Shown here: positions 1 to 64,000 of the stretch, piece by piece
How positions within the stretch are numbered: the first letter of the stretch is position 1
How the letters are laid out: each line of letters begins with the position of its first letter
DNA from: an uncultured virus (IMG/VR IMGVR_UViG_3300042864_000556)
Lineage: Duplodnaviria > Heunggongvirae > Uroviricota > Caudoviricetes
Reading direction: 5' to 3' (one strand)
IMG/VR virus record: IMGVR_UViG_3300042864_000556
Length of the DNA: 64,000 bases
Translations under genes and position numbers: made by a program
Notes under the pieces: model-generated
The model's input: the letters and a program-made list of their open reading frames with translations, nothing else
What the model was told of the DNA's origin: nothing
The model's database searches: none

Positions 1-2
1 AA

Positions 3-1967
3 GGGTACAATCAAATAGACGGAGTTGCGGGTAACAATTATTATGGCTACATGACAGAAATTGTCATGGACAACGAAGCCAATGATAACGCAAGCATAAC
101 AGTACCTATAACCGATATAGCTATTGAGGATATGGAAACGTGCGGATTTAACTCAAGCACAGACGTATTAGACGAAATAACGGGAACTAAAAGAGGGTTG
201 TCTTTTTACAACGCATCAGACTTTGACAATACTACTTCTACATTTAGAGGGTATGGAATGGTATTAGAAGATAGTGGGCTACCTACAATCCCTAACGACT
301 ACGGGGTTTATTACGCTAAAGTATTAACACAAGATTTTCCTACATACAAATTAGACTCACTAAACTATAAGCCCGTACATTTCATAGACGTAGACGAAAG
401 CACACCTAACATTCTAAACAACATAATAGTTTGGGGTGGAGATACCTATACCCAAAAGACCATGATTAAACTAAATTATGGCAGCAAGGCTTTAGGCGGT
501 GTGTATAGAACGGGTGCTATATCTTTTTACTCACAGAACAAAGTTAACACGCAATTAAGATACACAGAGGATTCAGACTATCCTATGTTCCCTTATGATG
601 GAGACTTTGTAGATTGGCTAAACAACAGTAGCGGTAGGGAGGAAACTTTTAATTACAACTTTGGGTATATATCTAAGAACAATATTAATTCAGAAAAGGT
701 ATATGATGCAAGGATAGAGCAAGACGGCAAGACCGAATCAAGAATTTACTACACCGAAAAGAAACCAATCAATTCAGCATTAGACTTGTATAGGATAATA
801 TTGCCGTTAAACTTTTACGACTTAGACCCTAAAGACGGTGCGGGAGTAGGACTATACGATATGCGTAACGGGCTAGTTGCGGTACAAAGGGATGCGGTAA
901 CTATGTTGCCTTACCAAAGCGATACCTTGATAGGCAGCACAACGGGAGATGTAGTTGTGGGTACGGGTGGCGTGTATTCAAGAAACGGAAACAAAGTATC
1001 TACATTAGGTACGGAGTTAACAAGCGCAACGTACTTAGCTAAGAACGCTGCGGGCAACCCTATATTGTATTGGTATAGCACACCTTACAAGAAATTTATA
1101 AGGTACGGTAGTGATGGAATAAAGATATTAAGTGACGTAAATAATATGCGTACATTCTTTATGAACACAACAAGGTTTATCAAAGATGAGTTCGACATAA
1201 CAATGGGCTATGACGCTAACAAAGCTAATCTATTCATCACGTCAAATTGCACGGCAGAAGTAACAGCATGGTCGTCACAAGAAACCTATATGGAAGGGGA
1301 TATTATTTCCTTTAGTAATCCTGCTTTCCAAACATTTGAGGGCAATACTGATTTTTACATATGCTTAGAAGATAACGTAACCACAAATCCTTTCTTCACG
1401 CCTGACTTATGGGAGTATATAGAACGCCCCAATAATAACTATTACAATGAATGGACTTTGGTTTATAACGAAAAGAGAAACGCTTTCACTACGTTTTATT
1501 CAATACTACCACATAGGTACTTCATGTATAACAACAGAGTTATTATCCCTAATGTCATTAGCAATTACGGAGTTGCTTTTTTGAACGAAGGTGGCACGGG
1601 AATACTTAGGTGGTATGCAGTAAACGACAACTACAAACAAGGGGAAATGATAATAGAACCCGTACTAAACAAGTACAATAGCGTACAAAAGTCGATATTA
1701 GCGACATCTATTACTTTAGGTGGTGCTGAACTTGACAACAACGCACCAACCCTAACATCTATTAGTGACGTAAATGTATTGTCTGAAAACTCACCGAGCG
1801 ATTGGACTTATAACAGACAGCAGTACAGAACGTCTAACAAGTGCGACATCAATGAGAATAGGGTAATTGGAACGTCAATAAGACTAAGGTTTGCCACTAA
1901 GTTAGCTATCAAAATGGAGAACGTATTTGCAAGGTTTTACTCAAGATTTAGACTACCAACAAAATAG
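3..1967 (+). CDS. Tail structural protein (stabilisation/nozzle-like), 5'-truncated by window
   Basis: Frame open from nt 3; long Y/N/D-rich ORF at the end of a structural block, resembling podovirus/crAss-like tail proteins. Confidence 0.55.
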   Translation, partial: GYNQIDGVAGNNYYGYMTEIVMDNEANDNASITVPITDIAIEDMETCGFNSSTDVLDEITGTKRGLSFYNASDFDNTTSTFRGYGMVLEDSGLPTIPNDYGVYYAKVLTQDFPTYKLDSLNYKPVHFIDVDESTPNILNNIIVWGGDTYTQKTMIKLNYGSKALGGVYRTGAISFYSQNKVNTQLRYTEDSDYPMFPYDGDFVDWLNNSSGREETFNYNFGYISKNNINSEKVYDARIEQDGKTESRIYYTEKKPINSALDLYRIILPLNFYDLDPKDGAGVGLYDMRNGLVAVQRDAVTMLPYQSDTLIGSTTGDVVVGTGGVYSRNGNKVSTLGTELTSATYLAKNAAGNPILYWYSTPYKKFIRYGSDGIKILSDVNNMRTFFMNTTRFIKDEFDITMGYDANKANLFITSNCTAEVTAWSSQETYMEGDIISFSNPAFQTFEGNTDFYICLEDNVTTNPFFTPDLWEYIERPNNNYYNEWTLVYNEKRNAFTTFYSILPHRYFMYNNRVIIPNVISNYGVAFLNEGGTGILRWYAVNDNYKQGEMIIEPVLNKYNSVQKSILATSITLGGAELDNNAPTLTSISDVNVLSENSPSDWTYNRQQYRTSNKCDINENRVIGTSIRLRFATKLAIKMENVFARFYSRFRLPTK

Positions 1968-1999
1968 CAATTTGTAATATAGAATTAATTAATTATTTT

Positions 2000-2017
2000 T
2001 GTCCTAAATAATAGACA
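2000..2017. promoter_or_regulatory. 18-bp palindromic operator overlapping a TAnnTTTG promoter element
   Basis: TGTCCTAAATAATAGACA; TATTTTTG at 1994-2001; motif recurs at 33218, 33481, 42131, 58338, 60509, 62974. Confidence 0.6.
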
Positions 2018-2023
2018 CATATC

Positions 2024-2320
2024 ATGTTAGAAAAACTTTATAGACTGTTTCTCAATTCGTTTCAAACCACATTGGGATTGAACGGTGGAAGCAATGTTAC
2101 AATATCAAACACATCAGCCACAACGGGCAAATGGTGTGCGTTACAAGTAATTGCAGACGCTAACATATCTGCTATGACAATAGACGGTGGCAACGGTGCG
2201 GGCTTAACGGGTATTTCGTTAAGTGCGGGTACTATTATCTATGGTTATATTACTTCGGTAACATTAACTTCGGGTACAGTAAGAATGTACGGTGGTAACA
2301 ATATTAATTTACAGCCATAA
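2024..2320 (+). CDS. Small virion/tail-associated protein
   Basis: G/T/S-rich ORF coupled to next gene (TAATG). Confidence 0.5.
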   Translation: MLEKLYRLFLNSFQTTLGLNGGSNVTISNTSATTGKWCALQVIADANISAMTIDGGNGAGLTGISLSAGTIIYGYITSVTLTSGTVRMYGGNNINLQP

Positions 2321-3171
2321 TGATAGGGCTTGGGTTAGGCATAAATAAGTATCGTTTTGTAGGCGGTGGTGGTAGCAACCTTGACCCTGACGCACAAGCG
2401 TTTTTAACAGCAGCAGGAATAACTGACCCGACTACTATAACGGCTACTAACGATGCTTTTATTGCATTAAAAACCGCAGGTTATTATGCATCAGGATGGA
2501 ATATGTCGGGTTATACATCTACAATACAATGCTTTACTTTATACCCTAATCTTGGGGCAAGCGCAAGTGTGGCTAAATTTAATATGTGTAATCCTGCCGA
2601 TACTAATGCTGCTTATAGAAAAACATATTTTGGTGGCGTTACGTTTGATTCTTATGGTGAAGTAAGTAATGGAACTAACGGATATGCACAAACTCATTTA
2701 AACTTAGGTTCTGTTACAGACATTAATAGCGTATCAATGGGTTTTTACTCGTTTACCAATTCGGGTACGGGCGACCAATATGATATGGGAGTGTTTGATT
2801 CGAGTGCAGGAAATAGCCAAACAATGATAAGGGCTAGGACTGCTGATTTTATGTTTGCAGCGTTAAATCAAGATGACCCGCCCGCAGCACCAGTTAGTAC
2901 GGATTCAACAGGTTTCCATGCCGTAAGCAGAGTGAATGGAACGCAAGAAATCAAGAACATACGAGGTACTAATACGACCAATTCAAGAAACAGTATTGTT
3001 GAGCCTACACTTGAACAATATCTGATGTGTGTAAACTTTAACAACTTGCCATTTGGTTACAGCGTAAGAAAATACGGATTTCAGTTTCATGCAGCAGGTC
3101 AAACGGGTACTCAGTTGAATGTTATGGAACAAATTATCGAAGATTACATGATAGCATTAGGAAGGATATGA
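2320..3171 (+). CDS. Putative tail fibre/virion appendage protein
   Basis: MIGLGLG...GGGG N-terminus, DPDAQAFLTAAGIT motif, beta-rich body. Confidence 0.5.
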   Translation: MIGLGLGINKYRFVGGGGSNLDPDAQAFLTAAGITDPTTITATNDAFIALKTAGYYASGWNMSGYTSTIQCFTLYPNLGASASVAKFNMCNPADTNAAYRKTYFGGVTFDSYGEVSNGTNGYAQTHLNLGSVTDINSVSMGFYSFTNSGTGDQYDMGVFDSSAGNSQTMIRARTADFMFAALNQDDPPAAPVSTDSTGFHAVSRVNGTQEIKNIRGTNTTNSRNSIVEPTLEQYLMCVNFNNLPFGYSVRKYGFQFHAAGQTGTQLNVMEQIIEDYMIALGRI

Positions 3172-3371
3172 GTATAATGTATAAAATAACCAAACAACAA
3201 GCAAACGAATTGCGAAACCTTACATTTGATGATAGTAGCTATTACTATCCTATTCAAGATGTGAATAACGATTGGTTTATTTCTGAAACAGAAGTGAACA
3301 AATCAAATATTGCATGGGTTAAAGAATTGCAGCCGTCTAATTTTGAACCTAAAATAATTGAGTTACCATGA
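3168..3371 (+). CDS. Hypothetical protein (likely partner of upstream gene)
   Basis: ATGA overlap; PIQDVNNDWFISETE motif. Confidence 0.55.
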   Translation: MSIMYKITKQQANELRNLTFDDSSYYYPIQDVNNDWFISETEVNKSNIAWVKELQPSNFEPKIIELP

Positions 3372-3484
3372 AAGCACAAGCCAAAGCAAATAAAGTTAAT
3401 TTCGGCACTCGCAAGAAAGGTCGTGCGGTTAAAAGATACAACAAACATCAAAGTGTTAAACAATATAAAGGTCAAGGTAGATGA
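3368..3484 (+). CDS. Small basic peptide (38 aa, ends QYKGQGR)
   Basis: Hand-translated; ATGA overlaps at both ends; not in ORF track. Confidence 0.55.
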   Translation: MKAQAKANKVNFGTRKKGRAVKRYNKHQSVKQYKGQGR

Positions 3485-3864
3485 ATATCGGAGTAATAAA
3501 CGACATAACGGATTTAACAATCAAAATAGGCAGCGTTATTTTTGGTGGCATAGTATCGGCTTGGGGTGTAAACAAGTTATGGTTAAGTTCTATATATGTG
3601 AGCAAGAAAGAAATGAGCAAGGCAATACAAGATTCAATAGAACCATTTATAAAAACCAAAGACGAAATGCATTCATTTAAACAAGACTTTGAAGTGTTTA
3701 AAGTCAAATACGAAGGGGATAGAAACTTACAGCGTGAGCAATACGCATCCCAAAAAGAAATCACCAAAGAGATACTACATAAGGTAAATAACATTAGCAA
3801 TCTAAATATCCCACAGATGATGAAGCTAATGATTGAAGAACATGAAAACGCCAAATCAAAATGA
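3481..3864 (+). CDS. Membrane protein with coiled coil, lysis cluster
   Basis: N-terminal hydrophobic segment; upstream of amidase. Confidence 0.5.
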   Translation: MNIGVINDITDLTIKIGSVIFGGIVSAWGVNKLWLSSIYVSKKEMSKAIQDSIEPFIKTKDEMHSFKQDFEVFKVKYEGDRNLQREQYASQKEITKEILHKVNNISNLNIPQMMKLMIEEHENAKSK

Positions 3865-4028
3865 GAGATTGTGAACCATTTAGCGAATGTTGGTGCATAG
3901 AACATCCGAATGCGTGTGATAACGTAAACGATAACGTGCTACCCATTAATAATGGTTTATTGTTTTTGGTAGTTTTCGCATTGATATACGGAATAAAAAA
4001 ACTGTACAAACATGAAACATCTAATTGA
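3861..4028 (+). CDS. 55-aa Cys-rich peptide with C-terminal TM segment (PID-CTERM-like)
   Basis: Hand-translated MRDCEPFSECWC...LPINNGLLFLVVFALIYGIKK. Confidence 0.55.
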   Translation: MRDCEPFSECWCIEHPNACDNVNDNVLPINNGLLFLVVFALIYGIKKLYKHETSN

Positions 4029-4230
4029 AAACTACAAGAAGCCAACGCCACGAAAATGGCGAAAAATTGGCGACTATGCTTTGATACTTATTATAGTGTT
4101 AGAAGCACAACTAAACGCAATGCCTATCGTTAATGAGTGGGCTAAGTGGGGGATAGCAACTGCGCTAATCGCATTTAAGTTTTGGACTAACACACGGACT
4201 GACAAAAACATATACGAAGGAAAGTTATGA
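4012..4230 (+). CDS. Putative holin
   Basis: Basic N-terminus, two TM segments, overlaps amidase start. Confidence 0.55.
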   Translation: MKHLIENYKKPTPRKWRKIGDYALILIIVLEAQLNAMPIVNEWAKWGIATALIAFKFWTNTRTDKNIYEGKL

Positions 4231-4664
4231 GACAAATCAGATGGATAGTTGTACATTGCACGGGCGCAAATGCACACCAAACAACCGAAAGCATTAAGGC
4301 TTATTGGTTACATAAGTTAGGTTGGAAGTCTTACGGCTACCATATATTAATCGGGCATGATGGCAAGATTGAAAAGCTAACAGACTATTCTAAACCAACC
4401 AACGGGGTTGCAGGGTACAATAAATATTCTATCCATGTATGTTATAAGGGTGGTGAAAATGGCAAAGACACAAGAACACCCGCACAAAAAGATGCGCTAC
4501 TTAAAGTAGTTACCGAACTAAAAAAGCAGTTCCCTAAAGCAAACATATTAGGGCATAGAGATTTTAGTAAAGACTTGAATAACAACGGAATAATAGAACC
4601 AAAAGAGTTCATAAAATTTTGTCCATCATTTTCGGTACGGGCGGAATATGGACACATTAAATAA
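4227..4664 (+). CDS. Endolysin, N-acetylmuramoyl-L-alanine amidase (T7 lysozyme/Amidase_2-like)
   Basis: IVVHCT, GYH, SIHVCYKGG, DTRTPAQK, GHRDF, KFCPSF motifs. Confidence 0.9.
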   Translation: MRQIRWIVVHCTGANAHQTTESIKAYWLHKLGWKSYGYHILIGHDGKIEKLTDYSKPTNGVAGYNKYSIHVCYKGGENGKDTRTPAQKDALLKVVTELKKQFPKANILGHRDFSKDLNNNGIIEPKEFIKFCPSFSVRAEYGHIK

Positions 4665-4719
4665 AATTTAATTTGCGTTTCTAAAAATTACCTTTAAATT
4701 TGTAATACATTTTTCAATT

Positions 4720-4953
4720 ATGACTGACGAAAAAGAAGAAATAGCAGACGACATAGTTTACGAAGAACCCGAAAGACCGTCAGAATTAATTGCAGCGTCA
4801 TTAAACTCTTTAGTTGTGTGTGATTGTTACGATTACGGGATGGCAGATAGTGAAGAAAAAGCAATGATAGACAACATAAAGAGAATGGCTCTGATATTAG
4901 TGCATACATCTTTAAAAAATATATATGAAACAAACATCGAACAGGAACAGTAA
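4720..4953 (+). CDS. Hypothetical acidic protein
   Basis: ORF overlapping start of phosphoesterase. Confidence 0.5.
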   Translation: MTDEKEEIADDIVYEEPERPSELIAASLNSLVVCDCYDYGMADSEEKAMIDNIKRMALILVHTSLKNIYETNIEQEQ

Positions 4954-6376
4954 ACCACACCACGCATTAATTCGTGAAATGGTTTTGAAGTTTCCTAACA
5001 CCCCGAAGCAAACTTTGGCAAAGAAATTTGTAAAAGAAAACCCTAAGTTTTTATTGTCTGTTGAAGAAGTAAGAGATTACATAAGGACAATAACGGGGTC
5101 GCATGGCAGCATAAGTAGGGAGTTTAACGTAGATTTTAGGACTGAATTGGCTAAACTAAAAAAGGCTATGCCGAAGGGTGATACGGAAAGAGAAGAACCT
5201 TACCACATACCTAAAGCCAATAGGAACATACTTGTTATTGGCGACTTGCATATACCTTACCATAATGACGAAGCGATATTTGCTGCATTAGAATATGGTG
5301 CAGAGCAAAACGTAGATACTATTATAATCAACGGAGACTTATTGGACTTTGCGTTGATTTCAAGGCACGAGAAGGATTTAAGAAAGCGTAGTGTCGGATA
5401 TGAGATAGCAGCAGCTAAAATCTTCTTAGAAGGACTAAGAAATATGTTTCCTAAAGCGTTGATTATCAATAAGAACGGAAATCATTGCATGACGGGAGAC
5501 ACCGAAATATTAACCGAAAATGGGTTTGTAAAATTCACCGATTTAAAAGAGGGTGATATGGTTGCACAGTTTGATGAAAACAGAAACATATCATACAGTT
5601 TGCCTAATGCTATTATAAAAAGAATGTACGAAGGCGACATATATGACATTAGCAATAACTATACAAGGCAATTGGTTACTGACAAGCATAGGGTTTTGAT
5701 TGGCAATGAGTTTGTAGAGGCGAGAAATGTAAAGATAGGTGATGTAAAAAACATACCTACAAGCGGACAGCATGATGGAGTAGGTTTTAATTTAATAGAC
5801 AAGGATATGCAAGTAGCTAAAGACACGTCTTCTATTACAAAAATACCGTATAACGACATGGTTTATTGTGTAGAGATGCCTTTAGGAACTATCATAACAA
5901 GGTACGAGGGTAAAGTTGCCTTTACGGGCAACTGCGTGAGGTATCAGAAGTGGATAATGCAGAAAGCACCCGAACTATTAGACATTGAGGGAACGTCATT
6001 GCCCGAATTGTTAGGATTGAACCAATTAAACATAATCAACATAACCGACAAGAGGTATATCTATGCGGGCAAGATAGCTATATTTCATGGGCATGAAGTT
6101 GGTATGACAAGCGGTGGTGTAAACCCTGCAAGAACACTTAGATTAAAACTAAACAAGTCAGCTATAACTAACCATTTTCATAGGGAAACTAAAGACATGG
6201 GAAGGAATTTAGACGAGCAACCTTACTCATGTTATTCTAATGCGTGCCTTTGTGATTTGTATCCTGCGTATATGCCTATTAATCAATGGACACATGGGTT
6301 TATTCACTTGAAATTAGACAAGCACGGAAACTATAACGTGCAGCAGAAATCAATCATTGACGGAGTAATTTATTAG
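4925..6376 (+). CDS. Calcineurin-like metallophosphoesterase containing an intein
   Basis: GDLHIPY, NGDLLD, GNH, HGH and HFH motifs; GNH followed by an intein. Confidence 0.85.
   Translation: MKQTSNRNSKPHHALIREMVLKFPNTPKQTLAKKFVKENPKFLLSVEEVRDYIRTITGSHGSISREFNVDFRTELAKLKKAMPKGDTEREEPYHIPKANRNILVIGDLHIPYHNDEAIFAALEYGAEQNVDTIIINGDLLDFALISRHEKDLRKRSVGYEIAAAKIFLEGLRNMFPKALIINKNGNHCMTGDTEILTENGFVKFTDLKEGDMVAQFDENRNISYSLPNAIIKRMYEGDIYDISNNYTRQLVTDKHRVLIGNEFVEARNVKIGDVKNIPTSGQHDGVGFNLIDKDMQVAKDTSSITKIPYNDMVYCVEMPLGTIITRYEGKVAFTGNCVRYQKWIMQKAPELLDIEGTSLPELLGLNQLNIINITDKRYIYAGKIAIFHGHEVGMTSGGVNPARTLRLKLNKSAITNHFHRETKDMGRNLDEQPYSCYSNACLCDLYPAYMPINQWTHGFIHLKLDKHGNYNVQQKSIIDGVIY
5486..5932 (+). mobile_element. 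Mini-intein (149 aa, no endonuclease domain seen)
   Basis: CMTGDTEILT (block A), LVTDKHRV (TxxH), VYCVEMP, ends FTGN followed by Cys +1. Confidence 0.85.
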
Positions 6377-6378
6377 TC

Positions 6379-6642
6379 ATGCAAAAGATTAACAAACACA
6401 ACATAGCAGAACACTTAATCACCTATGAGTTAGAAATGATAGGTAAGGACTTTAGTGCCACCGAAGAAGAAGGGTGGTATAGCAAAAACAAGATAACCCA
6501 AGAACAGCATAACGAATTTGAAGCCTACGCAACCCGCCTTATTCAAAAAGTATATAGATGCTCTAAAGCAATAGCAAAAAAGGAATTTATGGCGTTTGAT
6601 TTGTGTTATGGGCTATCAGTGAAAGACAGCGAGGCAAACTAA
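6379..6642 (+). CDS. Hypothetical protein
   Basis: ORF in operon context. Confidence 0.55.
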   Translation: MQKINKHNIAEHLITYELEMIGKDFSATEEEGWYSKNKITQEQHNEFEAYATRLIQKVYRCSKAIAKKEFMAFDLCYGLSVKDSEAN

Positions 6643-6742
6643 TCAATTCAACTTTTAATTAAACAAACGGTTATAGTTGTGAAGATATGTTACTTTTATT
6701 CAGGGGTGTTTAAAAAGTCCTCGCTGTTTAATTTTTAAAGGC

Positions 6743-7081
6743 ATGAACAATAAAAAGATAATTATTATGAAACAAATAACAGCAAAAGACCTACTATCAC
6801 AAAACCACTTGCTAATCGAAGACGGCAAGACTTGTGAGGCGCACACGCATTTAGTAGTAAAACAAATGATTAGGTTCGCTAAACTACACGTTAAAGCTGC
6901 ATTGAAGAAAGCTAGTGAAAAAGCTGATTGGAATTGCATTTCTGAGGATAGTTATTTTGGAGATTTAAGAGATTATGATTTTTGTGAAAGGGATAATGAT
7001 GGAGATAAAACTCAGATACATAATATTATTGTTGACAAGGATTCAATTCTAAATGCTTACGATTTAAATAACATTAAATAA
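6743..7081 (+). CDS. Hypothetical phage protein
   Basis: FAKLHVKAALKKASEKA...DKDSILNAY pattern. Confidence 0.55.
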   Translation: MNNKKIIIMKQITAKDLLSQNHLLIEDGKTCEAHTHLVVKQMIRFAKLHVKAALKKASEKADWNCISEDSYFGDLRDYDFCERDNDGDKTQIHNIIVDKDSILNAYDLNNIK

Positions 7082-7109
7082 CCGAACAATTATTATATTT
7101 GTAAAAAAT

Positions 7110-7220
7110 AGTTAGGTGGCGGAATTAGACGCTAATGTGGTAAGGTGTATTGCCTTGAATCAATTCGATTAGGTTGCCTGCGAAGTTTACACCGTGCAAG
7201 TTTCAATCTTGCCCTAACTA
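7110..7220 (+). ncRNA. tRNA-like element with expanded central region
   Basis: AGTTAGG/CCTAACT acceptor stem, TGGCGGAATTAGACGC D-arm-like, GCAAGTTTCAATCTTGC T-arm-like; TATATTTG just upstream at 7094-7101. Confidence 0.55.
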
Positions 7221-7248
7221 TTTTAATTTAAAAGTTTATATTTGACAC

Positions 7249-7704
7249 ATGAAAATAATAATACCAATAATCCTACTATTAAGTAGTTGCTACTCGGCAA
7301 GGCAATGCAAGGAAAAGTTTTGCTCTAAAGACACCGTAAACGTAGAAGTAATCATCCACGACACCATTAAAATTGAAGGTGACAGCGTTAAGTTCGGGCT
7401 GCAAATAGATAGCCTAAACAGCTTAATTCAATCGCTTATATCAGAAGGCAAAGACACGACAATAACCTTAGTAGATGACAGCACAACCAAAGTTGATGTA
7501 GTTTACAATCCCAAAACAAGAAAGTTAAACTTCAAAGCTAAAAACAAAGAGTATCGGTATGTGTATTTTAACATCACAAAGAAAATAAAAGTGCCTACAA
7601 ATTGCCCGAAACCAACTATGTCAGAACTGTTTAAACAGTATTGGTATGTGTTGTTGATAGCTTTTTTATTAGGTTTATTTTGTTTTGTGTGGATTAGGAA
7701 GTAA
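7249..7704 (+). CDS. Lipoprotein with C-terminal TM helix, putative unimolecular spanin
   Basis: LLLSSC lipobox and C-terminal YWYVLLIAFLLGLFCFVW. Confidence 0.6.
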   Translation: MKIIIPIILLLSSCYSARQCKEKFCSKDTVNVEVIIHDTIKIEGDSVKFGLQIDSLNSLIQSLISEGKDTTITLVDDSTTKVDVVYNPKTRKLNFKAKNKEYRYVYFNITKKIKVPTNCPKPTMSELFKQYWYVLLIAFLLGLFCFVWIRK

Positions 7705-7750
7705 TATTGCATAGTGTTTAGTCATAATTCACTTATTGTTTAACAGCAGA

Positions 7751-7784
7751 AATAGCCTTCGTGTTTATCGAGGGCTATTTTATT
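7751..7784 (+). terminator. Intrinsic terminator
   Basis: AATAGCCTTCG...CGAGGGCTATT hairpin followed by T-rich tract. Confidence 0.7.
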
Positions 7785-7826
7785 CGACTAATTTTCAGCA
7801 CGTTACATAGAAGTAAAAAATAATAC

Positions 7827-7868
7827 TTGCAAATAAATATCTAACAGTTATATATTTGTACCCGTTAA
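7827..7868 (+). promoter_or_regulatory. Bacteroidota-type promoter
   Basis: TTGC...TATATTTGTACCCGTTAA; near-identical copy at 14908-14948. Confidence 0.7.
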
Positions 7869-7880
7869 TCAATAATAATT

Positions 7881-8504
7881 ATGACAGACAAAAAAGACCA
7901 AATCGCAAAAGCAATCCTTGCCGTTATGAACGATGTCAAGGGTGTAGACAAAACCATGACAGTTGGGACAGGGCAATCATCTTATAAAGGTGTACCCGAC
8001 CAAGAAGTTAAAAAAATCATAGGCTCGTCAATGGCTAAAAACGGCTTATGTATTGTGCCTATTGAAGTAAGGACACAAACAAGAATTGACCGTTGGGAAG
8101 AAGCAAGCGGTAATTACACCAAGCAAAAGCAATCTGTATTTACAGAAGTAGAAACCAAGTATCTATTGTTGCACGAAAGCGGGCAAAGTATAGAACTAAG
8201 CGGTTATGGGCATGGTGTTGACAGCCAAGACAAAGGGGCGGGCAAGGCTACTACCTACGCATTGAAGTACACATTGTTATATACTTTCCTTGTACCAACG
8301 GGCAAGATAGACGATGCGGACAATCACCACAGCGATGAAACACCAACACCCGTAGCTAAAAAGTTAGTGCCTTTTACTCAAGCTATATTCGACAAGATGA
8401 AAGCAGCAATCGAAGCTGGCAATTCAGAGTTGGTAAAGTCAAACTTACACTTATACGATATAAACGACAGTTTCAAGCAACAACTTAACGACCTATTAAA
8501 ATAA
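7881..8504 (+). CDS. ERF-family ssDNA-annealing protein
   Basis: LLHESGQS...DKGAGKATTYALKY...DDAD motif. Confidence 0.8.
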   Translation: MTDKKDQIAKAILAVMNDVKGVDKTMTVGTGQSSYKGVPDQEVKKIIGSSMAKNGLCIVPIEVRTQTRIDRWEEASGNYTKQKQSVFTEVETKYLLLHESGQSIELSGYGHGVDSQDKGAGKATTYALKYTLLYTFLVPTGKIDDADNHHSDETPTPVAKKLVPFTQAIFDKMKAAIEAGNSELVKSNLHLYDINDSFKQQLNDLLK

Positions 8505-8968
8505 TGGAAACAACAATAAGCACAATGTCAATATTCCCCTCAAGCAAAGACGAGGTGGCAGCGTTTAGTAATAAAATGATAAGCGAATTAGAATCGGGTA
8601 ACGCAAATCCTTTAGACGTATTAAGGTTTCAAAAGTGTTTTGAGAAAGTGTTTGAGAATGTAAAGCCTACTTTAATGGATATGGCACGCACCGAAGCAGA
8701 AAAGTACGGGGCTAAAAAGTTTGATTACAAAGGGTTGAAAATGGAACTAGCGGAGGTTGGAACTAAATACGATTTTAGTGGCTGTAATGACACGGAATGG
8801 AACGAATTAGACCAACAAGCAAAAGATATAGCAGAAAAGAAAAAACACCGTGAAACGTTATTAAAATCACTAACAGAAGCTATTGATGTAATTGACAAGT
8901 ATGGCGAAGCTAAATCTATTGTTCCACCCGTTAAAAGTTCAACAAGTTCAATAAAGGTAACAGTATGA
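8504..8968 (+). CDS. Hypothetical protein, recombination module
   Basis: Coupled to ERF gene. Confidence 0.6.
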   Translation: METTISTMSIFPSSKDEVAAFSNKMISELESGNANPLDVLRFQKCFEKVFENVKPTLMDMARTEAEKYGAKKFDYKGLKMELAEVGTKYDFSGCNDTEWNELDQQAKDIAEKKKHRETLLKSLTEAIDVIDKYGEAKSIVPPVKSSTSSIKVTV

Positions 8969-9327
8969 GCAGAAACATGATATTGTCGGTGTGTTTAGAA
9001 AGCTACCGACCACGCAAAGACAAGTCGTTTACTTTAACCTTTAGCACTCAGGAGTTGGCAACAGATAGGGTATTAGACGTGGCTTACCTACATAATAAGA
9101 TGGGCGTGCTATACTTTGCGGATAAGGAAGTAATGGATGCAGAGGAACTAACCATGTTGGATTCTACCGAATTAGACATAGGTGTTAAGAGTCCAAGCCA
9201 AAGACTAAGGAATGTGCTTTATGTTTTACATACGCAATTAGGTGGTAATTCAGACAACTTTAAAGACTTTTACCAACAACAGATAGAAATGATTATCAAC
9301 AAAATAAAGGCTAAACTAGAGGACTAA
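8965..9327 (+). CDS. Hypothetical protein
   Basis: KSPSQRLRNVLY motif; coupled ORF. Confidence 0.6.
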   Translation: MSRNMILSVCLESYRPRKDKSFTLTFSTQELATDRVLDVAYLHNKMGVLYFADKEVMDAEELTMLDSTELDIGVKSPSQRLRNVLYVLHTQLGGNSDNFKDFYQQQIEMIINKIKAKLED

Positions 9328-9614
9328 TGAAACTAAACAAGCGAGATAACGACTTTTTGAACATAGCACGAAAGGCGGGTATAACAAACGAGCAAGCGTT
9401 TGAGTTTATTGAGCAACTAAAAAAGCACACTTATAAAAACCATTCGTTGTTTGTAAGGGGGTTTGGGACTATCGAGGTGGTAAAGCACAAGCCAAGAACA
9501 GCATTGCAATTTACGGGCGAACCAAGAATGATACCATCATTTAAGCGTGTCAAGATAAAGATGAACTTAGATTACCGAAACAAACTCAACAATATAAAGA
9601 AACATAGCACATAA
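9327..9614 (+). CDS. HU/IHF-like DNA-binding protein
   Basis: VRGFGTIEVVKHKPRT...TGEPRMIP; stop codon is the TAA of the first attC-like site. Confidence 0.7.
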   Translation: MKLNKRDNDFLNIARKAGITNEQAFEFIEQLKKHTYKNHSLFVRGFGTIEVVKHKPRTALQFTGEPRMIPSFKRVKIKMNLDYRNKLNNIKKHST

Positions 9615-9679
9615 CGTTTTGCAGCTACACGCTGTGAGCGTTGGAATGAGGGAGGAAAAATAGCGTGTAGGTGATGTTA
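9612..9679 (-). repeat. attC-like site A1
   Basis: TAACGTTTTGCAGCTACACGCT...AGCGTGTAGGTGATGTTA. Confidence 0.75.
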
Positions 9680-9726
9680 TCGGCTGCCCTTCTTTCGGAA
9701 TTATCAAATTAAAAACAATAAACAAA

Positions 9727-9948
9727 ATGAAACAAACCGCAGTAAATTATTTGGTTAATGAGTTAAAAAAATCAAAACATTTTCAAAGATTAATAAATGA
9801 AGTTAGCGAAAACAAAACAATCGTTGAAGACATTATTTTACAAGCAAAAGAATTAGAGCAAGAGCAAATAATGGAGGCACATTATGCACCTAAATACGGG
9901 TGCTTTTCAGAAAAATACTATGATGAAACTTTCGGTGATATTTCTTAG
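9727..9948 (+). CDS. Cassette-borne hypothetical protein (MKQTAV family)
   Basis: Between A1 and A2; similar to 16314..16580. Confidence 0.7.
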   Translation: MKQTAVNYLVNELKKSKHFQRLINEVSENKTIVEDIILQAKELEQEQIMEAHYAPKYGCFSEKYYDETFGDIS

Positions 9949-9957
9949 GGTTGCCGA

Positions 9958-10044
9958 TAACGTTTTGCGGCTTGGCGAAGGCTGCCTAACGGATGCTCAA
10001 TTTTCGAACGAAACTTTATGGCAGCTTTTGCCAAACCGCTGTTA
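9958..10044 (-). repeat. attC-like site A2
   Basis: TAACGTTTTGCGGCTTGGCGAAGGCTGCC...GGCAGCTTTTGCCAAACCGCTGTTA. Confidence 0.85.
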
Positions 10045-10085
10045 CCTGCTGGGCGGTTTATCAGTAGGAACTTAAATAAAAAACG

Positions 10086-10331
10086 ATGATTAAAGTAGCA
10101 AAAAAAGATTTAAAGAACATTGAAGTTGAAGTCAATAAAAACGGTGGCTTTACTGTATGGGTTCTTGAAAAGAAAAAAGTAAATGGCAAGATGATTACTT
10201 TCAAACATTGGATTATTGACGGGAGCTGCATTAAGGATGATGGTGAAATCAAACTGGGTTTACATGATATTTGGAAAATCAATGCAAAGTTTGACGAAGT
10301 AGAAAATGCTCTTTATGTAACGAGGTCGTAG
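10086..10331 (+). CDS. Cassette-borne hypothetical protein
   Basis: Fills the cassette between A2 and A3. Confidence 0.7.
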   Translation: MIKVAKKDLKNIEVEVNKNGGFTVWVLEKKKVNGKMITFKHWIIDGSCIKDDGEIKLGLHDIWKINAKFDEVENALYVTRS

Positions 10332-10340
10332 CCTTGCAGC

Positions 10341-10430
10341 TAACGGTTTTCGTATATACGAGGTACGTCAAACGATAAACTTCAAATTATAAACAAATGC
10401 TTGTATGTGTATCTTGTATATACGCTGTTA
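10341..10430 (-). repeat. attC-like site A3
   Basis: TAACGGTTTTCGTATATACGAGGTAC...GTATCTTGTATATACGCTGTTA. Confidence 0.8.
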
Positions 10431-10449
10431 GCAGATAGTAAAAATTATT

Positions 10450-10611
10450 ATGGAAGATATAAAGTTAAAATACTTAGACCCATTAACTGACAAGCAGAAA
10501 GAAGCAATTTTTGGTGTGAAAATAGAACATTTGACACCAAAGGAAATACTTGAAAAATATGGCGATATATTGACCAAAGAGCAAAAAATTGCGTTAGGCA
10601 TCACGGAATAA
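10450..10611 (+). CDS. Cassette-borne 53-aa hypothetical protein
   Basis: Hand-translated MEDIKLKYLDPLTDKQKE...ALGITE. Confidence 0.6.
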   Translation: MEDIKLKYLDPLTDKQKEAIFGVKIEHLTPKEILEKYGDILTKEQKIALGITE

Positions 10612-10620
10612 TTTTTATTT

Positions 10621-10666
10621 CGGATCGCAGCTATGCGCTCGTTTTAATGGCGCATAGGTGCTGTTA
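10621..10666 (-). repeat. Degenerate attC-like site A4 (TAAC end missing)
   Basis: GCAGCTATGCGC...GCGCATAGGTGCTGTTA retained; left TAAC absent. Confidence 0.65.
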
Positions 10667-10710
10667 GCAGATGGCACGGTTTAATTAGTAAAACTTAATT
10701 AGAAATACAA

Positions 10711-11016
10711 ATGGAAAACTCGAAACAAAGTGAAGCATTCTTTGAAATGTTCACTCAAGTAAGGAAAGAAATTGCAAACGAAAACGGATACCACTTAGCA
10801 ACTGCAATAATGAAAACTTTTGACAGGTGGAATATGTGGCAAACTGGTATGCCTGAATTTGATGGTAAATATCTTGCGTTAATTGAACATGAACAAGAAT
10901 GCAAGAATGTGTGGAAGTATCAAGAAATAGTCGATTGCGTCTTTAATAATTGGGTATTAAAAGACAAACAGAAAGTAGTAGGATGGAAAAAATTGTCAAA
11001 CGAAGACGGTCAGTAG
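10711..11016 (+). CDS. Cassette-borne hypothetical protein
   Basis: WQTGMPEFDGKYL...VVGWK; cassette ends GTTAGCAGATGGCAC / GTGCTTTCTGCTAAC. Confidence 0.7.
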   Translation: MENSKQSEAFFEMFTQVRKEIANENGYHLATAIMKTFDRWNMWQTGMPEFDGKYLALIEHEQECKNVWKYQEIVDCVFNNWVLKDKQKVVGWKKLSNEDGQ

Positions 11017-11026
11017 TGCTTTCTGC

Positions 11027-11097
11027 TAACTGCTACGCTATACGAACCTTGATTTATAATTCATTGAATGACAGTGCAAAAAGTATTGATTATAATT
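11027..11097 (-). other. attI-like terminal site of array A
   Basis: TAAC-TGCTACGCTATACGAAC-N35-GTATTGAT; aligns with 17316-17387 and 19136-19200. Confidence 0.7.
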
Positions 11098-11206
11098 TAA
11101 TAACAATGGAACTAAACCCAAAGACCAAAAAGATATTGTACGTTACATTTCTGACTACATTTCTAATCTACTCAGCTATATTATTTTTAACCTTAATTTA
11201 TAAACT

Positions 11207-11401
11207 ATGTTACAATTAACAATCGAAGAATACCAACAGATATTAGCGCAAAGAACAGCGTTAAAATACTACATACGCAAAGACTTTGACAAGGCTAAAG
11301 ATAGGGATTACTTAGAAGCGATTATCGAATCAGCGATTGAGCTAGGTATGCCACAAGATTTCATTAACGAAATGAAAAACGATTTAAGTGTAAAGCCATG
11401 A
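11207..11401 (+). CDS. Hypothetical protein
   Basis: ORF in operon context. Confidence 0.5.
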   Translation: MLQLTIEEYQQILAQRTALKYYIRKDFDKAKDRDYLEAIIESAIELGMPQDFINEMKNDLSVKP

Positions 11402-11577
11402 TGTACTGCCCTAACTGCGACAGAAACTACTCACAATCAGATTGCGAGGTAGAAGATTACCCAACATCACCGTTGGATGCTGACAAAGAGGTTTCTCATT
11501 TAGAATGCCCCGATTGCGGTGGTGATGTAGAAAGTGAAGTGGATGATAGCGACTATTGGGAAACTGAGTTTTTGTAA
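11398..11577 (+). CDS. Small Zn-finger protein (CPNC...CPDC)
   Basis: Hand-translated 59 aa; ATGA overlap. Confidence 0.55.
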   Translation: MMYCPNCDRNYSQSDCEVEDYPTSPLDADKEVSHLECPDCGGDVESEVDDSDYWETEFL

Positions 11578-11715
11578 ATCAAGGAAATAGTCTTATAATT
11601 GTACCGCAGTTCACTATGAAAGAATTAAAAACATTCCCGAAACATCATTGCCTATCGTGCGTTCTTGCACAAGTGGACTGCCTTTGATGGAGTAGGGTAT
11701 TTTATTTTAAAACAA

Positions 11716-11982
11716 ATGGAAAATGTAAAAGAATTATCTACTGAGTTTATCGGGAGAGGACAAGTTAAAGGGTTTAGGTTTACCCTTAAAAACAAAACTG
11801 AAAAAGGGTACATATACGAAGTCAGTACAGGCTATTCTACACACTTTGAAGTATTCAAGAAACGAATCAACAAACAATTTAATTGCATTAGTTACCCAAG
11901 TGACAAGGCGTTTGGTTTTTGGGCGTGGAGTTGTTCGGATTATGAAGGCGCGTTGTATAGACTGGAGGGCTTTGAGATATGA
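11716..11982 (+). CDS. Hypothetical protein
   Basis: Likely start MENVKEL; YPSDKAFGFWAWS motif. Confidence 0.6.
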   Translation: MENVKELSTEFIGRGQVKGFRFTLKNKTEKGYIYEVSTGYSTHFEVFKKRINKQFNCISYPSDKAFGFWAWSCSDYEGALYRLEGFEI

Positions 11983-12587
11983 GAGAATCGTTTTTAATCT
12001 ACAAGTCTTTTTACGAGCCTATAAAAGACCTTTCAAATGATGATTTAGGGCAATTGTTTAGGGCAATATTTGAATATCAATTATTAGACAAAGAACCCGC
12101 AAACACAAATAGAATATTCATGGCTTTCCAATTTTTCAAAAATCAATTTAGGCTTGATAATGATAAATATGAAAAGGTGGTTAATAAAAACAGAATCAAT
12201 GGTTTATCAGGTGGCAGACCTAAAAGCAAACAAAAGCCAAATAACCCACCGCTTTTTTTAGAACCCAAAAAAGCCGATAATGATAATGGTAATGGTAATG
12301 GTAATGTAAATGATAAAGAATTTAATTTAAATAACGATTTAGAAATGTTTGAAGATTGGTTAGAGACGTTCAACATGATGTTTAATAGAAATCACAGACC
12401 GATAAAGAAAGTAATAGCATCATACAATGCAAGGATAAAAGAAGGGTATGAACAACAAGAGTTGCTTGACGCATTAGAAAATGTCAAAAACAACCCATAT
12501 CACATTGAGACTAAATTCACATACATAACCCCTGAGTTTATGACAAGGGCAGATAAGATAGAAAAATATAAAACACACAACATATGA
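11979..12587 (+). CDS. Replication initiator/replisome organiser (DUF6291-like N-terminus)
   Basis: ESFLIY...LGQLFRAIFEYQ...NGLSGGRP, DNDNGNGN linker, TPEFMTR C-terminus; upstream of helicase. Confidence 0.75.
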   Translation: MRESFLIYKSFYEPIKDLSNDDLGQLFRAIFEYQLLDKEPANTNRIFMAFQFFKNQFRLDNDKYEKVVNKNRINGLSGGRPKSKQKPNNPPLFLEPKKADNDNGNGNGNVNDKEFNLNNDLEMFEDWLETFNMMFNRNHRPIKKVIASYNARIKEGYEQQELLDALENVKNNPYHIETKFTYITPEFMTRADKIEKYKTHNI

Positions 12588-14650
12588 GCATAGTTAGTAT
12601 ATATGAAAATAATAAAGACACCACAAGTCAATACACAATACCCGTTTTAGATGCACTATATCGCATTAGAGACGGCAAAAGTAGAAAAAGGATAGAAGAC
12701 CTAAGACAGATGGATAAAGTGTCTTATAATCAAAATAAAGGACTATTGCCATCAATTACCTTTAGTGGTACGTTTTCTAAGCGAAATGACAAGGATATGC
12801 TAACCCATAGTGGTTTTCTATGTATAGACTTTGATAGTGTTGATAATGTTGAGGTAAAAAAAGAGCAGCTATCCAAAATACCCTACATATACGCAGCGTG
12901 GATTAGCCCAAGCGGTGAGGGGGTAAAAGCATTGGTTAGAGTTCCACCAATTATTGAAAACCATAGAAAGCACTATCAAGCACTTTTGGAAGCGCATCCC
13001 GATATGGATAAAAGCTGTATAAACGAAAGTAGGTTTTGCTATGAAAGTTACGACCCGAACATTTACATAAACGAAAAGTCGGAAATTTATACTAAGACTT
13101 ACGAAAAGCGTGAGGAAAGGTTTGTTAAGAAAGTTGAAATATCGGAGTATTCTACAATATTTGAGAACCTTTTGAAATGGCAATCTAAAAACTCAAGGTA
13201 TTTTGAAAGCGGGAATCGTAACACGTTTGTTTTTGTGCTTGCAGGTGCGTTATGTAGGTACGGAGTCCCAATGTCAGAAGCGCAATACCTAATATCAAAT
13301 CAAATTCATGTAAACAATGACTTTAGTGAATCTGAAATGATTAAAGCTATTCAGCAAGGATATAAAACAAATAGCGGTAGGTATGCAACTGAGAAGTTTG
13401 AAACAGAGGAGATGTATGTTCAAACAATGGAGTTTAAAAGGGATATAGAATACTTTGAAACAGAGTTTGACTATAAGGATATAATTTTTGGCGATTTTGA
13501 CGGAGTTATAGACGTGTATGACAATGGTTATGGTTCGGCAGAAACTACCTACTATACCGAACTTGACAAACACTTTAAATGGAAAAGAGGGGATTGGACT
13601 TTAACTTCGGGCGCGGGTAATCACGGAAAGACCAGTGTTATGTTACAGCTAATGCTTATTAAGTCAATTAACGATGGTGTTAAGTGGGCGTTGTTTGTGC
13701 CTGAAAATATGCCGTCAAAATTATTCTACACAGAATTAACCGAGATGTTGGTTGGTTGTGACATAACCCCATCAAACCCACATCGCCCCAATAAAGACAG
13801 TATAGAACAAATAGCAGATTTTTTATCGGAACATTTTATTGTAGTTCATCCAAAGGAATTAGCACCAACACCACAGTATATAAAATCAAAGTTCTTAGGA
13901 CTAATAATGCACAAAGGGGTGAGTGGTATATTTATAGACCCATTTAATAGGTTAATGAATGATTATACATCCACATCGGGCAGAGACGACAAGTATTTAG
14001 AAGCGTTCTTAGCAGATATGAGTAATTTTGTAAAACACCATGACTTATATTCGTGCATTATAGCACACCCTACAAAACTAAGGAAAGTAGATGGAGAAAA
14101 AGACTATCCTTGTCCTGATGTTTTTAATATTGCGGGAGGTGCAATGTGGAATAATATGATGGATAATATATTGTTTTGGCATAGACCGTATAAGATTTCA
14201 GAGCCTAATAATCCATTATGTATATTCAAGTCTGCGAAGATTAGGTGGAAGAAAATAGTAGGGCATGAAGGAGAGATAGAGTTTATGTATGATTTTAAAC
14301 GTAGGAGATATTATTTAGATAATTTTTGTCCTCTAGATACAAATCCATTTAACTTTGTAGAAGGTGGTGTTATGTTTGAGGATGTTGTAAAAGACACAAC
14401 GGGCAAGCGGATAGAAACCAATCCATATAGGATGACAGATTCCGACCACAAGCAGATGTTAGAACACACATTTTATGATGTAAAACCGTTAAGCATGAAA
14501 GATTTTGCAGCAAGGCTTAAACAATCACTACAAAGGTATGGATACCCAATAAGTAAAAGCGCAGAGTTTAAGCAATATTACATACAAAACAACTATTTAA
14601 CTATTAATAACGGTATGTATTTTATCGAAACACCAAACAACGAAAATTAA
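12584..14650 (+). CDS. Primase-helicase (VirE-N/BT4734-like + PriCT + SF4 helicase)
   Basis: LPSITFSGTF, CIDFD, SPSGEGVK, GNRN; Walker A GAGNHGKT, FIDPFN, IIAHP. Confidence 0.85.
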   Translation: MSIVSIYENNKDTTSQYTIPVLDALYRIRDGKSRKRIEDLRQMDKVSYNQNKGLLPSITFSGTFSKRNDKDMLTHSGFLCIDFDSVDNVEVKKEQLSKIPYIYAAWISPSGEGVKALVRVPPIIENHRKHYQALLEAHPDMDKSCINESRFCYESYDPNIYINEKSEIYTKTYEKREERFVKKVEISEYSTIFENLLKWQSKNSRYFESGNRNTFVFVLAGALCRYGVPMSEAQYLISNQIHVNNDFSESEMIKAIQQGYKTNSGRYATEKFETEEMYVQTMEFKRDIEYFETEFDYKDIIFGDFDGVIDVYDNGYGSAETTYYTELDKHFKWKRGDWTLTSGAGNHGKTSVMLQLMLIKSINDGVKWALFVPENMPSKLFYTELTEMLVGCDITPSNPHRPNKDSIEQIADFLSEHFIVVHPKELAPTPQYIKSKFLGLIMHKGVSGIFIDPFNRLMNDYTSTSGRDDKYLEAFLADMSNFVKHHDLYSCIIAHPTKLRKVDGEKDYPCPDVFNIAGGAMWNNMMDNILFWHRPYKISEPNNPLCIFKSAKIRWKKIVGHEGEIEFMYDFKRRRYYLDNFCPLDTNPFNFVEGGVMFEDVVKDTTGKRIETNPYRMTDSDHKQMLEHTFYDVKPLSMKDFAARLKQSLQRYGYPISKSAEFKQYYIQNNYLTINNGMYFIETPNNEN

Positions 14651-14656
14651 AATAAT

Positions 14657-14878
14657 ATGAAACAAAAAACCAAATCACAGCCATACATAGGCAACATCAA
14701 AATTGGCAATCAATTTAGGATAAAAAGCGACAACAATATCATCGAGGTCGTTGACGTAAACAACAACATTGTCTGTAAATACATTGTCAGCGACACAAAA
14801 AAAGACCTACCCGTTACTTTTGGCGGTGACGACTTGGATAAAAAAGTAAAGTTTGGCTACTTTATTAAAATTAAATAG
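14657..14878 (+). CDS. Hypothetical protein
   Basis: ORF in operon context. Confidence 0.5.
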   Translation: MKQKTKSQPYIGNIKIGNQFRIKSDNNIIEVVDVNNNIVCKYIVSDTKKDLPVTFGGDDLDKKVKFGYFIKIK

Positions 14879-14907
14879 CCTAATTATCAGCAAGTTAAAA
14901 ATAACTC

Positions 14908-14948
14908 TTGCATATAAAATACTAACCACTATATATTTGTACCGTTAA
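14908..14948 (+). promoter_or_regulatory. Bacteroidota-type promoter upstream of the operon containing array B
   Basis: TTGCA...TATATTTGTACCGTTAA. Confidence 0.7.
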
Positions 14949-14959
14949 ACAATTAAAGC

Positions 14960-15187
14960 ATGACTAATTTATTCCAAAGATTGAAGCCCGAAGTGCGGGA
15001 AAAAGTTAAACTCTATTTAGGCGAAGGTTCGTTCCATTGGGTGCGTTTTAAAGAAGTGTTATCATCTAATACTAGCTACCTACCCATACCTTTTCAACTT
15101 ATAAAATGGATAGCAGACGCAACGGGCGAGGGTGATATGTTAGCTATTGAATTAATGTTTACTCAAGATTCACCATTTAATACTTAA
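14960..15187 (+). CDS. Hypothetical protein
   Basis: First ORF after promoter. Confidence 0.55.
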   Translation: MTNLFQRLKPEVREKVKLYLGEGSFHWVRFKEVLSSNTSYLPIPFQLIKWIADATGEGDMLAIELMFTQDSPFNT

Positions 15188-15363
15188 TAACATGAACACA
15201 AACAACTTAAAGCAATGCAGCGACATTCTTCGCTCGGTTTACCCAAAGCCACAAATCAGAAAAACAGTTGACCCCAACGAAGGGTTATCAGCAATGGATA
15301 GGCAGATATTATTTTATACTTCGCTTATGCGCACCAAGTTACTGTTAGCTAAAAACACAAGAC

Positions 15364-15738
15364 ATGACAGTTAGTTTGATACCATATTACTCAGTAGGTA
15401 GGGCGGATATATCCCGAATCAACGAAATAAAAGTTACCGCTACGTTGGATGATATATTAGATGCGGTGTGTTCGCATACGGGTCAAAGCATAGAATTTGT
15501 GGGTAGAAAAACCCGCAAGAGAGAGATTGCCCAAGCAAGGTATTTGTACTTTCATTTTTCGTGGATATACACCAATATCTCGCTAAGTAAAATAGGCGAA
15601 AAGGTAGGCGGATACGACCATACAACTGTCATACATGGGCGTGACCTTATTAACGACTTAGCCTTATATAACAAGTCAATAGCTAACGATGTTCAATTAA
15701 TTCATAACAAACTAAATAAATTTATATTATGCAGGTGA
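15364..15738 (+). CDS. DnaA C-terminal-like HTH protein
   Basis: TRKREIAQAR...SLSKIG...GGYDHTTVIHG. Confidence 0.8.
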   Translation: MTVSLIPYYSVGRADISRINEIKVTATLDDILDAVCSHTGQSIEFVGRKTRKREIAQARYLYFHFSWIYTNISLSKIGEKVGGYDHTTVIHGRDLINDLALYNKSIANDVQLIHNKLNKFILCR

Positions 15739-15920
15739 TACATAACGAAGACACTCGTAATTTAGACGGGGTAGTAGATTTTAGGGCTGTAATAAGCGCA
15801 AGTGGTTCGGCTGTTGAGATAACACACGAACACGGCACGGTTGAAGTTTTGCAGTACCATAACTCTGACGATTGCTTACAAGGTTTTAGAGTGATTAGCG
15901 ATAGGCTAAAAGGTAAATAA
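15729..15920 (+). CDS. Hypothetical protein; stop codon is the TAA of attC B1
   Basis: ORF ends GGTAAATAA-C. Confidence 0.55.
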   Translation: MQVIHNEDTRNLDGVVDFRAVISASGSAVEITHEHGTVEVLQYHNSDDCLQGFRVISDRLKGK

Positions 15921-15995
15921 CGGTTTCGGGCTTGGCGAAGTGGCTTTTGTGCGTTGGCTTGTGTGTCGGAAAGCCATTTTGCCAAACCCGTGTTA
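15918..15995 (-). repeat. attC-like site B1
   Basis: TAACGGTTTCGGGCTTGGCGAAGTGGCTTT...AAAGCCATTTTGCCAAACCCGTGTTA. Confidence 0.85.
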
Positions 15996-16068
15996 TATGA
16001 AGTGCCGACTTATTTACGATAAAGCTCAATTGAAACAATAAACAGAAAAACAAAAAGAAAAAAAAGCG

Positions 16069-16329
16069 ATGGAAAAAACAGCTATACAAACATTAATTGA
16101 AGACCTTAAAAAAGAAGGTTATCAAATGGACAATTTAGATGCTCATTATTATTTAGAATTAGAAAAAGTACAGAAATGGAATAATTTTTTAGAAAACAAC
16201 TTCCCTTTAAATGATTGGGATATTGTTGTTTTTAGCAACAAAAAAAACAAATATTACATTGAATATACGGATAGTGAATTTTACCAAAGATGTATTAATA
16301 GAAACTATATAAAATGGATGAAATTATGA
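16069..16329 (+). CDS. Cassette-borne hypothetical protein
   Basis: Within cassette B. Confidence 0.6.
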   Translation: MEKTAIQTLIEDLKKEGYQMDNLDAHYYLELEKVQKWNNFLENNFPLNDWDIVVFSNKKNKYYIEYTDSEFYQRCINRNYIKWMKL

Positions 16330-16580
16330 AACAACAAACAGCAGTAGAATGGTTAATTGAGCAACTAACTCCTTCAATATCTTTGCAACAAAAACATATT
16401 GATGAATTAAAAGAGAAAGCTAAAGAAATGGAGAAAGGTCAAATAGTCGATGCAGGCGTTTTTTCATTTCAACTAAATGATAAAACGCCTTACGGAATGG
16501 AATATCTAAGCAAACTTGATAATGCAATTTCAAATGCTGTGTATTATTATAATGAAACTTATAACAAACAAAATAAATAA
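16314..16580 (+). CDS. Cassette-borne hypothetical protein (MKQTAV family)
   Basis: TAVEWL...AKEMEK.QI...YYNETY. Confidence 0.65.
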   Translation: MDEIMKQQTAVEWLIEQLTPSISLQQKHIDELKEKAKEMEKGQIVDAGVFSFQLNDKTPYGMEYLSKLDNAISNAVYYYNETYNKQNK

Positions 16581-16851
16581 CATGGAAACAAGTAAAGAAT
16601 TAAAAACACCAACACAACACATGATGATATGGGTGTTGCAAAACTTTGAAAAAGAGTTAGAAAACGATATTGATAAAGACAAGTCGCTTGATGAAATATT
16701 TGACGAAACACTAACTTTTGAGCAACGAAAAATGAAAGAGTTTTTTATAGCTGGAATTATGCTTGGCTCTGGAGCTTATCAGTTAAAGAAAGAGTTTGAT
16801 ATAGATGTAGAATTTAAAAAGTTTTACTCAAAATTATTCCCCGAAGAATAA
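16516..16851 (+). CDS. Cassette-borne hypothetical protein (true start probably METSK, about 16582)
   Basis: Within cassette B. Confidence 0.55.
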   Translation: MIMQFQMLCIIIMKLITNKINNMETSKELKTPTQHMMIWVLQNFEKELENDIDKDKSLDEIFDETLTFEQRKMKEFFIAGIMLGSGAYQLKKEFDIDVEFKKFYSKLFPEE

Positions 16852-16877
16852 AATTACATAAATAAAAAATATCAAAA

Positions 16878-17240
16878 ATGAAAGCAAGCGAATTAAGAAT
16901 TGGAAATTTGGTTTATGTTAGTGATAATGAAACTAATATAATATTTAAACAAATTACTCCAATAAACATACATAATTTAATGCACTTAACAGGATGGGAT
17001 AAATCTCCTATCGATATTGAATTTGAACCCATACCATTAACAGAAGAATGGTTATTAAAATTGGCATTTAAAAAAGATGGAACAAACGCTATTTTTTGGA
17101 CTTTAAACAATGTTGATGTTTGGCAATTAAATGGGGTATATGCGAATGATTTAGATTTACCTATTCAATACATTCATCAATTACAAAACTTATACTTTGC
17201 ATTAACTGGTAAAGAATTAGACTATGAAGAAGAATTTTAA
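16878..17240 (+). CDS. Cassette-borne phage protein
   Basis: ELRIGNLV...PIPLTEEWL...HQLQNLYFALTGKEL pattern. Confidence 0.7.
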   Translation: MKASELRIGNLVYVSDNETNIIFKQITPINIHNLMHLTGWDKSPIDIEFEPIPLTEEWLLKLAFKKDGTNAIFWTLNNVDVWQLNGVYANDLDLPIQYIHQLQNLYFALTGKELDYEEEF

Positions 17241-17315
17241 AAGTGCGGTGGCTTTTTTCTTTTTGTTTTTCCTTCACGGATTTTCAATTGGAAACGGTCA
17301 GCAAGGCATTTCATA

Positions 17316-17387
17316 TAACTAATCGCTATGCGAACATTGAATCGTAAGTCATTGTAACATAGGCGTAAATGTATTGATGTGTAATTT
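17316..17387 (-). other. attI-like terminal site of array B
   Basis: TAAC-TAATCGCTATGCGAAC-N35-GTATTGAT. Confidence 0.7.
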
Positions 17388-17507
17388 GCACTAAAAGTAT
17401 ATAGCATATCATTCATTAACCAAAATTACCTTAATAAGGTATGAAATATCATACACGCTTAGTAATAATAGTTTTGTAATCAGCAACACTATCACTATAT
17501 TTGAATA

Positions 17508-18197
17508 GTGAAATCTTCCATTAAAAAGTACAAATGCCTATGCGGATGCGGTGAATCGTTTATCCGCTATTCGCTGTCGCATAAGTGGGTTAACTTAGAC
17601 CACAAAAAGCATTGGCTACTAAACACTATTGAAGGGCAAAAAGAGGTAAACAGAGTAGCTAAAAAGGCTGCAAAGGATAGAGAAAAAGCCGAAAAGAAAA
17701 AGGACAAAGAAGCTAAAGAAAAAACAATAAAATGGGATAAGCTACTACAAAGAAAGGTTCAAGAGATTGCAAGGTTCATAGACCACCTATTGCCATGCAC
17801 CGCTAAAAACGCCCCCGCAAAGCAGTATCACGGTGGGCATATATTCTCAAGGGGTGGCAATTCAAATATAAAATACAACCTACATAACATCCACATACAA
17901 TCAGCCCAATCTAATCACTTTCAAAAAGACGATTACGAACTAAAAATGGGCGTAGTAAGGGTGTACGGAAAAGATTATTTGGAATACATTGAAAGCCTAA
18001 AGAACACACCAACAACCAAGCACTCAAACATGGAGTACAAAGAACTATACAGCAAGGCGTGTAAGATTTCAAATAGGCTAAAAAGCGAAAATAAAAACTT
18101 AGAACAGCCTCGCACAATAGTACAAAGGCTGTCACTAAGAAATCAGATAAATTTAGAATTAGGTATTTATCAAACCGTTGACTATTCCCCAAGCTAA
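17508..18197 (+). CDS. NinG/Rap-like recombination nuclease
   Basis: RFID..LPC, HGGHIFSRG, KYNLHNIHIQ..N, YG.DY. Confidence 0.75.
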   Translation: MKSSIKKYKCLCGCGESFIRYSLSHKWVNLDHKKHWLLNTIEGQKEVNRVAKKAAKDREKAEKKKDKEAKEKTIKWDKLLQRKVQEIARFIDHLLPCTAKNAPAKQYHGGHIFSRGGNSNIKYNLHNIHIQSAQSNHFQKDDYELKMGVVRVYGKDYLEYIESLKNTPTTKHSNMEYKELYSKACKISNRLKSENKNLEQPRTIVQRLSLRNQINLELGIYQTVDYSPS

Positions 18198-18308
18198 AAA
18201 GGGCAATTCAAGTGCATCTTCACACTTACAATGCTTTCAAATATATAAACAATACGTTTACACCTATGGCTATTAGTAGCCTTATAATACCGTGTAATCT
18301 TGCTTTAG

Positions 18309-18620
18309 TCATAACCGTGTATTTATTAGTGATGTTTTGTCTGAGTAGCTTGCAAGCGATTTAGTTATAATATTCTTCTCGGATTCTGTTTTTATAAAGT
18401 ATTCGCACCACTCATATAACTCATCCCTTGTGTATATTATCTTAAACTTAGGATACCTAATTAAATTTTTCATAGCAACTTTGACGCCCGACTTATAACT
18501 ACCTACCCGAACACATTTAGCTGCTTCGTTTCCCCACATTATCAATATAGGCACGTCAGAGATTTTAGATATTTTTTTTAGGTCTACCTGTCTTTTTTGT
18601 GTATTTCTTTTGATAACCAT
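18309..18620 (-). CDS. Hypothetical protein
   Basis: ORF in minus-strand block. Confidence 0.45.
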   Translation of the reverse strand: MVIKRNTQKRQVDLKKISKISDVPILIMWGNEAAKCVRVGSYKSGVKVAMKNLIRYPKFKIIYTRDELYEWCEYFIKTESEKNIITKSLASYSDKTSLINTRL

Positions 18621-18879
18621 ATCTTCCGTTTGTTAGTTCTGCATTAAGAATTAAATTATTTAACGACACCACATCTTCATCGTCTATCTCTGTCATCGAA
18701 AATAATATACTTGCAATCATTTTATAGTCTTTTGATTTTAACATTTTAAGACAAGTGTAATATTTCCACCCAAACACGGGAGATGTTAACCCGTTCTCGG
18801 TGTCTATTAAAATATACCTTTTGTGGGTTTCGCTCAATTTGTAGAGCATTATGTTTTGGTTATTTCTTATTAATATCAT
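18565..18879 (-). CDS. Hypothetical protein
   Basis: ORF in minus-strand block. Confidence 0.5.
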   Translation of the reverse strand: MILIRNNQNIMLYKLSETHKRYILIDTENGLTSPVFGWKYYTCLKMLKSKDYKMIASILFSMTEIDDEDVVSLNNLILNAELTNGRYGYQKKYTKKTGRPKKNI

Positions 18880-18881
18880 AG

Positions 18882-19163
18882 TTATTCAAGGTTATAACAC
18901 CATCTTAATTGTTCTTGTTCGTACCATTGCAAATCACTTACGTCAACCACTACTTGTTCTGTTCTTACCAATCTTTCTACTTCTGTTTTGGTTAATAGAT
19001 TTTTGCCTATCCACCAACCTTGATTTGACTGAGGGATGTATCTTGGTATGCCGTCTATCCTAAACAACATCTTTTTGCGAAAGGCGAATTTAGAACCCAT
19101 AAAGTGAAAATGATTGCTATAAACTATTACGTTGTAATCAATACTTAACTCTTTGTTATTCAT
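18882..19163 (-). CDS. Hypothetical protein starting inside the attI-like site
   Basis: ATG at 19163 lies between the conserved boxes. Confidence 0.6.
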   Translation of the reverse strand: MNNKELSIDYNVIVYSNHFHFMGSKFAFRKKMLFRIDGIPRYIPQSNQGWWIGKNLLTKTEVERLVRTEQVVVDVSDLQWYEQEQLRWCYNLE

Positions 19164-19200
19164 GTTGTTATTGTTTTGTTGTTCGCATATAAAGAAGTTA
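19136..19200 (+). other. attI-like terminal site of array C
   Basis: ATCAATAC-N36-GTTCGCATATAAAGAA-GTTA. Confidence 0.7.
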
Positions 19201-19455
19201 TAGGAAATTTATGGATTTTAAGTATTTTTCAACACCTTCCTTTATTCCTAAACTTTGGTTATGTATTCCATCACATTCCATTGATTGACAAAAATCCATA
19301 AACATTCCTATAACAGCAGGTTGGGCAAAATTTTTATTTGCTTCCCTCGCCATTATTAAGCAATCTACATAAGCACCTTTCACCCTTCTATTAACATTTG
19401 TGTTAGTTGGGATGCTGTCTGCTTTCAATTTAATTTGTTCAATTAGTTCTTTCAT
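19198..19455 (-). CDS. Cassette C1 hypothetical protein (starts in attC loop)
   Basis: Reads through the hairpin arm (NFAQPAVIG); stop at the GTTA junction. Confidence 0.6.
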   Translation of the reverse strand: MKELIEQIKLKADSIPTNTNVNRRVKGAYVDCLIMAREANKNFAQPAVIGMFMDFCQSMECDGIHNQSLGIKEGVEKYLKSINFL

Positions 19456-19517
19456 TCTATTTATATTTTGTTGTTAATAATCCGCAAATAAAAACTTCGC
19501 CAACCTGCGAAACGTTA
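19311..19517 (+). repeat. attC-like site C1 (long coding loop)
   Basis: TAACAGCAGGTTGGGCAAAATTTTTATTTGC...GCAAATAAAAACTTCGCCAACCTGCGAAACGTTA. Confidence 0.8.
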
Positions 19518-19525
19518 TCGGCAAC

Positions 19526-20260
19526 CTAAAAAGACAGCGTACCTTGTTTGATACTTTCTGAAATTCGTTTGATTGCCTTATCAATATATTCTTTGTCAAT
19601 TTCACACGCTGTTAAGTGTAAATTCATTTTATCTAATCGGTTTGCTTTATCTACTGCTAAAGCTATTGAGCCACTCCCGAAATGGGTGTCTAAAAGTTTT
19701 ATTCCATTAGTTGCAAATCCTTTAATGCAAAAATCATAAACCTCTGTTGGTTTTTGTGTTGGATGAAATCTTATTGTAGGTTTTCCAACGCCTTTTATAT
19801 TTCCTTCATATCCGTATCTATTTCCGTCCCACATATATTTAAAAATTTTAGCATTTTTATCAAATGAAGTCCAAGCCATTTCGCAGTCTGCATAAGTATC
19901 TGAATGGTTCAATTTGTCCCAATTAATAAAACATCTTGTATTATTCAAATGCTCTATAAAATAATTTCCACCCCAAATTATTTGGTTTTTACTTACCCTT
20001 TTTAGTTCTGTAAAATATTCTTTTGAAGGTATTTTTGAATCCCAATCATTTGCCGAATTATTATTAAGCCGTTTGTTTTTAGTTATATTTATTCCATAAG
20101 GCGGGTCGACAATTGCCAAATCGAAATATTTATCAGGGTATTGCTTCATTATTTCCATACAATCAGCGTGGAAAAGAGAAAGGAAAGGCAGCCGATAACA
20201 CGGTATAAAACCAATAGCGGTTTCGGTGGTTTGTGTTGTTTCTGTTGTATCTATATTCAT
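19526..20260 (-). CDS. DNA methyltransferase (N6A/N4C, beta-class), cassette C2
   Basis: DPPY, HPTQKP, FGSGS. Confidence 0.9.
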   Translation of the reverse strand: MNIDTTETTQTTETAIGFIPCYRLPFLSLFHADCMEIMKQYPDKYFDLAIVDPPYGINITKNKRLNNNSANDWDSKIPSKEYFTELKRVSKNQIIWGGNYFIEHLNNTRCFINWDKLNHSDTYADCEMAWTSFDKNAKIFKYMWDGNRYGYEGNIKGVGKPTIRFHPTQKPTEVYDFCIKGFATNGIKLLDTHFGSGSIALAVDKANRLDKMNLHLTACEIDKEYIDKAIKRISESIKQGTLSF

Positions 20261-20319
20261 TCTACTAATTTGATAAGTTATTACTATTTAATCCGCTACT
20301 GGTCTTATACCCAACGTTA
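20196..20319 (+). repeat. attC-like site C2
   Basis: TAACACGGTATAAAACCAATAGCGG...CCGCTACTGGTCTTATACCCAACGTTA. Confidence 0.8.
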
Positions 20320-20322
20320 GCT

Positions 20323-20556
20323 TCAATTGCCTGCCAACGCACAGACAAAATCCCAACGAACATTTGCATCTTCTAATGTTTGGTGATTAGTTGTTTTCTT
20401 GTTTTTTCTTTTAACGGTGTAATAATCATATTTACTTGGTTTAAAATCTTCATTACAAGAACAATCACCAAAACATTGGCATCCTGTAAATCTTGTTATT
20501 CCAGTATGATGATACATCACGTTAAGTTCGTTTTCTTTTATAATCTCTTTTGCCAT
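20323..20556 (-). CDS. Cassette C3 hypothetical protein (CxCxxxCxC)
   Basis: Fills cassette. Confidence 0.65.
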   Translation of the reverse strand: MAKEIIKENELNVMYHHTGITRFTGCQCFGDCSCNEDFKPSKYDYYTVKRKNKKTTNHQTLEDANVRWDFVCALAGN

Positions 20557-20600
20557 ATTTTTGTTTTTAATTCGTTAAGCCCACGCAAGGCAACTAAAGC

Positions 20601-20649
20601 TAACAGCACATTGGCGGCATTAAAACGACCGCCAATCTGCAAAACGTTA
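20601..20649 (+). repeat. attC-like site C3 (shortest intact, 49 bp)
   Basis: TAACAGCACATTGGCGG...CCGCCAATCTGCAAAACGTTA. Confidence 0.8.
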
Positions 20650-20658
20650 TAAGCCATT

Positions 20659-21030
20659 TTAGGACGACACACCGTTGATAGCAAGTAAATTCTCCCAACC
20701 ACACGAAACATCGTAACCTAAATCATCGGCTTGATTAACAGTCAATGCTTTTAATTCAATAGTTTCAGTTGGTTCTTTTGGCATTTCTTTATAATCCCAC
20801 CATTCAGAACCATCATACTCGCCTCTTTCAAGCCACCAATTTTCACCAACCACTAATAAATCTTGTGCAACTTTAGATGAACCATAACCACTATCATAAT
20901 CAACATCAGCGTTTTTCTTGAAATCTTCCCAAGTTGTTTTATGAGTTGAAGTTCCTACCCATTTTACATCTGTTTCTTTTTTGTTATTTCTCTCTAATAA
21001 TTCAAGAGTTTCTTTTAATAAATTGCTCAT
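20659..21030 (-). CDS. Cassette C4 phage protein
   Basis: DYDSGYGS...WWLERGEYDGSEWW motif. Confidence 0.75.
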   Translation of the reverse strand: MSNLLKETLELLERNNKKETDVKWVGTSTHKTTWEDFKKNADVDYDSGYGSSKVAQDLLVVGENWWLERGEYDGSEWWDYKEMPKEPTETIELKALTVNQADDLGYDVSCGWENLLAINGVSS

Positions 21031-21077
21031 TGTTTTTAAATTAAATTGTTAAGCCAAACACGAATAAAAACGGCTTA

Positions 21078-21168
21078 TAACAGTGGTTTGGCAAAATACC
21101 GCCACAAGCCTTTGTTCTATAATTCAACATTTGTGCAAGGCGGTACTTCGCCAAGCCACCAAACGTTA
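21078..21168 (+). repeat. attC-like site C4
   Basis: TAACAGTGGTTTGGCAAAATACCGCC...GGCGGTACTTCGCCAAGCCACCAAACGTTA. Confidence 0.85.
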
Positions 21169-21186
21169 GGTGCAATAGCTACGACA

Positions 21187-21711
21187 CTACTCCGCAATGA
21201 CATTTTCGACATCATTAAGTTTCTGTTGCAAACTATTTACTTGCGATTTTAAGTTTTCAATTTGACGAAGTAAGCCATTATTTACTCTTTCATCATCTTT
21301 GAATTTATGCCAGTTGTTTCCAATTATTTGCACAATAGCATCTTTCCAACGCCATTCAAATTGATAGTTCCTATGGGTGTAGTTTTCAATTACATTTTCC
21401 ACACTTAACATTATTGCTTCATCGGTCAAAGTTTTAGTAAGCTGTTCTTTGTTATCCAAAAACAACTTTTCACGAAGTTTGGCAAATTTATATTGCATCG
21501 GATTTTGGATAAATTCTTCTGTAATATCCTTAATCAATTCACTTTCAATTTTAGATTTTGAATTAAGGTAGTGTTCGTAAATCCAGCTTTCCATTTCATC
21601 ACTAAATTTGCCTTGCAATTCGTCTGTAATTTTAGTAATACTTGCTTTCAATATCTTACTTGAAGCATCGTTTATTTGTTCTTCGGTAAATACTTTGTTT
21701 AAACTTTCCAT
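21187..21711 (-). CDS. Cassette C5 coiled-coil hypothetical protein
   Basis: Fills cassette. Confidence 0.7.
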   Translation of the reverse strand: MESLNKVFTEEQINDASSKILKASITKITDELQGKFSDEMESWIYEHYLNSKSKIESELIKDITEEFIQNPMQYKFAKLREKLFLDNKEQLTKTLTDEAIMLSVENVIENYTHRNYQFEWRWKDAIVQIIGNNWHKFKDDERVNNGLLRQIENLKSQVNSLQQKLNDVENVIAE

Positions 21712-21768
21712 TTGTTTTTTATTTATTTTGTTAAAATTAAAATTCTACTAATCAACCGCTACTGCACC

Positions 21769-21855
21769 TAACACGGGTTTGGCAAAAGTGGGCAGAAACA
21801 TTCTGCTAAATTTGAGCATCCTACAAGCCCACCTTCGCCAAGCCCGAAAACGTTA
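21769..21855 (+). repeat. attC-like site C5
   Basis: TAACACGGGTTTGGCAAAAGTGGGC...GCCCACCTTCGCCAAGCCCGAAAACGTTA. Confidence 0.85.
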
Positions 21856-21864
21856 CCACCAATG

Positions 21865-22272
21865 CTATAAGACACGGTAGTAATTCTTTTCAAATATTCT
21901 GACAACCATATCACGTTCCCATTTTGACAACTTTGACTGCTTGTTTTGAATAAGTCCGTATTCTTTGACAATATCAGTTCCATCAGGCAATTTGCGTTCA
22001 TATCGGCTTTCTCCATACCCATACAAATCATTCATATAAGGCATATAAATCATTGAAGCCATTGCCATAATTCCACCAAGTTTTGATGAAACGTGTTTAT
22101 GTTTTCTTTGCTCTGTTTTTATAGGTGCATATTTTACACCATTCAAATCAAAACTTTCATCAGGTTCGATATTGTCAATTACAACAACATCAATTCCTTT
22201 ATTTTTCAACTCTTGAACAACATCATTTTTTCCGTGTCCAACGTGTCCAATTATTCCTATTTTATTTTCCAT
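21865..22272 (-). CDS. Cassette C6 hypothetical protein
   Basis: N-terminus KIGIIGHVGHGK; fills cassette. Confidence 0.7.
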   Translation of the reverse strand: MENKIGIIGHVGHGKNDVVQELKNKGIDVVVIDNIEPDESFDLNGVKYAPIKTEQRKHKHVSSKLGGIMAMASMIYMPYMNDLYGYGESRYERKLPDGTDIVKEYGLIQNKQSKLSKWERDMVVRIFEKNYYRVL

Positions 22273-22310
22273 TTGTTTGTTAAATTAAAATTCGTTAAAA
22301 GCACTGGTGG

Positions 22311-22388
22311 TAACAGCACATAAGCAAAAGCCCAAATCCCTCGCTAAAGCCAACGCTATTTGTGCCTTCGCTTATCTGCAAAACGTTA
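22311..22388 (+). repeat. attC-like site C6
   Basis: TAACAGCACATAAGCAAAAG...CTTCGCTTATCTGCAAAACGTTA. Confidence 0.8.
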
Positions 22389-22396
22389 TAGGGCAT

Positions 22397-22708
22397 TTAG
22401 CCATCAACACCTTCATAACCGTTTGGAAGTATTACAGAGCCATTTCTTTTGCGAAATGTTTGTTTGCGTTCTCCAGCTTTGTAGGCATTAAATAAATCAG
22501 TTTCATCATACATTTTAGTAATATCAATTAATGATTCAACTTCATTGATTCTAAAATGTTCTTTAACGACCTGTTCGGGTTTTATCAATTCTCTATTAAT
22601 TTTATCAGCTATTGCTTCGTACATTTCAGGTGCTACTGACACTCCACCACGTTTGTAGTCTCTTTGTTCAAACTCTTTTAAAATTGCTATTACTTTCTTT
22701 TTTGACAT
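22397..22708 (-). CDS. Cassette C7 hypothetical protein
   Basis: Fills cassette. Confidence 0.7.
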   Translation of the reverse strand: MSKKKVIAILKEFEQRDYKRGGVSVAPEMYEAIADKINRELIKPEQVVKEHFRINEVESLIDITKMYDETDLFNAYKAGERKQTFRKRNGSVILPNGYEGVDG

Positions 22709-22731
22709 TGTGGGTAAAAATAAACGCCCTA

Positions 22732-22819
22732 TAACATTGCATACACAAAAGCGGGGGCGAAGTGCTAAAATGTATGTTCGGGTTAAAGAAGCCCCGCCTT
22801 CGTGTATGCTTTGCCGTTA
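22732..22819 (+). repeat. attC-like site C7
   Basis: TAACATTGCATACACAAAAGCGGGG...CCCCGCCTTCGTGTATGCTTTGCCGTTA. Confidence 0.8.
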
Positions 22820-22828
22820 GCGGTAATG

Positions 22829-23140
22829 CTAATCCCATCCACGACAACCATCGTAATGAGAATTTACAAGCCACAGTTCATCATTATTGTTTTTAGGGAA
22901 AATAACCCTATCTTTTTGAGTAAAAGCAGTTTCGTTTTTTGAAATTTTTGAGCAATGACAGCAATGATAACCTTCGTTTCGTTTGTCAATTACTTTTCTT
23001 TTTGATAACTCCAAAGTGAAATTTTCCCTATATTTCTCAACTAATACGTCTTTAAAATATAGTTCTTTTGCTAAGACCGACAAAGCACTACCGCTAACAT
23101 CGGTTTGGCAAGATTGGGGGTTCTGTGGTAAATTGTTCAT
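22829..23140 (-). CDS. Cassette C8 hypothetical protein (starts in attC loop)
   Basis: Leader NPQSCQTDVSGSA encoded by hairpin arm. Confidence 0.65.
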   Translation of the reverse strand: MNNLPQNPQSCQTDVSGSALSVLAKELYFKDVLVEKYRENFTLELSKRKVIDKRNEGYHCCHCSKISKNETAFTQKDRVIFPKNNNDELWLVNSHYDGCRGWD

Positions 23141-23221
23141 TTGTGTTTCTATTTAAAATTTTTAGTAAAATTGAGCGATTGTGCTTTTAAGTCCCCAACC
23201 TCGCCAAGCCGAGAACCGTTA
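23095..23221 (+). repeat. attC-like site C8
   Basis: TAACATCGGTTTGGCAAGATTGGGG...CCCCAACCTCGCCAAGCCGAGAACCGTTA. Confidence 0.85.
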
Positions 23222-23242
23222 GGTGCAATGCCAGCAGACGTG

Positions 23243-23962
23243 CTAAAATAAGCTGACCGATACACCATTAAGCAAGTTTTTACCTGTTTTACAATATTCG
23301 GGTTCGACTTCAAAACAAATGAAATCCCGCCCTATTTCTTTACAAGCTCTTGCAGTTGAAAAGCTACCAGCAAAAGTGTCCAAAACTAAATCGCCTTTAT
23401 TGGTGCTTTTTTCTATCAAGTGCCTTAAAAGGTTTGTTGGCTTTTCTGTTGGGTGGTTATCGGTTGTCATCTTTGCACATTTAATAACATTGCTACTTCG
23501 CCCACCATTTAATTTTTTGCTTCCATTGCTACAAAATATTATCAGTTCATATTTCGGGGCGTAATCACCAAGCAAATCACCGCTACCGTGATTATTCTTT
23601 TCCCAAACTAAAATATTTTTCACATTAAAATACGCCCCTAATGTTTGCTTAAAAACATCAATGTTATGCCAGCTACAAAAAATATAAAGGTGTGCATCAT
23701 CTTTACAAACCCTTTTAAGTTCTTTGCACCAATCGTCTAACCAATCTAAATCAGTATCGTTTTGGATGCTTTTATGCTTTTCTTTTCGTCTATTGCTTCT
23801 ATAAGCCATTCCATAGGGCGGGTCAGTCAAAACAAGGTCAATAGTATTGGTAAAAACTTGCTTAATTGCATCTTCCCAATCAACACAAGCAACCTCGTTC
23901 ACGAAAGGCACTGCACCTAACACGGGTTTGGCAAAATTGCCGTTTTGTTCTTCTATCAACAT
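23243..23962 (-). CDS. DNA methyltransferase (N6A/N4C, beta-class), cassette C9
   Basis: TDPPY, HPTEKP, DTFAGS. Confidence 0.9.
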   Translation of the reverse strand: MLIEEQNGNFAKPVLGAVPFVNEVACVDWEDAIKQVFTNTIDLVLTDPPYGMAYRSNRRKEKHKSIQNDTDLDWLDDWCKELKRVCKDDAHLYIFCSWHNIDVFKQTLGAYFNVKNILVWEKNNHGSGDLLGDYAPKYELIIFCSNGSKKLNGGRSSNVIKCAKMTTDNHPTEKPTNLLRHLIEKSTNKGDLVLDTFAGSFSTARACKEIGRDFICFEVEPEYCKTGKNLLNGVSVSLF

Positions 23963-24037
23963 TCGTTCTTAATTTTAAACATTTGTACTTCTATTTAGCT
24001 TTTGTGTTCGGCAACTTCGCCAAGCCCGAAAACGTTA
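23918..24037 (+). repeat. attC-like site C9
   Basis: TAACACGGGTTTGGCAAAATTGCCG...CGGCAACTTCGCCAAGCCCGAAAACGTTA. Confidence 0.85.
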
Positions 24038-24283
24038 CCTGCCATTTCGGACACGGTACTCGACACCATTAAACAACGACTTCATTACTCGCCTTGCAGT
24101 TTCAATATCCTGAATATCTTTATCAGGGTCAATAGTTCCCATACTATCCTGAACGCATTGAAGCATATAATCAATTTCGCTGTTTAATTCCTGCTCTATT
24201 TGCTCCAAAGTAAGAGAAACGGCAGGTAACACACGTTTGGCGTCATTTGGGCTAACGCCTTGCCCTTGAACATTAGTTTCCAT
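24035..24283 (-). CDS. Cassette C10 hypothetical protein (starts in attC loop)
   Basis: Leader NDAKRVLPAV; stop at GTTA junction. Confidence 0.65.
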   Translation of the reverse strand: METNVQGQGVSPNDAKRVLPAVSLTLEQIEQELNSEIDYMLQCVQDSMGTIDPDKDIQDIETARRVMKSLFNGVEYRVRNGR

Positions 24284-24352
24284 ATTTATCTTTTTTTAAG
24301 TTGAACATTAGTTTTCCAAAATCCCAAACGAACGCCAAGCGTGGGAACGTTA
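24227..24352 (+). repeat. attC-like site C10
   Basis: TAACACACGTTTGGCGTCATTTGGG...CCCAAACGAACGCCAAGCGTGGGAACGTTA. Confidence 0.8.
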
Positions 24353-24360
24353 TAGGGCAT

Positions 24361-24633
24361 TTAATCGAACTCCGTAGAAGCGATTATGCAAAAATCATCA
24401 CCCACTGCTAAATCGTAAAGTGGTATAGTTTCAATATCTTCTAGGTCGTTTTCGTCATAGTCAGTATTTTTAACCATGGTTGTCATTGCTAATGCGTCTG
24501 AAATTTCTTCCAAAGTTTCAATTTCCTGCAATGGCAAATCGAAATCAGCATCATACGATTTTAATAGGTGTAATTGATTTTTGGCAGTACACCAGTCAAT
24601 TCTGCCATCTTCAAAAGTTAGTTTAAATATCAT
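24361..24633 (-). CDS. Cassette C11 acidic hypothetical protein
   Basis: Start reassigned to MIFKLTFEDG within the cassette. Confidence 0.65.
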   Translation of the reverse strand: MIFKLTFEDGRIDWCTAKNQLHLLKSYDADFDLPLQEIETLEEISDALAMTTMVKNTDYDENDLEDIETIPLYDLAVGDDFCIIASTEFD

Positions 24634-24655
24634 GATTTTAATTTTAAACGCCCTA

Positions 24656-24742
24656 TAACAACAAACATAAGCAAGTGGGCGGTTAATGCGTATGTTGTGG
24701 GTTTGTCGAGCATTGCCCACCTGCTCATGTTTGCGGTCGTTA
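24656..24742 (+). repeat. attC-like site C11
   Basis: TAACAACAAACATAAGCAAGTGGGC...GCCCACCTGCTCATGTTTGCGGTCGTTA. Confidence 0.8.
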
Positions 24743-24776
24743 TGGAAAATTTTAAAAACCTTTTCCCACCGCACCG

Positions 24777-25193
24777 TTAATCCTCGTCAACAAATCCGTC
24801 AAGAGTTTGTCTAAAGTTTGCGATTTTTCCGTTTTCGTCAATGTCCATAATGATATAATCACCGTAACCACTTTCTTTTGGACACATCATTTTTGGTACA
24901 TAATCCTGTTCAATTGACAAAATGGTATTGCCTTCTGCATCTTGCAAATAATAACTACCTGCATCGCAAACTTTATAATGTACTTCGGCTTTTACACCTT
25001 GTTTCCAATTGGTAATTACACCGCTATCAATATCAATAATTGGACACCACAATTCACCCTGTTTACAAGGTATTAAATCGCCTTCGGTATCTTCAACACC
25101 ATTAACGGTTGCATCTTCGTAATATCGTACACCTGCTTTTACTACTAAAGTTTTCAATTCAACTTTTTTTTCAATTTTTACTGTTGCTTTCAT
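24777..25193 (-). CDS. Cassette C12 phage protein
   Basis: VRYYEDATVNGVED...HYKVCDAG...YGDYIIM; start probably MKATVK. Confidence 0.75.
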   Translation of the reverse strand: MKATVKIEKKVELKTLVVKAGVRYYEDATVNGVEDTEGDLIPCKQGELWCPIIDIDSGVITNWKQGVKAEVHYKVCDAGSYYLQDAEGNTILSIEQDYVPKMMCPKESGYGDYIIMDIDENGKIANFRQTLDGFVDED

Positions 25194-25245
25194 TTTTAAT
25201 TGTTGTTTAAATGCCACCCCCTAAAAGGTTTTTAAAACTATCCCA

Positions 25246-25333
25246 TAACACGGGTTTGGCAAAATGCCGCAGGACAGTTAGTGCTAAAATTTAAGTTTCG
25301 AGTAGCGGCACTTCGCCAAGCCCGATAACGTTA
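25246..25333 (+). repeat. attC-like site C12
   Basis: TAACACGGGTTTGGCAAAATGCCGC...GCGGCACTTCGCCAAGCCCGATAACGTTA. Confidence 0.85.
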
Positions 25334-25564
25334 CCTGCCATTTTCAAGACACCAATACACAAAGATTTCGTCAACTTTTGCGTGTGGGTATTTAGATGGA
25401 TTATAGGATAACATTTTTGGAGAACCTGCTACATAGTAATTATCTCGGATAAAGTTGCCGAACGCAATCATTTCTTCCGAAGAAAAAACGGCAGGTAACA
25501 ATGGTTTTGCGTCAGGCGGGGCATCTTGCTCCGAATAAACATTTGAGGTTAATTTATCTTTCAT
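25331..25564 (-). CDS. Cassette C13 hypothetical protein (starts in attC loop)
   Basis: Leader PPDAKPLLPAV; stop at GTTA junction. Confidence 0.65.
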   Translation of the reverse strand: MKDKLTSNVYSEQDAPPDAKPLLPAVFSSEEMIAFGNFIRDNYYVAGSPKMLSYNPSKYPHAKVDEIFVYWCLENGR

Positions 25565-25619
25565 TTTTCAAATTTACTTTTGTGGTTAATAATCCCGCCC
25601 GAACGCAAAGCCATTGTTA
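25496..25619 (+). repeat. attC-like site C13
   Basis: TAACAATGGTTTTGCGTCAGGCGGG...CCCGCCCGAACGCAAAGCCATTGTTA. Confidence 0.8.
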
Positions 25620-25826
25620 GGCGTAATGCTGAAACATCTTGAGAATATCATCTTCGTGCAATGAATTATCTTCCCACCATTCACCATATCCAAACATTTG
25701 CATTTCATAATCACGTTGTTTGGACTTGGTTAGTTTATTCCACCACAATAAAGCACTACGCCTAACAGCAAGTATATTCAATTGCTGGTTCTGTGGTTTA
25801 TTTGAGTTTTGTGTTTCTATTTTCAT
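25617..25826 (-). CDS. Cassette C14 hypothetical protein (starts in attC loop)
   Basis: Leader QQLNILAVRRSA; stop at GTTA junction. Confidence 0.65.
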   Translation of the reverse strand: MKIETQNSNKPQNQQLNILAVRRSALLWWNKLTKSKQRDYEMQMFGYGEWWEDNSLHEDDILKMFQHYA

Positions 25827-25888
25827 TTGTTCTTAATTTAAAGTGTTGTGATTTTAAATCCGCAACTAAATATACTTGCGAACCGTTA
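25763..25888 (+). repeat. attC-like site C14
   Basis: TAACAGCAAGTATATTCAATTGC...GCAACTAAATATACTTGCGAACCGTTA. Confidence 0.8.
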
Positions 25889-25956
25889 GTGGCAATGCTA
25901 TAATCCGCCAAAACCACAACAAACAGTAAGTTTTGGCGAACTATCAATCACCGCTA

Positions 25957-25987
25957 CAAATGTAATACATTTTTAATCAAATACAAA
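25957..25987 (-). promoter_or_regulatory. Promoter firing into array C
   Basis: Minus strand TTTG-N19-TACATTTG (-33/-7 Bacteroidota consensus). Confidence 0.65.
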
Positions 25988-26281
25988 CTTTACATTGTCA
26001 AATTTACACATTGTAAGGTTTTTAGCTACATAATCTCCTATGTAATAAGCAGTGAACTCGTCAATGTCGTTGCCCTCAAACTCCTCAACAACCTGTTCTT
26101 GGTGCTGTTTAATAGCCTCTGACACCCTTGTAACGGTAAACCCTTCATCTGATATAGTTTCAAGCATATCAGCCATAGCTGCGTTGCTCGGTGGCATCCC
26201 TACATAGGTATAATCCCATGTAGCGTTGTTTAGAATGTCTCTTACTTTGTGTTTGTCTATTTTTATGTTAGCTGATTTCAT
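25973..26281 (-). CDS. Hypothetical protein
   Basis: Early-region ORF. Confidence 0.55.
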   Translation of the reverse strand: MKSANIKIDKHKVRDILNNATWDYTYVGMPPSNAAMADMLETISDEGFTVTRVSEAIKQHQEQVVEEFEGNDIDEFTAYYIGDYVAKNLTMCKFDNVKFVFD

Positions 26282-26508
26282 ATGTCTGCTTCTCCTTTTT
26301 TAATTTTAATCAATAAATCGCAAAAATCATTTTCAAGGTTAAACATTCCGTCTGCCTCCTTGCGTGTTAATTCTAGTTGAGTAACGCCACGAATATTGAC
26401 TACTGTTTTTAGGTAGTTTTGTCTTAATTCGCTCATTTGCATTTCTGCAATACCCAATGCTCGCTGTAATGTTTCAATTTCAGCGTGTGAAAGTTTAATG
26501 GTTCTCAT
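26278..26508 (-). CDS. Hypothetical protein
   Basis: Early-region ORF. Confidence 0.55.
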   Translation of the reverse strand: MRTIKLSHAEIETLQRALGIAEMQMSELRQNYLKTVVNIRGVTQLELTRKEADGMFNLENDFCDLLIKIKKGEADI

Positions 26509-26637
26509 GTTATTTTGATTTAAGTTTTGTTATTATTTTTTTAATGTATGCGAAAAAGTCTGTTAAGCACGCCTCTATTAGATAAATAAACGCAAAGCCT
26601 ATCATCACAAGGGCTAAGAGAAAAAAGTCAAGTACGC

Positions 26638-27096
26638 TCATAGTTGTTTATAGATTATAGACATTTTGTAATTATCGTCAATTTCGTTGTCTTTATAGAA
26701 GTTCTCTTTTTGCTTTATCAGACCTTTGACAAACTTCTCAACTTTGTGGTTTGGCATAGTGTATTCGCCACCCATAAAGCCCGTTACGATAATATCGGTA
26801 AACTTGCTAACTGTACCTTTATTTTTGATAGGTATGGGCTTAGGTTCGTCTTTAGCTGTGCTTACATAATCTTTAGAATATATAGGCGATTCGGGCATAA
26901 CGGTAACGACTGCCCCCATTGTCTGTGAAATCATTTGCTGTACGGCTTCACGTTTAGACTTAGAAAATACCCACCCTGCACCGTCTTTGAGGTGAGGGTT
27001 AAAACGCCCGCCTAGTTCCTTTAATTTGTCTTTGATTGGCTTAGTGTTGCCATAAACAGCGATAGCTTTTTCGCTGTATTCTACTATGTTTGTCAT
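26638..27096 (-). CDS. Conserved phage/MGE protein
   Basis: YSEKAIAVYGNTKPIKDKLKELGGRFNPHL..GWVF motif. Confidence 0.7.
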   Translation of the reverse strand: MTNIVEYSEKAIAVYGNTKPIKDKLKELGGRFNPHLKDGAGWVFSKSKREAVQQMISQTMGAVVTVMPESPIYSKDYVSTAKDEPKPIPIKNKGTVSKFTDIIVTGFMGGEYTMPNHKVEKFVKGLIKQKENFYKDNEIDDNYKMSIIYKQL

Positions 27097-28552
27097 TGTT
27101 TTATTGATTAAGTTTATTATTATAAGCTGTCACGATAGTTCTGTATGCGTATTGCTTTGCTTCACGGTGTTTGATTTTATTGCTATCATCATTTAGCCAG
27201 TCGAAGCATTCGCTATTGGTTGTAGGTACTTTAATGAATTTCCCCTTGTATGTAGCAGACAAATAATATTGTCCATACCCGTTTGCTCTTTGAATGTTTA
27301 ATTCAATTTTTCTAAATTTTGTCATGTTGTTATTGATTAATTGGTTATTAATTCTGTTTTTGTGCTGCATAAATATTCGCAAAACGTGCATCCATTGTTG
27401 ATAGTTTTTTTCGAGCCTCAAGTCTTGCTTTCCCTTCTGTTTCTGCTTCTACTATTATGTAGCTATATTTATCAATTGGTTCGGATGGGTACGCAAATAT
27501 TACTTTGTACTTGTTCATGTTGTTATTAATTAGTTGGTTAGTAATTATACATTAAAAGTTCAGCCTTAGTTTGTGCGCTTCTTTCACCGCTTATTAAATC
27601 GAGGTGCTTTTTAGATACTTCAAATATAAATTTACCATCTTGAAAAGCTTTTTTGTAATTGTTTTCACCTATTAGGTTTTCAATATCATCATCATAAAAT
27701 GCAAATGAGTTTAAATTTGCACGAATATTTCTCACCTTTTTGTTTCCTATCCAAATGTTATAATATTCGCCTTCGTTTGTTATTTCTACTATCATTTGTT
27801 AATGCCTATGCCTTTAGGTCTTATTTTGGTATCAAGCGCACCGTTGTTTGTTAATATCCAATTGTTATACCGTTTGGCTTGCAAAGTTCGTCTATTGTGG
27901 CTTGTATGCCTCCGCATTCCTTACTTGCGTAATTAATTATTTTAAAATCTTGCAGCCCTTCATTAAACTGTTTAAGCCTGTCAATATTGTAGCTAAAACA
28001 TGAACTGTTTTGATAGTCAAGTTGTTCGCAAATAGACTGTATTTCTGTTGTTAGTTTTTCAGTTTGCTTTGCTATTTTATTTTGCAATGCAATAATTTTT
28101 TTTTGTGCTGTCATTGTTTTATTGATTAAGGTTGTTTTAAAATAATACAGGTAAATCTTGATATTCTGAAACCGTTGGAAACCTATCAAAGTTTATTAGG
28201 CTTTTTTTAATGTGTTCGTGTGCTGCTTTTTCTGCCTCTTGAAAGTTTGGGCGTCTACTGCACAATATCCAACTATGTACAATTTCGTTTTTGTCTGTTA
28301 TTGCTGCAATTCTAAATTTCCAGCCTGTTTTTGTTTTTTTGTATTCTACTCTCATAACTTTATAAATTAAGGTAATGTAATGTTATTTGTTTCAGCCCAT
28401 TGAGTAACGATATACTCTGCCATTTCGTAGCATTCGCCCATTTCGCCCATGCCAAAATCATCGTTACTGTTTAAGATTGTTGAGGCAATAGACTGCACTA
28501 AGCTGTCGTATTGTTCGTTGGTTAATGTGTTCATTGTTTTGTTTATTAAATG

Positions 28553-29374
28553 TTAAATAAATACTGCATTTTTAGGGAATTGTGAATAGTATTCATGTAT
28601 GAACGTTTCCATGTCGTCTTCGGTGTCATACTCATTTGAATACATTTCGTGTAACATAAAACTGTTTGGGTGTTTAAACAACTTTGACCGTACTTTTTTG
28701 CGTTCCATTGTTTTTAGCAAACTTGTTATTACATTCATAGGCAAATGGTCTTGTAGTTCCATATTTAGTTTTTTCTTAATACGGTTGTGCAAAGCCTTGT
28801 CAATATCAATTATATTGTCTTTGTGGCTTTTAACATACTCTTTGTACCATTGCAAAGCCTCTTGTTTTGTCAAGTTCCTATATACTTGTATGTTCCTAAA
28901 CAGCCCTTCTGCAAACAGATAGTTTGGCAATATCTTTTTACGGAAATACGTCTCAATATCCAATTCTTGAAATGATTGATTAGAGCGCACATACCAACGA
29001 TTATACCCGCTTATTGGTTTAAATTCAGAGTTGCTTGCACATTCAATGTATATTCCAATAATATCAGCGCACATTCTAAGCCTTATGTTGCGTTCATATC
29101 CGTTCCAATACAAAGTGACTTTTGCGCCCCTATGTGTGCTTTCATAGTTGTATTCGTTTGGCAACTGCATGATTTCATAAAACTTATTCATTGCAGCACC
29201 ATACAACCAATTCCCTATTTGTGAAAGCCTATCAATGCGCCCGCTTCGGTTAAATTCGTAGTACCTATGCCTCCAATGATTTTCATACCTATATTTGTCT
29301 TGACTTAATTCAAGGTACATTTGAATTGTTGGGTCTTGCCCTAACAATTGATTGACTCCGTTAATGCTTCTCAT
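28553..29374 (-). CDS. Hypothetical early protein
   Basis: 273-aa ORF with A-rich start region. Confidence 0.6.
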   Translation of the reverse strand: MRSINGVNQLLGQDPTIQMYLELSQDKYRYENHWRHRYYEFNRSGRIDRLSQIGNWLYGAAMNKFYEIMQLPNEYNYESTHRGAKVTLYWNGYERNIRLRMCADIIGIYIECASNSEFKPISGYNRWYVRSNQSFQELDIETYFRKKILPNYLFAEGLFRNIQVYRNLTKQEALQWYKEYVKSHKDNIIDIDKALHNRIKKKLNMELQDHLPMNVITSLLKTMERKKVRSKLFKHPNSFMLHEMYSNEYDTEDDMETFIHEYYSQFPKNAVFI

Positions 29375-29400
29375 TGTTTTAGTTATTAAGTGTTAAATGT

Positions 29401-29706
29401 TTATTCTTTGCTCATATCCCTATCATGTAACGGTATAGGGTATTGATTTAATTCGTTTACCCTACTATCTGATGAAGTTATAAAAGTCCCTCCAAAAGCA
29501 TAATAGCCTTTTTCAAACGGTTCAGCGTGTATATATTCTTTGCCGTATATTTTACGCCTCACAATTCGCACGGGAGGACTGTCTTCGCTTGCCTCAAATA
29601 TAGGGGCAATTTGTTCGTCTATAATTGTAACGCTGTTTTTGCCGTACATTACATTGATTTTGCTGTCGTATTGACTGCGGTAGATGCTTGCTGTTAATCC
29701 TTTCAT
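29401..29706 (-). CDS. Hypothetical phage protein
   Basis: FGGTFITSSDSR...PIPLHDR motif. Confidence 0.65.
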   Translation of the reverse strand: MKGLTASIYRSQYDSKINVMYGKNSVTIIDEQIAPIFEASEDSPPVRIVRRKIYGKEYIHAEPFEKGYYAFGGTFITSSDSRVNELNQYPIPLHDRDMSKE

Positions 29707-29952
29707 GTTATTAATAATTAAATTCTCTTTTTAATTGACTGCCTTCAAACAATTGGTCAAGTGCTTTTTTACTTAGCTTTTGCGGTTTATTATTCCAGAA
29801 ATGGAATATTTTGAAATATCCTTGATGCGTGTCTAAATATTTAACCACTTCATTGAGTTGCTCAATGTTGCAAAATGCTTGTTTGCCTACGCTTGTGACT
29901 ACATGGTAGACACTTAAATTGTTGTTTATTGTTGTATTCATGTTTTTGTTTA

Positions 29953-30597
29953 TTATGCCCAAAGGCGTTTTGCTAAATTTAAATTTGTTTCTGCGTTTTT
30001 TACTTCTTTGTTAGCATATTGCAGGCTCATTCCGTGCGGTCTTTTGTCTGGGTTGTCCTTCAAATATGCGTGCTTTTCTTTTGCTTCCTCTAGTTTGTAT
30101 TCCCACAACTCTATACTTTCGGGCATTGACAAATTAACTTCTTCCGCCTTTGCCTCCCAATATTCCGCCCGTTCTGCATATTCTGCTACTTTTTTACTTT
30201 CTTCTACACTTTTGCTCATTCTATTCCAATTGCGTTCAATCAATGCCCTGTGTCTTTTTTCGCTGTGATGTCCTATTTTTATAGGTTCGCCCAATGCTAA
30301 AAAGTCTTTGCCCTCGTTGCTTGCATTATAGTATGCATTGCTTCGCCTTTCTGCATTTGCTGCCCATCCTTGTAGCCTTTCCGCTTTTGCTTTTGCACGT
30401 TCTTGACAATTGTAACCATCAGCCCGCACAATGGAATAATAAAAATTTCCTTCCTTGTCTTTGCCTACACAATTAAAAACGGTGCATTCGTGTTCTTTGC
30501 CGTATTTAGTGGTTAATGTGATTGTTTCGCCTTTTTCGTGTTGCTCGGTGCATTTTGCTACAAATACATTTGCAGCGAATTTGTGATATGTGTTCAT
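29953..30597 (-). CDS. DUF3560-like protein
   Basis: LGEPIKIGHHSEKRHRALIER motif. Confidence 0.8.
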   Translation of the reverse strand: MNTYHKFAANVFVAKCTEQHEKGETITLTTKYGKEHECTVFNCVGKDKEGNFYYSIVRADGYNCQERAKAKAERLQGWAANAERRSNAYYNASNEGKDFLALGEPIKIGHHSEKRHRALIERNWNRMSKSVEESKKVAEYAERAEYWEAKAEEVNLSMPESIELWEYKLEEAKEKHAYLKDNPDKRPHGMSLQYANKEVKNAETNLNLAKRLWA

Positions 30598-30621
30598 ATT
30601 AGTATATATTAAGTGGTTATA

Positions 30622-31035
30622 TTAATTTCCTGTTGCTTTGCACCATTTCAAATGCTTTTTGTGTTCTATTCTATACAGTCGCTCTATTGTTGCTCGGTCA
30701 ACTTCTGGGAACATATCAGCAACAACAGACCAATCCCCCGTATAAAAACATTCATGGTTCGCAAATTCATAGGCTATTTGTTTAAGTCTTAAATTATTTG
30801 CTTTTACCGCTTTTTGGTAGGCTTTTCTATTTGCTTCTAATCCGTTTAGTAGTTTATCTAAATTACCCTTTGGAACATATCCACCGCCTAAAATAGATAC
30901 ATACTTTTCACCTTCTTTTAATGGTGTTTTGTTCTCGGCAAATTGCTCGTTTGAGAATGCGAAAAAAAGCCCGCACTCTTCAAATAGAATGCTGTTTGCT
31001 TGCTCTTGTTGTTGTTTTAATTCGTGTAAGTCCAT
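30622..31035 (-). CDS. Hypothetical early protein
   Basis: FFAFSNEQF...YEFANHEC motif. Confidence 0.65.
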   Translation of the reverse strand: MDLHELKQQQEQANSILFEECGLFFAFSNEQFAENKTPLKEGEKYVSILGGGYVPKGNLDKLLNGLEANRKAYQKAVKANNLRLKQIAYEFANHECFYTGDWSVVADMFPEVDRATIERLYRIEHKKHLKWCKATGN

Positions 31036-31447
31036 GATTAAATTAATTAAGGTTATTTGTAATTATTAAATTGGTTATCGTTATACTCGTCTATTGCCTC
31101 AAATAGACTTAAAATTGCTTTGTTCGTGCAGTATATAAATACTGCTGTGAAAATGATTATTGTCATTGCTTTAGTTGTTTAAAATTCGTTTATTAAATAC
31201 CTTTCCGCATCCACTAAGTCCATGTAGTGTTGACCTTTAGCATCCTCTTGTAACATTCTACAATATTGCAAAGGACTTGACATTGTGCTTTTATGGCACT
31301 TTTCAACTATCTTTTGAACGCTAGGCGACAACTCGTTAAAATCGTCAAAAATAAAGCCGTGTGGCGTTCCGTCTTGTGTGAATCCGCATTTTTCATACGT
31401 TTCAGTAAATTCATCATTTGTGTACATTGTTTTGTTTATTTAGTGGT

Positions 31448-32092
31448 TTAAAATCTGTTTCCTTCTGCTGTAAACTCGTATTCGTTGGCTTCGATAGTTT
31501 CGCTTATATATTCGTCACTGTTTACCCAATCTTCATTACTGTTAAATACTTTTGTAATAGCGTATTCAATTTCACTTATTAAGTCTGCAAAGGTTGTTGA
31601 CTTGTTAGGATGTTTTAAAAAGTCGTAAACTGGTTGTAAAATGTCATTGTCAAAACAAACTCCCGTTAACGGACAACTGTTGTCAAATTGAATATTTGAG
31701 TAAATAAAATTGCTACTGTTTACTCTTGCCCCTTTGCTCATATCAAAAAAGTGAGTTTTGCTCATTGGGTGTTTTATTACTTTGTTGTCGCCTATTGCTT
31801 TCAAGTATTTGCGTTTATATAAACCGCTCCAGTAATTGTTTATAATATACTTATATAGCCTTATCCCTCTCAATTCAAGTATATTATCATCAATGTGTGA
31901 TGTTCTTATGTCATCCCATTGTTTGCCCGTTTTAAAATTAAATAATTCGCACATTTTTTCTACTGAAGCAATTATTTCATGTGCCCAAATGTGTGCATCA
32001 TCGCTCCCGTTTCTGTACCAATTAATTGCTTTTTGTTTTGCGTCTTCGTTTAATTCGTTGAATTTGTAGACTTTTGTTCTTACTGTTCTCAT
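31448..32092 (-). CDS. Hypothetical early protein
   Basis: VYKFNELNEDAKQKAI...CPLTGVC...EANEYEFTAEG. Confidence 0.7.
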   Translation of the reverse strand: MRTVRTKVYKFNELNEDAKQKAINWYRNGSDDAHIWAHEIIASVEKMCELFNFKTGKQWDDIRTSHIDDNILELRGIRLYKYIINNYWSGLYKRKYLKAIGDNKVIKHPMSKTHFFDMSKGARVNSSNFIYSNIQFDNSCPLTGVCFDNDILQPVYDFLKHPNKSTTFADLISEIEYAITKVFNSNEDWVNSDEYISETIEANEYEFTAEGNRF

Positions 32093-32798
32093 TTTTTTTA
32101 CGTCTTGTTTCGGTAGCGTCTAACCGTTGTTAATTGTTAAAGTTTATTTAGTTGTTATTAGATAAAAATATCTTAGCGGGCAAAGTTAGTCATGAACTTG
32201 TTTTGCACGTTTCTAAAAACGCTCTTTGCCCTTTTTAGCTTGTTTTATAGTTGCTCAGCTATTAATCAGGTACTTTATACAGTGCAGCCAATTTAATCGG
32301 CACATACTGAACTATAAATAAATAGTATTTCATTTTGTACATTTTTTACCTTATTCAGACTAAAGCATATTTAAAGCCTGTATAAATTTAGTTTCGTGTA
32401 AAATTGTTTGATTGTTGCATACCCGTTAATGCTTATTTGCGCAGAATCTCGGCACATTAACCCCCTTTTATGCAATATTGACAAAACCTTATTAAAGTCA
32501 ATAGATTAATGTATGAGTATAACATTGCTAATGTATTTCATACATATTTTTTAAAGGTATAGTAAAAATATATTTTACCTTTCAAAGAACTAACAAACTA
32601 CACACAAAACAAACCAATTAACTAGAAAAAATACAAAAAACTTGATGATAGTATTTTTATTTGTTAACCTGTAATTAAATACAGATTTGCGTAAAATGTA
32701 ATAAGTCAAAAAACAATTGTCCAGCTCATCAGTGTACATTTAAGGACTATGTACAGACAGGAATATATATAATATCCCCCGTTTCGAAAGGTTTGTAA

Positions 32799-33161
32799 TT
32801 AGTATTTAATAGTCACAATATCAGAAAGCTCACAAATAGCAGCGCTCAAAGGTTTAGGACTGTTTATAGCTGTTTTGGCTTTCAATACTATTTGCAGTAT
32901 ACTTTCACTGTTCGCCTGTTCACTGTCAATTAATACCTTTCCATTGACTTTTATAACTAATGAAAACGGTTTGTAATAGCTGAAAGGTTTTTTAACTGTG
33001 AAACCTGAGTTTTTTAAACTTTCAACTTTAGTATGTAATTTGTGTAACATACCCGAAAAAGCTAAAGCAGTTTTTTGTAGGCTTACTTCTTTTTTAGTTT
33101 CGATAGTTTGTGTAATTACAGTGTCACCTTGTGATACTGTAAATTGAATTGTGTTTGTCAT
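32799..33161 (-). CDS. First gene of the leftward early block
   Basis: Preceded by TACTTTTGTATCGTTAAACAATT promoter-like sequence. Confidence 0.55.
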   Translation of the reverse strand: MTNTIQFTVSQGDTVITQTIETKKEVSLQKTALAFSGMLHKLHTKVESLKNSGFTVKKPFSYYKPFSLVIKVNGKVLIDSEQANSESILQIVLKAKTAINSPKPLSAAICELSDIVTIKY

Positions 33162-33663
33162 ATTGTTTTTTTTAATTGTTTAACGATACAAAAGTATATA
33201 CCACGATTGAATAAATGTGTACACTAAAATAGACACGAAAAAATACTTTGCTAACTTGCTGATAATCAATACCATTATTTTTAGAAATACTTTATTTAGA
33301 ATTATTCTACTTTATTTTAGTCAGTTTTTTACTTGTTTTTGAGGCGTTTTTTATTAAAATTGATTGGTTGATTAGGTGATTATCAGCACTTTGCGATACT
33401 TAACTTAAACCTTTACTTTAACTTTATGCAGTTAACAACAAAAATATATAGAATATTCAAACAGAACAGAGCAGAACAACTGTCCACTTTAGTAGACGCA
33501 TTATCATTTAACATAAAGTCAGTTATAAGAACTTCGATTTTTGTTTCAGTCAGTTAAGATAGGAGCAGCACAACCAACAAGCCAAAACTTTTTACCCCGC
33601 CATAGGGTCGATAGGGGGTGGCTCTTTTTTACACAAACCGTTCAGCATAAATTGGGCGGTATA

Positions 33664-33705
33664 ACCACCTATGTGTACACTACATATACCACCTATGTGT
33701 ACACT
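33664..33705. repeat. Direct repeat ACCACCTATGTGTACACT x2
   Basis: Two copies, 24-nt period, in the non-coding strand-switch region. Confidence 0.7.
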
Positions 33706-34161
33706 GTATATATTAAAAGCAAGCCACGTTGTTTGTTAAGTTACGCACCTAATAACAAGCATACCTATTTTTACCTACCATATCTTCGATTTAAGCCACT
33801 TTAACAATTTCTAAGTAGATTGTATGGTTTAACTAAGATAATGGCTATATACGCAACTATACGCTACGATACGATAGTGATACGATTATGGGTGTTGTTT
33901 TGGTTATAAGAATTAGGCATAATTACTAAGATATAACCACTTATGAACGATTATGATATAAACGAGTGGGTTAAAGCTATGTTATTCAATTAGTTGCATG
34001 AAATATTTATAATTGGGTGAATGATAACTATATTGGTGGTCACCTATATAGTACTCATTGAGTGGATTATAATTTGGAATAGGTTATAATATGCATTAAT
34101 TATAAAATAATGTTGGTTTATAATTTGCATTGTATTATAAAAGTAGTATCTTTGTGTCGTT

Positions 34162-34683
34162 ATGGAAAGTAAAAGGTTTAATTCTCGGTTAAAGATAAGT
34201 GGAGTTACTAAGAAGGAGTACTTGGATAAGAGTACTGGTGAGTTGTTGGGCAAGCATGATATGTTGGATTGGACTGTGAGGGTAGATAGTAGTTCGTTTT
34301 TGTTTTTATATAAGAGGTTGTTGTCTGAACTAAAGGTTATCGGTGAGTCTGACTTAAAGGTGTTTTTGGCTTTATGCTTTAGTGTAGGGTTTAACGATTC
34401 TAAGATTATTATTAATAAGGACTTCATTAATGGGATAATGGAAAGTTTGGGTTATACTGAGGGGACTGTAAGGAATTGCGTGTCGTCTTTGAGCAAAGGT
34501 AACTTGTTAATCAAAAGTAATAAGTCAAGGGGTGTGTATTCTATTAACCCTGAGTTTGCTTGGATAGGTGATAGGGCAACAAGACCTAAAGCATTAAAGA
34601 TACTGTTAATGGAAGAACTAGAAATGGATGAGGGTGTGATAGATTTTAGCAATGGTAAATTTGACGATGTAGAATTAGACTAA
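34162..34683 (+). CDS. RepL-like winged-helix protein
   Basis: DKSTGE...TVRNCVSSLSK...RGVYSINPEFAWIG. Confidence 0.65.
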   Translation: MESKRFNSRLKISGVTKKEYLDKSTGELLGKHDMLDWTVRVDSSSFLFLYKRLLSELKVIGESDLKVFLALCFSVGFNDSKIIINKDFINGIMESLGYTEGTVRNCVSSLSKGNLLIKSNKSRGVYSINPEFAWIGDRATRPKALKILLMEELEMDEGVIDFSNGKFDDVELD

Positions 34684-34684
34684 T

Positions 34685-34918
34685 ATGATAACAAGTTACG
34701 AAATACTAAATAAGATAACACACATAGCGCAAGGCAAGCTAATGTATAGGATAATAGGCTTGGGTATGGGTGGTATGTTTTTTTGCAATAAAGAATCGGT
34801 TAAAGCTATTGCCGATGATATGGGTGTAAGTAGTGCTTACATAACTAAGATGTTAAAAGAGTTGGTAGATATTGGGGTGTTAAAAAGGGGTTGTAAAGGA
34901 GTTTATATATTAGCATGA
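34685..34918 (+). CDS. Small wHTH protein
   Basis: IADDMGVSSAYITKMLKELVDIGVLKR. Confidence 0.6.
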   Translation: MITSYEILNKITHIAQGKLMYRIIGLGMGGMFFCNKESVKAIADDMGVSSAYITKMLKELVDIGVLKRGCKGVYILA

Positions 34919-34922
34919 AAAT

Positions 34923-35321
34923 ATGCCAATAGATTATAAGTTATATCCGCCAAATTGGAAAACCGAAATACGACCTGCAATAATGGAACGTGCTAAACAT
35001 TGCTGTGAGTTTTGCAAAGTGTCAAATTATAAATTAATACTTCGTGGAACTTGGAATGGAACGGAATGCTATCAAGATGATGATGGCACTATTTACGATG
35101 CAAATACAAGCGAAGTAATAGGAAGCGATTATGTTGGTGAAGTTCATCAAACAAACAAACTTATAAAAATTGTTTTAACAATTGCACACTTAGACCACAA
35201 TGTAAATAATAATGATTTTTCAAATTTAAAGGCACTATGTCAGAGGTGTCACAACAGACACGATATTGAACATAGGAAGAAAAACAAGAATAAAAATAAA
35301 GGCGTTTTAAAACTTTTTTAA
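34923..35321 (+). CDS. HNH endonuclease-like protein
   Basis: YPPNW, CEFC, LTIAHLDH...NLKALCQRCHNRHD. Confidence 0.8.
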   Translation: MPIDYKLYPPNWKTEIRPAIMERAKHCCEFCKVSNYKLILRGTWNGTECYQDDDGTIYDANTSEVIGSDYVGEVHQTNKLIKIVLTIAHLDHNVNNNDFSNLKALCQRCHNRHDIEHRKKNKNKNKGVLKLF

Positions 35322-35497
35322 CATGGAAAAGATAAGAAAATATAATAAAAACAGGATTAAACATTATGTTGGCATAACAAAAAATTTTCAGGGTTTTGGA
35401 TTTATAATGTCTACTGCTAATCCATATTGGATAAACAAATATTTTTTATTTGAAATTCGCTTCTTATGGTTTAAAACATGGATTACTTATGACCTAA

Positions 35498-35767
35498 GTG
35501 AAAATGAATAAAACCTTTAATAATTTAAACATGAAAACAAGCATAGAATTACAACTCATTGATGCCAACTGCAACGACTGCAAGCACATGAAAAGGGATT
35601 TAGATAGGCTAAATCTTCACCGCAAATCATACGAGGGTACTGGGTTAATGGATGGGTTACAGTTTGGCAAATGCGAAAAGCTAAACAAAGACATTTCATT
35701 CATCCCTAACACCTGCCAATTAGATACACAAGAATGTTTTGAACACAGGAAACTTAATAAACAGTAA
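35498..35767 (+). CDS. Cys-rich hypothetical protein
   Basis: CNDC...C...C...C. Confidence 0.55.
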   Translation: MKMNKTFNNLNMKTSIELQLIDANCNDCKHMKRDLDRLNLHRKSYEGTGLMDGLQFGKCEKLNKDISFIPNTCQLDTQECFEHRKLNKQ

Positions 35768-36145
35768 AAATAGATACGGTTGACAGTAAACAGTAAACAG
35801 TAAACATACATGAAAACATACACAATGTACTTTGAGTTCTACGGGCGCAAGATGAAAACTAAAGTAGTAGCTGAATCTGTTGGCGAAGCTAAAAGTTTGG
35901 TCTTGTCTAAAGTTAAGTTCTTAAAAGTAGAAGATACCGAAGATGCAATGCTTCGAGAGTTTGGCGATTTATTTAAAGATACACCATTTGAAGATTTACT
36001 AAAATGAAAGAAAAACTAGACAGTAGCTTAAAAGCGTATTACAACGGACATCTTAGCCACGATTACCTAATGGGCAGCATAGACTATATGTGTAGCCAAA
36101 AAATGTTTAACGCCTTTTTAATGGGGGTTGTTATTGGTGGGCTTG

Positions 36146-36751
36146 TTAGTATTGGAATTTGTCTGTATTTTCTATCCACTTAGGGGCGTGTTCTACTGAG
36201 GGGATTTCCCTATCCACCCTCCAATTAGAAGCGTTACCATTGTTAGAGCTGCGTTCTTCATTACAGAAATTGGTGTCATGCCATTTTACAATCCTATTGT
36301 TAGGTTGTGCTAATAAATAGCCGTCATCAGCCTTTAGTATATGGGCGCACTTATAATCGTAAGCATTGTCTGAATAAGGATTGTCGTACCAATCAACCGT
36401 GAATAAGTAGGTAGCTTGAATTATCGAGTTATCCTTGAGTAAAACTTGACATTTTCTATTCTTTAAATAATCGTATTGTATGACTGTAACATTCTCCGAG
36501 AAGCTGTCCCATAGCTGTTTGTAGTGGTATGGAATATTTTTAGGCGTGTCTAAAAATAGGTACAATTCTGATAGCGGAACTCTTGACCTAACTGCTCCGT
36601 AAGTGGTGATTATGTGAAAGGTTAACATCTTGCCTGATACAGACTGTATTCCAAACACATAACACTCTTGACGTGATGTGTCTGCATTGTCTTTGGTTAA
36701 CCAAGAAGTGTTAACGTATGCAGCGAAAGAAGGTATGTTAGCGTTTAGCAT
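36146..36751 (-). CDS. Conserved phage hypothetical protein
   Basis: LNANIP...QLWDSFS...YLFTVDW...QPNNR. Confidence 0.65.
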   Translation of the reverse strand: MLNANIPSFAAYVNTSWLTKDNADTSRQECYVFGIQSVSGKMLTFHIITTYGAVRSRVPLSELYLFLDTPKNIPYHYKQLWDSFSENVTVIQYDYLKNRKCQVLLKDNSIIQATYLFTVDWYDNPYSDNAYDYKCAHILKADDGYLLAQPNNRIVKWHDTNFCNEERSSNNGNASNWRVDREIPSVEHAPKWIENTDKFQY

Positions 36752-36755
36752 AATA

Positions 36756-37274
36756 TTAGAAGTTATTGATATACTTTATTTTACTCATGTCTAATATTCC
36801 CCCTTGCATTTGAGTATCTAACTGCGTTTGTATTTCGGTTAGGAAGGATTCCATTTCAGCTTTAGGTGGCAAGTACCCTCTTGAACAGTTTGCTATAAGC
36901 ATATTAATATAACCGCTTCTTATCTTTTCAATATGCTTACCCGTTCTCATGTAGTGGTATGCAGCCCAAACGGAAGGGCTTCTATTTGCACCCGCATGGC
37001 AATGTAGGTAAACTGTTTTGTTTTGCTTCTCCGCTTCGTAAATAACTACCATTGCACCGTATATTGAGTTTAACCCAATATCTCTTTTGCACTCATTCAT
37101 TGGAAACCAATAGGTATTACACCCCGAAGATTTTAGCTTTTGCTCTACATCAAAGTAAAACTCATCAGAAACGTTTATTACAACATCATACTTTGACGCA
37201 TCAAAATGTTCGTTCTGTGTAATTGGAAACATTCCAACAACTAACTTTTTATCAAACCATTCTTTAAACTTCAT
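36756..37274 (-). CDS. Dual-specificity/tyrosine phosphatase family protein
   Basis: VYLHCHAGANRS (HCx5R). Confidence 0.8.
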   Translation of the reverse strand: MKFKEWFDKKLVVGMFPITQNEHFDASKYDVVINVSDEFYFDVEQKLKSSGCNTYWFPMNECKRDIGLNSIYGAMVVIYEAEKQNKTVYLHCHAGANRSPSVWAAYHYMRTGKHIEKIRSGYINMLIANCSRGYLPPKAEMESFLTEIQTQLDTQMQGGILDMSKIKYINNF

Positions 37275-38297
37275 ATTAGTTTTTTTTAAGAGAACTGACC
37301 TTTAATAGTGAACTCCTCCACTTGATATTGCTTGAATGAACTTATAGCGTCTTCAATTGACATACAATACCACTCAACCCATTGCATAGACACAATCCTG
37401 TCTTCACCATGAATATTACACTTCCATTGGTTAAATCCTAAAAATTGGGTTTTCCTTAACTTCACTTTAATCTTAATCGGTGTAACTGCACGGCTGCTAA
37501 TATTTGCCGTAATTGTTTTATCTTCCATATTAGTTTTTCTTACTTGTGGTGTGGTATGCGTTGCACTCTGAACAAAAGCACACCCTTTTTTCTTTTCTTT
37601 TAAAATTATTTTGGCTTTGCTTTTGAGCCTTAGCAACTATCATCATCGCTGTTATTTTATCTAAGTTGCTCTTGTTACACATAAGCGTTATTTATTATTT
37701 TTAATACAGTTAATTATACGCCTTTTAAATACACAATACCTTAGCAGTATTTTGTTTTTTATAATGTAGTAACGCTTGTATTTCTTTAGCCTACGAACTT
37801 TATCGTGAACTTTCGACACGGGTGCGTCTTTTATAAGGTCTGCAAACTTTATAATATATACTATGGATTAATTTTTAAAGGCTTAACAAAATGAAACCCA
37901 TCACAATATTTAACCACAACAGTATCACCAACATTTAAGATACTGTAATACCCGTAAGACACTTCGCTGTCAAACCCTGTGTTTGTTGCTATTTTATATA
38001 TAGTTTTTCTGATTTCGGGAAAATCCTTACTAAACTTAGCTACTACTATTTCATTGCTTGTATAGCACGGTTTTTCATTTATACAACAAGATACAAAAAG
38101 TAAAACCATAAACGCATATTTAATCATATTTATTTTGTGCAAACTACCCGTTGCACATGGGTTAAAAATTAAACGTAATCCTAACAATATATTGCGTAAC
38201 TCGGCTAGACGACACAGCATTACAGCTTCTCCCACTTAGCTTTACTTCTGATACTGCGGCTAAAACCACAGCAAAAAGTACCGAATCAACGCAAGTC

Positions 38298-38621
38298 CTA
38301 TTCACTTAACAACGACACAACTTCCTTGTTTAACTTATCCAAAAACGCTTCGTTATCATCAGTACCCGCAAACAATGCGTCTACTCTCTTTGCATAAATA
38401 AACGCTAACTCGGCTATTCTTCGTGCCTTAAACAATTCATTCTGAACTTCTAATGGGTAAGTATAATATTCTGTGCTTATCCCTTCAATGTTTACATATT
38501 GCTTGGGTACTTCTTCTCCTTGTGCGTCTAAGACAATAGATATATGCTCTATGATGTCCATTAACTGATTGTATTGTATTATCTTTCCATTCATAATTAA
38601 AACGGCATTGGGAGTTCCCAA
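38298..38621 (-). CDS. Hypothetical protein
   Basis: ORF in minus block. Confidence 0.5.
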   Translation of the reverse strand: MGTPNAVLIMNGKIIQYNQLMDIIEHISIVLDAQGEEVPKQYVNIEGISTEYYTYPLEVQNELFKARRIAELAFIYAKRVDALFAGTDDNEAFLDKLNKEVVSLLSE

Positions 38622-38793
38622 TTAACTTTAGGGTTTAACTTTTCAATAACTAAGTCCTCAGTACAGTCTAAGTAGTTTATCACGCCATTGTGATAGTCTA
38701 CGTTAATAATACACAACGGTACTGGGATTCCATTCTCTTTCATACCTACAAGGCTGTAAGTAGTGCAGATATACATTGGTGTTAGCTTATCTC

Positions 38794-39159
38794 TCATCTT
38801 CTGAACTGTGGCTTTATAAGTATAACTTTGTAGAACAATAAAAACGTACAAGCAAATATAGTAGCTAATATGCAAGCATCCGCAACAGAAGTGTAACAAG
38901 GTTCGTAACTAACTATTGCTAAGGCAAAAAACATTATCATCCACCACTTAAAGAAGTGCCACGCATCAAACCAAGATAGCAATTGCCAATACCACTTAAT
39001 AGGTTTGTTAGGGTCATTGTCTACATACTTAGCTTTCCAATCGGTACTTAACCACCATTTAGATTTCTTTGGTAGGATAGATATATGCATCTTATCCCGT
39101 ATAGCATCCATTACTCCGTTACAAGCACCTGCTAATATAATAAATATTGTTGTTATCAT
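38794..39159 (-). CDS. Membrane protein
   Basis: Several hydrophobic segments, DAWHFFK motif. Confidence 0.6.
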   Translation of the reverse strand: MITTIFIILAGACNGVMDAIRDKMHISILPKKSKWWLSTDWKAKYVDNDPNKPIKWYWQLLSWFDAWHFFKWWMIMFFALAIVSYEPCYTSVADACILATIFACTFLLFYKVILIKPQFRR

Positions 39160-39727
39160 TGTTTTAGTTTTTAAAGTTCGCTGCCTTGAATATCCTTACT
39201 TGGTGTTGTTTGGTCTTTGCTTGCTTGTCTTAGCCTTGCATTCTTAGCTATTACCTTCATAGCCTTAATATAGAGCTTGGCTCTTTCTCTGCGCTGTTTT
39301 CTATTCATGGTCTAAAAGATTATATACAAACAAAATACCACCGTTATCTGTTACCGAATAGCTACTTAACCCGAACAAGTGTCCGTCATGTGATACGGTC
39401 TTTGTGGTGAAATTAACCATTACAGTTTTGCTGCCTGATTTAAACCAACCGATTTCTTGTGTCGGGTGATTAGTTAGGTTGCCTGTTACTTCTATTTTTA
39501 ACTTATCCATTGTGTTTAATTATTTGAGTACAATCGTTTTGTTCTGCGCCATAACCATACTGCATTAAAGGCAAGTATAAAACTTCATTATCATTTGATT
39601 GGTGGGGTTTTAAAAACTCCGCTTCATATGCTAAGAACCTTTTACAAGCCTTTCTTTGCACGCACTTCTTACCATTAGGTAGTTCGGCTTTGCATCGTGC
39701 AGTATCGTTATAGAGCATACTCATATT

Positions 39728-40051
39728 TTAAAATGGTAAATCATCAGTAGGTTCTTGACTATTAGCACTTTGTGATGTGCCTTTTGGCAATTCAACATCA
39801 ACACCTTTAATGTCTGAATACCATTTACCTTGATACTCTCTGCTTTCAGCTTTCACGCTAAACTCTACTTCAACGTCTTTCGGGCATGACTTTATCTTGT
39901 CAGCTAATTCATTCCAAAACTGCACCGCTAATTTTCTAGGGTACTTTTCGTTAGTTTCTAATAAGGCTGTTTGAATTTGCCACTCGCCTTTAGCACCTTG
40001 ACCGCTTTTGTTTTCTAACAACTCTACTAACTTTGCTTTTACTTTTTCCAT
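39728..40051 (-). CDS. DUF3127-type single-stranded DNA-binding protein
   Basis: SGQGAKGEW, ESREYQGKWY, C-terminal DDLPF. Confidence 0.85.
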   Translation of the reverse strand: MEKVKAKLVELLENKSGQGAKGEWQIQTALLETNEKYPRKLAVQFWNELADKIKSCPKDVEVEFSVKAESREYQGKWYSDIKGVDVELPKGTSQSANSQEPTDDLPF

Positions 40052-40122
40052 GATTTTTTTGTTTTATTTATTTATCGTTACAAATGTAATACATTTTTTA
40101 GTTAATGCAAGTTAAATTTTGT

Positions 40123-40455
40123 TTAATCTTTTACCAAATAAACATCCGTACTTGACAATGATGCTCCAACCTTAAAAGAATGTCCGTTACTCCAAAAATG
40201 AATTGCACCGCTTGGGTGGTACATATCATTTCTAAAGTTGTAGTCAGTTGGCGTTGGTATCTTCCAACAAATATCATCACAAGCAGCAGCTATTTCTATT
40301 GGGTTTTTTGCAGCATCTAATCCAATAATATACATTAACGCCCAACCGCTATCGTGTTTTTTACCACTACTTATTACAAGTATGCTTTTATAGGTTTTTA
40401 CATTATCCCAATCTCTTATTGGTAGTTCACGCAATTCTTTAATTTTTAGTTTCAT
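40123..40455 (-). CDS. Hypothetical protein
   Basis: HDSGW motif ORF. Confidence 0.6.
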   Translation of the reverse strand: MKLKIKELRELPIRDWDNVKTYKSILVISSGKKHDSGWALMYIIGLDAAKNPIEIAAACDDICWKIPTPTDYNFRNDMYHPSGAIHFWSNGHSFKVGASLSSTDVYLVKD

Positions 40456-40487
40456 ATTTTGTTTAATTTAAAATTCATGCAATGTTA

Positions 40488-41300
40488 TTATAGTGATGTT
40501 CTCTTTTTAAATAGGTACTTATGTATATTATCATCGTGAATCCATTTTTGTGTTTCCGTACATTGCCACCATTTATCGCTAACCTTTTTTATTGTATCAG
40601 GAGGTAACGCTGCACTATTTTTGTTTTTTAGATTTTCAATAACATGATTAGTTCTAGTGTAATGCTTTGCTTTTGGTGGAGTATGGTTTGTTTTAACTTC
40701 TGAGTTTTTAATATCATACTTCACGCCATACTTCATAACAAAGTCGGAAAACCTATAATTATATCTAAACCATTCTCTGTTTTCCCTAAAGTCTGAAAAG
40801 CAATTATGCATAGTTGATTCAAGAAATCCTTTATTCTCAATTACATACACATTAAAAATGCCTTGCAATCCAGTTTTTATTGTACTCATTCTTTCTTCTA
40901 TATCTTTAGACTTGCCTATCTTTACAAAAGCCCCATGAAATAAAAAGTACAAATGTTCTTCTGATGTTTTTTCTTTGTTGTTATTTAAATGATAATCCTC
41001 TGCGTGAGTTTCACAAGCATCTAATGCTCTTTTAAATTGGCTAAATTTAGGTTTTTTATCATTAGGCATAAGAACTTCAACACCGTTTTGTGTTATGTAG
41101 TTTTGTACAAACCCAATAAGTGCATCTTGGTTATCTTTAAATTGATGATACTCTCTTGTGTTTATTACATACACGGTTGTTCCATTTTTATAAATATCAA
41201 TTACCTTATTTATTCTTACACCGTGTTGCATTTTAAATATCACCTTTACGTTTGTCAGTATGTTAAGGATTTCTTCTACTGTTTTGTGCTTGTCATTCAT
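40488..41300 (-). CDS. GIY-YIG/T5orf172-like domain protein
   Basis: LYF...VKIGKSKDIEERM..IKTG...E..MH..F...EWF. Confidence 0.7.
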   Translation of the reverse strand: MNDKHKTVEEILNILTNVKVIFKMQHGVRINKVIDIYKNGTTVYVINTREYHQFKDNQDALIGFVQNYITQNGVEVLMPNDKKPKFSQFKRALDACETHAEDYHLNNNKEKTSEEHLYFLFHGAFVKIGKSKDIEERMSTIKTGLQGIFNVYVIENKGFLESTMHNCFSDFRENREWFRYNYRFSDFVMKYGVKYDIKNSEVKTNHTPPKAKHYTRTNHVIENLKNKNSAALPPDTIKKVSDKWWQCTETQKWIHDDNIHKYLFKKRTSL

Positions 41301-41896
41301 ATTATATTAATTAGTGTTTATATATATTGCTTAGAGATAGACCTGAAAACTAACTGCATACTGAGGTTTCCGCATTAACACCTGTTTAATGCGTTGTTAT
41401 CCCGTCAATTGCTATTGCTCGTCAATGAGCCCTCAACCGAACTGTCCTAACTGATACACACAAGTCGTTAAGATTGGATTCTACTGATACAAGTTGTGTC
41501 TTGCATGATGTCTTACGGCTAAATCCTTAATACTACCGTTTCGCTTCGCATCATTCCCCTAGTAGCGATTTAAGATATATAGCTAATGTCTAAGTCCCGT
41601 CCTACATATCCGAGTTGATGAAGTGTTATGTGCTGTTTACTTTTAGGTTATAAGCATAAAAAAACCCTCAAGGGGAAAACGGCTCGAAGGTTTTTATGAA
41701 AAGTCCTTTTGTTAAGGAATATTTTTATAGTGCCATTGATACGTTTTCCCCACATCAACGCAACAAAGTAAATATTTTATTTTCAACTATGCAAGAACTT
41801 TTTTATTTTTTTTATTTTATATTGCGATATGCGATTTAAACAATACCCCCTCACGTTGTCGCAAGGGGGCTGTCTTTGTCCTAAATACATCTATAC

Positions 41897-42076
41897 CTAA
41901 ATACTAAAGCCGTAGTGTTTGCCGAGAATCTCATTAATAACCTTGTTAGGTCTAATGTTTCTTTTGTCCGCTTCTTCAAATATCTTATCTTTCAAACCTA
42001 AAGTCTTTTTTATTTCTCTAAAACATACTTGTTCACCTACGGGTCTTTTGTTTTTCCTATCCACAATTGAAAGCAT
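41897..42076 (-). CDS. Putative ribbon-helix-helix regulator (59 aa, possibly leaderless)
   Basis: Hand-translated ...QVCFRE...LKDKIFEEADKRNIRPNKVINEILGKHY; ATG 7 nt after TACATTTG. Confidence 0.5.
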   Translation of the reverse strand: MLSIVDRKNKRPVGEQVCFREIKKTLGLKDKIFEEADKRNIRPNKVINEILGKHYGFSI

Positions 42077-42170
42077 TACGCTACAAATGTAATACTAAAT
42101 TTTAAATTGTCAAGATATTTTTTTTGTTTATGTATATTTTTTAGTACATTTGTCAATTAAATAAAATACG

Positions 42171-42953
42171 ATGGAATTTTTACAAGCGGTATTCGGATTT
42201 TTGATAGACGTAGTAACGTATAACGATAGCACAGTAATAAAAGCAGACCCATTAACGGGCATGGCAATAGCAGGAGTAGGATTAGGTGGATTGCAGAAGT
42301 TGTTTGGATATGGCGATGCTAAGAATAACGAAAAGAAAGCATTAAGGGAGTTAGCTAAAATACAAGCACAGCCGTTGGCGCAATACAAACAATCTCAAGG
42401 AATGAGAGAGTTGGGGCAAATAGGGGCAAATGAATATTACAACCCACAAGGATATACACAAGGTGAAACAGACGCAGCTATGCAAGATATTGCAAGGGCT
42501 TCAAACACAGCATATCAAAGAGGTATTAACTTAGGTGGCGGACAAATGAGCCGTTCAATACAAGGATTAAACACAGCTAATACATTGTCTGCATTAAATA
42601 GGTTTGGTAGTCAAGGTGCTGCATTGAGAAGACAAATGCAAGGTAGGGGATTAGGTACGTTGAGAACTACTGCAATGAATGAGCAGCAATTGGATAATCA
42701 GAATGTAGGCACAAGTTTACAGAGAAGACTAATGGGCGAACAAGCTGCGGGAAGGGCTGTAATGCAGCAAAGAGATTTAGCACAAGGAACACTAAACGCA
42801 TTAGGTTCGGACTTATTGGGTATGGGTGCTACATTAGGCATGGGTAAATTGGGGATGTTGGGTGACAGCAATACTAATACAAGAACAGGGTATATGGCAT
42901 ATAGAAAACCAAGAGGGGCAGGAAATCCAAGCGCATTTTTATTTGAAGACTAA
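42171..42953 (+). CDS. Putative internal virion/ejection protein
   Basis: DPLTGMAIAG, G/Q/A-rich helical. Confidence 0.6.
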   Translation: MEFLQAVFGFLIDVVTYNDSTVIKADPLTGMAIAGVGLGGLQKLFGYGDAKNNEKKALRELAKIQAQPLAQYKQSQGMRELGQIGANEYYNPQGYTQGETDAAMQDIARASNTAYQRGINLGGGQMSRSIQGLNTANTLSALNRFGSQGAALRRQMQGRGLGTLRTTAMNEQQLDNQNVGTSLQRRLMGEQAAGRAVMQQRDLAQGTLNALGSDLLGMGATLGMGKLGMLGDSNTNTRTGYMAYRKPRGAGNPSAFLFED

Positions 42954-44464
42954 TGGCAGAAGTAACAGACATAGGAACAGCAATATCATTAGGCACTAAC
43001 TTACAGCCTGATAGAACACAACCATTAACAAGGGCTTCTAACCAATGGTTAGCTAATCAGATGCGCCAAGATGCGCTAAAGGCTAAACAGCAAGAAAAGA
43101 TGGATGCTAAAAAGCAAACAATCTATTCAGGATTAACAGGTTGGGGGAGCGAGTTTGAAGACCTAAATGAAAGGTCAAAAGTATTAGCCACAGATGTTAT
43201 TGTTAACAAAGCGGATGCTTATGAGAAAAATGATATAGCTAGGATGGCTCAAATAGACAGCGACTATCAAAGAAATCAACAAGAACTAAACGCATTAGCA
43301 GCACAGCGTAGAACAGAATTAAAATCGGTTGGCGGTACGCCCGCAGAAGGAATAAAGAATGCTATTTATACAAACACTGTTCCTGATTTTATAAACAAAA
43401 ACCTAGACTACGCTAATTATTTTGAAGGTACAGATAGGGGTGCAGTGTTGGTTAATCCGCCTAAAAAAGTAGACACGGGTAAAATGTTAACTGCCGTAGT
43501 AAAAGGTGATGCTGCGTTTATGCCTTTAGAGGTTCAAGGTTCATGGCAACAATTATTTTCTAATACATACCGAAATCAAGGTGCGTTAAAGCCTGAAACA
43601 ATAAGTGTAATATCGGAAGACCTTGTAAAGAATGGGCAGTTTTTAGAATCCTATTACATGGAGAATAGGAATACGCTAAAACCATTGTTTGATAAAAGGG
43701 TTACTGAAATAGCAGCCGAAAACCCAAATGCGAATATTGGGCAAATAGTATTAGCAGCAAAACAAGACATAGCAAGAGAATCGGTAAAGAGAGAACTAAA
43801 CAATAGGAACAATATAGCAATGAGGGCGAGCAAGCCACAGTCTATTAGCGTTACAGTAAATGGTGCAACTAATCAAGTTTCTCCTTTAAACCCACAAAAC
43901 TTGCTCGGTGCTGATATGACAGGAATAATTACCAATCCTGATATAGCAAGTGTATTAGAAGAATCGGGTGGGTTTAGTAGCGAAATGTTAAAAGGCACAA
44001 AGCTAGGTACACTTAATTGGGAAGACGGTGCTATTAGAATACCATTAGACGCAAACAAACAAGTTGCAAACGTAAGAACATTAAAAGGAACTAACGAACA
44101 ACTAATCGTACAGCCGTATGATATTATATTTGCAAAAGACGCAACGGGTAAAGAACATTCATTTGTGTTACTAAAAACATCAACGGGGTTAGCATCGGGA
44201 GTACAAAGAAATATGATAGTTCCGTTAGAGGGTAACATGGCTATGCTGTCTACATTAATGAAAGATAAAAACCACAAAAACGCACAAATATTTAAAAGGG
44301 TATTAGAAGAAGCGGTAGAAGGGCAGTACAAAGTGCCTGACGCAAAAACAATAACGATAAATAAAAAAACAGGGCAAGTTGGTAGTGGTGAAACACAAAC
44401 ACCTAAAAGTGGGGCTAAGACGACACCAAAAGTAGTAACGGGAAAAACAGACAATAAATTATAA
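42953..44464 (+). CDS. Putative internal virion/ejection protein
   Basis: Coupled; precedes giant protein. Confidence 0.55.
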   Translation: MAEVTDIGTAISLGTNLQPDRTQPLTRASNQWLANQMRQDALKAKQQEKMDAKKQTIYSGLTGWGSEFEDLNERSKVLATDVIVNKADAYEKNDIARMAQIDSDYQRNQQELNALAAQRRTELKSVGGTPAEGIKNAIYTNTVPDFINKNLDYANYFEGTDRGAVLVNPPKKVDTGKMLTAVVKGDAAFMPLEVQGSWQQLFSNTYRNQGALKPETISVISEDLVKNGQFLESYYMENRNTLKPLFDKRVTEIAAENPNANIGQIVLAAKQDIARESVKRELNNRNNIAMRASKPQSISVTVNGATNQVSPLNPQNLLGADMTGIITNPDIASVLEESGGFSSEMLKGTKLGTLNWEDGAIRIPLDANKQVANVRTLKGTNEQLIVQPYDIIFAKDATGKEHSFVLLKTSTGLASGVQRNMIVPLEGNMAMLSTLMKDKNHKNAQIFKRVLEEAVEGQYKVPDAKTITINKKTGQVGSGETQTPKSGAKTTPKVVTGKTDNKL

Positions 44465-44465
44465 T

Positions 44466-47400
44466 ATGCCTGAATTTAAAGAGTTAGTCAAGAATCTTTA
44501 CACCTCTAAAAACAGAGAGTTAACAGATGATAAGTTAAGTTATATAGAAAGTAATTACAAAGGGAAAGAAGAAGATTTTGTAAAAAACTTTTATGCAACT
44601 ATTGGTGAAGAATTAACTGAGGAAAAGTTTAACTACATAAGGGACACATATTTAAAAAAAAACGAAACGCAGTTGCCGAAGCAATCAAAGCTACCATCAA
44701 AGCAGCCATTACCAAAGGGTACAGATTCGTTCTCTGGTGTATGGACTCCATCCCAACCATCAAAATCAGCATCAGGGTTGGGGGGTTCTACTTTAAAACA
44801 GGGTACACCAAATCTATTTAAAGGAGTAGGCGAAAAAATGGGTGGAGATGTTTTGTCTACACCACAGCCAATACAAACAGAAGAACTTGTAAGAGAAGAC
44901 ATAGCCAAAGCAGATAAGTCTTATTACAAAAACAAAACCAAAGAAGAAGCTATAAGCAGAGGGTATGAAACACCCGAAGAATTGCTTGCTGATAGAATGA
45001 CCTATTTAACAGACGGTTATTTAACCGACTTAGACCAAAACGAATACGCACTAATAGAAGCGTTTAGAGATGCAAAGAAAAGAGGCTCACCCGATGCTGA
45101 TAAAATATTTTCAGAATATCTTGATGTAAGGTCAAAACAAAGGGAAGAATTTTTGCCAATCCAAAGAGAAATTGACAGTACAAGGGAATACTTGGAAAAT
45201 ATGAACAAGAACGGATTGCTTGCGGAAGGTGTTTATGATAAAGAAATAAATAAATTAGAAGAAAAGCAAAAGCTAATAGACAACGCATTTAAGCCCGTTT
45301 ACAACCCTCAAAAAGCAATGAACGCATTTGTATCAGAAAATGCAAATGAAATAGCTAAGGTGTCAGAAAAAGGGCAATCGGCACACCAAATGTTAGGAGA
45401 ATATATTAACGCACTATACACCGAGAAGTTAGAAATGCAAAAGGCTTTAGGGCTAGATGATGACAAGGGTGCGTTTTCAAAAGGTTTTGAAGAATGGCTG
45501 CTAAGGACAAAAGACAATATAGGCGTAGCCCCAATGGGCGAAAGGTATAACTTAGACAAACTATACAACCTTGATTTAAAACTAAGGTCGGCAGTAAAGC
45601 TATACACGTTAAATAGGTCGGGGGTTCAACCCGAAAGTACAGAAAGTGTATTTGCTAAAACATTTGCACAAACATTTGTACCATCGGTTCAAAACAACAT
45701 TCCAACGGTACAGCAAATAGCAGAAAATGTAAATAGTGTAATTGAAGAATCGGGCATAGTAGACGCTGTGTATAAGGAAAGAGATAAAGAAATAAAAGAA
45801 AGCGCACAACCGTATGAGTTCTTATCGCCTAAATGGATGGCACAAAACACAGCCCCCTCATTAGCGATAATGTTAGAATTTATACCTGCTTCTGCGTTGT
45901 CTGCAACTGCACTAAGCAAGTTTGATTTAGGCAGAAAGATAATGTTATTGTCCGAAGCCAATAAAACTAACTTAGGTGGAAGGTATTTAAACAAGATAGC
46001 CACAACAAGAGTTGGTAAGGGGTTGGTTCAATCGTTGTCAAAAGGTGCGGAATATGGTGTGCAAAGCAGTGTGTTATCTACCATGTTTCCCGAACAACAA
46101 GACGAGATGAATTTTGTATCGGGCGTATTGGCGGGTGCGGGTGGTTCGTTGGCAACAAAAGGTGCTAAGTCATTATTAAACCCGACAGTTGCTTCTGTAT
46201 CAAAGATATTTGGGAAAGCAACACCGCAAGCAGCAAACATAATAAAGGAGTATGGTTCAAGACTAACAAGCAATATAAGCGAAAAAGCGGTTGGCGAACT
46301 AACAGAAGAAACAATAGAAAACCTTACATCATTGTATAGGAGTACAGAAAACTATCAAGAGTTTAAAACAAAAGTGATAGAACAGTTTGGTTCTTTAGAT
46401 AAAGCAACCGAATATGTAACGTCTGTATTAATAATGGGATTGGGGATGGGGGCGGGTAGCGAGTTGGGTAAGTCAATGGTAAGGAAGGGCGAGTCGGCAT
46501 ACCAAACTTTAACAACCGAACAAAAGGCTAAGGTAGATGAAATACTTAACGAAGTAACAAGCGAAGAAGAAAAACTACAAAACGATTTAGTAAACGAAGA
46601 ATTAAAAAATGCAGGAACAAGTACAATTGAGCAACCTATCGAGGGAGGAACTATACAACCTATTACAACACCACAAGCAGATAGTGGAACAATTGAAGAA
46701 GGAGTTACGCAAGCGAATTTACAAACAGAAATAGATGAGAAAGCGCAGACAGAGGAAGCGGAAGTTAGTGTACTCGACAGCGATACCGCACTACCAACAG
46801 ACGGTGTTACCGAAGGAGAAGCCACAACTGTTCAAGTAGAAAACGTTCCCCTTACAAATGAGGGAAACAAATTAGAAACGCCCGTAAGCAAAGGCGTTGA
46901 GGTGTCTGAAAATGTTGCGTTAAGAGATGTGGAAAATGCAAGTACAGTAGATAATACAATAGCAGCAGATTATTTAACAACAGGGGGAATTAATACTGTA
47001 ATAAGTACAGATTATTTATTAAAAGGTATAGCGGGATTTTTTAGCAATGCTAACAGCTTAATAGATAATATAAGAAATAAATATGCTAAAGAATTAGCTG
47101 ATAAAAATTTAGTAGATATTAAAAATTTTGTAGGTACAGATACTTACAATAAAATAATTTCTGAAATTAAAGAAGCACTTGATAAAACTTATAACAATAA
47201 TATAGAAGTACAAAAAATATTTGATGAAATATTAAAATTTCCAACAGGGATGCCACAAAGAGTTGGACTTGCATTAGAATCAAGACATGAAAAAGCAGTA
47301 GAAGAACTATTAACCAACAAACAAGGACAAAGTGTCCAACCTACAACAACACCTGCACTAAGCGAACAAGAAACTGAACCCCTTCCCGTTGAGCAAACGG

Positions 47401-50400
47401 GAACTGACGTTGGGGGCGTAACAGCCCCTAACGTTTCACCTTTAGAAGTTGAAGCTGCTACCGAACAAGAAACAGCAGACGTTGCTAAGAAGTCGGGCAT
47501 ATCACCTAAGAACCTAAAAGACCTATACAACGCAAACAGACAGCTATTCGGATTAAGCAAAGTAAAGTCTTTAGCAAGTGCAATAGCAATGGATAGAATG
47601 ATAGGTGCAATGGCTAAACGTGCAGGGGTTACTAAAGCAGAAATGTATGGAAGGTTGGAATTTGAGAAAGCGGCAGATGTTTCTGAAATCCCATTTGGCA
47701 TACAAAATATGCTAAAATTTCAAGCGGCTATGCACGGAAGTCCGTATGTTTTCCCAAAAGAAATACTTGTTGAATATAATGATGGGACTAAAGAGTATTT
47801 AGTCGGCACAGAAACAGAATTCCCTAAAGTGCCAAATGCCGCGAAGGTTATTAAAAAGTTCCCTAATGGTAGATTTAGGCTTGACAAAATAGGCACGGGC
47901 GAAGGCGCACAAGCATTTGGCTGGGGATTGTATTTTACTGACATAGAAAGTATAGCTAGGAATTATGCGGATAAACTTGCAAAGGGGGTTTCTACGCAAA
48001 ACTATTTACATAGTTTTTTATTATATAACTTTGGTGTTCGTGCTAATGTTAGGATGGCAGAATACATAGACGGTGACTTGTCTTCTGGTGGTTTTGAAAG
48101 AATTTTTATAGACCCAAAATATTTTAATCACGACATCTATGGTGATTTTTATGAAAATAAAAATATAAACAATCACTTAAACAACATAAAAGAAAACTTA
48201 GGTAAAATAGGCGATGTTTCATCAATAAAATACGATTCAAAAAGTGAGCAAATTATAATAAGATTTAAGCCAAAAACGAATAAGAACCTCTACAAAGTAT
48301 CTCTCCATAAAGGCAAAAGCCCAAGTGAATACACTTGGTTGGAGTGGGATAAGGAAGTCCCTTTAAGTATTGGGCAAAAGATTGAGGATTTAATAATTCA
48401 AAAATACAATCTAAATTATGCAGATAGCATTGAAGAATACGAAAAAGGATATTATGAAGAACCAACAGAAGATTCACCCGATGATTTTATATTAAAAAAT
48501 AAGTATGATGGTGTAAAAGGAGATTTAGCTAAGTTCTATTCGGGTGCAAAAGGAAAGGATGTGTATGATTCACTTGCTGAATCATTTAGAAGTGGTAAAC
48601 TTTCTCAAGAAGAAGAAGCGTATAAATTAGCCTATGAAGAAAGGGATGCGAATCTTGATAAGAAGGCTTCGTTGCTTTTGTTAGAAGCTGGCATTGACGG
48701 TATAAAATACCCCGCAGAAAGTATTGCGAGGGGCGCAACCTCCGACACAGCGAGGGGTAGCAATTACGTTGTTTTTGATGAGAACGCTGTTAGCATAGAA
48801 GAAGTTATCAAGTTCCAAAGGGATGCCGAAAAGGCGAGGGGGGCTGCTATGGTTAATATGGATGGCACAGCCGTTATATACGCATTAACAGACCCTAACG
48901 TATCTACACCTTTACACGAACTTGCTCACGTTTTTGAACACTACCTATCAGATACAGAAAAGAATACCATAATTAAAAACGCAGGCACAAAGGGATGGAC
49001 AACCGAAACAAGTGAATACTTTGCAAGGGGGTTTGAGAAATACCTTGCAGAAGGTAAATCGCCAATCGAATCATTAAACAAAGTGTTTGAAAAGTTCAAG
49101 CAATGGCTTACCGATATTTACAACGGCATAACTAATTCAGCAATAGACATTAAGTTGAACAAAGAAATGCGTGGCATTTACGACAAGATGCTTGGGCTTG
49201 AAACCGAAACCGTACAACTAACTCCCGAACAAAAAGAAAAGCACAACAGACAAGCTAAAGACTTAGGATGGGATAACGCACCACAAGCAATAAACAGCAT
49301 AAACAAAAGGTTAGGCACGGATTACAAGTCGTGGGAGTCAATACCTAAACACGTTAAAGAGTATGTTAGTAGCTTTAGAAACGCAGTAGAAAAGCAAAAG
49401 ACAGAATTTAACGTAGCGTTAAAAGCAGCGTATAAATATCTTGACATGGCTGTAAAAGACGGCACTATAACTCGTGACGAAGCGGATAGCCTTGCTAACA
49501 TGGCAGCAAAAAAGGCAACGCCTAAAACAGAAAAGAAAGGCACACTTGCCGAAGCGGTTGGCGCAACAACTGAAATAAACCAAGCCGACCTAAAGAATAA
49601 AAAAATCACCATGCTAAAAGCTATGCGTGAAAAGTTTAATTCTTTTTTTAAGGGGGTGCGTGCGGGTAAGAAAGACGAAAGAACGGTTAGGAAAATAGAA
49701 CAAAGCGTTGCAGCCGAACTTAGAAAAGAAGCTAAAGCATATAGAGATTCTTTGGGTATAAACATGAATAGCGTACCTAACAAGAGTAAGCTATCTATGG
49801 CAGCACGGATGGCAACTATAAGAACCGTTGGTGACTTTATGAGGTTTAAGGAATATGTAGACAACATAGCTAAGAAAGCAGACTTTTACGAAAAGGTATC
49901 GGCAGCAAGAAAGTTGGCTAAGAAAATATCTAAAATTAACCCAAGCAAACTAACCGCAACAGACAAAGAGTTTATTGCTAAGATAGAGTTTTTAGACGCT
50001 AAGTATGTAAGCGACATAGATGAATACGTTAAGATACTTAATGAGTTTTATGACGCTAAAAACAACCCACAGAAGTACGCATCAAAAGATATTAAGACAA
50101 GGCTATCCGAATACTTAGCCAAAGAACAAGAATATGTAGACGGTGTTAAAGAAGCCAAGCGAATAGAAATAGAAGAAGCCCAAGCAGAAGATGATAGGTT
50201 ATTAGCCGAAACAGCAATTGCAAGCGGTACTTATAGCGGTACTATTGATGAGTTTATTGAAGACTTACAATTGTCAAGAAAAGAAACCATAGACTCAAAT
50301 GCAGAAGAACAAGAAGCCATAGCGGATGCGAGGGATAAAATAAGAGAAGCGAAAGTTAGCGGTGATGAAGTAAACGAAATAGCCGTTAAGGCTTTTTTCA

Positions 50401-53378
50401 GAACAATTGCACCACAGATAAAAGATGCGTTTGAGCAAGCGGGGTTGATAAAAGAATATGCAGCGTTAAAGAAATGGGCTGAATCGGGCACTACCGAAAA
50501 GAATGTATTGAACTCTGAGCAAAGCGCATTGCTAGGTAATATATTGCAGAACATAGATGAGTCCCAAGACTTTTCGGGAATAACCGTTGCAACGGGTGCG
50601 ATAAAATTGGCAAACAAAGCAAACGATATTAACTCGTTAAATCCTACGTTTAGAAAGCTAAGAGATAAAAGAAACTACACACCAATAGGATTAGCCACAG
50701 CACTATCTACAAGTAGGGAGCTAGCGAACAAACTGCAAGACATGATACTAACAAGTTGGGATTCGTTAATAGCTAAAGGTAGAAAGTTTCATGCAGAAAA
50801 AATGGGAGAGTTTAAGCGGGTAATGAAAACTGCGGGCGTAAATACTTTTAGTCAAGAAATGCGAATAGATACATTTGCGTTTATAAACCAATGGTTTACC
50901 GACCTAACAGTAGACGAGCAGGTTGCACATTTCCAAAGCAGGGTTGCGAAAAGAGCGCAAGATGCTAAATATATATTTAACCAATCAAGCAAAAACGTAG
51001 GCGAAAGAAATAGATTAGACCAAAGAAAAGCCGAAGAAACAATAAAGGCGTTAGAATCATTTGGGTTAATAGAAGACGTTGTTTTTACAGACTTAGGCAA
51101 AGGCGTAAGAGAAGTTGACTTTAAGGTAGTAGAGGGTAAAACACCAACAGACATACAAAACGCATTAACGGTAGGGGAAAGAAAAGTTTACGACCATATA
51201 AACGGGTTGTTTAACAGTATGCAAGGCAAGATTAAAAACAGCGTAATAACAGGAACTAACCAAGCATGGAGAGAAATAACAAACTACTACCCTACGTTTA
51301 CCGAAAGCATGAACTTGACGGATGACGAGGTAAAAAGCAGATTGTTATTTGCGGGTAGTATGTTTAACGTATCAAGAACAAGCGGTAACGCAAAAGCAAG
51401 GATAGACGACATAAGCAAGATAGCAAGCGAAAGAAGAACTTACAAATCGGGATTGTTTGAAACAATGAACACGGGGTTGTGGGAGAATATAATCATTGCC
51501 GAAATGCAGACCGAAAGAAACTATGTAGTGTCTTTATTTTCAGACAAGTCACCAATGAGAGGGTTGCTTGGAGATTATGATTTTAAAAAGACACGAGATG
51601 TTTTGTGGAGTAAATACACAGAAGACTTAGCATCGTTTAATATTCCCAAAGAAGAAACAACCATAGGCAGCGAGTTAGCAAAGGCTGCAAGTAATATGAT
51701 GGTTGGTTTTATTCTCAAGAACCCAACACAGTTGTATAAGCAGATTGGAGGTTATTTTGCTACGATGGTGCATTACCCTAAAGAGTCAACTATGGCGTTT
51801 AGGCTTATACAAGAACTACATGGAAGCCCACAAGCAAGAATGTTGGTAGAGAGTATGTCAACATTAGGGCGTGACCCCGTTGCGTTACAAGATATACACT
51901 CATCTGATTTCCCTGCGGATTATATACTGAACAAGAAAAAGCGAATGACAATAAAAGCAATAAGAGAAATGTCTTCGTTTGCAGATAAGTTTGGCGATAT
52001 TATTATGCCAGCGACTAAAAAGATTGTACCAAAAGCACCACAAGAGTTTAACTCTCTTATGGAATACACCGACAATATAAACAACAACTATATTGCTTGG
52101 GCGGGTTATATCCATGCGTTAATGAAACAAAAAGGCTTGAAGGATTACGCATCTGTAAGGGCTGAAATATTTAACCAAATGGCAAGCGGTTCTTTAGACA
52201 AAGAACTTATACAACAATCGGAAAGGTGGGTAGAAACAATGAATAGTGCGTCAAATAAAAGCAACTACCCTACCATACTGACTACCGAAAGGTTGACATA
52301 TTGGATGAAATCGTTTTCATTTATTACATATAATATGTATGAAGAAAACGCACTAGCAGCAAAGGAAGCTAACAACCAAGAAGAAAAAGACCACTTTAAA
52401 AGACAAGCAGCTATGTATAGAACACAAGCTATTTACTTTAGAGTGGTTAGTGCAATAACACAGCAAGCAGCAATAGAGGGATTAGTTTACTTGGTTAATT
52501 CGTTAATGACAGATGACGATGACGAAGAAAAGAAAAAAGAAGTAAGATACAAGTTAGAGGCAATGGGGTTGGGCGTTGTTGCATCGTTGTTAATGGATTT
52601 GAAATTTGCCAACAAATCTGTATGGGCTGATATATCGGCAGCAGTAATAGCAAATGCAATATGGTTAATTTATTCAGCAAACGAGAAGGATAAGCTATCG
52701 GAAACAGACCCCGACTTCGACCCGAACTCATACGCTAAAAACATAACAATCGAACCAAAAGCGGGTGGTGCGATAATGTCAGCACTTGATTTTGGCAAGA
52801 AAACGGCAGAAGAAGCTATTAAAGAATACTTGACATTGAAAAAAGCGGAAGTAAATATCCCAACGAACATCAAAGAAACCATGTTCTATATCCCTGCATT
52901 TGCAACGGGTAGTGGCACGGGAAGGATGGTTGCTGCTGCGCTTGACAAACCGCAAGACGAAACAATTAAGAAAATAGGCACTTTGGTTACTTACGGATTA
53001 AGAGGACAGCAAGTAGAAGATGCTATCGAGATACTTAAAGATGTAAAGCCCGAAGACGTTCGCAAGCATATCTTCGCATTAAGGATGGGTAAGAACTTAA
53101 AGAGTTATGTGTATATTGTAGATAAGGAGTTTTATGATACCAATGTTGGGAAGTTCCCTAAAGAAATCGGAGATAAGTTGCCTATATTGACATATCAAAC
53201 AACTAGGGATAAAACAAAACAGCAAAAGGCTAATCGCAATGCAATGTTAGAAATACAAAAAACAAAGTATATGCAAGTAAAGCCTTTTGAAGTAGACCAC
53301 TTTGACCCTAAGTTTTTCAAAGAAATGGAAGAAGAACAAGCGACACAAGAAAACACAAACGAGGGTGATGAAGATTAA
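44466..53378 (+). CDS. Giant polyvalent virion/ejection protein (ART-like and zincin-like domains)
   Basis: HGSP...GTGEGAQAFGWGLYFT...GIDGIKY...NYVVFD; STPLHELAH...SEYFARGFE. Confidence 0.75.
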   Translation: MPEFKELVKNLYTSKNRELTDDKLSYIESNYKGKEEDFVKNFYATIGEELTEEKFNYIRDTYLKKNETQLPKQSKLPSKQPLPKGTDSFSGVWTPSQPSKSASGLGGSTLKQGTPNLFKGVGEKMGGDVLSTPQPIQTEELVREDIAKADKSYYKNKTKEEAISRGYETPEELLADRMTYLTDGYLTDLDQNEYALIEAFRDAKKRGSPDADKIFSEYLDVRSKQREEFLPIQREIDSTREYLENMNKNGLLAEGVYDKEINKLEEKQKLIDNAFKPVYNPQKAMNAFVSENANEIAKVSEKGQSAHQMLGEYINALYTEKLEMQKALGLDDDKGAFSKGFEEWLLRTKDNIGVAPMGERYNLDKLYNLDLKLRSAVKLYTLNRSGVQPESTESVFAKTFAQTFVPSVQNNIPTVQQIAENVNSVIEESGIVDAVYKERDKEIKESAQPYEFLSPKWMAQNTAPSLAIMLEFIPASALSATALSKFDLGRKIMLLSEANKTNLGGRYLNKIATTRVGKGLVQSLSKGAEYGVQSSVLSTMFPEQQDEMNFVSGVLAGAGGSLATKGAKSLLNPTVASVSKIFGKATPQAANIIKEYGSRLTSNISEKAVGELTEETIENLTSLYRSTENYQEFKTKVIEQFGSLDKATEYVTSVLIMGLGMGAGSELGKSMVRKGESAYQTLTTEQKAKVDEILNEVTSEEEKLQNDLVNEELKNAGTSTIEQPIEGGTIQPITTPQADSGTIEEGVTQANLQTEIDEKAQTEEAEVSVLDSDTALPTDGVTEGEATTVQVENVPLTNEGNKLETPVSKGVEVSENVALRDVENASTVDNTIAADYLTTGGINTVISTDYLLKGIAGFFSNANSLIDNIRNKYAKELADKNLVDIKNFVGTDTYNKIISEIKEALDKTYNNNIEVQKIFDEILKFPTGMPQRVGLALESRHEKAVEELLTNKQGQSVQPTTTPALSEQETEPLPVEQTGTDVGGVTAPNVSPLEVEAATEQETADVAKKSGISPKNLKDLYNANRQLFGLSKVKSLASAIAMDRMIGAMAKRAGVTKAEMYGRLEFEKAADVSEIPFGIQNMLKFQAAMHGSPYVFPKEILVEYNDGTKEYLVGTETEFPKVPNAAKVIKKFPNGRFRLDKIGTGEGAQAFGWGLYFTDIESIARNYADKLAKGVSTQNYLHSFLLYNFGVRANVRMAEYIDGDLSSGGFERIFIDPKYFNHDIYGDFYENKNINNHLNNIKENLGKIGDVSSIKYDSKSEQIIIRFKPKTNKNLYKVSLHKGKSPSEYTWLEWDKEVPLSIGQKIEDLIIQKYNLNYADSIEEYEKGYYEEPTEDSPDDFILKNKYDGVKGDLAKFYSGAKGKDVYDSLAESFRSGKLSQEEEAYKLAYEERDANLDKKASLLLLEAGIDGIKYPAESIARGATSDTARGSNYVVFDENAVSIEEVIKFQRDAEKARGAAMVNMDGTAVIYALTDPNVSTPLHELAHVFEHYLSDTEKNTIIKNAGTKGWTTETSEYFARGFEKYLAEGKSPIESLNKVFEKFKQWLTDIYNGITNSAIDIKLNKEMRGIYDKMLGLETETVQLTPEQKEKHNRQAKDLGWDNAPQAINSINKRLGTDYKSWESIPKHVKEYVSSFRNAVEKQKTEFNVALKAAYKYLDMAVKDGTITRDEADSLANMAAKKATPKTEKKGTLAEAVGATTEINQADLKNKKITMLKAMREKFNSFFKGVRAGKKDERTVRKIEQSVAAELRKEAKAYRDSLGINMNSVPNKSKLSMAARMATIRTVGDFMRFKEYVDNIAKKADFYEKVSAARKLAKKISKINPSKLTATDKEFIAKIEFLDAKYVSDIDEYVKILNEFYDAKNNPQKYASKDIKTRLSEYLAKEQEYVDGVKEAKRIEIEEAQAEDDRLLAETAIASGTYSGTIDEFIEDLQLSRKETIDSNAEEQEAIADARDKIREAKVSGDEVNEIAVKAFFRTIAPQIKDAFEQAGLIKEYAALKKWAESGTTEKNVLNSEQSALLGNILQNIDESQDFSGITVATGAIKLANKANDINSLNPTFRKLRDKRNYTPIGLATALSTSRELANKLQDMILTSWDSLIAKGRKFHAEKMGEFKRVMKTAGVNTFSQEMRIDTFAFINQWFTDLTVDEQVAHFQSRVAKRAQDAKYIFNQSSKNVGERNRLDQRKAEETIKALESFGLIEDVVFTDLGKGVREVDFKVVEGKTPTDIQNALTVGERKVYDHINGLFNSMQGKIKNSVITGTNQAWREITNYYPTFTESMNLTDDEVKSRLLFAGSMFNVSRTSGNAKARIDDISKIASERRTYKSGLFETMNTGLWENIIIAEMQTERNYVVSLFSDKSPMRGLLGDYDFKKTRDVLWSKYTEDLASFNIPKEETTIGSELAKAASNMMVGFILKNPTQLYKQIGGYFATMVHYPKESTMAFRLIQELHGSPQARMLVESMSTLGRDPVALQDIHSSDFPADYILNKKKRMTIKAIREMSSFADKFGDIIMPATKKIVPKAPQEFNSLMEYTDNINNNYIAWAGYIHALMKQKGLKDYASVRAEIFNQMASGSLDKELIQQSERWVETMNSASNKSNYPTILTTERLTYWMKSFSFITYNMYEENALAAKEANNQEEKDHFKRQAAMYRTQAIYFRVVSAITQQAAIEGLVYLVNSLMTDDDDEEKKKEVRYKLEAMGLGVVASLLMDLKFANKSVWADISAAVIANAIWLIYSANEKDKLSETDPDFDPNSYAKNITIEPKAGGAIMSALDFGKKTAEEAIKEYLTLKKAEVNIPTNIKETMFYIPAFATGSGTGRMVAAALDKPQDETIKKIGTLVTYGLRGQQVEDAIEILKDVKPEDVRKHIFALRMGKNLKSYVYIVDKEFYDTNVGKFPKEIGDKLPILTYQTTRDKTKQQKANRNAMLEIQKTKYMQVKPFEVDHFDPKFFKEMEEEQATQENTNEGDED

Positions 53379-53396
53379 TTATACTAAATTCGCAAC

Positions 53397-54317
53397 ATGG
53401 CAATAGAACTAAAACAAAACATAGAAATAAACAATCCCGACTTAAACGTGTTGGAGTTTTACGATGTAACTGGTGCTTACTCAACTGTTAATACGGGAGG
53501 GTTTGGCAGCCCTAATATTACCTATGCAAACGTAACAAGGGCAAGAATTAAGGTAGCCCTATACCCCGCACAAGACAATCCGCAAACATTATCATCGGGT
53601 GAATCATTTGTGCAAAATGTAGAGTACATAAAAACATTAGGCGATTCAAGCACGATAGATAACAAAGTGTTTACAATTGGCGACTACTTTGTGCCACACA
53701 CAAGCGGATTAACCGTACCGACAGATGACGAATGGGAAACAACGGGTTATATCGTAATAGATATATTGCCTGCAACGTGGCTACCGAATTCAAGCAACAA
53801 TCCATTGTATGTATCTTTAAGCAACTTGCAGCAAGTAGCCGACACTATACAAGACGGAATCTATACAGTTGAATACGAAGCATACCAAAGCGTATCAGCC
53901 TTGCCACAAAGCGCAGTAAACGAGAATACTTATATAGTAATAGGAACGGGTACAGTATCTTACAATTCAAATACTTACAGAAGCGGTGAAGTGTTTACGG
54001 CTGTTAATGCTAACACTATAACAGTAGCAAGTGGTAGCGCAAGTGTAGGTAAGTTAAACGCATCCAATACAAGGGATTATATTTTAGTCCCAAACATAGA
54101 ATCTGTATTATCAGAGATGGTAGTATTAGCGACACAAAGCAGTTTGAATGTAGACGAGGATACACAAAAAGAAGCTATGTGGATGAGAATGATAGTAGAC
54201 GCTACAAAGTATCAATATTGGAGTGGTGCAATTAACTTTACTTACGCACAGACAATAATAGAACAAATAGGACAAACAGCTACAAGACTGAGGAATAGTT
54301 TGTCATTCAATATCTAA
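53397..54317 (+). CDS. Virion structural protein
   Basis: DVTGAYS.VNTGGFG; similar layout to 56797..57675. Confidence 0.6.
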   Translation: MAIELKQNIEINNPDLNVLEFYDVTGAYSTVNTGGFGSPNITYANVTRARIKVALYPAQDNPQTLSSGESFVQNVEYIKTLGDSSTIDNKVFTIGDYFVPHTSGLTVPTDDEWETTGYIVIDILPATWLPNSSNNPLYVSLSNLQQVADTIQDGIYTVEYEAYQSVSALPQSAVNENTYIVIGTGTVSYNSNTYRSGEVFTAVNANTITVASGSASVGKLNASNTRDYILVPNIESVLSEMVVLATQSSLNVDEDTQKEAMWMRMIVDATKYQYWSGAINFTYAQTIIEQIGQTATRLRNSLSFNI

Positions 54318-54336
54318 TCTGTATATTTGTAGAGTT

Positions 54337-54624
54337 ATGTACACAGAAGCACAGATAGAACAGATTTCCGAGTTATCCAAAGCAAAGTTTTTTGCAGAGG
54401 TACAAGAGAACGCTGCTCTATCACAGAATGCTTTAAACGTATATACGGGAATCAAACAATTAATCAAAGCGTCAAACATGATATTTGTATTAGAAAATGT
54501 AGGTAGTAGTGACTTGAACAAGAATAAAGCAGCATCGGAATTAAACGGTATGCGTTATACTAATGTTCAATTGCAAGACAGCTACATGGAAAACGGATAT
54601 GATGTAAACGGATATAGTTATTAG
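54337..54624 (+). CDS. Hypothetical structural-region protein
   Basis: ORF in late operon. Confidence 0.5.
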   Translation: MYTEAQIEQISELSKAKFFAEVQENAALSQNALNVYTGIKQLIKASNMIFVLENVGSSDLNKNKAASELNGMRYTNVQLQDSYMENGYDVNGYSY

Positions 54625-54626
54625 AT

Positions 54627-56621
54627 ATGGCATTAGAATTATTTACAAGGTCGGGGCAAGGTGCGGAGTTAAGCACATTACAAATAGACACCAATTGGCG
54701 TAGGATAAAAGCTGCGGTAGACACATTGCAAGCAGCCACATCGGGCGGTGTTGGAAGCGTAACAGACGTAAGCGTGAGTGCTATACCAACGGGTTTTTTT
54801 GCAAACGTAACCAACCCCGACACCACACCTTCAATAGCAATTACAACTAACCTAAATGGATTTGTAAAAGGAAATGGTAGTGGCTTTTCAGCCCAAGCGA
54901 ATATAGTCCTTACAAGTGATGTAAGTGGCGTGTTACCTTTAGGTAATGGTGGAACAAATGCTATTTCATTTACAGCATCAAGGGTTGTGGTGTCTAATGG
55001 TGGTGGTACAGCTTTGGCTTCAAGTGCAGTAACAAGCACAGAGTTGGGGTATGTAAGCGGGGTAACATCTGCAATTCAAACACAGCTAAACGCAAAAGAA
55101 GCTACGATTACTACACTACCAATAAACAAAGGTGGAACAGGCTTGGGAACAACCCCTAACAACGGACAGATACTAATAGGCAACGGAACTAACTACACTT
55201 TAGCTAACATATCTGCGGGTGCGGGTATAAGCATAACCAATGGTTCGGGAACAATAACAATAGCATCCACAGCAACATCAAGTCAATGGGTAGATTCGGG
55301 TAATAACATTTACTTTGGGAACTCAACTACGGGCAATGTAGCTATTGGAACTTCGTCATTTGTAGCGGGGTTAAATATATCAAAGAACGGAAGTAGTAGT
55401 GGTGTGGGGGTGTTGGTAACAAACATAGGGGCTAATGCTTTAGACGCAGCCTACACACAAGTAACAAATGCAGATAATTCACAAACGGTTAGGTTAGTAG
55501 CACAAGGTCAAGGTAGTACAGATAACGCTTTAGTTGGTACGTCTTCTAATACAGACTTTGACATTATTACTAATACCATACCAAGATTAAGGGTGGCTAA
55601 TAGTTATAAGATAGCTGTATTAGGTGATAACAATTCTGCATACGAAAGCACGGTAGATAGCAAGCTAACTATATTTGGTGATGACTTAGGTTCGACAGAC
55701 AACCTAACCTTAATGACGTTAATTGCGCCCGTATATGACGCTACACCGTCATCAGCAGGTATAGAGTTTGTAGGTAGGGCACCTGCAACGCCAACATCGT
55801 CATTTGGATTAGCAAGAATAAGAGCCTATGACATGGGTGGCTTTTCAGGTGACTTAGCTTTTGAAACAGACTTAGGCACTAACGACAGAAGTTTTGCGGA
55901 GCATTTAAGGATAAAGAGTGCGGGCAATATAGGAATAGGAACAACAACCCCCGAAGCTACGGCTAAACTACAAATAGCAAGTACCACACAAGGATTCTTA
56001 AAGCCCGTAATGACATCAGCGCAGTACGCAGCAATAGGAAGCAAGGCACAAGGGTTGGAAGCGTTTGATGCTACACAACAAAAACCAACGTATGTAGCGC
56101 AGTCAAGCGGACTGGTAGAGTGGGCTTCATCGGCTATATTTACGCAAACTGCAACAACAACTATTTCAAATAGCACATCGGAATTAACATTGTTTTCAAC
56201 GGGGCGTGGTAGTTTAACATTGCCCGCTAACTTTTTAACAGTAGGCAAGACATTAAAGGTAAGATTGATAGGATGGGTAAATGCATCGTCAAATCCTGAC
56301 TTGACATTAAAGCTAAAGTATGGTGCAACTAATATATCAAACGATACACACACAATGTCGTCAACAGATAACAACAGTATGTTTACTTTAGACTACTTGA
56401 TAACTTGTAGAACTGTGGGTGCATCGGGGACTGTGTTTGCACAAGGAACTGTAACGTATGAAAGAACAGACGACTTGCATCAAATATTAAATGCAAAAAC
56501 AGCAACGGTAACAATAGATACGACAGCATCAAACACTATTGATTTAACGGGGCAGTTTAGTTCAGCATCGGTAAACAACAATGTAAATATCACAAACGCA
56601 ATAGTAGAAGTAATTAATTAA
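54627..56621 (+). CDS. Tail fibre protein
   Basis: LPLGNGGT repeats, ELGYVSGVTSAIQTQLN, GNIGIGTTTP motifs. Confidence 0.8.
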   Translation: MALELFTRSGQGAELSTLQIDTNWRRIKAAVDTLQAATSGGVGSVTDVSVSAIPTGFFANVTNPDTTPSIAITTNLNGFVKGNGSGFSAQANIVLTSDVSGVLPLGNGGTNAISFTASRVVVSNGGGTALASSAVTSTELGYVSGVTSAIQTQLNAKEATITTLPINKGGTGLGTTPNNGQILIGNGTNYTLANISAGAGISITNGSGTITIASTATSSQWVDSGNNIYFGNSTTGNVAIGTSSFVAGLNISKNGSSSGVGVLVTNIGANALDAAYTQVTNADNSQTVRLVAQGQGSTDNALVGTSSNTDFDIITNTIPRLRVANSYKIAVLGDNNSAYESTVDSKLTIFGDDLGSTDNLTLMTLIAPVYDATPSSAGIEFVGRAPATPTSSFGLARIRAYDMGGFSGDLAFETDLGTNDRSFAEHLRIKSAGNIGIGTTTPEATAKLQIASTTQGFLKPVMTSAQYAAIGSKAQGLEAFDATQQKPTYVAQSSGLVEWASSAIFTQTATTTISNSTSELTLFSTGRGSLTLPANFLTVGKTLKVRLIGWVNASSNPDLTLKLKYGATNISNDTHTMSSTDNNSMFTLDYLITCRTVGASGTVFAQGTVTYERTDDLHQILNAKTATVTIDTTASNTIDLTGQFSSASVNNNVNITNAIVEVIN

Positions 56622-56630
56622 ATATATATC

Positions 56631-56819
56631 ATGGAAAAGAAAGAAAACGTAATCAAAGTAGTAGAATTGAACAACGAGTTAATTGACATCATTTATCAAA
56701 TGGGCGACATCTGTTTAAAAGCGGGTGGCAATCAAGCAATGGCGGGTGTTAACTTAATCTATTCAGTAATACAAAACGCACCAATAAAGCAAGACAATGA
56801 GCCTGAATCCAACGATTAA
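56631..56819 (+). CDS. Small protein (possible fibre chaperone)
   Basis: Directly after tail fibre. Confidence 0.45.
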   Translation: MEKKENVIKVVELNNELIDIIYQMGDICLKAGGNQAMAGVNLIYSVIQNAPIKQDNEPESND

Positions 56820-57675
56820 TTACAACAGATATGTATTAGACAATATCTACCTAACGGACATGACTGCATACCCTATCAACGGGGTGGCAATAACAGACGT
56901 GCAAAAGACAAGGTTCTTATTTGCAACGGTAGACAGTATTAATAATGCATCATCGGTAACTACATTGTTGGCAGGGGTAGAGTACGAGTTGGTGGGTACG
57001 GGAAACATAACGGTAAACGGCAGAACATTAAGTGCGGGTACTACCTTTGTGTTAATGAATGACGCAACCCCAACAATACCAACTACATTAACTATTAACC
57101 AAACGGGCTATTATACATCAGACACTACTTATTTACCAATAGACACAACAGACGCTACGTTCACGCCCTCACAAGCGGGTGACGGTAATGTGCTTTACTT
57201 TAACGATGCTGTAAGGTTTATAAGGTATGAGATTTACACCACACAGTATTCAACGGGATTGGTTACTGCAAGTTCGGGTGATAAGTTTATCGTAAAGGGA
57301 ACTGAAAGCACCGATTCAATAACCTTTAGTGGTGGAACTTATTATGTAGGTGAAGTATTTAGTAGGGGTACAAACTTTACATTTGCACAAGGGGTAAATA
57401 ACATTGGAACTTGTTATGTAGTTAAGTATAATGACGAAGTAGAGATAAGCACATGGACAGACAAGTTAGCTTATTCAACCTACCAATCGTTTGTACAAAG
57501 TGTCGCAAACAGTAATTTCTCAAACACCAACTTAATAGGAAACTACATGAAAGTATATTCATTGTTGAACTCTTTATATTTAGGTGCAGAAAGGGATGTA
57601 ACATTTGACACCCAAGCGATGCAACAATCTTTAGACACTATTAATAACCTATACGCAAACGTACCAAGATACTAA
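56797..57675 (+). CDS. Virion structural protein
   Basis: T-rich; shares Y..GEVF motif with 53397..54317. Confidence 0.6.
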   Translation: MSLNPTINYNRYVLDNIYLTDMTAYPINGVAITDVQKTRFLFATVDSINNASSVTTLLAGVEYELVGTGNITVNGRTLSAGTTFVLMNDATPTIPTTLTINQTGYYTSDTTYLPIDTTDATFTPSQAGDGNVLYFNDAVRFIRYEIYTTQYSTGLVTASSGDKFIVKGTESTDSITFSGGTYYVGEVFSRGTNFTFAQGVNNIGTCYVVKYNDEVEISTWTDKLAYSTYQSFVQSVANSNFSNTNLIGNYMKVYSLLNSLYLGAERDVTFDTQAMQQSLDTINNLYANVPRY

Positions 57676-57915
57676 TATGCCAACAAGAAACATAGCAAGG
57701 ATAAACACATTGTTAGATACAGAAAGCCAAGAGTATGTATCTAACATATCAACACTAATAAGACAGTCGGAGAACGAAGCATTTGACTTGCCTAATAATT
57801 TGTTGGTAGTGTCTTTTATGTTAGATTATGTAAGCGAAAGCGTATTAAACAACAACCCCAATTTAGAGGTTATGAATCAAGCCTTAGATTTTATCACAGT
57901 AAATAATTATATCTT

Positions 57916-58305
57916 ATGAGTTTAACTAACTTAAAAAGCCCGTTTTCAACAAGCCAATGGGATAGCATAAAGAACTACATATCAAACCAAATAGCAGCTA
58001 TATTCAATCCATCAAATACGGAGTCGGGAACAAGTGCTGTGGAGATAAATGCCACAAGTGGAGTGGCTGTATTTGACGATATAGTAGATGCAGATAGAAG
58101 TAGAATATTAACCATAAACAATTCAAACGTAACGGCAAATACTATATTGTGGGTTTCGTTAAAATACGATAATGGGAGTGGCACGGGCAAGCCATTGATT
58201 ACTAATTATTGGACACAAAATAATACTATTACAGTAGAGGTTTACAACCTAGATTCAGCAGACACCGCAAGCGATATATCAATAGCGTTTCAAATAGTAG
58301 GATAG
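57916..58305 (+). CDS. Virion structural protein
   Basis: AVEINATSGV beta-rich ORF. Confidence 0.55.
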   Translation: MSLTNLKSPFSTSQWDSIKNYISNQIAAIFNPSNTESGTSAVEINATSGVAVFDDIVDADRSRILTINNSNVTANTILWVSLKYDNGSGTGKPLITNYWTQNNTITVEVYNLDSADTASDISIAFQIVG

Positions 58306-58357
58306 CTGTTGATTTAGTCATACATTATTCATATCTTTGTCCAATATATAGGACATC

Positions 58358-58666
58358 ATGGATATTAAAGATAAAAAGATTAGAGAGTTAGAAGCTAAGA
58401 TTGCTATGCTAACTAAAGACCCAAGAGCAAAGTTCTACCAAGCATTAGAAGCGGGCGTCAATCACATTACAGAACAATTGAACAGCAAAAGGTTAGACTT
58501 TGAAACAGACACTTTTGCTAAGTCGGTATTGATACTAAGCGAAAAATCAGAGAAAGTATTTACGGGATTAACCAAAGGGATTGAAACCTTTATGCCACAA
58601 GAAGAAGCCGTTAGCAAGAAAGGTAAAAAGCCATCGGTAACAAACGAAGAACAAGTTAGCGTATAA
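58358..58666 (+). CDS. Possible terminase small subunit
   Basis: Position only: coupled upstream of TerL. Confidence 0.35.
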   Translation: MDIKDKKIRELEAKIAMLTKDPRAKFYQALEAGVNHITEQLNSKRLDFETDTFAKSVLILSEKSEKVFTGLTKGIETFMPQEEAVSKKGKKPSVTNEEQVSV

Positions 58667-60489
58667 TGGAGATAATAGACAAGTCTGCAAAGCCACCTAT
58701 ATTTATATGGGAAGGGAAGCCTTCTATATTTAAAAACAAGTTAGAAGAAGTGCGTTGGTGGGAAGAAGAAAAACGTAGATGGCTAGAGGGGTATAACGGC
58801 ATATCGGGGTTGATGTATTTTTATTGTACGCAAGTAAAGTTAAAGAATCGTGTAACGGGTGAGATAGGTTTGCCGATTGCTAGGGATGCGGAGTTGTTAA
58901 TATTTGAAGCCATAGACGAAGCAAGAAAAAAGGGGAAGGGGCTATTTATAAATAAAGGTCGAGGGATTGGATTGTCAAGTGTTATGTTTGGCATATCGTT
59001 TTATTTCTACAAGATATACCCAAACTCTAAAGTTATTGCAACAAGTAAGGATAAAACCACTTTGGCTACTTTGTTTTCGGACAAGGTAGTGACTGCACTT
59101 GATTACATGGATAAGGCTATTAAGCCCGACATCATAAACAAAAACGAAACAGCAACTTCTGCATATTTAAAAATGGGCTTTAAGTTTAAGGCGCAAGACG
59201 GGCATGAGGACTATGGTATAAGCGAATTGCTATGTAGGGATACTGCCGAATCGGAAAAAGCAGCATCAGCGTTTTCGGGTACGGGTGCTATTTATGGTGC
59301 GTTTGACGAGTTACCGCTTAACCCAAGAAGAAACAAGCTGTTACAGTCGAGTAAAGATTGTTTTATAGATCAAGTAACGGGTAGAACAACGGGGTTTTTA
59401 TTAACGGGTGGAACTATTGAGGACACACTTACGCCCGCAGACATAGCAAGTATAAGGGATTTGGTGCAAGGTAGTAAGTATATTGGATTAGACTATTTGT
59501 TTATACCATCTACATATGGTAAGCATATGACTAACGGGCATAGCGACCATGAGAAAGCAAGGGAAGAAATACTAAGGCAACGAGAGGAGTATGAAAAACT
59601 AGACGACAAAAGTTTTTACAATGCCTATGTAAAAAATCAACCGTTGTCAATTGAGGAAATCTTTGAATTGTCGGGAAGTTCGTCATGGGATGATTATGCG
59701 CTAAACAACATTAACAAAAGAGCATCGGAAATACCTAAAGAGAAGTTGTCAATAGGCACGTTCAAGATGAATGACTTAGGACACAAGGTAGAGGTAACAC
59801 CATCGGTAAACGGCAAAGTAAAGATACTAGAACACCCTAAAAAAGGCGTGAAATATATCATAGGCGTGGATGGTATTATGACATCGGAGTTAACGAGTTC
59901 AAGCAAAGACGCATCGGACTTTGCAGCGTGTGGAATGAAAGGAGTTGACCCACAAAGCGACTTGCAGTTTGCGCCCGTGTTTTTATACAAAGAACGCCCA
60001 AAAAGTATAGAGGATGCCAACAGAACCACGCTAGACTTACTAAGGTACTATAACGAATACGGCAACGCAAAGCTATTTACGGAAACCAACGCTGCGGGAG
60101 AACACCTTTTAAAGATGATACAGAACGCAGGATTGTGGGAGTGTGTAGGGTTTAGAAAGGACTTAAACAAAAGAGGTTGGGTAGATACCAAAAAAGCGGG
60201 ATTCCATAGAACAGATTCTATAAAGGATTGGCAGTATGAAGCTGCTAATGTTTACTTTAAGAAGTATTCAGAAATGATTAAGTTCTTAGAGATTATAACC
60301 GATGCCCAAAAACCTTACGAAGCCAACAAGGATACGTTAGATTCGTTTATGGCTTGCTTGTATGGTTGGGGTACGGGTGATTTGCTAAACGAAAAGATGA
60401 TACAAAAGAAAGTGATAACCATGTCCGTATGTGAATGGGATGCGGTTGCCAATAAGTACATATGGGTAGAGAAACATTTTGAGGGTTAG
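58666..60489 (+). CDS. terL: Terminase large subunit
   Basis: KGRGIGLS (Walker A), AFDE (Walker B), IIGVDG nuclease motif, ETN, DTLDS. Confidence 0.85.
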   Translation: MEIIDKSAKPPIFIWEGKPSIFKNKLEEVRWWEEEKRRWLEGYNGISGLMYFYCTQVKLKNRVTGEIGLPIARDAELLIFEAIDEARKKGKGLFINKGRGIGLSSVMFGISFYFYKIYPNSKVIATSKDKTTLATLFSDKVVTALDYMDKAIKPDIINKNETATSAYLKMGFKFKAQDGHEDYGISELLCRDTAESEKAASAFSGTGAIYGAFDELPLNPRRNKLLQSSKDCFIDQVTGRTTGFLLTGGTIEDTLTPADIASIRDLVQGSKYIGLDYLFIPSTYGKHMTNGHSDHEKAREEILRQREEYEKLDDKSFYNAYVKNQPLSIEEIFELSGSSSWDDYALNNINKRASEIPKEKLSIGTFKMNDLGHKVEVTPSVNGKVKILEHPKKGVKYIIGVDGIMTSELTSSSKDASDFAACGMKGVDPQSDLQFAPVFLYKERPKSIEDANRTTLDLLRYYNEYGNAKLFTETNAAGEHLLKMIQNAGLWECVGFRKDLNKRGWVDTKKAGFHRTDSIKDWQYEAANVYFKKYSEMIKFLEIITDAQKPYEANKDTLDSFMACLYGWGTGDLLNEKMIQKKVITMSVCEWDAVANKYIWVEKHFEG

Positions 60490-60548
60490 ATATAGGTGTT
60501 TGCAAATGTGTCTACTAATTAGTACATTTGTAATCTAATATTAGGTTA

Positions 60549-62684
60549 ATGGCTATTTATAAAGACAACGATGAGGGTACAACCCAAATGCAGCCCTCAC
60601 AAGACATAAAAGAGTGGACAGAAAAAGACTACATACAACAGATACGCTGGGTAGCGGGTATGTATAATCGTGCGGTATATAGTCCAATAGCAAGAAACAC
60701 AGCAATTACAGCCAATGATAAGTTTAACTCTTGGATAGATAACTACAATTTAAACGAAGCGTACTATTGGGGAGTTCAAGCAATAGAGGACTTTCAAAGT
60801 TTAACAGTAGATGAATCTAACAAGCCGTTAGCTATATCAATGCGTAGGGATAGGGATATATTCCAAATAGTAAACAAGGTAGTTGGTACGGGTATGCAGC
60901 CATTAAAACAGCTACCAAAGATGATTTCGGCTTTCTCAAAGAATCCTAACACCATTAGCAAGCGAATGTTTTTAAAGGACTTAGCCAAGTTAATGATAGA
61001 CCAAAAGAACTTCTTTGAAATGATGCAACAAACAAGCGGGCTAGAATTAAAACCGTTTGGGGATTTAGACCTTAATGACGAAGCAGAAGTTGAAACATAC
61101 TTCACCAATTACAAAGAGGGGCTAGAAAGGTCATACATTGCACTAGCCAAAGATATTTGTTACCGCAACTCATATGTTAGTGTGTTGGAAAAGGGCTTAG
61201 TACACGCAGCAATAGGCGGTATAAACGTAGTTCGTATAGATGTAGAAAACGGCATGGTGTATTGGAGAATAGTGCCACCACAGTTTGCTATATGGGATAA
61301 CTACAACAGCGACCCGATGCATAGGTACGATAGATTTGCGGGGGAGGTAAAACAATATACTTTAACAGAATTGTTTTCACGATATGAATTTACCGAAGAA
61401 GAAAAGAAAGACCTAAAAGAAATAGCACAAGCGCCTCAATCGTGGTTAGATTATAACACTATGTATAACGGTGTTAGCTTTTCATGGTACGACCAAAGTG
61501 CCAATAGCATTCCAATGGTAACGGTAGTTGAATGCCAATGGCGTTCACTAAACTACATGAAAGGTGTAGAAAAACCTTTTGAAGTTATAAGAGAAGGAGT
61601 ATTGATAGGTAACAAGTATTTGAAAGAATACGGCATAGCTAAAAATTGCCCAGAGGATACAAGAAATAAATCTAAGTTAAGAATGCGTTATGTGGCGGTT
61701 TCACCCGCAATGTTAAGCGGTGGCAACTTGTCTATTGTAGATATGCTAAGAACGTATCAATCAGAAAAGAACGCAATTAAAACTAAGCTATTCCAATTGA
61801 TAGCCAACGCCAAAGGCAAGAGATATGTGGTGTATGCAGATAGATTGCCTGCGGGAATGGGTACGCCCGATTTCCTTTCGCAGCTAACACAAGCGGGTGT
61901 GGCTGTATTAACGGGTACGCAAATAGACGACAACTCAAACGATAAGAATGAAAGTTTGGTACAGACTATTGACATGACATTAGACCAAAATGTTTTTGGC
62001 TTGATTAATATCATGGCAGACATTCGTAGAAATATGAATGACATAGTAGCGTTAAACCAAACAGCATTAGGGAATACAGACAACTACATGAGCAAGGAAC
62101 AGCTAATGCAAAATGTAGACTCTGCTAAGTTGGGTATGGATTTCTTTTATAGTGCATACAATGAGTTTGTAAAGAACTTGTTAGAAGTGTCTGCAAACAT
62201 GGCAAAGCTATGTATAAAAGAAAACGAAGAAGACTACACGTTAATAGTAGGGGATGGAATGTACGAAATGCTATCGGCAGAAGTAGCAGAGAAGTTAGTG
62301 TTTGAGGATATGGACTTAGTGTTGTCAATAAGCGATTACCTAACCGAACAAGATAAGAATTTCTACAAGCAATACTTCATACAGAAAGCTAGTGCTAGTG
62401 CTAATCCTTTAGACGATTTAATGGTATTAGGAATAGACAAGTTCAGTTCTAAAAATGAAATGATAAACTACATAACCTATATGACGGCTAAGAAGATTGA
62501 AATGCAGAACGCAGAAAGAGAGCAAGCAATGGCACAGCAGCAACAAGCGGTAGAAGCACAAGCGGGCGCACAAGTAGATAGCACAGCAATCGGGGCAGAA
62601 ACGGCATTAGAGAAAGAGGCTATGAAAACAGAACGTGACATAGCCTTAGCTGAGATGAAAAATAGCGAACAGCCTATTAGATAG
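60549..62684 (+). CDS. Portal protein
   Basis: 711 aa directly after TerL, Q-rich helical C-terminus. Confidence 0.75.
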   Translation: MAIYKDNDEGTTQMQPSQDIKEWTEKDYIQQIRWVAGMYNRAVYSPIARNTAITANDKFNSWIDNYNLNEAYYWGVQAIEDFQSLTVDESNKPLAISMRRDRDIFQIVNKVVGTGMQPLKQLPKMISAFSKNPNTISKRMFLKDLAKLMIDQKNFFEMMQQTSGLELKPFGDLDLNDEAEVETYFTNYKEGLERSYIALAKDICYRNSYVSVLEKGLVHAAIGGINVVRIDVENGMVYWRIVPPQFAIWDNYNSDPMHRYDRFAGEVKQYTLTELFSRYEFTEEEKKDLKEIAQAPQSWLDYNTMYNGVSFSWYDQSANSIPMVTVVECQWRSLNYMKGVEKPFEVIREGVLIGNKYLKEYGIAKNCPEDTRNKSKLRMRYVAVSPAMLSGGNLSIVDMLRTYQSEKNAIKTKLFQLIANAKGKRYVVYADRLPAGMGTPDFLSQLTQAGVAVLTGTQIDDNSNDKNESLVQTIDMTLDQNVFGLINIMADIRRNMNDIVALNQTALGNTDNYMSKEQLMQNVDSAKLGMDFFYSAYNEFVKNLLEVSANMAKLCIKENEEDYTLIVGDGMYEMLSAEVAEKLVFEDMDLVLSISDYLTEQDKNFYKQYFIQKASASANPLDDLMVLGIDKFSSKNEMINYITYMTAKKIEMQNAEREQAMAQQQQAVEAQAGAQVDSTAIGAETALEKEAMKTERDIALAEMKNSEQPIR

Positions 62685-62710
62685 GCTATGCCTATTGGTT
62701 AAGCCAACGC

Positions 62711-62944
62711 TTATTGGTTAAGCCAACGCTTAATCGCTATCTTTATCAATGTAGTTTCGCAGTCAATCCCCATGAGTTCACCCCTTTCAATTAGTTCAAT
62801 AAACATTGAAGGGGAAACCCTTGCGTTTATCTTTACCAATTCATAGTTGCCGTCTTCAATAGACTTTAATACTTTTTCTTTTTTCAAGAGTACCCGATTA
62901 GGGGATTTAATTCTTGGTCTTTTTTGTGTTAACTTGTCGCTCAT
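62711..62944 (-). CDS. Putative ribbon-helix-helix regulator
   Basis: VKINARVSPSMFIELIERGELMG...TTLIKIAIKRWL; start reassigned to MSDK; divergent from scaffold gene. Confidence 0.5.
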   Translation of the reverse strand: MSDKLTQKRPRIKSPNRVLLKKEKVLKSIEDGNYELVKINARVSPSMFIELIERGELMGIDCETTLIKIAIKRWLNQ

Positions 62945-63026
62945 GTCTACAAACATACATATAAACATGATAATGTCCAAATTAATAGACATATTTTTGT
63001 TGGGTATATAAATTTAAAAGGACATT

Positions 63027-64000
63027 ATGGAAGAAAATGAACAAAACGTAGGGGGAGAAATCCTCGATGCGGGGGTTAGGGAAGACCTAACCAATTTCTT
63101 TACAAAGTACGAGGAAGCAACGGGAGAAAAGAAAGTAGAAGCGCAAGCTGAAACGCAAGTTGAAACTCCAACCGAAACGCAAGTTGAAACGCCAACAGAG
63201 CAAACAACCGAAACGCAAGTTGAAGCGCAAGTAGAAACTCCAACGCCCGAAGCTACACAAGAACCGAACAAAGAACCGCTCTTTGAATTATTGACCGAAC
63301 AAGCAAACACCACACCAACGGCAGAAACGCCAACGGAAGTTAAGTTGCCTAAAGAAGTAGAGGAAAGATTGTCGTTGGTAGATGCTTACGAAAGCAGATT
63401 AAAGGCGATAGATGAAAACCCTATTGTAAAGGCATTAGCTTACGCAGAATCGCTTGAGCAGATTAGACAAATTGCAAGAGAGATAGCAGGCGAAGACGTT
63501 TCTAAATTAGGCGTATCGGAATTGATTAGGCGTGAAGCAGAAGCAAGCGGATTGGAAGGAGAAGAACTAACAATCGCAATTGAAGAAGAAATGGCATCAT
63601 ATGAATCAATGACAAGGTTAGCAAGAAAGTCTTTTGAAAACAACTTAAAAGCTAAGTATGACAAAGGGGGCGAAAGCAAAACCTTACAAGCGTTAGAGGA
63701 AGCGTTTAAAGCAAAAGAGAAAGAAAGAGTTAACCCCGAAGAAAACCAAAGGTTGTTAGAAGAAGCTATCAAAAAGGACACCGAGAAATTGCAAAGCATA
63801 GCAAGTAAGTATGTAGGGCAAGAAGTAAGTGGCTTTAAAGTTCCCGAAGATTTTAGCCAAAAGGTAATTGAACTATACAATTCAGATGAGTTCAATTTCT
63901 TTGACGAAAGAGGAAACTTTAGAGAAGATAAGTTTGCACAGTTAGCCTTTTGGAAGTTATACGGAACTACTTTACTACAAGCACAAAAAGAAGCAGTAAA
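63027..64000 (+). CDS. Probable capsid scaffolding protein, 3'-truncated
   Basis: MEENEQ..., acidic ETQVETPT repeats, follows portal; open to window end. Confidence 0.6.
   Translation, partial: MEENEQNVGGEILDAGVREDLTNFFTKYEEATGEKKVEAQAETQVETPTETQVETPTEQTTETQVEAQVETPTPEATQEPNKEPLFELLTEQANTTPTAETPTEVKLPKEVEERLSLVDAYESRLKAIDENPIVKALAYAESLEQIRQIAREIAGEDVSKLGVSELIRREAEASGLEGEELTIAIEEEMASYESMTRLARKSFENNLKAKYDKGGESKTLQALEEAFKAKEKERVNPEENQRLLEEAIKKDTEKLQSIASKYVGQEVSGFKVPEDFSQKVIELYNSDEFNFFDERGNFREDKFAQLAFWKLYGTTLLQAQKEAV

Follow-up and report, generated by a model that had tools for sequence, protein, structure and literature searches.

The stretch analysed (the window, 64,000 nucleotides) is bases 1–64,000 of a viral record that is 72,652 bp long and is listed with linear topology; freshwater and lake metagenomes are public datasets that contain sequence of this phage. 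A divergent gene of the HU/IHF family (95 aa, PF00216) lies at 9327–9614 on the plus strand, last in a run of overlapping genes that begins with the gene for an ERF single-stranded DNA-annealing protein; by ORF and Pfam analysis, the ERF gene and two genes overlapping in series (7881–9327, plus strand) are its resident operon. The match to PF00216 had an E value of 7e-9, and its score, 36.2 bits, clears the cut-off of 22.4. Canonical HU (L348) has an arm-tip RNP motif with the DNA-kinking proline, and the phage protein lacks it. No solved structure matched it at E ≤ 0.01, and a search with the protein gave one relative at 97% as its sole match. Ahead of two gene runs there is a 65-base repeat in two copies (7811–7875 and 14892–14956; 75% identical), and it contains a TATATTTG element resembling the Bacteroidota -7 promoter box.

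The TAA stop codon of the HU gene (9612–9614) coincides with the TAA of the TAAC box at which an attC-like hairpin begins (TAAC...GTTA; 9612–9679, plus strand), so the exact abutment of gene and array reported in the first-pass annotation is correct to the base. This hairpin is the outermost of a cassette array, array A. Its plus strand folds with −10.6 kcal/mol (z −2.96), which none of 200 shuffles equalled, and the fold of 9608–9683 gives −10.6 on the plus strand vs −6.6 on the minus strand. In other contigs it begins at the identical base behind different upstream DNA. What moves as a unit, with the cut at the TAAC box, is a folding hairpin together with the gene that follows it. The hairpin is therefore assigned to the next cassette, which it opens and which runs to 9957, and not to HU.

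Array A continues on the plus strand with gene A1 (9727–9948; 73 aa, no family), which lies between complementary cassette ends (9676–9961), a second attC-like hairpin found by scan and folding (9958–10044), gene A2 (10086–10331; 81 aa), a third hairpin found by scan (10341–10430) and gene A3 (10450–10611; 53 aa). Next is a damaged hairpin (10612–10666) that has lost its TAAC box and kept the inner stem and GTTA box, a loss that would merge cassettes A3 and A4 into a single unit. Gene A4 (10711–11016; 101 aa) is in the cassette 10663–11030. At the end opposite to HU the array is closed by an attI-like half-site, site A (11027–11047, plus strand: TAAC, 8 bases, TATACGAAC), which is non-folding and of the chromosomal type described below.

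Two further arrays are present. Array B (15918–17315, plus strand) was identified by scan and folding and has one hairpin (15918–15995) and one cassette holding four ORFs; it is followed by the non-folding half-site B (17316–17335, plus strand: TAAC, 7 bases, TATGCGAAC). Array C is on the minus strand (19201–25888; Pfam and hairpin scan) and is a long row of hairpin-plus-gene cassettes that includes two DNA methyltransferases, with its non-folding half-site C at 19181–19200 on the same strand (again TAAC, 7 bases, TATGCGAAC). Thus a half-site of the form TAAC-N7/8-TATRCGAAC terminates each of the three arrays, at 11027, 17316 and 19200. Over the whole genome, 14 TAAC...GTTA hairpins reach a score of 16 or more; 20 shuffles gave 0.7 on average. 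The bases 3′ of a GTTA box are complementary to those 5′ of the next TAAC box, marking the cassette ends. By eye, the TAAC side is 3–4 bases longer in most hairpins. The ends of the array B cassette (15992–17319) are about 91–100% identical to cassette ends of many other phage loci, but its interior differs: this phage has four ORFs there, and in L064 the start is followed by a methyltransferase-like gene. The cassette resembles a shell that can be reused for different contents.

These features are close to those of integrons, the sedentary chromosomal ones especially. The hairpins have the inverted core boxes, imperfect stem and one-strand folding preference of attC sites, the cassettes are discrete units cut at the core box with complementary ends, and the docking site, like attI, does not fold; in chromosomes such a site lies beside a tyrosine recombinase, with copies in a divergent enzyme/cassette layout. 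With at least two attC-like sites and no integron integrase nearby, the arrays also fit the definition of a CALIN. The differences are that an integron has in cis an IntI with its characteristic insertion, whereas the phage has no recombinase and the candidate enzyme in trans is without the insertion; that an attI site adjoins the integrase gene, a layout seen in relatives and chromosomes but not in the phage; and that cassette genes read away from attI, as most chromosomal cassette genes here do, while those of the phage point towards the attI-like site.

Whole cassettes are shared with other phages. A cassette in L073 has 93.6% identity over 534 bp with the one at 21168–20646, and that at 24037–23218 is 77% identical over 821 bp, box to box, to one in L058, with L016 also matching (76–77%). 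In each case identity ends at the boxes or within a few bases of them and the neighbours differ. L058 and L016 are rated 100% complete and are without PF00589, yet share a cassette with this phage. In 1.33 Mb of chromosomal loci no closely shared cassette gene was found, the best being 38% (methyltransferases) against up to 94% for phages. Cassette exchange between phage and host, which the first-pass annotation had suggested, finds no support in the chromosomal cargo; the sharing seen is with other phages.

The first-pass annotation had recognised no tyrosine recombinase in the window, and this now extends to the whole 72,652-bp record and to serine recombinases. The integrase HMM search it had proposed gave no match to PF00589 at E ≤ 10 in the record and matches in 14/14 control genomes; PF00239, PF13495 and PF07508 (serine recombinase and integrase N-terminal families) had no match at E ≤ 1. 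A profile built from four array-linked phage recombinases found nothing in the record. With a 62-sequence recombinase profile run over six frames with stops read as X, the best E value was 0.54, compared with 1e-20 to 1e-35 at three control loci, and this search also found no recombinase remnant. No recombinase was named by Pfam on 95 + 11 ORFs or by PHROGs on 29, most small ORFs having no Pfam family, and an HxxR...Y scan gave five matches, none in a recombinase-like ORF. Nor was an enzyme found behind the attI-like sites at 11027, 17316 and 19200. A decayed recombinase suspected by eye behind site B was unsupported by protein and DNA profiles.

CheckV puts the completeness of the record at 56%, an estimate that is misleading. 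The record is nearly whole, because the two ends of the contig both lie inside a single crAss-type muzzle tail gene, whose C-terminal part is at 3–1967 (plus strand) and whose N-terminal part is at 71536–72652. In two full-length muzzle homologues, residues 1–364 align with 71536–72651 and residues 871–1516 with 6–1964, and a second assembly, L394, supplies 141 further in-frame muzzle codons (homologue residues 729–870). The unseen part of the genome is thus about 1.1 kb, within the muzzle gene, and the record is about 98% complete. Direct joining of the contig ends was ruled out, as about 505 muzzle homologue residues are absent between them. Four relatives with a 100% completeness rating are 68–78 kb. 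The idea that the recombinase is elsewhere in the genome is therefore excluded, save for this 1.1 kb of a structural gene. PF00589 was likewise found in none of 13 muzzle-sharing relatives, including five near-complete ones; five of the 13 were examined whole.

The gene content comprises crAss-type muzzle and ring proteins, terminase, portal, ERF, primase-helicase and NinG, of which the muzzle and ring tail proteins, portal and terminase are features of crAss-like phages. Together with the places where the sites recur, this content suggests a Bacteroidota host. Searches with single proteins found no relatives. A 2,970-aa protein (44466–53378) has no above-threshold Pfam match. The DFDxD-type motif of crAss virion RNA polymerases, sought as D[FYL]DxD in this ORF alone, is missing from it. 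Over 19.6 kb, all 14 differences between L394 and the record fall in a 450-base segment of the muzzle gene (527–971), which may be, judging from the alignment, a local variable or recombined patch.

As the phage lacks the enzyme, its possible sources are of interest, and sites of the same kind were found in Bacteroidota chromosomes. Searching these chromosomes with the phage hairpins, as had been proposed from the first reading, gave matches in 8 of 401 genomes at 71–77% identity, with two candidates scored per genome and prophage and chromosome counted together. Close recombinase homologues are present in 122 of 361 sampled genomes (71/201, 29/80 and 22/80) drawn from the phylum of a Chryseobacterium genome, and their catalytic residues are invariant. 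The homologues fall into a long and a short form; the candidate is the short one, which lacks the IntI insertion and has about 43 residues fewer than IntI4. Upstream of it are a half-site and cassettes, mostly in the divergent layout of an integron: the half-site is about 90–180 bases before the intact recombinase, the cassettes are on its other side, and their hairpins are built like those of the phage. The mobile unit, the docking sites and this linkage of enzyme to site in chromosomes are shown by the sequences. Recombinase trees were made by quick methods and served for clade sorting only. In three chromosomal arrays (L335, L337 and L343), repeated adjacent hairpin pairs surround a very short empty cassette.

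A half-site motif, YAAC-N11/12-YGMAY, occurs upstream of 21 of 33 short chromosomal recombinases but of only 2 of 59 viral ones, and it is absent ahead of all 22 long chromosomal ones. The main phage motif is upstream of 1/33 short chromosomal recombinases vs 36/59 viral ones; duplicates and loci with fewer than 230 upstream bases are omitted from these counts. Sites A, B and C all fit the chromosomal motif, against a background after YAAC of 30/1,656, and site C also fits the main phage motif. As the motif had been written after inspection of the three sites and the first chromosomal loci, it was examined again in held-out genomes, where 6 of 55 loci were dropped and 19 of the 49 homologues analysed were of the short form. 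It was found at 8/19 short forms, 0/17 control windows and 1/30 long forms, and the phage motif at 0/19. The rate is below that of the first set (42% vs 64%), the loci are related by descent, and the long form again shows no tie to the motif (0/22; held-out 1/30). Among orphan phage docking sites elsewhere, 3/30 have the strict motif and 16/30 a relaxed form defined post hoc.

The spacing and 9-base box of site A are matched exactly ahead of the recombinase in three genomes (G085, G626 and G628). Orphan copies of this type of docking site are also present, seven in G141, three in G631 and two in G627, and no close recombinase was found there. In one Bacteroidota clade (G141, G626–G631 and G085; L372–L392) there are up to seven docking-type sites per chromosome, most without an adjoining recombinase; orphan docking sites are therefore not confined to phages. 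Other searches with the docking-site pattern were set aside: in viral contigs it gave four matches, none real and all without arrays; a short form in whole genomes was at chance level; and within one order it was present in 17 of 254 genomes, a reversed control matching at least as often, so that only a cluster of 21 matches in eight related genomes was meaningful.

Since the docking sites of the phage match those that stand before this chromosomal Xer-like recombinase, it is likely that the phage borrows the host's enzyme; on balance, the arrays were probably loaded by the short Xer-like tyrosine recombinase that a Bacteroidota host encodes in its chromosome, and the HU-like gene is likely uninvolved. 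Borrowing from the host, as suggested in the first-pass annotation, is thus the likeliest reading, chromosomes sharing the hairpins, the motif and an intact enzyme; it falls short of proof, a phage clade also sharing the motif. A point against it is that the enzyme is present in only a part of the Bacteroidota (short form 19/49 among the held-out homologues). During infection the host enzyme would, by analogy with integrons, pair a folded single-stranded hairpin with the docking site. A new cassette would be added at the docking site and older ones pushed towards the HU end, and cassettes whose genes run with the phage's own operons would be kept. The action in trans, its chemistry and the host are inferred.

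The recombinase might alternatively be supplied by a co-infecting phage or prophage with the same platform, instead of by a host chromosomal locus. One hairpin arm of the phage is present in 127 viral loci, in four of which the array ends just before a 265–298-aa Xer-like recombinase, and in many loci a phage-borne recombinase starts about 45–55 bases behind such a half-site. Four phage homologues are below the integron-integrase cut-off (TIGR02249), the first scoring 168 against 265. A small clade of phage recombinases (L169, L171, L173 and L176) has a docking site similar to that of this phage, the resemblance of L176 to site A reaching as far as its start codon, and the cargo, as described, is common to phages and not to chromosomes. 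PF00589 is present in 6 of 42 hairpin-bearing phage records, the longest distinct ones among the first 80 of the 127 loci, and in three of the 24 that are at least 90% complete, leaving 21/24 without a recombinase, a point in favour of borrowing. The strict motif at 2/59 viral recombinase loci, against a different motif at 36/59, argues against a helper, and co-infection is presumably rarer than an encounter with the host's own enzyme. A helper phage is an unlikely source.

It is also quite unlikely that the arrays are relics with no further site-specific movement, having entered by homologous or illegitimate recombination or having lost their own recombinase by deletion. Several features would fit such a history. 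Array A has a damaged hairpin, and behind its docking site there is a start codon, roughly as far away as the beginning of the recombinase is in L176. The phage encodes ERF and NinG, and illegitimate or off-target homologous recombination is the route proposed for phage CALINs in the part of that study available to us (PMC9892861). The genotype is also static: L394 is identical to the record over 972–19,599, and contigs of four runs, a possible source of L394, show the same arrangement with no precise cassette loss in array A. Against this, the phage still has three undamaged docking sites and its cassette ends remain complementary. The cassette with 93.6% identity is flanked by different neighbours and ends exactly at the boxes, and the profile searches gave no recombinase remnant. 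Genes that span the junctions are also polymorphic in the population: the unrelated 63-aa gene at 15729–15920 (plus strand), whose stop codon is on the outer TAAC box of array B, has three C-terminal forms among 14 close variants in its cluster, and the junction there is therefore polymorphic. Assembly joints in the four runs (46–84% of words) had sides of 20–49 letters at cassette sites, probably from other genomes, and were not used.

The borrowed host enzyme thus remains the preferred reading, and the place of the HU gene can be considered in its light. The first-pass annotation had raised a cofactor role for the protein as speculation. In such a role it would act as an architectural factor beside the array and bend DNA for the borrowed recombinase. 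HU and IHF proteins assist some tyrosine recombinases, such as the lambda integrase, and the exact adjacency to array A would be in keeping with such a role. The passages on IHF in the integron literature seen here concern promoter regulation only, IHF weakly activating the promoters of class 1 integrons (PMC8876359). The role is nevertheless highly improbable and is unsupported by the comparisons. HU adjoins the oldest end of the array, some 1.4 kb away from the docking site; arrays B and C have no HU; and the arm-tip RNP motif is missing. Overlap of a stop codon with the TAA of a TAAC box is common, being found at 64 of 304 hairpins in related loci and also at array B, where the 63-aa gene is an internal control for the adjacency. 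HU and arrays are moreover unlinked in relatives. HU was found in four of 50 array-bearing records (one below cut-off), none of the four having a hairpin within 1.5 kb, in a search that does find the HU gene here. Of the five muzzle-sharing relatives examined whole, the nearest to this phage, G689, lacks HU but carries an array of five cassettes together with a half-site like those here, and G701 has HU and no array. Four weak PF00216 matches in 1,249–1,391-aa frames of relatives were treated as noise. According to Yutin et al. (2021; PMC7886860, seen in part), the core gene set of crAss-like phages includes IHF-like genes, for which a role in packaging has been proposed. The present gene likewise belongs to the HU/IHF family and shares its genome with crAss-type muzzle and ring proteins, but theirs lies in the structural block whereas this one closes the ERF operon and has a divergent arm tip.

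A simpler origin for the junction is suggested by the last codons of the gene. The 14 bases before the stop codon (9598–9611, plus strand) resemble the 3′ end of a cassette (5.8 bits), a score that none of 459 other TAAC sites matched and that exceeds those of 36% of 94 true cassette ends. They are likely, from their sequence, to be the remnant of a deleted cassette; no cassette start matching them was found within 5 kb upstream. In the HU cluster of seven members the C-terminus is variable, and four of the seven (92 aa) end three residues earlier, without these codons. The simplest reading is that the HU frame became fused onto the leftover cassette end and, meeting its first TAA in the TAAC box, would stop there. 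As stop/site overlaps are common, the last codons are cassette-like and HU and arrays are unlinked in relatives, the position is read as incidental: the HU-like gene is likely to be a bystander at the far end of array A, and its adjacency is in itself ordinary. The flank of array B has no such cassette-end score, and insertion at a secondary site may account for its junction. Docking site and array may conceivably have arrived together as one large cassette, a history that predicts an empty site at the HU stop codon; no empty allele was found, and the flank of array A resembles a cassette end instead.

Finally, a recombinase of the phage's own, in the unseen gap or of an unrecognised fold, is barely conceivable: the record lacks about 1.1 kb and the majority of small ORFs match no family, but one collinear structural gene flanks the gap on both sides, the muzzle-sharing relatives (0/13; 0/5 near-complete) have no PF00589, and a known type of enzyme already fits the sites.

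Integron surveys have found almost no complete integrons in Bacteroidetes; in the passage available, IntegronFinder 2.0 lists a single case, that of Salinibacter ruber M1 (PMC9024848). For the attC clusters of phages, the explanation given has been passive capture. Qi et al. (2023) described 17 CALINs in virulent phages, one of them in Polaribacter phage P12002L, and IntI1 supplied from outside recombined five of six phage attC sites tested (PMC9892861, seen in part). The arrays described here share with those CALINs their clusters of attC-like sites, small cassettes, lack of an integrase and methyltransferase cargo. They differ in having an attI-like site per array, towards which the genes run, although the 17 may include this type, and also in the matching enzyme: the one that relatives and chromosomes encode is short and Xer-like and lacks the insertion of IntI. 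IntI is also reported to insert cassettes at short GWT genome sites, attG (bioRxiv 10.1101/2022.09.11.507474), and attI-derived sites, delta-attI, can travel inside cassettes (PMC12901181). Together these are a known route to orphan arrays that could explain the junction of array B on a stop codon; in the portions of the two reports available, they were shown for IntI1–3 of proteobacteria and not for the enzyme here, and three docking sites in one phage are not described. In literature mostly outside subscription journals, no description of a Bacteroidota Xer-like cassette system was found, the closest being integrase-less phage attC clusters.

If the arrays are docking platforms served by the host enzyme, phages would be using a gene-capture machine of their hosts to trade anti-restriction and accessory genes. 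A broader proposal, to which we would give even chances, is that Bacteroidota phages captured the docking site of a host integron-like system and maintain it in multiple copies within their operons. The Xer-like recombinase of the host, besides stocking the chromosome with cassettes, would then supply the phage during infection with methyltransferases and other accessory genes, and unrelated phages would share a recombinase-free, host-powered platform for gene capture. The match of the sites to a specific clade of chromosomal recombinases makes borrowing testable, and the docking-site motif may help in host prediction. Similar short recombinases also occur in Pacearchaeota-type archaeal assemblies (L236, L240 and L246), two of which have a TAAC site resembling a cassette end 91 bases upstream.

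Follow-up and report, generated by a model that had tools for sequence, protein, structure and literature searches.

The question raised by this locus is what the sites are that close its arrays of small genes, and whether they are the places at which new genes enter. The window (by which we mean the whole 64 kb stretch of DNA analysed here, IMGVR_UViG_3300042864_000556) derives from a crAss-like phage from a lake, in which imperfect hairpins of the form TAAC...GTTA lie between small genes. All three arrays (Table 1) start with a full hairpin and end with TAAC followed by a site that does not fold, named A, B or C. The original prediction held that these sites are attI-like and lie where attI would sit. 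We consider it probable that A, B and C are copies of a double-stranded acceptor (attI-like) site, part of an integron-like cassette system of Bacteroidota phages and chromosomes. Sequence comparisons support the attI-like reading because (i), the sites share a box with the arms of the hairpins, (ii), they recur in other phages, (iii), they are linked to recombinase genes and, (iv), similarity between related loci breaks at TAAC. It is most likely, on the same comparisons, that new cassettes would be inserted at the non-folding site. The cassettes next to it may then be the newest, as the original prediction had it.

No description of such hairpin-cassette arrays or acceptor sites in phages was found in a literature that consisted mainly of abstracts and included parts of PMC8138268. 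The phage itself has no close relatives that could be recognised through its primase/helicase: the best match in viral contigs has 37% identity, and the only close match among metagenome contigs is the window's own record, the next one having 39%.

Cassette arrays and anatomy of the closing sites

In the array hairpins, TAAC pairs with GTTA, after which come a 4-nt bulge and a long stem; the hairpin at 10627-10666 in array A is without a left TAAC. The cassettes carry inverted flanks of 11-15 nt at their bounds. Pairs of a GTTA-flank and a flank-TAAC with at least 9 of 11 matches number 20 in the window versus 1.34 +/- 1.26 in shuffles, and 16 of the 20 fall inside the arrays. This flank rule is a heuristic, adopted after anchored alignment and MFE hairpin finding proved too noisy. 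The flanks bear out the predicted position of the sites, each of which is a true cassette boundary: the left flank of site A (GTGCTTTCTGCTAAC) repeats, in inverted form, the right flank of the hairpin before it (GTTAGCAGATGGCAC at 10663) at 9 of 11 flank positions, and in the same way the left flank of site B (GGCATTTCATATAAC) pairs with GTTATATGAAGTGCC at 15992 (10/11) and that of site C (AAATTTCCTATAAC) with GTTATAGGAATGTT at 19314 (8/11).

The cassette genes of all three arrays read toward the site. In array C, several genes begin within a hairpin loop and have their stop in the TAA of the following TAAC, and such genes stay whole only if the crossover falls between TAA and C. The cassette of array B has its ends in common with locus L139, which holds a homologue of site B, and the cargo differs. 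The ORFs at 10711-11016 and 16878-17240 showed no relation to each other (E 1.5).

Table 1. Coordinates of the arrays, closing sites and adjoining reading frames in the window
Feature	Position	Strand	Description
Array A	9612-11030	+	Hairpins 9612-9679, 9958-10044, 10341-10430 and 10627-10666; four small genes
Site A core	11027-11047	+	TAAC 11027-11030, 8-nt spacer, proximal box TATACGAAC 11039-11047; closes array A
Site A stub and ORF	11064-11219	+	TTG-started frame N-D-S-A-K-S-I-D-Y-N-L-I-T, running into a 37-aa ORF from ATG 11107
Array B	15918-17319	+	Hairpin 15918-15995; one cassette, 15992-17319, with four ORFs
Site B	17316-17378	+	TAAC 17316-17319, 7-nt spacer, TATGCGAAC 17327-17335; closes array B
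Site C	19137-19200	-	TAAC 19200-19197, 7-nt spacer, TATGCGAAC 19189-19181, 17-nt leader, ATG 19163; closes array C
Array C	19197-25888	-	14 cassettes, including DNA methyltransferase genes 19526-20260 and 23243-23962
93-aa ORF	18882-19163	-	Natively follows site C

Two conserved boxes at a nearly constant distance had been predicted for the three sites, and all three strings are present as written. The minus strand of site A (11090 to 11027) reads ATCAATAC, 35 nt, GTTCGTATAGCGTAGCA-GTTA; the boxes are likewise 35 nt apart in site B (minus strand, 17378 to 17316) and 36 nt apart in site C (plus strand, 19137-19200). The composite ATCAATAC-N25-45-GTTCGYATA has three matches in the window versus none in 100 dinucleotide shuffles; ATCAATAC alone occurs seven times versus 2.84 expected, and TATRCGAAC exactly five times. 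Neither strand of any of the three sites folds (z +0.1 to +1.1), three array hairpins giving z -1.3 to -3.1 in the same test, which agrees with the prediction of a site that is not a hairpin.

The prediction that the three loci are unrelated did not hold: A and B can be aligned for about 100 nt to either side of TAAC, and A and C share a reading frame 3' of the distal box. Homology of A and B on both sides of TAAC indicates that they are duplicated junctions and not independent insertions. It is extremely unlikely that B and C belong instead to one giant element, as the arms of a loop or the ends of an invertible segment around 17316-19200 (NinG and three small ORFs), with A as an orphan. The two sites are indeed inverted, 1.8 kb apart and at a junction of convergent transcription, but only 9 + 8 nt would pair, across a mismatch of 35 x 36 nt, the polarity of the hairpins (long arm first in gene direction) flips between the arrays as it does for two facing arrays, A has no partner, and no opposite-strand joint at B/C is among the 15 listed of 19 joints.

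A promoter or terminator reading of the sites was tried and rejected: they do not fold, and the phi14:2 preprint, which in the passages available reports early promoters without a common motif and middle promoters without a stated sequence, gives no motif to link to them.

Cassette ends, junctions and recombinase genes

The proximal box, TATRCGAA, is the recognition box of the hairpin left arms. The pattern TAAC-N4-10-TWKRCGMA has ten matches in the window, all gene-sense, namely seven hairpin arms and sites A, B and C (1.73 expected; none of 100 shuffles reaches ten). Across 123 viral loci, chosen by one hairpin-arm family, we collected 164 unique cassette ends, 92 of hairpin type and 72 non-hairpin. 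G follows TAAC in 89 of the 92 hairpin ends; 43 of the 72 non-hairpin ends start with another base and were kept, and T or A follows TAAC in 41 of these. TA..CG[AC]A at an offset of 5-9 is found in 10 of the 43 versus 29 of 4430 control TAAC sites, a strict pattern that the other 33 ends miss. Other phage contigs, too, have the class defined by the proximal box at their array ends, and the half-sites precede unrelated genes, encoding a recombinase, an RHH-like phrog_25647 protein, a 5'-3' exonuclease and others.

A motif search in phages and chromosomes, proposed along with the original prediction, gave the half-site class and its presence near recombinase genes; the exact two-box motif was not found at other array ends. 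Its 58 matches in viral contigs are judged to be chance, as none runs into GCG...GTTA or lies near cassettes. The half-site TATRCGAAC has four matches in the 123 hairpin-bearing loci, none of them adjoining TAAC, and in L139, the closest homologue of site B, the proximal box gives way to TATATCTAA.

Similarity between related loci stops exactly at TAAC. Junction identity was taken from ungapped counts, gapped identity having given an inflated background of 70-80%. In the pair L095/L111, 15/17, 43/43 and 47/50 positions match 3' of TAAC and only 5/11, 18/39 and 24/50 match 5' of it; L076/L092 shows the same pattern, with the break at TAAC. Comparison of site B with L139 gives a common cassette tail (11/11, 37/39) and a diverged site (11/17). 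Contigs from lake metagenomes bridging A and C do not differ from the window, and the covered parts of lake contigs (runs X21-X24) show no variant joint at A, B or C among the 15 listed of 19 joints. The lake time series containing this phage comprises 24 runs.

Homologues of Xer-like recombinases are present in 7 of the 123 viral loci, and all seven genes start 38-67 nt after the TAAC of such a site; four of these TAACs had independently been called as cassette ends. Among bacterial and archaeal loci, where the start of the presumed recombinase ORF was taken as the first in-frame ATG after the upstream stop, TATRCGMA lies at most 150 nt upstream in 17 of 73 (versus 53 of 2776 control windows) and is missing in 56. 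The recombinases beside homologous sites (L084, L090, L129 and L126) are Xer-like, 265-294 aa long and without the IntI insertion. Against TIGR02249 (cut-off 265) they reach 133-168 bits, matched in two stretches that leave the insertion out, and their best model is the XerA-like NF040815 with 180-200 bits, below its cut-off of 220. In the phage loci the recombinase gene comes after the array, and in the chromosomal loci L212 and L234 the recombinase gene is followed by co-directional genes that read away from the site. The strand on which the motif had originally been written is upheld by the chromosomal arrays, which show the order recombinase, site-GTTA, cassettes. In locus L201, TATGCGAA lies upstream of the recombinase homologue.

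The box common to sites and arms could also mean that the sites are truncated hairpins, attC-like left arms with the right arm deleted and no acceptor role, their likeness to each other coming from a duplicated junction. We find this unlikely: while the TWKRCGAA box of the left arms, the two-sided homology of A and B and the existence of a partial hairpin in the window (10627-10666) are in its favour, the base after TAAC and the TA..CG consensus set the non-hairpin ends apart as a class of their own, which recurs in unrelated loci before different genes and precedes every recombinase gene found.

The putative acceptor sites of the window stand without a recombinase: no homologue was found in the 64 kb (best tblastn E 0.52), about 8.2 kb of the source contig lying beyond. 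Activity would thus need an enzyme provided in trans, from a co-infecting phage or from the host; failing that, the sites would be fossils.

The distal box and the gene after site C

The distal box had been taken for an IHF-like site, a suggestion that we do not retain. The IHF consensus is WATCAANNNNTTR; compared with it by eye, site A is off at the final position, B at both the first and the last and C at the last two, and the ATCAATAC box is coding in C. There it spells the Ser-Ile-Asp codons 7-9 of the ORF at 18882-19163 (19144-19137); in A (11083-11090) it provides the codons S-I-D of the TTG-started frame, in frame with the same N-terminal peptide; and in B (17371-17378) it belongs to a decayed remnant of this stub, TTG-TAA ... 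K-C-I-D-V-stop. From the distal box onward, A and C match at 18 of 21 nt, two of the three differences being synonymous changes at third positions. To judge from these frames, the distal box and its fixed spacing stem from the 5' end of the small gene coming after site C, the constant distance between the boxes being accounted for by a leader of 16-17 nt plus six codons, and A and B are paralogous, decaying copies of a module made of site, leader and first codons.

That a leader and first codons explain the distal box and the spacing raises the question of whether all of the conserved sequence serves the downstream small gene as a module for regulation or translation (promoter, operator or leader and start), present in three copies and only abutting the arrays. 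The distal block agrees at 15 of 17 positions between B and L139, even though it does not code there, which would also fit. We regard this explanation as very unlikely, since the proximal box keeps a fixed distance to TAAC and not to the next start codon, in A the distal box precedes ATG 11107 by 16 nt and in B the next start is at least 63 nt away from it, ATG 19163 falls between the two boxes in C, no host-type promoter is evident by eye, and the half-sites precede unrelated genes.

Small proteins of the same family as the product of ORF 18882-19163 are also encoded 3' of such sites in five other loci (L141, L081, L083, L074 and L096), the BLASTP match to L141 (E 1e-4) covering 18 residues only. 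The ORF has no Pfam or PHROG match, and its Atlas matches are viral hypothetical proteins only. The distal box was rejected as a general feature, other half-sites giving no more than a weak hint of it: GTATTGAT, with at most one mismatch, lies within 90 nt of 4 of the 43 versus 8% of control segments, and the looser [AGT]G[TC]ATT[GA] at +20 to +70 is found at 7 of the 43 versus 6.3% of controls. The distal GTATTGAT block resembles the cassette-flank consensus AGTATTG(C)...TAAC.

Proposed mechanism and relation to known systems

In the mechanism that we propose, a cassette is made up of a hairpin, running through TAAC, a bulged long arm, a loop, a short arm and GTTA, together with one or more genes, and has inverted flanks at its bounds. 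The acceptor would be TAAC, a spacer of 7-8 nt and TATRCGAA, the same box as in the hairpin left arms without a complementary arm. A Xer-like tyrosine recombinase without the IntI-specific insertion would exchange strands within the common TAAC/GTTA, and a circular cassette would go in between the last cassette and the site; we infer the strand-exchange chemistry, the folding strand and the preference for insertion at the site.

More tentatively, it is possible that this recombinase-less phage keeps several live acceptor sites that are loaded during infection by the Xer-like recombinase of a Flavobacteriia-type host or a co-infecting phage. Host and phage arrays might then share one cassette pool, the phage cargo being antisense to the polarity of the site; the distal GTATTGAT might be an accessory recombinase-binding site, and the inverted B/C pair might make 17320-19196 invertible.

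How small accessory genes are swapped in phage hypervariable regions is largely unexplained. Swapping would here gain a defined grammar, made of hairpin, TAAC crossover and acceptor site, together with a candidate enzyme family, and the same grammar appears in Bacteroidota chromosomal arrays and in single loci labelled CPR and DPANN. Integron-style gene capture may thus operate without the IntI-specific domain and ride on virulent phages, and integron finders keyed on IntI probably miss such arrays.

Integron attI sites, such as attI1, combine core L and R boxes with accessory direct repeats; they lie promoter-proximally, the cassette genes reading away from them, and recombine with attC by a crossover at G|TT. 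Like them, the phage sites are non-palindromic duplex sites at one end of an array, have in common with the folded cassette sites a GTT/AAC crossover core and one recognition box, and adjoin the recombinase gene in related elements; in site polarity the phage recombinase gene, like intI, is directed away from the array. The hairpins resemble attC in being imperfect, with an ...AAC/GTT... core and unpaired bases (consensus from the 92 hairpin ends), and each cassette has two ends that complement one another across it, as in hybrid sites. Unlike in integrons, the associated recombinases are Xer-like and miss the IntI-type insertion, an extra domain within the catalytic fold, the phage cassette genes face the site, and the genome has three copies of the site but, in the 64 kb read, no recombinase. 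On the gene-sense strand, the bulged bases of the phage hairpins are in the arm that adjoins TAAC, which by the canonical attC rule puts the top strand opposite to that implied by the geometry of the phage half-sites.

CALINs are clusters of attC sites without an integrase and, by definition, without attI, the canonical attC being served by IntI. The phage arrays are also hairpin-bounded and lack a nearby integrase, but each keeps an acceptor-type site. The promoter-early stem-loops (PeSLs) of T4-type phages, which are thought to shuffle genes by homologous recombination, likewise part small accessory genes by conserved stem-loops in hypervariable regions; we know of no TAAC/GTTA junction logic, acceptor site or dedicated recombinase in them.

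[quoted passage not shown] According to these passages, rAID-1 arrays are located on the chromosome or on mobile elements and carry immunity genes, unlike the phage arrays studied here, and they are given without a definition of an acceptor site or crossover. The window is without a recombinase and the other phage loci have it after the array, whereas the chromosomal L212 and L234 share with rAID-1, as described there, the order of a recombinase followed by co-directional genes.

Closing sites of the cassette arrays

Sites A, B and C, which close three arrays of TAAC...GTTA hairpin cassettes, are candidate attI-like sites, an explanation that we consider the best one and rather probable. The three strings originally predicted are all found exactly in the window, where the composite ATCAATAC-N25-45-GTTCGYATA occurs three times (0 in 100 dinucleotide shuffles). 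Read in local gene direction, all three sites consist of TAAC, 7-8 nt, TATRCGAAC (the proximal box), 35-36 nt and GTATTGAT (the distal box). As predicted, they lie at the array ends and are not hairpins: in gene direction each array opens with a complete hairpin and closes with TAAC and a non-folding site (z +0.1 to +1.1, both strands, vs -1.3 to -3.1 for three array hairpins). The pattern TAAC-N4-10-TWKRCGMA has 10 matches in the window, all gene-sense, seven of them in hairpin left arms and the other three in sites A, B and C, while 1.73 were expected and 10 were reached in 0/100 shuffles. The box being common to the arms and the sites, a site is therefore TAAC plus an arm recognition box without the complementary arm, and site and hairpin relate to each other as attI to attC in integrons.

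Sites and arrays in the window
Feature	Coordinates	Strand	Description
Site A	11090->11027	-	spacer 35 nt
Site B	17378->17316	-	spacer 35 nt
Site C	19137-19200	+	spacer 36 nt
Array A	9612-11030	+	small genes parted by imperfect TAAC...GTTA hairpins
Array B	15918-17319	+	small genes parted by imperfect TAAC...GTTA hairpins
Array C	25888-19197	-	small genes parted by imperfect TAAC...GTTA hairpins

The flank rule pairs the 11 nt after GTTA, inverted, with the 11 nt preceding the following TAAC. Twenty pairs reach at least 9/11, 16 of them in arrays, vs 1.34 +/- 1.26 (maximum 5) in 100 block shuffles. Integron-type cassettes are expected to have ends complementary in this way. One array A cassette (10041->10344) misses the threshold. 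The left flanks of the closing TAACs also fit (A 9/11; B 10/11, across four ORFs; C 8/11). Several array C genes, among them 25826, 25564, 24283, 23962, 23140 and 19455 (-), begin in a loop, continue across the right arm and terminate at the TAA of the TAAC that comes next, which is why they share arm-encoded N-terminal peptides (..AKPVLGAV.., ..AKRVLPAV..). The strand chosen in the original prediction agrees with this organization, since crossover at TAA|C leaves the loop-start genes intact and G|TTA would cut them.

Two array C cassettes are DNA methyltransferase genes (19526-20260 and 23243-23962, -); the 3' end of the latter also adjoins a half-site in another viral locus (L083). The hairpin element at 9957-10086 has a counterpart with 88.5% identity in the 642-kb record of an uncultured megaphage (LR756502.1), and the hairpin family therefore spans very different phages. 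Inside "core" block ORFs, a GTTA-flank/flank-TAAC pair without hairpins (15139-15687, 10/11) could be either a fossil cassette or a coincidence, given an expectation of about 1.3 pairs of this kind per window.

Related sites in other phages and their junctions

A scan for one hairpin arm gave at least 123 viral loci, and the matches listed contain 164 unique cassette ends by the flank rule with enough downstream DNA, 92 of hairpin type and 72 non-hairpin. A G directly follows TAAC in 89/92 of the listed hairpin-type ends; 29 non-hairpin ends with an initial G were left out as probable undetected hairpins and 43 were kept. Among these listed ends, TA..CG[AC]A stands at offset 5-9 in 10/43 (23%) vs 29/4430 control TAAC sites (0.65%), and CG[AC]A at offset 9-13 in 16/43 vs 2.7% of controls; the strict motif is absent from 33/43, many of which are near-matches. 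Three loci (L139, L091 and L093) have two such sites. The exact two-box motif was not found at array ends outside the window, either in viral_contigs or in the listed hairpin-bearing loci, and our literature search found no description of such sites or arrays in phages.

The junctions were compared by ungapped identity counts. Between L095 and L111, the DNA downstream of TAAC is conserved (15/17, 43/43 and 47/50) vs 5/11, 18/39 and 24/50 upstream; the L076/L092 values are 16/17, 40/43 and 46/50 downstream, 7/11, 7/39 and 7/50 upstream. Downstream conservation is likewise 16/17 for L101/L124 and for the pair of L091 copies, and in all four comparisons similarity starts exactly at TAAC. Site B and L139 show the reverse pattern, a common cassette tail (11/11, 37/39, 35/50) next to a diverged site (11/17, 11/43). 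The B-array cassette ends 15972-16078 and 17234-17329 are 90.7% and 96.9% identical to L139, a phage contig otherwise unrelated, and they enclose different cargo, four ORFs in the window and ~630 nt in L139. A loose end of lake contigs at 16078 coincides with this cargo boundary.

In contigs of four lake runs, distant parts of the window are joined at the borders of hairpins: 22398->25483, where the shorter side measures 90 nt, and 20649->24218, seen in two runs. These joints may be cassette-order variants or come from other phages with the same arms. Lake contigs run across A (10637-11236) and across C (18977-19394) without change, and among the matches listed for the four runs none has a joint at A, B or C.

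Recombinases beside the sites

Tyrosine recombinases (PF00589, PF13495) are encoded by ORFs starting 40-67 nt 3' of three of the non-hairpin sites in these viral loci. By tblastn, homologues occur in 7/123 loci among the matches listed (L084, L090, L126, L138, L129, L108 and L121, the last truncated to 147 aa); all 7/7 listed have a cassette-type flank and TAAC 38-67 nt 5' of their start, and 4/7 of these TAACs were independently called cassette ends. None was found in the 64 kb examined of the phage's 72-kb record (best tblastn E 0.52). The recombinases (265-294 aa) match best a XerA-like model, under its cut-off, and the integron-integrase model in two stretches only, far under cut-off; their solved-structure relatives are XerC-like, XerA and IntI4. 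They are thus not IntI, and the system falls outside the integron family if this is defined by IntI. The closest known systems are integron attI and the rAID-1 arrays, which carry a XerD-family recombinase (10.1101/471110).

In genome_contigs the recombinase family appears in records labelled Flavobacteriia, Sphingobacteriia, Bacteroidales, CPR and DPANN. With each ORF start set at the first in-frame ATG that follows the preceding stop, 17/73 genome loci have TATRCGMA in the 150 nt 5' of it, vs 53/2776 control windows, and 56/73 lack it. In L212 and L234 the recombinase comes first, followed by site-GTTA and by cassettes whose genes are co-directional; the orientation originally given to the sites is thus their natural polarity. 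Compared with these loci, the cargo genes alone are reversed in the phage; gene polarity is the reverse of that of integrons. In site polarity, the recombinase of the phage loci, like intI, is directed away from the array.

Five Flavobacteriia genome loci (L201, L195, L225, L212, L218) have imperfect palindromes, TTATRCGAA-N5-TTCGNWTAA followed by ATACG, ~50-80 nt 5' of extended recombinase ORFs; these palindromes may serve the recombinase as binding sites or act as operators. A 12-mer of L201, TATGCGAACATT, is identical in site B. In L264 (labelled Candidatus Uhrbacteria) the cassette end GGCATTTCATATAAC (3882-3896), ~100 nt 5' of a recombinase homologue, has the same sequence as the left flanks of site B and L139.

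The distal box and the phage

ORF 18882-19163 starts within site C: its ATG follows the proximal box by 17 nt, and its codons 7-9 (Ser-Ile-Asp) are GTATTGAT. Site A keeps this register (TTG-AAT-GAC...AGT-ATT-GAT-TAT-AAT-TTA-ATA), its frame continuing into a 37-aa ORF; from the distal box on, A and C share 18/21 nt, 2/3 differences being third-position synonymous. Site B (TTG-TAA...TGT-ATT-GAT-GTG-TAA) is a decayed stub. The constant spacing is therefore made up of a leader and six codons, both A and B being paralogous copies of a module like C. Of the predicted conservation at three unrelated loci, the boxes and the 35/36-nt spacing hold; A and B are homologous on both sides of TAAC. Members of the small family of ORF 18882-19163 lie 3' of such sites in L141, L081, L083, L074 and L096, with weak homology (E 1e-4 over 18 residues).

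The distal box is not general to such sites (4/43 among the matches listed vs 8% of controls). The proposed resemblance to an IHF site is not supported, as the box is coding in C and does not fit the IHF consensus. A looser motif at +20..70 occurs at 7/43 listed sites vs 6.3% of controls and 1/92 hairpin ends. A DNA-level role of the distal block is possible because B and L139 keep 15/17 of it though it is noncoding there, and because it resembles the cassette-flank consensus.

By its gene content the window is crAss-like phage DNA: ORF 51-1967 matches the Crassvirus muzzle protein, and other genes encode RepL, endolysin, Erf, primase/helicase and NinG. The 2970-aa ORF 44466-53378 had no family match and is perhaps the virion RNA polymerase. 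The window is matched at 100% only by its own 72-kb metagenome record; identity in the primase is 39% for the relative that comes next. DNA of the window is present in 24 freshwater or lake-water runs. Among the genes noted are those for a T5orf172/MUG113-domain protein (40488-41300), a dual-specificity phosphatase domain protein (36756-37274) and a RepL-like protein (34162-34683). Two 65-nt copies, 75% identical (7811-7875 and 14892-14956), directly 5' of genes 7881 and 14960, consist of an A-rich block, TTG, ~21 nt and TATATTTG; they look like Bacteroidota-type promoters and are possibly the tripartite middle promoter reported for phi14:2. At 27087-31451 (-), a conserved TTAATCAATAAAACAATG-like leader is repeated directly 5' of many small genes without separating hairpins.

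Follow-up and report, generated by a model that had tools for sequence, protein, structure and literature searches.

A probable integron-like array of gene cassettes with self-pairing ends in an uncultured phage genome

Integrons are held to depend on the integrase IntI with its special insertion, and they are held to be rare in Bacteroidota. Recombination by Xer enzymes on folded single strands is known from filamentous vibriophages, the DNA of which integrates at dif. One complete integron in Bacteroidota is reported in the description of IntegronFinder 2.0. The anatomy of the attC site of classical integrons is taken here from Nivina et al. 2016 (PMC5027507). A related arrangement, a recombinase-less CALIN (two or more neighbouring attC sites with no integron integrase close by), has been described in the virulent Polaribacter phage P12002L (Front Microbiol 2023, PMC9892861). 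Its two predicted sites were treated as classical attC sites, and one of them, P12002L_attC1, was the sole site among six phage sites for which no verified IntI1 recombinants were reported (PMC9892861). Section 3.4 and the supplement of that paper describe neither extended end pairing, nor an Xer-like recombinase, nor a reversed gene orientation.

The stretch of viral DNA analyzed here (the window, 64 kb) belongs to a crAss-like lake phage, the host of which is probably one of the Bacteroidota. It harbours a main array of 14 cassettes in which every ORF lies on the minus strand (Table 1). Each unit consists of a cassette and a hairpin to its right on the plus strand, which is its 5' side in the gene sense. 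We consider it likely, with a probability of roughly 80 %, that the gene cassettes of this region are mobile, form an integron-like array and were captured by a tyrosine recombinase acting on folded circles. In layout the array resembles a CALIN, its 14 sites lying in a 64-kb stretch in which no recombinase was found, and like P12002L, also a flavobacterial phage, it is an attC-like cluster around DNA methyltransferase genes (PMC9892861). Where P12002L has two predicted sites, the phage studied here has a 14-unit array and, in its genome, two further sites. Classical integrons likewise have one-directional arrays of single-gene units with imperfect hairpins in between and conserved AAC/GTT at the hairpin base. 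All 14 hairpins of the main array are flanked by TAAC and GTTA, compared to an attC criterion of an AAC...GTT base and 57-141 bp; their interiors measure 41-199 nt and fold with z scores of -2.8 to -4.4.

Table 1 Units and sites in the 64-kb window. C, cassette; H, hairpin. Main-array cassettes start with GTTA and end with TAAC on the plus strand
Feature	Position	Strand	Content
Third site	15918..17319	+	One hairpin 15918-15995; multi-gene cassette 15992-17319 (1328 bp)
Second small array	9612..11030	+	Hairpins 9612-9679, 9958-10044, 10341-10430 and a degenerate one at ~10620-10667; cassettes 9676-9961, 10041-10344, 10427-11030
Unit 1	19197..19513	-	C1 19197-19314 (118 bp); H1 19315-19513 (199 nt); ORF 19198-19455, start in H1 loop
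Unit 2	19514..20315	-	C2 19514-20199 (N6/N4 DNA methyltransferase); H2 20200-20315 (116 nt; in-frame ATG 20260)
Unit 3	20316..20645	-	C3 20316-20604 (77-aa ORF); H3 20605-20645 (41-nt short hairpin)
Unit 4	20646..21164	-	C4 20646-21081 (123-aa ORF, phrog_3972); H4 21082-21164
Unit 5	21165..21851	-	C5 21165-21772 (174-aa ORF); H5 21773-21851
Unit 6	21852..22384	-	C6 21852-22314 (135-aa ORF); H6 22315-22384
Unit 7	22385..22815	-	C7 22385-22735 (103-aa ORF); H7 22736-22815
Unit 8	22816..23217	-	C8 22816-23098; H8 23099-23217 (119 nt); ORF 22829-23140, start in H8 loop
Unit 9	23218..24033	-	C9 23218-23921 (N6/N4 DNA methyltransferase); H9 23922-24033 (112 nt); ORF start 23962 in loop
Unit 10	24034..24348	-	C10 24034-24230; H10 24231-24348 (118 nt); ORF 24035-24283, start in loop
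Unit 11	24349..24738	-	C11 24349-24659; H11 24660-24738
Unit 12	24739..25329	-	C12 24739-25249; H12 25250-25329
Unit 13	25330..25615	-	C13 25330-25499; H13 25500-25615 (116 nt); ORF 25331-25564, start in loop
Unit 14	25616..25884	-	C14 25616-25766; H14 25767-25884 (118 nt); ORF 25617-25826, start in loop
Orphan cassette-end-like flank	25885..25899	-	GTTA + 11 nt on the plus strand

The ends of each cassette are complementary to each other. All 14 cassettes start with GTTA-N and end with N'-TAAC, with 15 pairing positions; when an end is reverse-complemented, 12-15 of its 16 positions agree with the start of that cassette. Pairing spans positions 1-15 and is gone at position 16, where 2 of 14 match. 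A preliminary description of this DNA had proposed that the ends match their own cassette and not the neighbour, which was borne out by permutation. When positions 5-16 were scored (12 per cassette, 14 cassettes), self pairs matched at 135 of 168 positions, while 100,000 permutations of the pairings gave a mean of 66.5 (sd 8.5) and a maximum of 105, so that none reached 135. Own pairs average 9.6/12 and all non-self pairs 4.4/12; the 13 neighbour pairs across a hairpin average 3.9/12, in agreement with the earlier view that the flanks of one hairpin do not pair. The ends are not unique, since end families are common to C5 and C9, to C7 and C11, and to C10 and C13. In classical integrons, too, crossover in the triplet means that a cassette begins with bases complementary to its own site, but there the pairing concerns a 7-bp R box instead of 15 bp. 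The length first put forward, 12 to more than 25 nt, needs a small correction: the usual length is 15 nt, and pairing goes further only in C12 (~26 nt) and C1 (18 nt), each of which has an indel. The recurrent A/C mismatch noticed at position 11 is real: A is found in 14/14 starts and G in 12 of the reverse-complemented ends, C1 and C12 having an indel instead. It is a fixed A.C on the plus strand, equal to G.T on the gene strand. The cassettes of the second small array also have self-pairing ends. At the third site the cassette ends match at 14/15 positions, with G/A at position 11, and no hairpin follows the cassette.

Folding of the cassettes after circularization in silico gave a mean of -28.6 kcal/mol for the circular junction (minus strand) compared to -18.7 in array context. 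In 14/14 circular junctions the minus strand gave the more stable fold (mean -28.6 versus -23.3 for the plus strand), and one strand also folds better than the other in classical integrons. In 13 of the 14 cassettes the own start folded better than any of 14 other starts; the exception, C7, ties with C11 of the same end family. The predicted folds differ from attC in that they would contain a 1x1 C.A mismatch and the fixed G.T wobble and no extrahelical or bulged bases in the hairpin, and in the base, where 5 nt would be unpaired in one arm and 1 nt in the other, instead of 5-6 nt in each. A further difference concerns the genes. Integron cassette ORFs lie on the strand opposite to the better-folding one and rely on a platform promoter, whereas all 14 ORFs of the window lie on the folding strand, as a mirror image, with the start codon lying in the hairpin where this is long.

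In comparisons with other contigs, the borders of shared units fell precisely on TAAC, and the flanking DNA was unrelated on both sides. Unit 12 (25333 to 24739) is 97.3 % identical to sequences in contigs L019 and L065 over 596 nt, from TAAC to TAAC. Unit 9 (24037 to 23218) is common to L050 and L044 (76-77 % identity) and Unit 4 (about 21168 to 20646) to L039 (95 % identity); in all five contigs the borders are exact to the nucleotide. The third-site unit (15917 to 17319) aligns with L060, L036, L059 and L140, and 4 of 5 alignments stop exactly at 17319. Unusual spacers (GTTATCG, GTTTGGT) travel with the hairpin in shared units. On these sequence comparisons, the view that the mobile unit is hairpin plus cassette, with crossover within GTTA/TAAC, is supported. 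The earlier proposal that the full stem forms only in a circular cassette and that crossover falls within GTTA finds support in the TAAC borders, the array ends and the relatives in which a recombinase abuts the array. No hairpin is present left of 19197, so the Unit 1 side corresponds to the insertion-site (attI-like) end. For the orphan flank at the other end no partner was found, the best candidate within 3 kb matching at 11/15 positions. A last cassette without hairpin and an orphan left flank at the first hairpin are expected from serial insertion at one site. No circles or excision products were found; among the contigs of 4 lake runs, the only joints were short-sided ones within repeated hairpins.

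Many phage contigs and chromosomes of Bacteroidota contain hairpins of the family seen in the window. A downstream partner matching at 9 or more of 11 positions is present for 31/51 other viral and 31/80 bacterial hairpins, compared to 0/47 and 1/67 for the upstream controls. The G.T at position 11 recurs in 55 of the 62 partnered hairpins outside the window.

The array in the window is an orphan. No recombinase was found in the 64 kb by tblastn with two family members as queries (E<=1e-10), nor any PF00589 match in the 85 of 108 ORFs scanned. In relatives, an Xer-like tyrosine recombinase lacking the IntI-specific insertion lies beside the hairpins, with the catalytic motifs R, K, HxxR, H and Y conserved in the alignment. 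Recombinase homologues in 12 distinct hairpin loci lie at the hairpin-less (terminal-TAAC) array end in 12/12, as does the tyrosine recombinase of classical integrons, and in 4/4 viral contigs the gene starts 41-52 nt past the terminal TAAC. In 3/3 genomes with clustered hairpins the copies form one array beside the recombinase gene; in genome G001, for example, 5 copies lie on one strand of a single contig, at 116-126 kb. However, 5 further genomes have no more than 1-3 hairpins, and in 4 of them even the nearest recombinase homologue is not next to a hairpin, which counts against the association. Compared to TIGR02249, the enzymes of the relatives align in two stretches with the middle missing (179-194 bits versus a cut-off of 265). 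They also align to IntI4 (2a3v) in two stretches; archaeal XerA (4a8e) is a better match and their closest solved sequence relative (E 4.8e-39). The hallmark of classical integrons, an IntI integrase with its specific insertion in the catalytic domain, was thus seen neither in the window nor beside the hairpins of the relatives.

In the mechanism that we propose, a unit on the minus (gene) strand would begin with 5 nt of unpaired spacer; the conserved imperfect hairpin, GTTA-N11, the gene itself and N11'-TAAC would follow in this order. Upon excision as a circle, N11'-TAAC would meet the spacer and hairpin, and a long folded site would arise on one strand. Its outer arm would be 15 bp long (TAAC/GTTA plus 11 bp, with the fixed G.T at position 11). 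Next would come the 5-nt/1-nt bulge, and then the inner arm, made up of 4 bp, the C.A mismatch and ~15 bp. A tyrosine recombinase would swap one strand at TAA|C (G|TTA on the plus strand), next to the bulge, with a plain target ending in TAAC or with the TAAC of another unit. Insertion would split the outer arm across the cassette, which would explain why its two ends are complementary to one another but not to those of the neighbour. The split arm may favour insertion over excision. The enzyme serving the phage would be supplied in trans by the host or a co-infecting phage, or by a gene outside the window. As in integration of vibriophage DNA by Xer, two paired arms flanking a short central region in one folded strand would be the substrate of an Xer-type enzyme that lacks the IntI insertion; unlike the whole replicons entering chromosomal dif, many small units are stacked here, and no duplex partner resembling dif was found.

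The hairpins could instead be regulatory modules (promoter, leader, terminator), with end pairing acting in the mRNA (5'-3' stability, polycistronic processing) and shuffling a by-product. The phage structures all lie on the transcribed strand, where the mismatches become G.U, as would fit such a role. Six hairpins hold the start codon of the next gene, with an in-frame ATG for it in 6/6 long hairpins, and the interior of C9 has strong structure of its own (z -5.0). Other viral loci gave 33 loop-ATG ORFs of at least 60 codons through the junction and none for short hairpins, a count that includes wrong-strand readings of palindromic arms. However, the stable strand is the sense strand of the ORFs in 14/14 cassettes of the window and 29/31 other viral cassettes, but in bacterial arrays 23/31 cassettes have the ORF antisense to it, which argues for a role at the DNA level rather than in mRNA. 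The TAAC-exact borders with unrelated flanks and the tyrosine recombinase abutting the arrays also speak against regulation as the explanation. Rfam 15 covariance models gave only a chance-level miRNA match on the array (E 0.66) and none on the hairpins of five other loci. Regulation is compatible with recombination, but by itself does not yield self-pairing ends, and we consider it an unlikely explanation.

In T4-type phages, promoter-stem-loop modules are shuffled by homologous recombination. Exchange between conserved hairpin arms by phage Erf/NinG, with no dedicated site-specific enzyme, would be the counterpart here; an ERF-family annealing protein and NinG are encoded in the window, and between phages, conservation of the arms extends over 13-19 nt. 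One and the same cassette start was seen after four hairpin types, depending on the contig; a single crossover point is insufficient to account for this, and recombination inside the conserved arms has to take place as well. However, the units shared with L019 and L050 run from the TAAC 5' of the hairpin to a hairpin-less TAAC, with only 4 nt common at their borders, and homologous exchange does not generate complementary cassette ends. As the whole explanation it is very improbable. Movement of units as single strands by an HUH (IS200/IS605-type) transposase was weighed as well. Such enzymes cut 3' of a tetranucleotide beside a subterminal hairpin, and the geometry here (insertion 3' of a TAAC target, a TAAC end, one subterminal hairpin, strand specificity) is similar. 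No HUH/Y1 family was found among the 85 window ORFs scanned against Pfam, however, and the enzyme repeatedly beside the arrays is a tyrosine recombinase, leaving this explanation scarcely credible.

Capture by a tyrosine recombinase acting on folded circles, the preferred reading, accords with a clean and statistically overwhelming footprint of unit-precise capture and with a site family widespread in Bacteroidota phages and chromosomes, accompanied by an Xer-like enzyme instead of IntI. If this enzyme acts on the sites, the known mechanisms of modular gene exchange in phages widen, and the stockpiling and swapping of methyltransferases and small accessory genes by lytic phages is explained. 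The evolution of integron integrases from Xer also becomes testable, because the sites use paired arms and wobble pairs, not extrahelical bases. Tentatively, and with somewhat more doubt than belief, we speculate that Bacteroidota chromosomes and virulent phages harbour a second gene-capture lineage, parallel or ancestral to integrons. Its Xer-like recombinases would never have acquired the IntI insertion, the G.T/A.C asymmetry instead of extrahelical bases would set the strand, and the circle-only 15-bp outer arm would bias the system to capture. In phages the unit would be reversed, the hairpin serving as promoter, start codon and leader, and the phages would gain stocks of methyltransferases and probable anti-defence genes that ensure their own expression.

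Integron-type arrays, and P12002L_attC1 as a predicted attC site, are known already; the present array is a variant that differs in its sites and, in the relatives, in the enzyme. The negative result of P12002L_attC1 with IntI1, the sole published test of a hairpin of this family, counts against the proposed explanation, but the enzyme of that assay differed from the Xer-like one. The hairpin family of the window includes the published P12002L_attC1 oligo, the loop of which is the same as in H3. The methyltransferase cassette of P12002L, read by eye, has self-pairing ends that match at 13/15 positions.

In the main array every ORF lies on the minus strand, and hairpins stand between the ORFs with TAAC at the left and GTTA at the right when read on the plus strand. 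It comprises 14 cassettes of 118-704 bp (C1-C14, numbered left to right on the plus strand) and 14 hairpins of 41-199 nt (H1-H14) in two size classes of ~80 and ~117 nt, each hairpin lying 5' of its cassette in gene sense. Counting from GTTA, the first 16 bases were found to be the reverse complement of the last 16 at 12-15 positions in each of the 14 cassettes, and the end pairing extends over positions 1-15. The preliminary description had claimed that these ends match their own cassette and not the neighbour, and this observation was confirmed. Over positions 5-16 the own ends matched at 135 of 168 positions, compared to 66.5 +/- 8.5 (maximum 105) for shuffled pairings, and none of 100,000 permutations reached 135; flanks across a single hairpin agreed at just 3.9 of 12 positions. 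The recurrent A/C mismatch described for position 11 was recovered as well: all starts carry A, while the reverse-complemented end carries G in 12 of the 14 cassettes, so that the plus strand has an A.C mismatch where the gene strand has a G.T wobble. When the cassettes were circularised and folded, as had been proposed, the junctions reached -28.6 kcal/mol on the minus strand versus -18.7 kcal/mol in array context. The minus strand gave the more stable fold in all 14 circularised junctions, and in 13 cassettes the own start performed better than every other start.

The borders of the mobile unit are shown by three window units that recur in IMG/VR contigs amid unrelated surroundings (see the table). 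In each of them similarity runs from the TAAC located 5' of the hairpin (gene sense) to the TAAC ending the cassette, and unusual spacers move together with the hairpin, so that the mobile unit consists of spacer, hairpin and cassette. In two of the matching contigs, L019 and L050, the sequence after the shared unit shows nothing resembling a hairpin. The exchange point falls inside TAAC (on the plus strand GTTA), the four bases common to these similarity borders; the crossover within GTTA put forward earlier thus held up. The ends of the array agree with such borders. C1, which has no following hairpin, gives way in gene sense to ordinary sequence with a 93-aa ORF, and H14, the first hairpin, is preceded by an orphan flank resembling a cassette end. 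Contigs from the four metagenome runs that contain only part of the stretch were aligned to the array. Their joints fell in repeated hairpins and were anchored on one side by no more than 19-30 nt (90-91 nt in one case), so that other cassettes are a possible source.

Positions of the hairpin-associated features in the window
Feature	Position	Strand	Remarks
Main array	19197-25888	-	14 units
Recurring unit	25333->24739		97.3% identity over 596 nt to contigs L019/L065
Recurring unit	24037->23218		77% to contig L050
Recurring unit	~21168->20646		95% to contig L039
C9 methyltransferase cassette	23218-23921		within main array
Second site	9612-11030	+	three hairpins and one degenerate, hairpins in gene sense
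HU-like protein gene	9327-9614		PF00216
Cassette with doubled start	10427-11030		within second site
Third site	15918-17319	+	single hairpin with a multi-gene cassette of 1.3 kb; ends match at 14/15 positions; hairpin in gene sense

In the predicted fold the gene strand reads TAAC, 5 unpaired bases, a 4-bp stem, a 1x1 C.A mismatch, ~15 bp with G.T pairs and a variable loop, followed by the returning arm, 1 unpaired base and GTTA. No bulged bases occur in the predicted folds, and no Rfam family matches the hairpins of the window or those at five other loci. In integrons, attC sites have a 7-bp R box (RYYYAAC/GTTRRRY), bottom-strand exchange between A and C, spacers of 5-6 nt per arm, extrahelical bases and lengths of 57-141 bp, according to the accessible text of Nivina et al. 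(2016, PMC5027507).

The hairpin family is not confined to this phage. A 14-mer of the arm was found at 124 IMG/VR loci, ~60 of which have both arms at the correct spacing, and an 18-mer in over 126 Bacteroidota genome contigs, a few being MAGs labelled as other phyla. A downstream partner, the cassette end complementary to the start, matching at least 9 of 11 positions was present for 31 of 51 viral hairpins (upstream control 0/47) and 31 of 80 bacterial ones (control 1/67). Position 11 was G.T in 55 of these 62 partner pairs. The commonest bacterial hairpin (L125-L250, for instance L148, L168 and L181), with 97 nt between the arms, is almost unchanged in sequence between several Bacteroidota orders and carries an internal direct repeat of ~25 nt in its loop. 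Inside the Fluviicola-MAG array of L181 two tRNA genes (2529-2678) lie just before one hairpin.

A tyrosine recombinase was not detected in the 64-kb window, either by a Pfam scan of 85 of the 108 ORFs or by homologue search. In three genomes with clustered hairpins (G001-G003) the copies lie in one array adjoining a PF00589 protein of 359-377 aa. Twelve distinct loci have a homologue of this recombinase in their flanks, always on the side of the terminal TAAC in hairpin-strand orientation. At four of them, on viral-type contigs, the protein is a short version of 266-294 aa and its gene starts 41-52 nt after the TAAC of the last cassette. In the homologues the catalytic residues R, K, HxxR, H and Y line up, and XerA and XerD are the closest relatives of solved structure; the sources name the proteins XerD. 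Against a strict link between hairpin and recombinase, of five more genomes, each containing one to three hairpins, only one has the homologue next to them.

Other roles for the hairpins were considered. A genome-wide REP-like repeat was ruled out, as all or nearly all copies in each of G001-G003 lie in a single array. A purely mRNA-level role of the pairing is hard to reconcile with the orientation of the ORFs. In viral cassettes they run in the sense of the stable strand (29 of 31), but in bacterial cassettes most are antisense to it (23 of 31). The integron-like reading of the array given in the preliminary description is supported, yet the system, while working like an integron, does not show several of the features by which that family is defined. 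Integron integrases have an IntI insertion, which the recombinase beside these hairpins lacks; its match to the integron-integrase model is split into two parts around an absent middle and scores below the cut-off. Within the integron-like subgroup of these authors the insertion is not fully conserved, as stated in the accessible part of Smyshlyaev et al. (2021). The extrahelical bases of attC sites have no counterpart in the predicted folds, and the gene orientation of integrons is mirrored in the phage cassettes, whereas that of the bacterial cassettes is the same. The hairpin arrays are therefore a variant of an integron-like kind and not classical integrons.

CALINs have been reported in virulent phages (Front Microbiol 2023, PMC9892861). 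In the accessible text of that study P12002L_attC1, a predicted attC oligo of Polaribacter phage P12002L, was the sole site of six without verified IntI1 recombinants; on the sequence record the oligo proved to be a hairpin of the window's family. At 29150-32300 this phage (L261) has three methyltransferase genes and a small ORF with a same-family hairpin between each, more sites than the two given in the available portion of PMC9892861, and CAAC or GTTG replaces TAAC or GTTA in some variants. For Bacteroidetes one complete integron is listed in the part of the IntegronFinder 2.0 report that is accessible. The literature covered, with subscription journals mostly outside it, holds no account of the hairpin family, its arm 12-mers, or the Xer-like platform or recombinase in Bacteroidota.

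At the third site the two ends are common to several contigs, and 4 of 5 alignments stop exactly at 17319. The hairpin at 9612 directly follows the stop codon of the gene for an HU-like DNA-binding protein. In the cassette with a doubled start, GTTA plus 6 nt is present twice (10427 and ~10664) and the matching end once (11030), with a short hairpin lacking the 5' TAAC between the starts; the arrangement resembles a junction that has decayed or two cassettes that have fused.

The window, with a G+C content of 36%, contains 108 non-overlapping ORFs. Pfam matches to a crAss-virus muzzle protein domain, a BT4734-type primase, ERF, NinG and an amidase, together with a 2970-aa ORF, identify it as DNA of a crAss-like phage. 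Its own general recombination genes encode an ERF-family annealing protein and a NinG/Rap-type junction endonuclease (7881-8504 and 17508-18197), one being 1 kb from the array. No tRNA genes were predicted in the window by ARAGORN. The stretch is present in 24 lake/freshwater metagenome runs. No GenBank phage record was near the region of the 2970-aa ORF, and a search for near relatives with an array-adjoining gene returned no distinct locus. GenBank matches to the array or a hairpin were limited to methyltransferase bodies, which resemble those in Flavobacterium and Tenacibaculum phages, and one huge uncultured phage.

Read by eye, the 3' ends of the cassettes share a recurrent stop-codon motif, in which the stop is the TAA of TAAC or else a TAG 14-16 positions from the end. 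Each of the six long hairpins (H2, H8, H9, H10, H13 and H14) contains an ATG that shares the reading frame of the downstream ORF. In these, and at other viral loci, the ATG and ~14-28 leader codons read across the junction into unrelated genes. The ATG is offset by one base among hairpin variants, in step with the cassette frame, and two frames through GTTA are served (also by eye). In viral long hairpins the loop ATG opened an ORF of at least 60 codons 33 times and one of 5-49 codons 11 times, while short hairpins gave none, the search pattern also taking in wrong-strand readings, which makes these not clean proportions.

Only C9, C12 and C6 stood out when cassette interiors were folded against triplet shuffles, so interior pairing is not general among the cassettes. 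The interior of C9 folded at -85.1 versus -62.1 kcal/mol for its triplet shuffles (z -5.0). This is caused by nested inverted repeats symmetric about the gene, among them an 18-nt perfect pair (arms 23267-23284 and 23849-23866). The two halves of the C9 coding sequence thus pair with each other in the fold, and the homologues in L050 and L044 have repeats at matching places.

Follow-up and report, generated by a model that had tools for sequence, protein, structure and literature searches.

Canonical attC sites of integrons carry single extrahelical bases in the inner box. Integrase-free clusters of such sites (CALINs) have been described from virulent phages by Qi et al. 2023 (PMC9892861), whose accessible text is the only, and partial, description of the present system in the literature searched. 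The phage CALINs resemble the array treated here in lacking an integrase and in carrying methyltransferase cargo. The attC1 oligo from the Polaribacter phage P12002L is a short hairpin of the type found here, and the end of attC2 coincides with the lone GTTA of the attC1 cassette. In that text, the P12002L hairpin was read in the gene direction, the sites were reported as divergent and P12002L_attC1 had no verified IntI1 junction; the polarity rule, loop starts and Bacteroidota recombinase presented below are not described in it. A recombination site with a translation start aiding cassette expression is known from ORF-11/17/18 of attI1 in class 1 integrons, which, according to the accessible part of PMC8876359, belongs to a fixed platform, lies on the sense strand and couples to the first cassette only. 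In contrast, the putative start described here sits in a mobile hairpin, is antisense and is fused in frame to the cargo.

The DNA analysed (hereafter the window) is a 64,000-nt stretch of an uncultured Caudoviricetes phage from a lake (IMGVR_UViG_3300042864_000556). We consider it likely that the region described below is an integrase-less array of 14 cassettes belonging to an integron-like system of Bacteroidota, in which each long hairpin combines site, start and leader.

Organization of the cassette array

Fourteen TAAC...GTTA hairpins at 19311-25888, seven long (120-207 nt) and seven short (49-91 nt), delimit 14 cassettes at 19198-25885 (Table 1). In 13 of 13 neighbouring pairs, the sequence flanking a hairpin on the right matches, as its reverse complement over 3-6 nt, the sequence to the left of the following hairpin. 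This was equalled in 0 of 100,000 permutations, whereas a hairpin's own two flanks match over only 0-1 nt. Among the host and phage cassettes in the matches listed, this complementarity extends over 11 nt with one fixed mismatch, at +7. Since a lone GTTA at 19197 pairs with hairpin 1 and hairpin 14 has no downstream partner, the plus strand is regarded as the top strand. All 14 cargo genes lie on the minus strand and head for the lone site, every one of them antisense to the sites. The initial annotation had stated that the cargo points towards an attI-like site, opposite to typical integron cassettes, and this holds with the polarity set by the lone GTTA and the junction pairing. The gene of cassette 1 stops on the crossover triplet at the lone G/TTA site.

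Table 1. Sites, cargo genes and related arrays in the window.
Feature	Coordinates	Strand	Remarks
attI-like landing site	19181..19211	+	lone G/TTA at 19197-19200, short left arm; 6-nt match to hairpin 1 left flank
hairpin 1, 207 nt, long	19311..19517	+	contains ATG 19455 and 48 of cargo 1's 85 codons
cargo 1, 85 aa, putative loop start	19198..19455	-	no Pfam family
hairpin 2, 124 nt, long	20196..20319	+	contains ATG 20260
cargo 2, N6/N4 DNA methyltransferase, 244 aa, putative loop start	19526..20260	-	PF01555 E 1.6e-12
hairpin 3, 49 nt, short	20601..20649	+	16-nt core common to P12002L_attC1 (Qi et al.)
cargo 3, 77 aa, start outside hairpin	20323..20556	-	
hairpin 4, 91 nt, short	21078..21168	+	
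cargo 4, 123 aa, start outside hairpin	20659..21030	-	
hairpin 5, 87 nt, short	21769..21855	+	
cargo 5, 174 aa, start outside hairpin	21187..21711	-	
hairpin 6, 78 nt, short	22311..22388	+	
cargo 6, 135 aa, start outside hairpin	21865..22272	-	
hairpin 7, 88 nt, short	22732..22819	+	
cargo 7, 103 aa, start outside hairpin	22397..22708	-	
hairpin 8, 127 nt, long	23095..23221	+	contains ATG 23140
cargo 8, 103 aa, putative loop start	22829..23140	-	
hairpin 9, 120 nt, long	23918..24037	+	contains ATG 23962
cargo 9, N6/N4 DNA methyltransferase, 239 aa, putative loop start	23243..23962	-	PF01555 E 6e-40
hairpin 10, 126 nt, long	24227..24352	+	contains ATG 24283
cargo 10, 82 aa, putative loop start	24035..24283	-	stop = crossover triplet
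hairpin 11, 87 nt, short	24656..24742	+	
cargo 11, 90 aa, start outside hairpin	24361..24633	-	
hairpin 12, 88 nt, short	25246..25333	+	
cargo 12, 138 aa, start outside hairpin	24777..25193	-	
hairpin 13, 124 nt, long	25496..25619	+	no bulge, one extra stem base; contains ATG 25564
cargo 13, 77 aa, putative loop start	25331..25564	-	stop = crossover triplet
hairpin 14, 126 nt, long, last of array	25763..25888	+	contains ATG 25826; right flank partnerless
cargo 14, 69 aa, putative loop start	25617..25826	-	stop = crossover triplet
second array, mirror orientation	9612..11030	-	hairpins 9612-9679, 9958-10044, 10341-10430; lone site 11027
single 1.4-kb cassette, mirror orientation	15918..17319	-	hairpin 15918-15995, lone site 17316, four + strand genes

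AAC and GTT core triplets close an imperfect hairpin in 14 of 14 sites, and the bottom strand folds better in 12 of them. The arms are offset by 4 nt (10 sites), 3 nt (two), 2 nt (one) or 0 (one), a bulge of 3-4 nt adjoins the core in 12 of 14 sites, and a single extra base of the kind expected in the inner box occurs in hairpin 13 only. Full GTTRRRY / RYYYAAC boxes are absent, the bases after GTTA varying freely. The sites are not canonical attC sites, most having this bulge and a longer outer stem, with a partner recombinase that is without the IntI insertion.

Single-gene cassettes with complementary ends, the G/TT crossover and a lone landing site adjoining a tyrosine recombinase are likewise shared with integrons. 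The crossover, with the site at the cassette 3' end, was found in isolated phages, and the attI-like site beside a recombinase gene across loci, the window having the lone site with the gene absent. Unlike integrons, whose cassette genes lie on the top strand and are read from a platform promoter, the system has an outer stem of 11 nt that contains a fixed mismatch, and the phage genes are antisense and often appear to start in the site. With 14 sites and no integrase nearby, the array falls under the definition of a CALIN (at least two sites within 3 kb). In the second array (9612..11030), the genes are on the plus strand, here too antisense to the sites.

A weak hairpin candidate at 20412-20524 was dropped, as it lies within cargo 3 and the junction chain is complete without it. 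An Rfam search gave a single chance match (E 0.66), and 12 of the 14 cargo proteins fell into no Pfam family. ERF and NinG genes are also present in the window.

Putative translation starts in the long hairpins

The seven ATGs that the initial annotation placed in hairpin loops were exact in their coordinates, lie inside a hairpin and are open through its arm. They correspond to exactly the seven long hairpins, and the genes at short hairpins start 22-57 nt outside. With half of the genes thus beginning inside a mobile hairpin, the hairpin would double as a gene start signal.

Loci with similar sites were collected with two arm motifs, which biases them to one site type, and their counts hold among the matches listed. 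In this collection, an in-frame open loop ATG occurs in 59 of 68 phage cassettes whose frame stays open as far as a long hairpin (long open cassettes) as against 22 of 136 in the other frames (p 3e-23, among the matches listed), and one with a good initiation score in 54/68 as against 4/136. A site-swap null yielded a mean of 36 and a maximum of 45 in 500, and a loop ATG is found in 59/90 long as against 1/57 short sites (both among the matches listed). The remaining 9 of 68 long open sites in the matches listed have no in-frame ATG; for instance, locus L266 has the cargo of 23962 with the in-frame ATG absent. Among relatives of the methyltransferase at 23962, an ATG in frame within the loop is present in 9 of 15, six positions being occupied with that of the window included. 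The same is true of 12 of the 48 rows for the methyltransferase at 20260, and 23 relatives of it that lack a hairpin have their start at the first strand.

These data support both the dual-coding nature of the site and, together with the loop sequences, the loop as an A-rich initiation region, as had been proposed. Bacteroidota do not use Shine-Dalgarno sequences and A at -3 is positive (PMC6847099, accessible part); in the matches listed, A at -3 did not differ significantly between in-frame (28/59) and out-of-frame ATGs (20/61, p 0.14). Ordinary genes have a predicted accessibility of 0.56 +/- 0.17, and the values for the loop starts (0.54-0.82) overlap with this. The loops of 27/160 host and 17/152 phage long sites among the matches listed contain a Bacteroidota promoter motif, which does not support it as a general feature. 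Judging from sequence statistics, the loop ATGs are very probably the true translation starts.

Leader peptides

The initial annotation described the leaders as related, and all seven quoted peptides are present, but they cross GTTA in three frames (three, three and one) and hence do not constitute one peptide family. Its suggestion that leaders could be protein-level markers of the system is not supported in that form, and they make weak markers: they fall into three frames, and a profile of the largest class retrieved six proteins at E<=0.001 in 1.84 billion. Three of them were inspected, being two true leaders and one repeat, and the other three are long proteins with 9-11 internal matches. 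The profile is effective only in small sets.

Look-alike peptides recur and two frames prevail in the phage set (36 and 22 of 59, among the matches listed), as would be the case if the leaders were a functional peptide family, e.g., a tag for targeting, degradation or assembly, selected at the protein level with the hairpin being secondary. Stop codons in the remaining frames nevertheless account for most of this frame bias (90/118, among the matches listed). The leaders range from 9 to 32 codons in the matches listed, their mean column identity is 26%, and their sole invariant residue is a Val spelled by GTT. Moreover, one enzyme bears leaders differing in both frame and sequence, and hairpin-free relatives bear none; a relative of cargo 8 in L331 has a start of its own. 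A peptide family is thus unlikely, and the leaders are by-products of the hairpin arm in three frames.

Movement of cassettes and hairpins

Breakpoints were counted in ten isolated Flavobacterium phages with the identical site type. Near-identical isolates differ by indels of 412, 506 and 1581 nt, bounded by the GTTA that closes a hairpin on its right or by that of the lone site, and the inserted unit includes its right-hand hairpin in 3 of 3 cases. Of 43 breakpoints, 31 fall at the G/TTA crossover (right-end or lone GTTA), two at the TAAC end and eight inside hairpins; six lie at the lone site, where there is no arm homology. These indels and breakpoints uphold the proposal that the site travels with its own cassette, and the hairpin almost certainly moves together with the gene that starts in it. 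No crossover at G/TTA was seen for the window phage in contigs of four lake sequencing runs, and those covering the region were set aside, as their joints had sides of 20-30 nt and probably stem from similar hairpins of other phages.

Hairpins are also occasionally exchanged between cargos. In 35 of 52 pairs, the same hairpin accompanies cargo that is unrelated, and homologous cargo with diverged loops in one pair only (within-set test), both among the matches listed. Hairpin 8 with its leader precedes unrelated cargo in L334 and L335, and the leader half of this hairpin does so in L336; cargo 1 is present in L338 behind an unrelated 201-nt loop with an in-frame ATG of its own. Homologous recombination may be behind these swaps.

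A broader version of this idea regards the hairpins as RNA elements or MITE/REP-like repeats whose arms recombine by homology, for instance through the phage ERF, without any site-specific recombinase. The mRNA hairpins are predicted to be strong (-21 to -51 kcal/mol), ERF and NinG are encoded in the window, the phage mumin6-1 has a chimeric hairpin with non-matching arms, and the eight breakpoints inside hairpins fit as well. We regard it as improbable, as (i) complementary ends 270-820 nt apart make sense only in an excised circle, (ii) the six breakpoints at the lone site have no arm homology, (iii) the flanks are inverted copies matching the neighbour, not direct target repeats, and the hairpin, unlike MITE/REP-like repeats, moves with the cargo on its left, and (iv) in 15 of 15 loci among the matches listed, the array begins beside a tyrosine recombinase.

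A recombinase in Bacteroidota chromosomes

Hairpins of the identical type lie in Bacteroidota chromosomes beside a recombinase lacking the IntI insertion. Among the matches listed, all 15 loci holding both have the recombinase on the side of the lone GTTA, the partner lone site lies 46-123 nt from its gene in eight loci, and a match to it occurs within the fetched flank of 18/121 host and 3/127 viral loci. The protein is ~43 aa shorter at the position of the VchIntIA insertion, spanning 25 aa there as against 68 in 2A3V. Its match to TIGR02249 is in two pieces with 149-208 bits, below the cut-off of 265 in 8/8 recombinases. As in XerA/XerC/XerD-type tyrosine recombinases, the best profile is NF040815 (cut-off reached by 2/8) and the best solved relative is 4A8E; unlike those, the genes here head hairpin cassette arrays. 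From this adjacency, the neighbouring recombinase is probably the enzyme of the system. No recombinase was found in ~73 kb of the window phage, i.e., the window and a further 9.5 kb of structural genes added by the metagenome contig L339, and two window-end probes had no match in viral contigs.

Cassette genes are antisense in 143/152 phage cassettes and sense in 75/88 host cassettes, with nine and 13 exceptions, respectively (among the matches listed). The bottom strand folds better in 124/152 phage and 60/88 host sites of the matches listed; with this folding bias, recombination is somewhat more likely than not to use the folded minus strand.

Alternative starts and alternative polarity

The loop ATGs could be artefacts of calling the longest ORF, the true starts lying downstream of the hairpin. 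For ATG 23962, the initiation score is as low as -0.8 bits, compared with 2.9 for an ATG located 20 nt upstream in another frame. A strong ATG out of frame is present at site 10 too, and GTG/TTG codons lie shortly past some hairpins. This reading has little chance of being correct. The loop ATG outscores every listed in-frame ATG, GTG or TTG past the hairpin in 7/7 genes (first eight alternatives per gene), and of the 60 long open cassettes in which none of the first 35 body codons is a good ATG, 57 contain one in frame within the loop (among the matches listed). In addition, a start at the first ATG past the hairpin would cut the first conserved strand of both methyltransferases, which have no other ATG ahead of that strand: the next in-frame ATG is residue 35 in cargo 2 and residue 52 in cargo 9.

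It is hardly conceivable that the minus strand is the top strand and the genes are sense, each with a leader from the neighbouring cassette's site as in shufflon-like N-terminal swapping, for although the TAAC...GTTA core is symmetric, 2/43 breakpoints are at the TAAC end and the P12002L hairpin was read in the gene direction in the accessible text of Qi et al. (PMC9892861), the lone site is solely at the left end, the host recombinase is on that side as well, the right-hand hairpin is within the inserted unit in 3/3 indels, and, whereas a shufflon exchanges one end of a protein by a crossover within the coding sequence, the main crossover (31/43 breakpoints) is at the hairpin's far end, upstream of the ATG, the leader being altered only by rare TAAC-end swaps.

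A model for the array and its implications

On the integron-like reading, a cassette starts at TTA, ends with the G that closes its right-hand hairpin, and is cut and joined at G/TTA, as the natural indels in related phages show. Most likely, recombination is carried out by a compact tyrosine recombinase related to IntI, encoded beside like hairpins in host chromosomes and acting in trans. Phage cassette genes lie on the strand opposite to that of host cassettes, in line with the flanking phage genes, which puts the hairpin at the 5' end of the gene. Since ribosomes of Bacteroidota do not depend on a Shine-Dalgarno sequence, the loop of a long hairpin, which is open and A-rich, probably works as an initiation region, and translation from the loop ATG through the 3' arm would add 15-48 residues of incidental leader. 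The long hairpin would thus unite recombination site, start signal and leader in one portable module, occasionally swapped between cargo genes at its TAAC end.

It is tempting, albeit speculative, to propose that Bacteroidota phages maintain a cassette pool of their own, a mirror image served by the integron-like recombinase of the host, in which long hairpins make new cassettes and opposite polarity acts as a firewall. If so, joining the TAAC end of a hairpin just past the native start of a phage gene would supply site, ribosome entry and N-terminus at once, a step for which the hairpin-free relatives of cargo 2, 8 and 9 are offered as a basis. The birth of cassettes is an open question for integrons, and a traceable route would then be available. 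In a phage array, host cassettes, among them defence genes, would be inserted antisense and stay silent, and those of phages would likewise be silent in a host array. A recombination site serving as a portable translation start would be implied by the sequences, and a reversal of cassette logic across phages that use a host system was not found described in the literature searched.

The isolated Baltic Flavobacterium phages, which differ by whole cassettes at exact junctions, provide a culturable model. The gene gp013 of mumin6-1 is a methyltransferase cassette with a putative loop start, absent from lillamy9-1 and morran9-1. According to the accessible text on plating, these two phages plate poorly on LMO6, which is lifted by passage on LMO6, and for some of the LMO9 isolates, plating on LMO6 is lower by 3-4 orders of magnitude. 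We infer that gp013 of mumin6-1 is the gene meant there.

Organization of the cassette arrays

The main array is likely to be an integron-like cassette array of a Bacteroidota phage, in which the genes lie antisense to the sites, the long hairpins act as starts and a host enzyme works in trans. Its 14 hairpins each run from TAAC to GTTA, and in all 13 neighbour pairs the 3-6 nt that follow GTTA are complementary, read in reverse, to those preceding the next TAAC. A hairpin matches its own flank over only 0-1 nt, and the neighbour pattern arose in none of 100,000 permutations. The lone GTTA pairs with the first hairpin, and the last hairpin has no partner. It follows from this junction complementarity and the lone site that TTA opens each cassette and the hairpin to its right closes it. 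The cargo genes run antisense to the sites, as the initial annotation had it, all 14 lying on the minus strand. The seven ATGs it had placed in hairpins lie exactly there, in the seven long hairpins of 120-207 nt. The genes beside the seven short hairpins (49-91 nt) start 22-57 nt outside them. The crossover triplet supplies the stop codon in four cargo genes. A Pfam search identified two of the 14 cargo proteins as N6/N4 methyltransferases and placed the other 12 in no family.

Coordinates of features in the window and in related loci
Sequence	Coordinates	Feature	Remarks
Window	4925-6376	phosphoesterase-like gene	apparently split by an intein-like insert (motifs seen by eye)
Window	9612-11030	smaller array, mirror orientation	genes directed at lone site
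Window	10600-10675	degenerate short-type hairpin (second array)	GTTA end kept, flank fits lone site 11027, other core seemingly lost (by eye)
Window	14866-14957, 33171-33283	inverted copies of ~90-nt intergenic element	18 kb apart; possibly promoters of two converging gene blocks
Window	15918-17319	smaller array, mirror orientation	genes directed at lone site
Window	16064-17242	~1.2 kb, four genes of a single cassette	skipped by contigs in 3 of 4 runs
Window	19197	lone GTTA	
Window	19311-25888	main array	
Window	19455, 20260, 23140, 23962, 24283, 25564, 25826	loop ATGs	
Window	23945-24010	long loop	resembles about three 20-nt sub-repeats
Window	36756-37274	dual-specificity phosphatase gene	PF00782, E 8e-10
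L003 (viral locus)	2875-3675	recombinase	
L011 (viral locus)	6828-7694	recombinase	
L249 (mumin6-1)	4569-4695	chimeric hairpin	left arm and loop match filifjonk9-1 3086-3166 (95% over 81 nt); right arm of another type, unpaired
L253 (mumin6-3)	4824-4860	cassette end	compared with L249 5330-5366

Movement of hairpin and gene in isolated phages

When annotated phages were searched, this hairpin turned up in Flavobacterium phages isolated from the Baltic, with 10-15 detected sites apiece. Near-identical isolate genomes differ by three indels of 412, 506 and 1581 nt. Each indel has a GTTA common to both genomes at its bounds, and the inserted unit takes in the hairpin to its right. Among ten isolates, 43 distinct breakpoints comprised 25 at the right-end crossover, six at the lone site, eight inside hairpins, two at the TAAC end and two outside the array. 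The proposal that the loop travels with its own cassette was thus upheld by the three indels and by the 31 of 43 breakpoints at the crossover or lone site. Annotated genes starting inside the hairpin right of their cassette include mumin6-1 gp006, gp008, gp013 and gp018. In these related phages the cassette boundaries, the polarity, the crossover position and the joint movement of hairpin and gene are shown.

The three bases before one TAAC in mumin6-3 differ from those in mumin6-1 and tooticki6-1 and restore complementarity to the other cassette end, a sign that the two ends of a cassette may be copied from, or corrected to match, each other. The cassette with the chimeric hairpin of mumin6-1 is still cleanly absent from mumin6-3. 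Two further loci, L257 and L344, carry one methyltransferase cassette with two different hairpins, the switch falling directly after TAAC and the annotated gene length (843 nt) being unchanged.

Translation starts in the long hairpins

Translation very probably starts in the long hairpins, as judged from comparison of the sequences. We trained an initiation profile on 55 genes of the window that are not part of the arrays. On it the seven loop ATGs ranked at the 82nd-99th percentile of 2186 ATGs, and each outscored all in-frame starts downstream of its hairpin among those listed. From a cassette collection covering at least 127 viral and at least 121 host loci, we took the 147 phage cassettes, out of 152 non-redundant ones, that have a clear bottom-strand frame among the matches listed. 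Long sites occur in 90 of them; in 68 of these 90 the frame stays open as far as the site, and an open in-frame site ATG occurs in 59 of the 68 compared with 22 of 136 in the other two frames (p 3e-23; matches listed). When a positive initiation score was required, the counts among the matches listed became 54/68 and 4/136. Swapping sites among cassettes gave a mean of 36 and a maximum of 45 in 500 trials, and loop shuffling gave 13, against the observed 59. Among the matches listed, short phage sites hold an in-frame start in only one of 57, and host long sites hold such a start in 46 of 240 frames; the A content of the loops on that strand is lower in hosts (0.36) than in phages (0.49).

Relatives of the methyltransferases agree with the claim that the genes start in the loop. 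For the enzyme starting at 23962, nine of 15 loci show a hairpin whose loop holds an in-frame ATG, 43-75 nt from the hairpin end, three are hairpin-free with their own start, one is truncated, one keeps the leader (the peptide read from the loop ATG through the arm) with a sub-threshold hairpin, and one (L266) lacks an in-frame ATG. For the enzyme starting at 20260, 48 distinct rows (58 loci) comprise 12 loop starts, six with the same leader and a sub-threshold hairpin, 23 hairpin-free rows starting at the first conserved strand and seven partial ones; in the window, its first ATG after the hairpin is residue 35, past that strand. Counting against a loop start, the ATG at 23962 scores weakly and a stronger out-of-frame ATG lies upstream. 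An A at -3 alone was not enriched at in-frame ATGs (28/59 vs 20/61). According to PMC6847099, the phylum Bacteroidota does not use Shine-Dalgarno sequences.

The host recombinase would excise and insert cassettes via the folded minus strand, and phage transcription, in the direction of the flanking genes, would cross the array toward the landing site. The mRNA hairpin could then form with the start in its loop, where the ribosome would enter and read through the 3' arm. We infer both translation from the loops and the identity of the acting enzyme.

Leader peptides and exchange of hairpins

All three frames are used by leaders where they cross GTTA (36, 22 and one of 59 among the matches listed), and the largest class has a single invariant residue. 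Two loci, L334 and L335, share a hairpin and leader before unrelated cargo, the leader half of this hairpin recurring in L336, and identity breaks down at GTTA or within ~12 nt of it. Near-identical site pairs precede unrelated cargo in 35 of 52 cases; conversely, one cargo lies behind unrelated loops in L333 and L338. The hairpin is therefore an exchangeable module. Exchange could proceed via rare TAAC-end recombination or via homologous recombination between arms, and the chimeric hairpin in mumin6-1 shows that the latter occurs.

The observation in the initial annotation and most of its interpretation stood; an exception was the leaders as protein-level markers, for which they are poor. Cross-validated leader profiles recovered 15/22 and 27/36 held-out leaders at >=10 bits, matching one and two of 948 other proteins at that threshold. 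This success in small sets did not carry to database scale, at which a profile of 32 of 36 frame-1 leaders, spanning one of the three frames, gave just six matches in 1.84 billion proteins; two of three matches inspected were true leaders. The leaders are incidental, and detection of the arm at the DNA level is a far better marker. One 99-aa protein (P0005) has leader-like stretches at its N-terminus and internally, and is perhaps two fused cassettes.

Host arrays and the recombinase

The arm motif occurs in at least 121 prokaryotic genome stretches, with Bacteroidota named in 78 of the 80 titles listed. Among the matches listed, 15 loci have both a lone site and a tyrosine recombinase, and in all 15 the recombinase is on the side of the lone site; the orientation is shared in 13 host loci and divergent in two phage loci. 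Its match to the integron-integrase profile is split into two pieces and stays below the cut-off, and it has 25 residues where VchIntIA has 68. Three of the 127 viral loci listed encode it (L003, L011 and L034). In L003 and L011 the gene shares its strand with the antisense cargo, at a distance of ~50 nt from the landing site. Profile searches found no recombinase of this kind in the complete genomes of mumin6-1 and P12002L, which implies that the enzyme acts in trans. A profile built on 16 array-associated recombinases (positive control, 359 bits) likewise had no match in the window or in L339, a contig that shares 10,049 identical nt with the window and extends it by 9.5 kb.

Host genes lie on the top strand (75/88) and phage genes on the bottom strand (143/152) among the matches listed, with labels as in the collection and prophages and host fragments kept. 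Sites of both pools share 11 complementary bases past TTA and one fixed mismatch, for which wobble pairing is possible on the bottom strand only, and the folding energy is lower on that strand. It is possible, though less likely than not, that new cassettes arise when a gene captures a hairpin and that polarity acts as a firewall to keep the two pools apart. Host site lengths peak sharply at 126 nt (90/201), and the loops of these 126-nt sites, like the long loop in the window, resemble about three 20-nt sub-repeats. In Tenacibaculum phage JQ (L250), a methyltransferase of the 23962 type lies among weaker hairpins with offsets of ~1 nt, possibly a marine site variant.

Comparison with integrons

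The mode of working resembles that of integrons. Nevertheless, integrase insertion, box consensus, extrahelical pattern and gene orientation all fail here, and because these are defining features we do not class the system as an integron. Qi et al. (2023) described a cluster in Polaribacter phage P12002L (PMC9892861). The attC1 oligo used there corresponds to a short hairpin of the present type taken in gene direction, with no verified IntI1 junction in the accessible part of that paper, and the end of their attC2 is the lone GTTA. Translation starts are known in attI1 of integrons, at another place and on another strand than the loop starts (PMC8876359). In our literature search, with subscription journals mostly outside its coverage, neither the inverted phage pool nor loop starts turned up.

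The methyltransferase cargo points to restriction evasion. Nilsson et al. (2020) reported one methyltransferase missing from low-plating isolates (PMC7077304). In their Table S13, only one column is absent in lillamy and morran yet present in six other phages (mumin, snork, sniff, filifjonk, hemulen and tooticki), and this column is mumin6-1 gp013, a loop-start cassette. We infer that gp013 is the methyltransferase meant. Neither "integron" nor "cassette" appears in the main text of that paper.

Assembly and neighbouring genes

Primase-like, NinG, ERF and HU-like genes give the window a tailed-phage look, and we take some large genes in it, by likeness, to be virion and packaging genes. Contigs from four lake runs, possibly the source of this DNA itself, covered all 30 bins of 9000-27500, so that misassembly is unlikely there. 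The stretch skipped in three runs does not end at GTTA and has sides of only 30 nt; it is a possible population variant.
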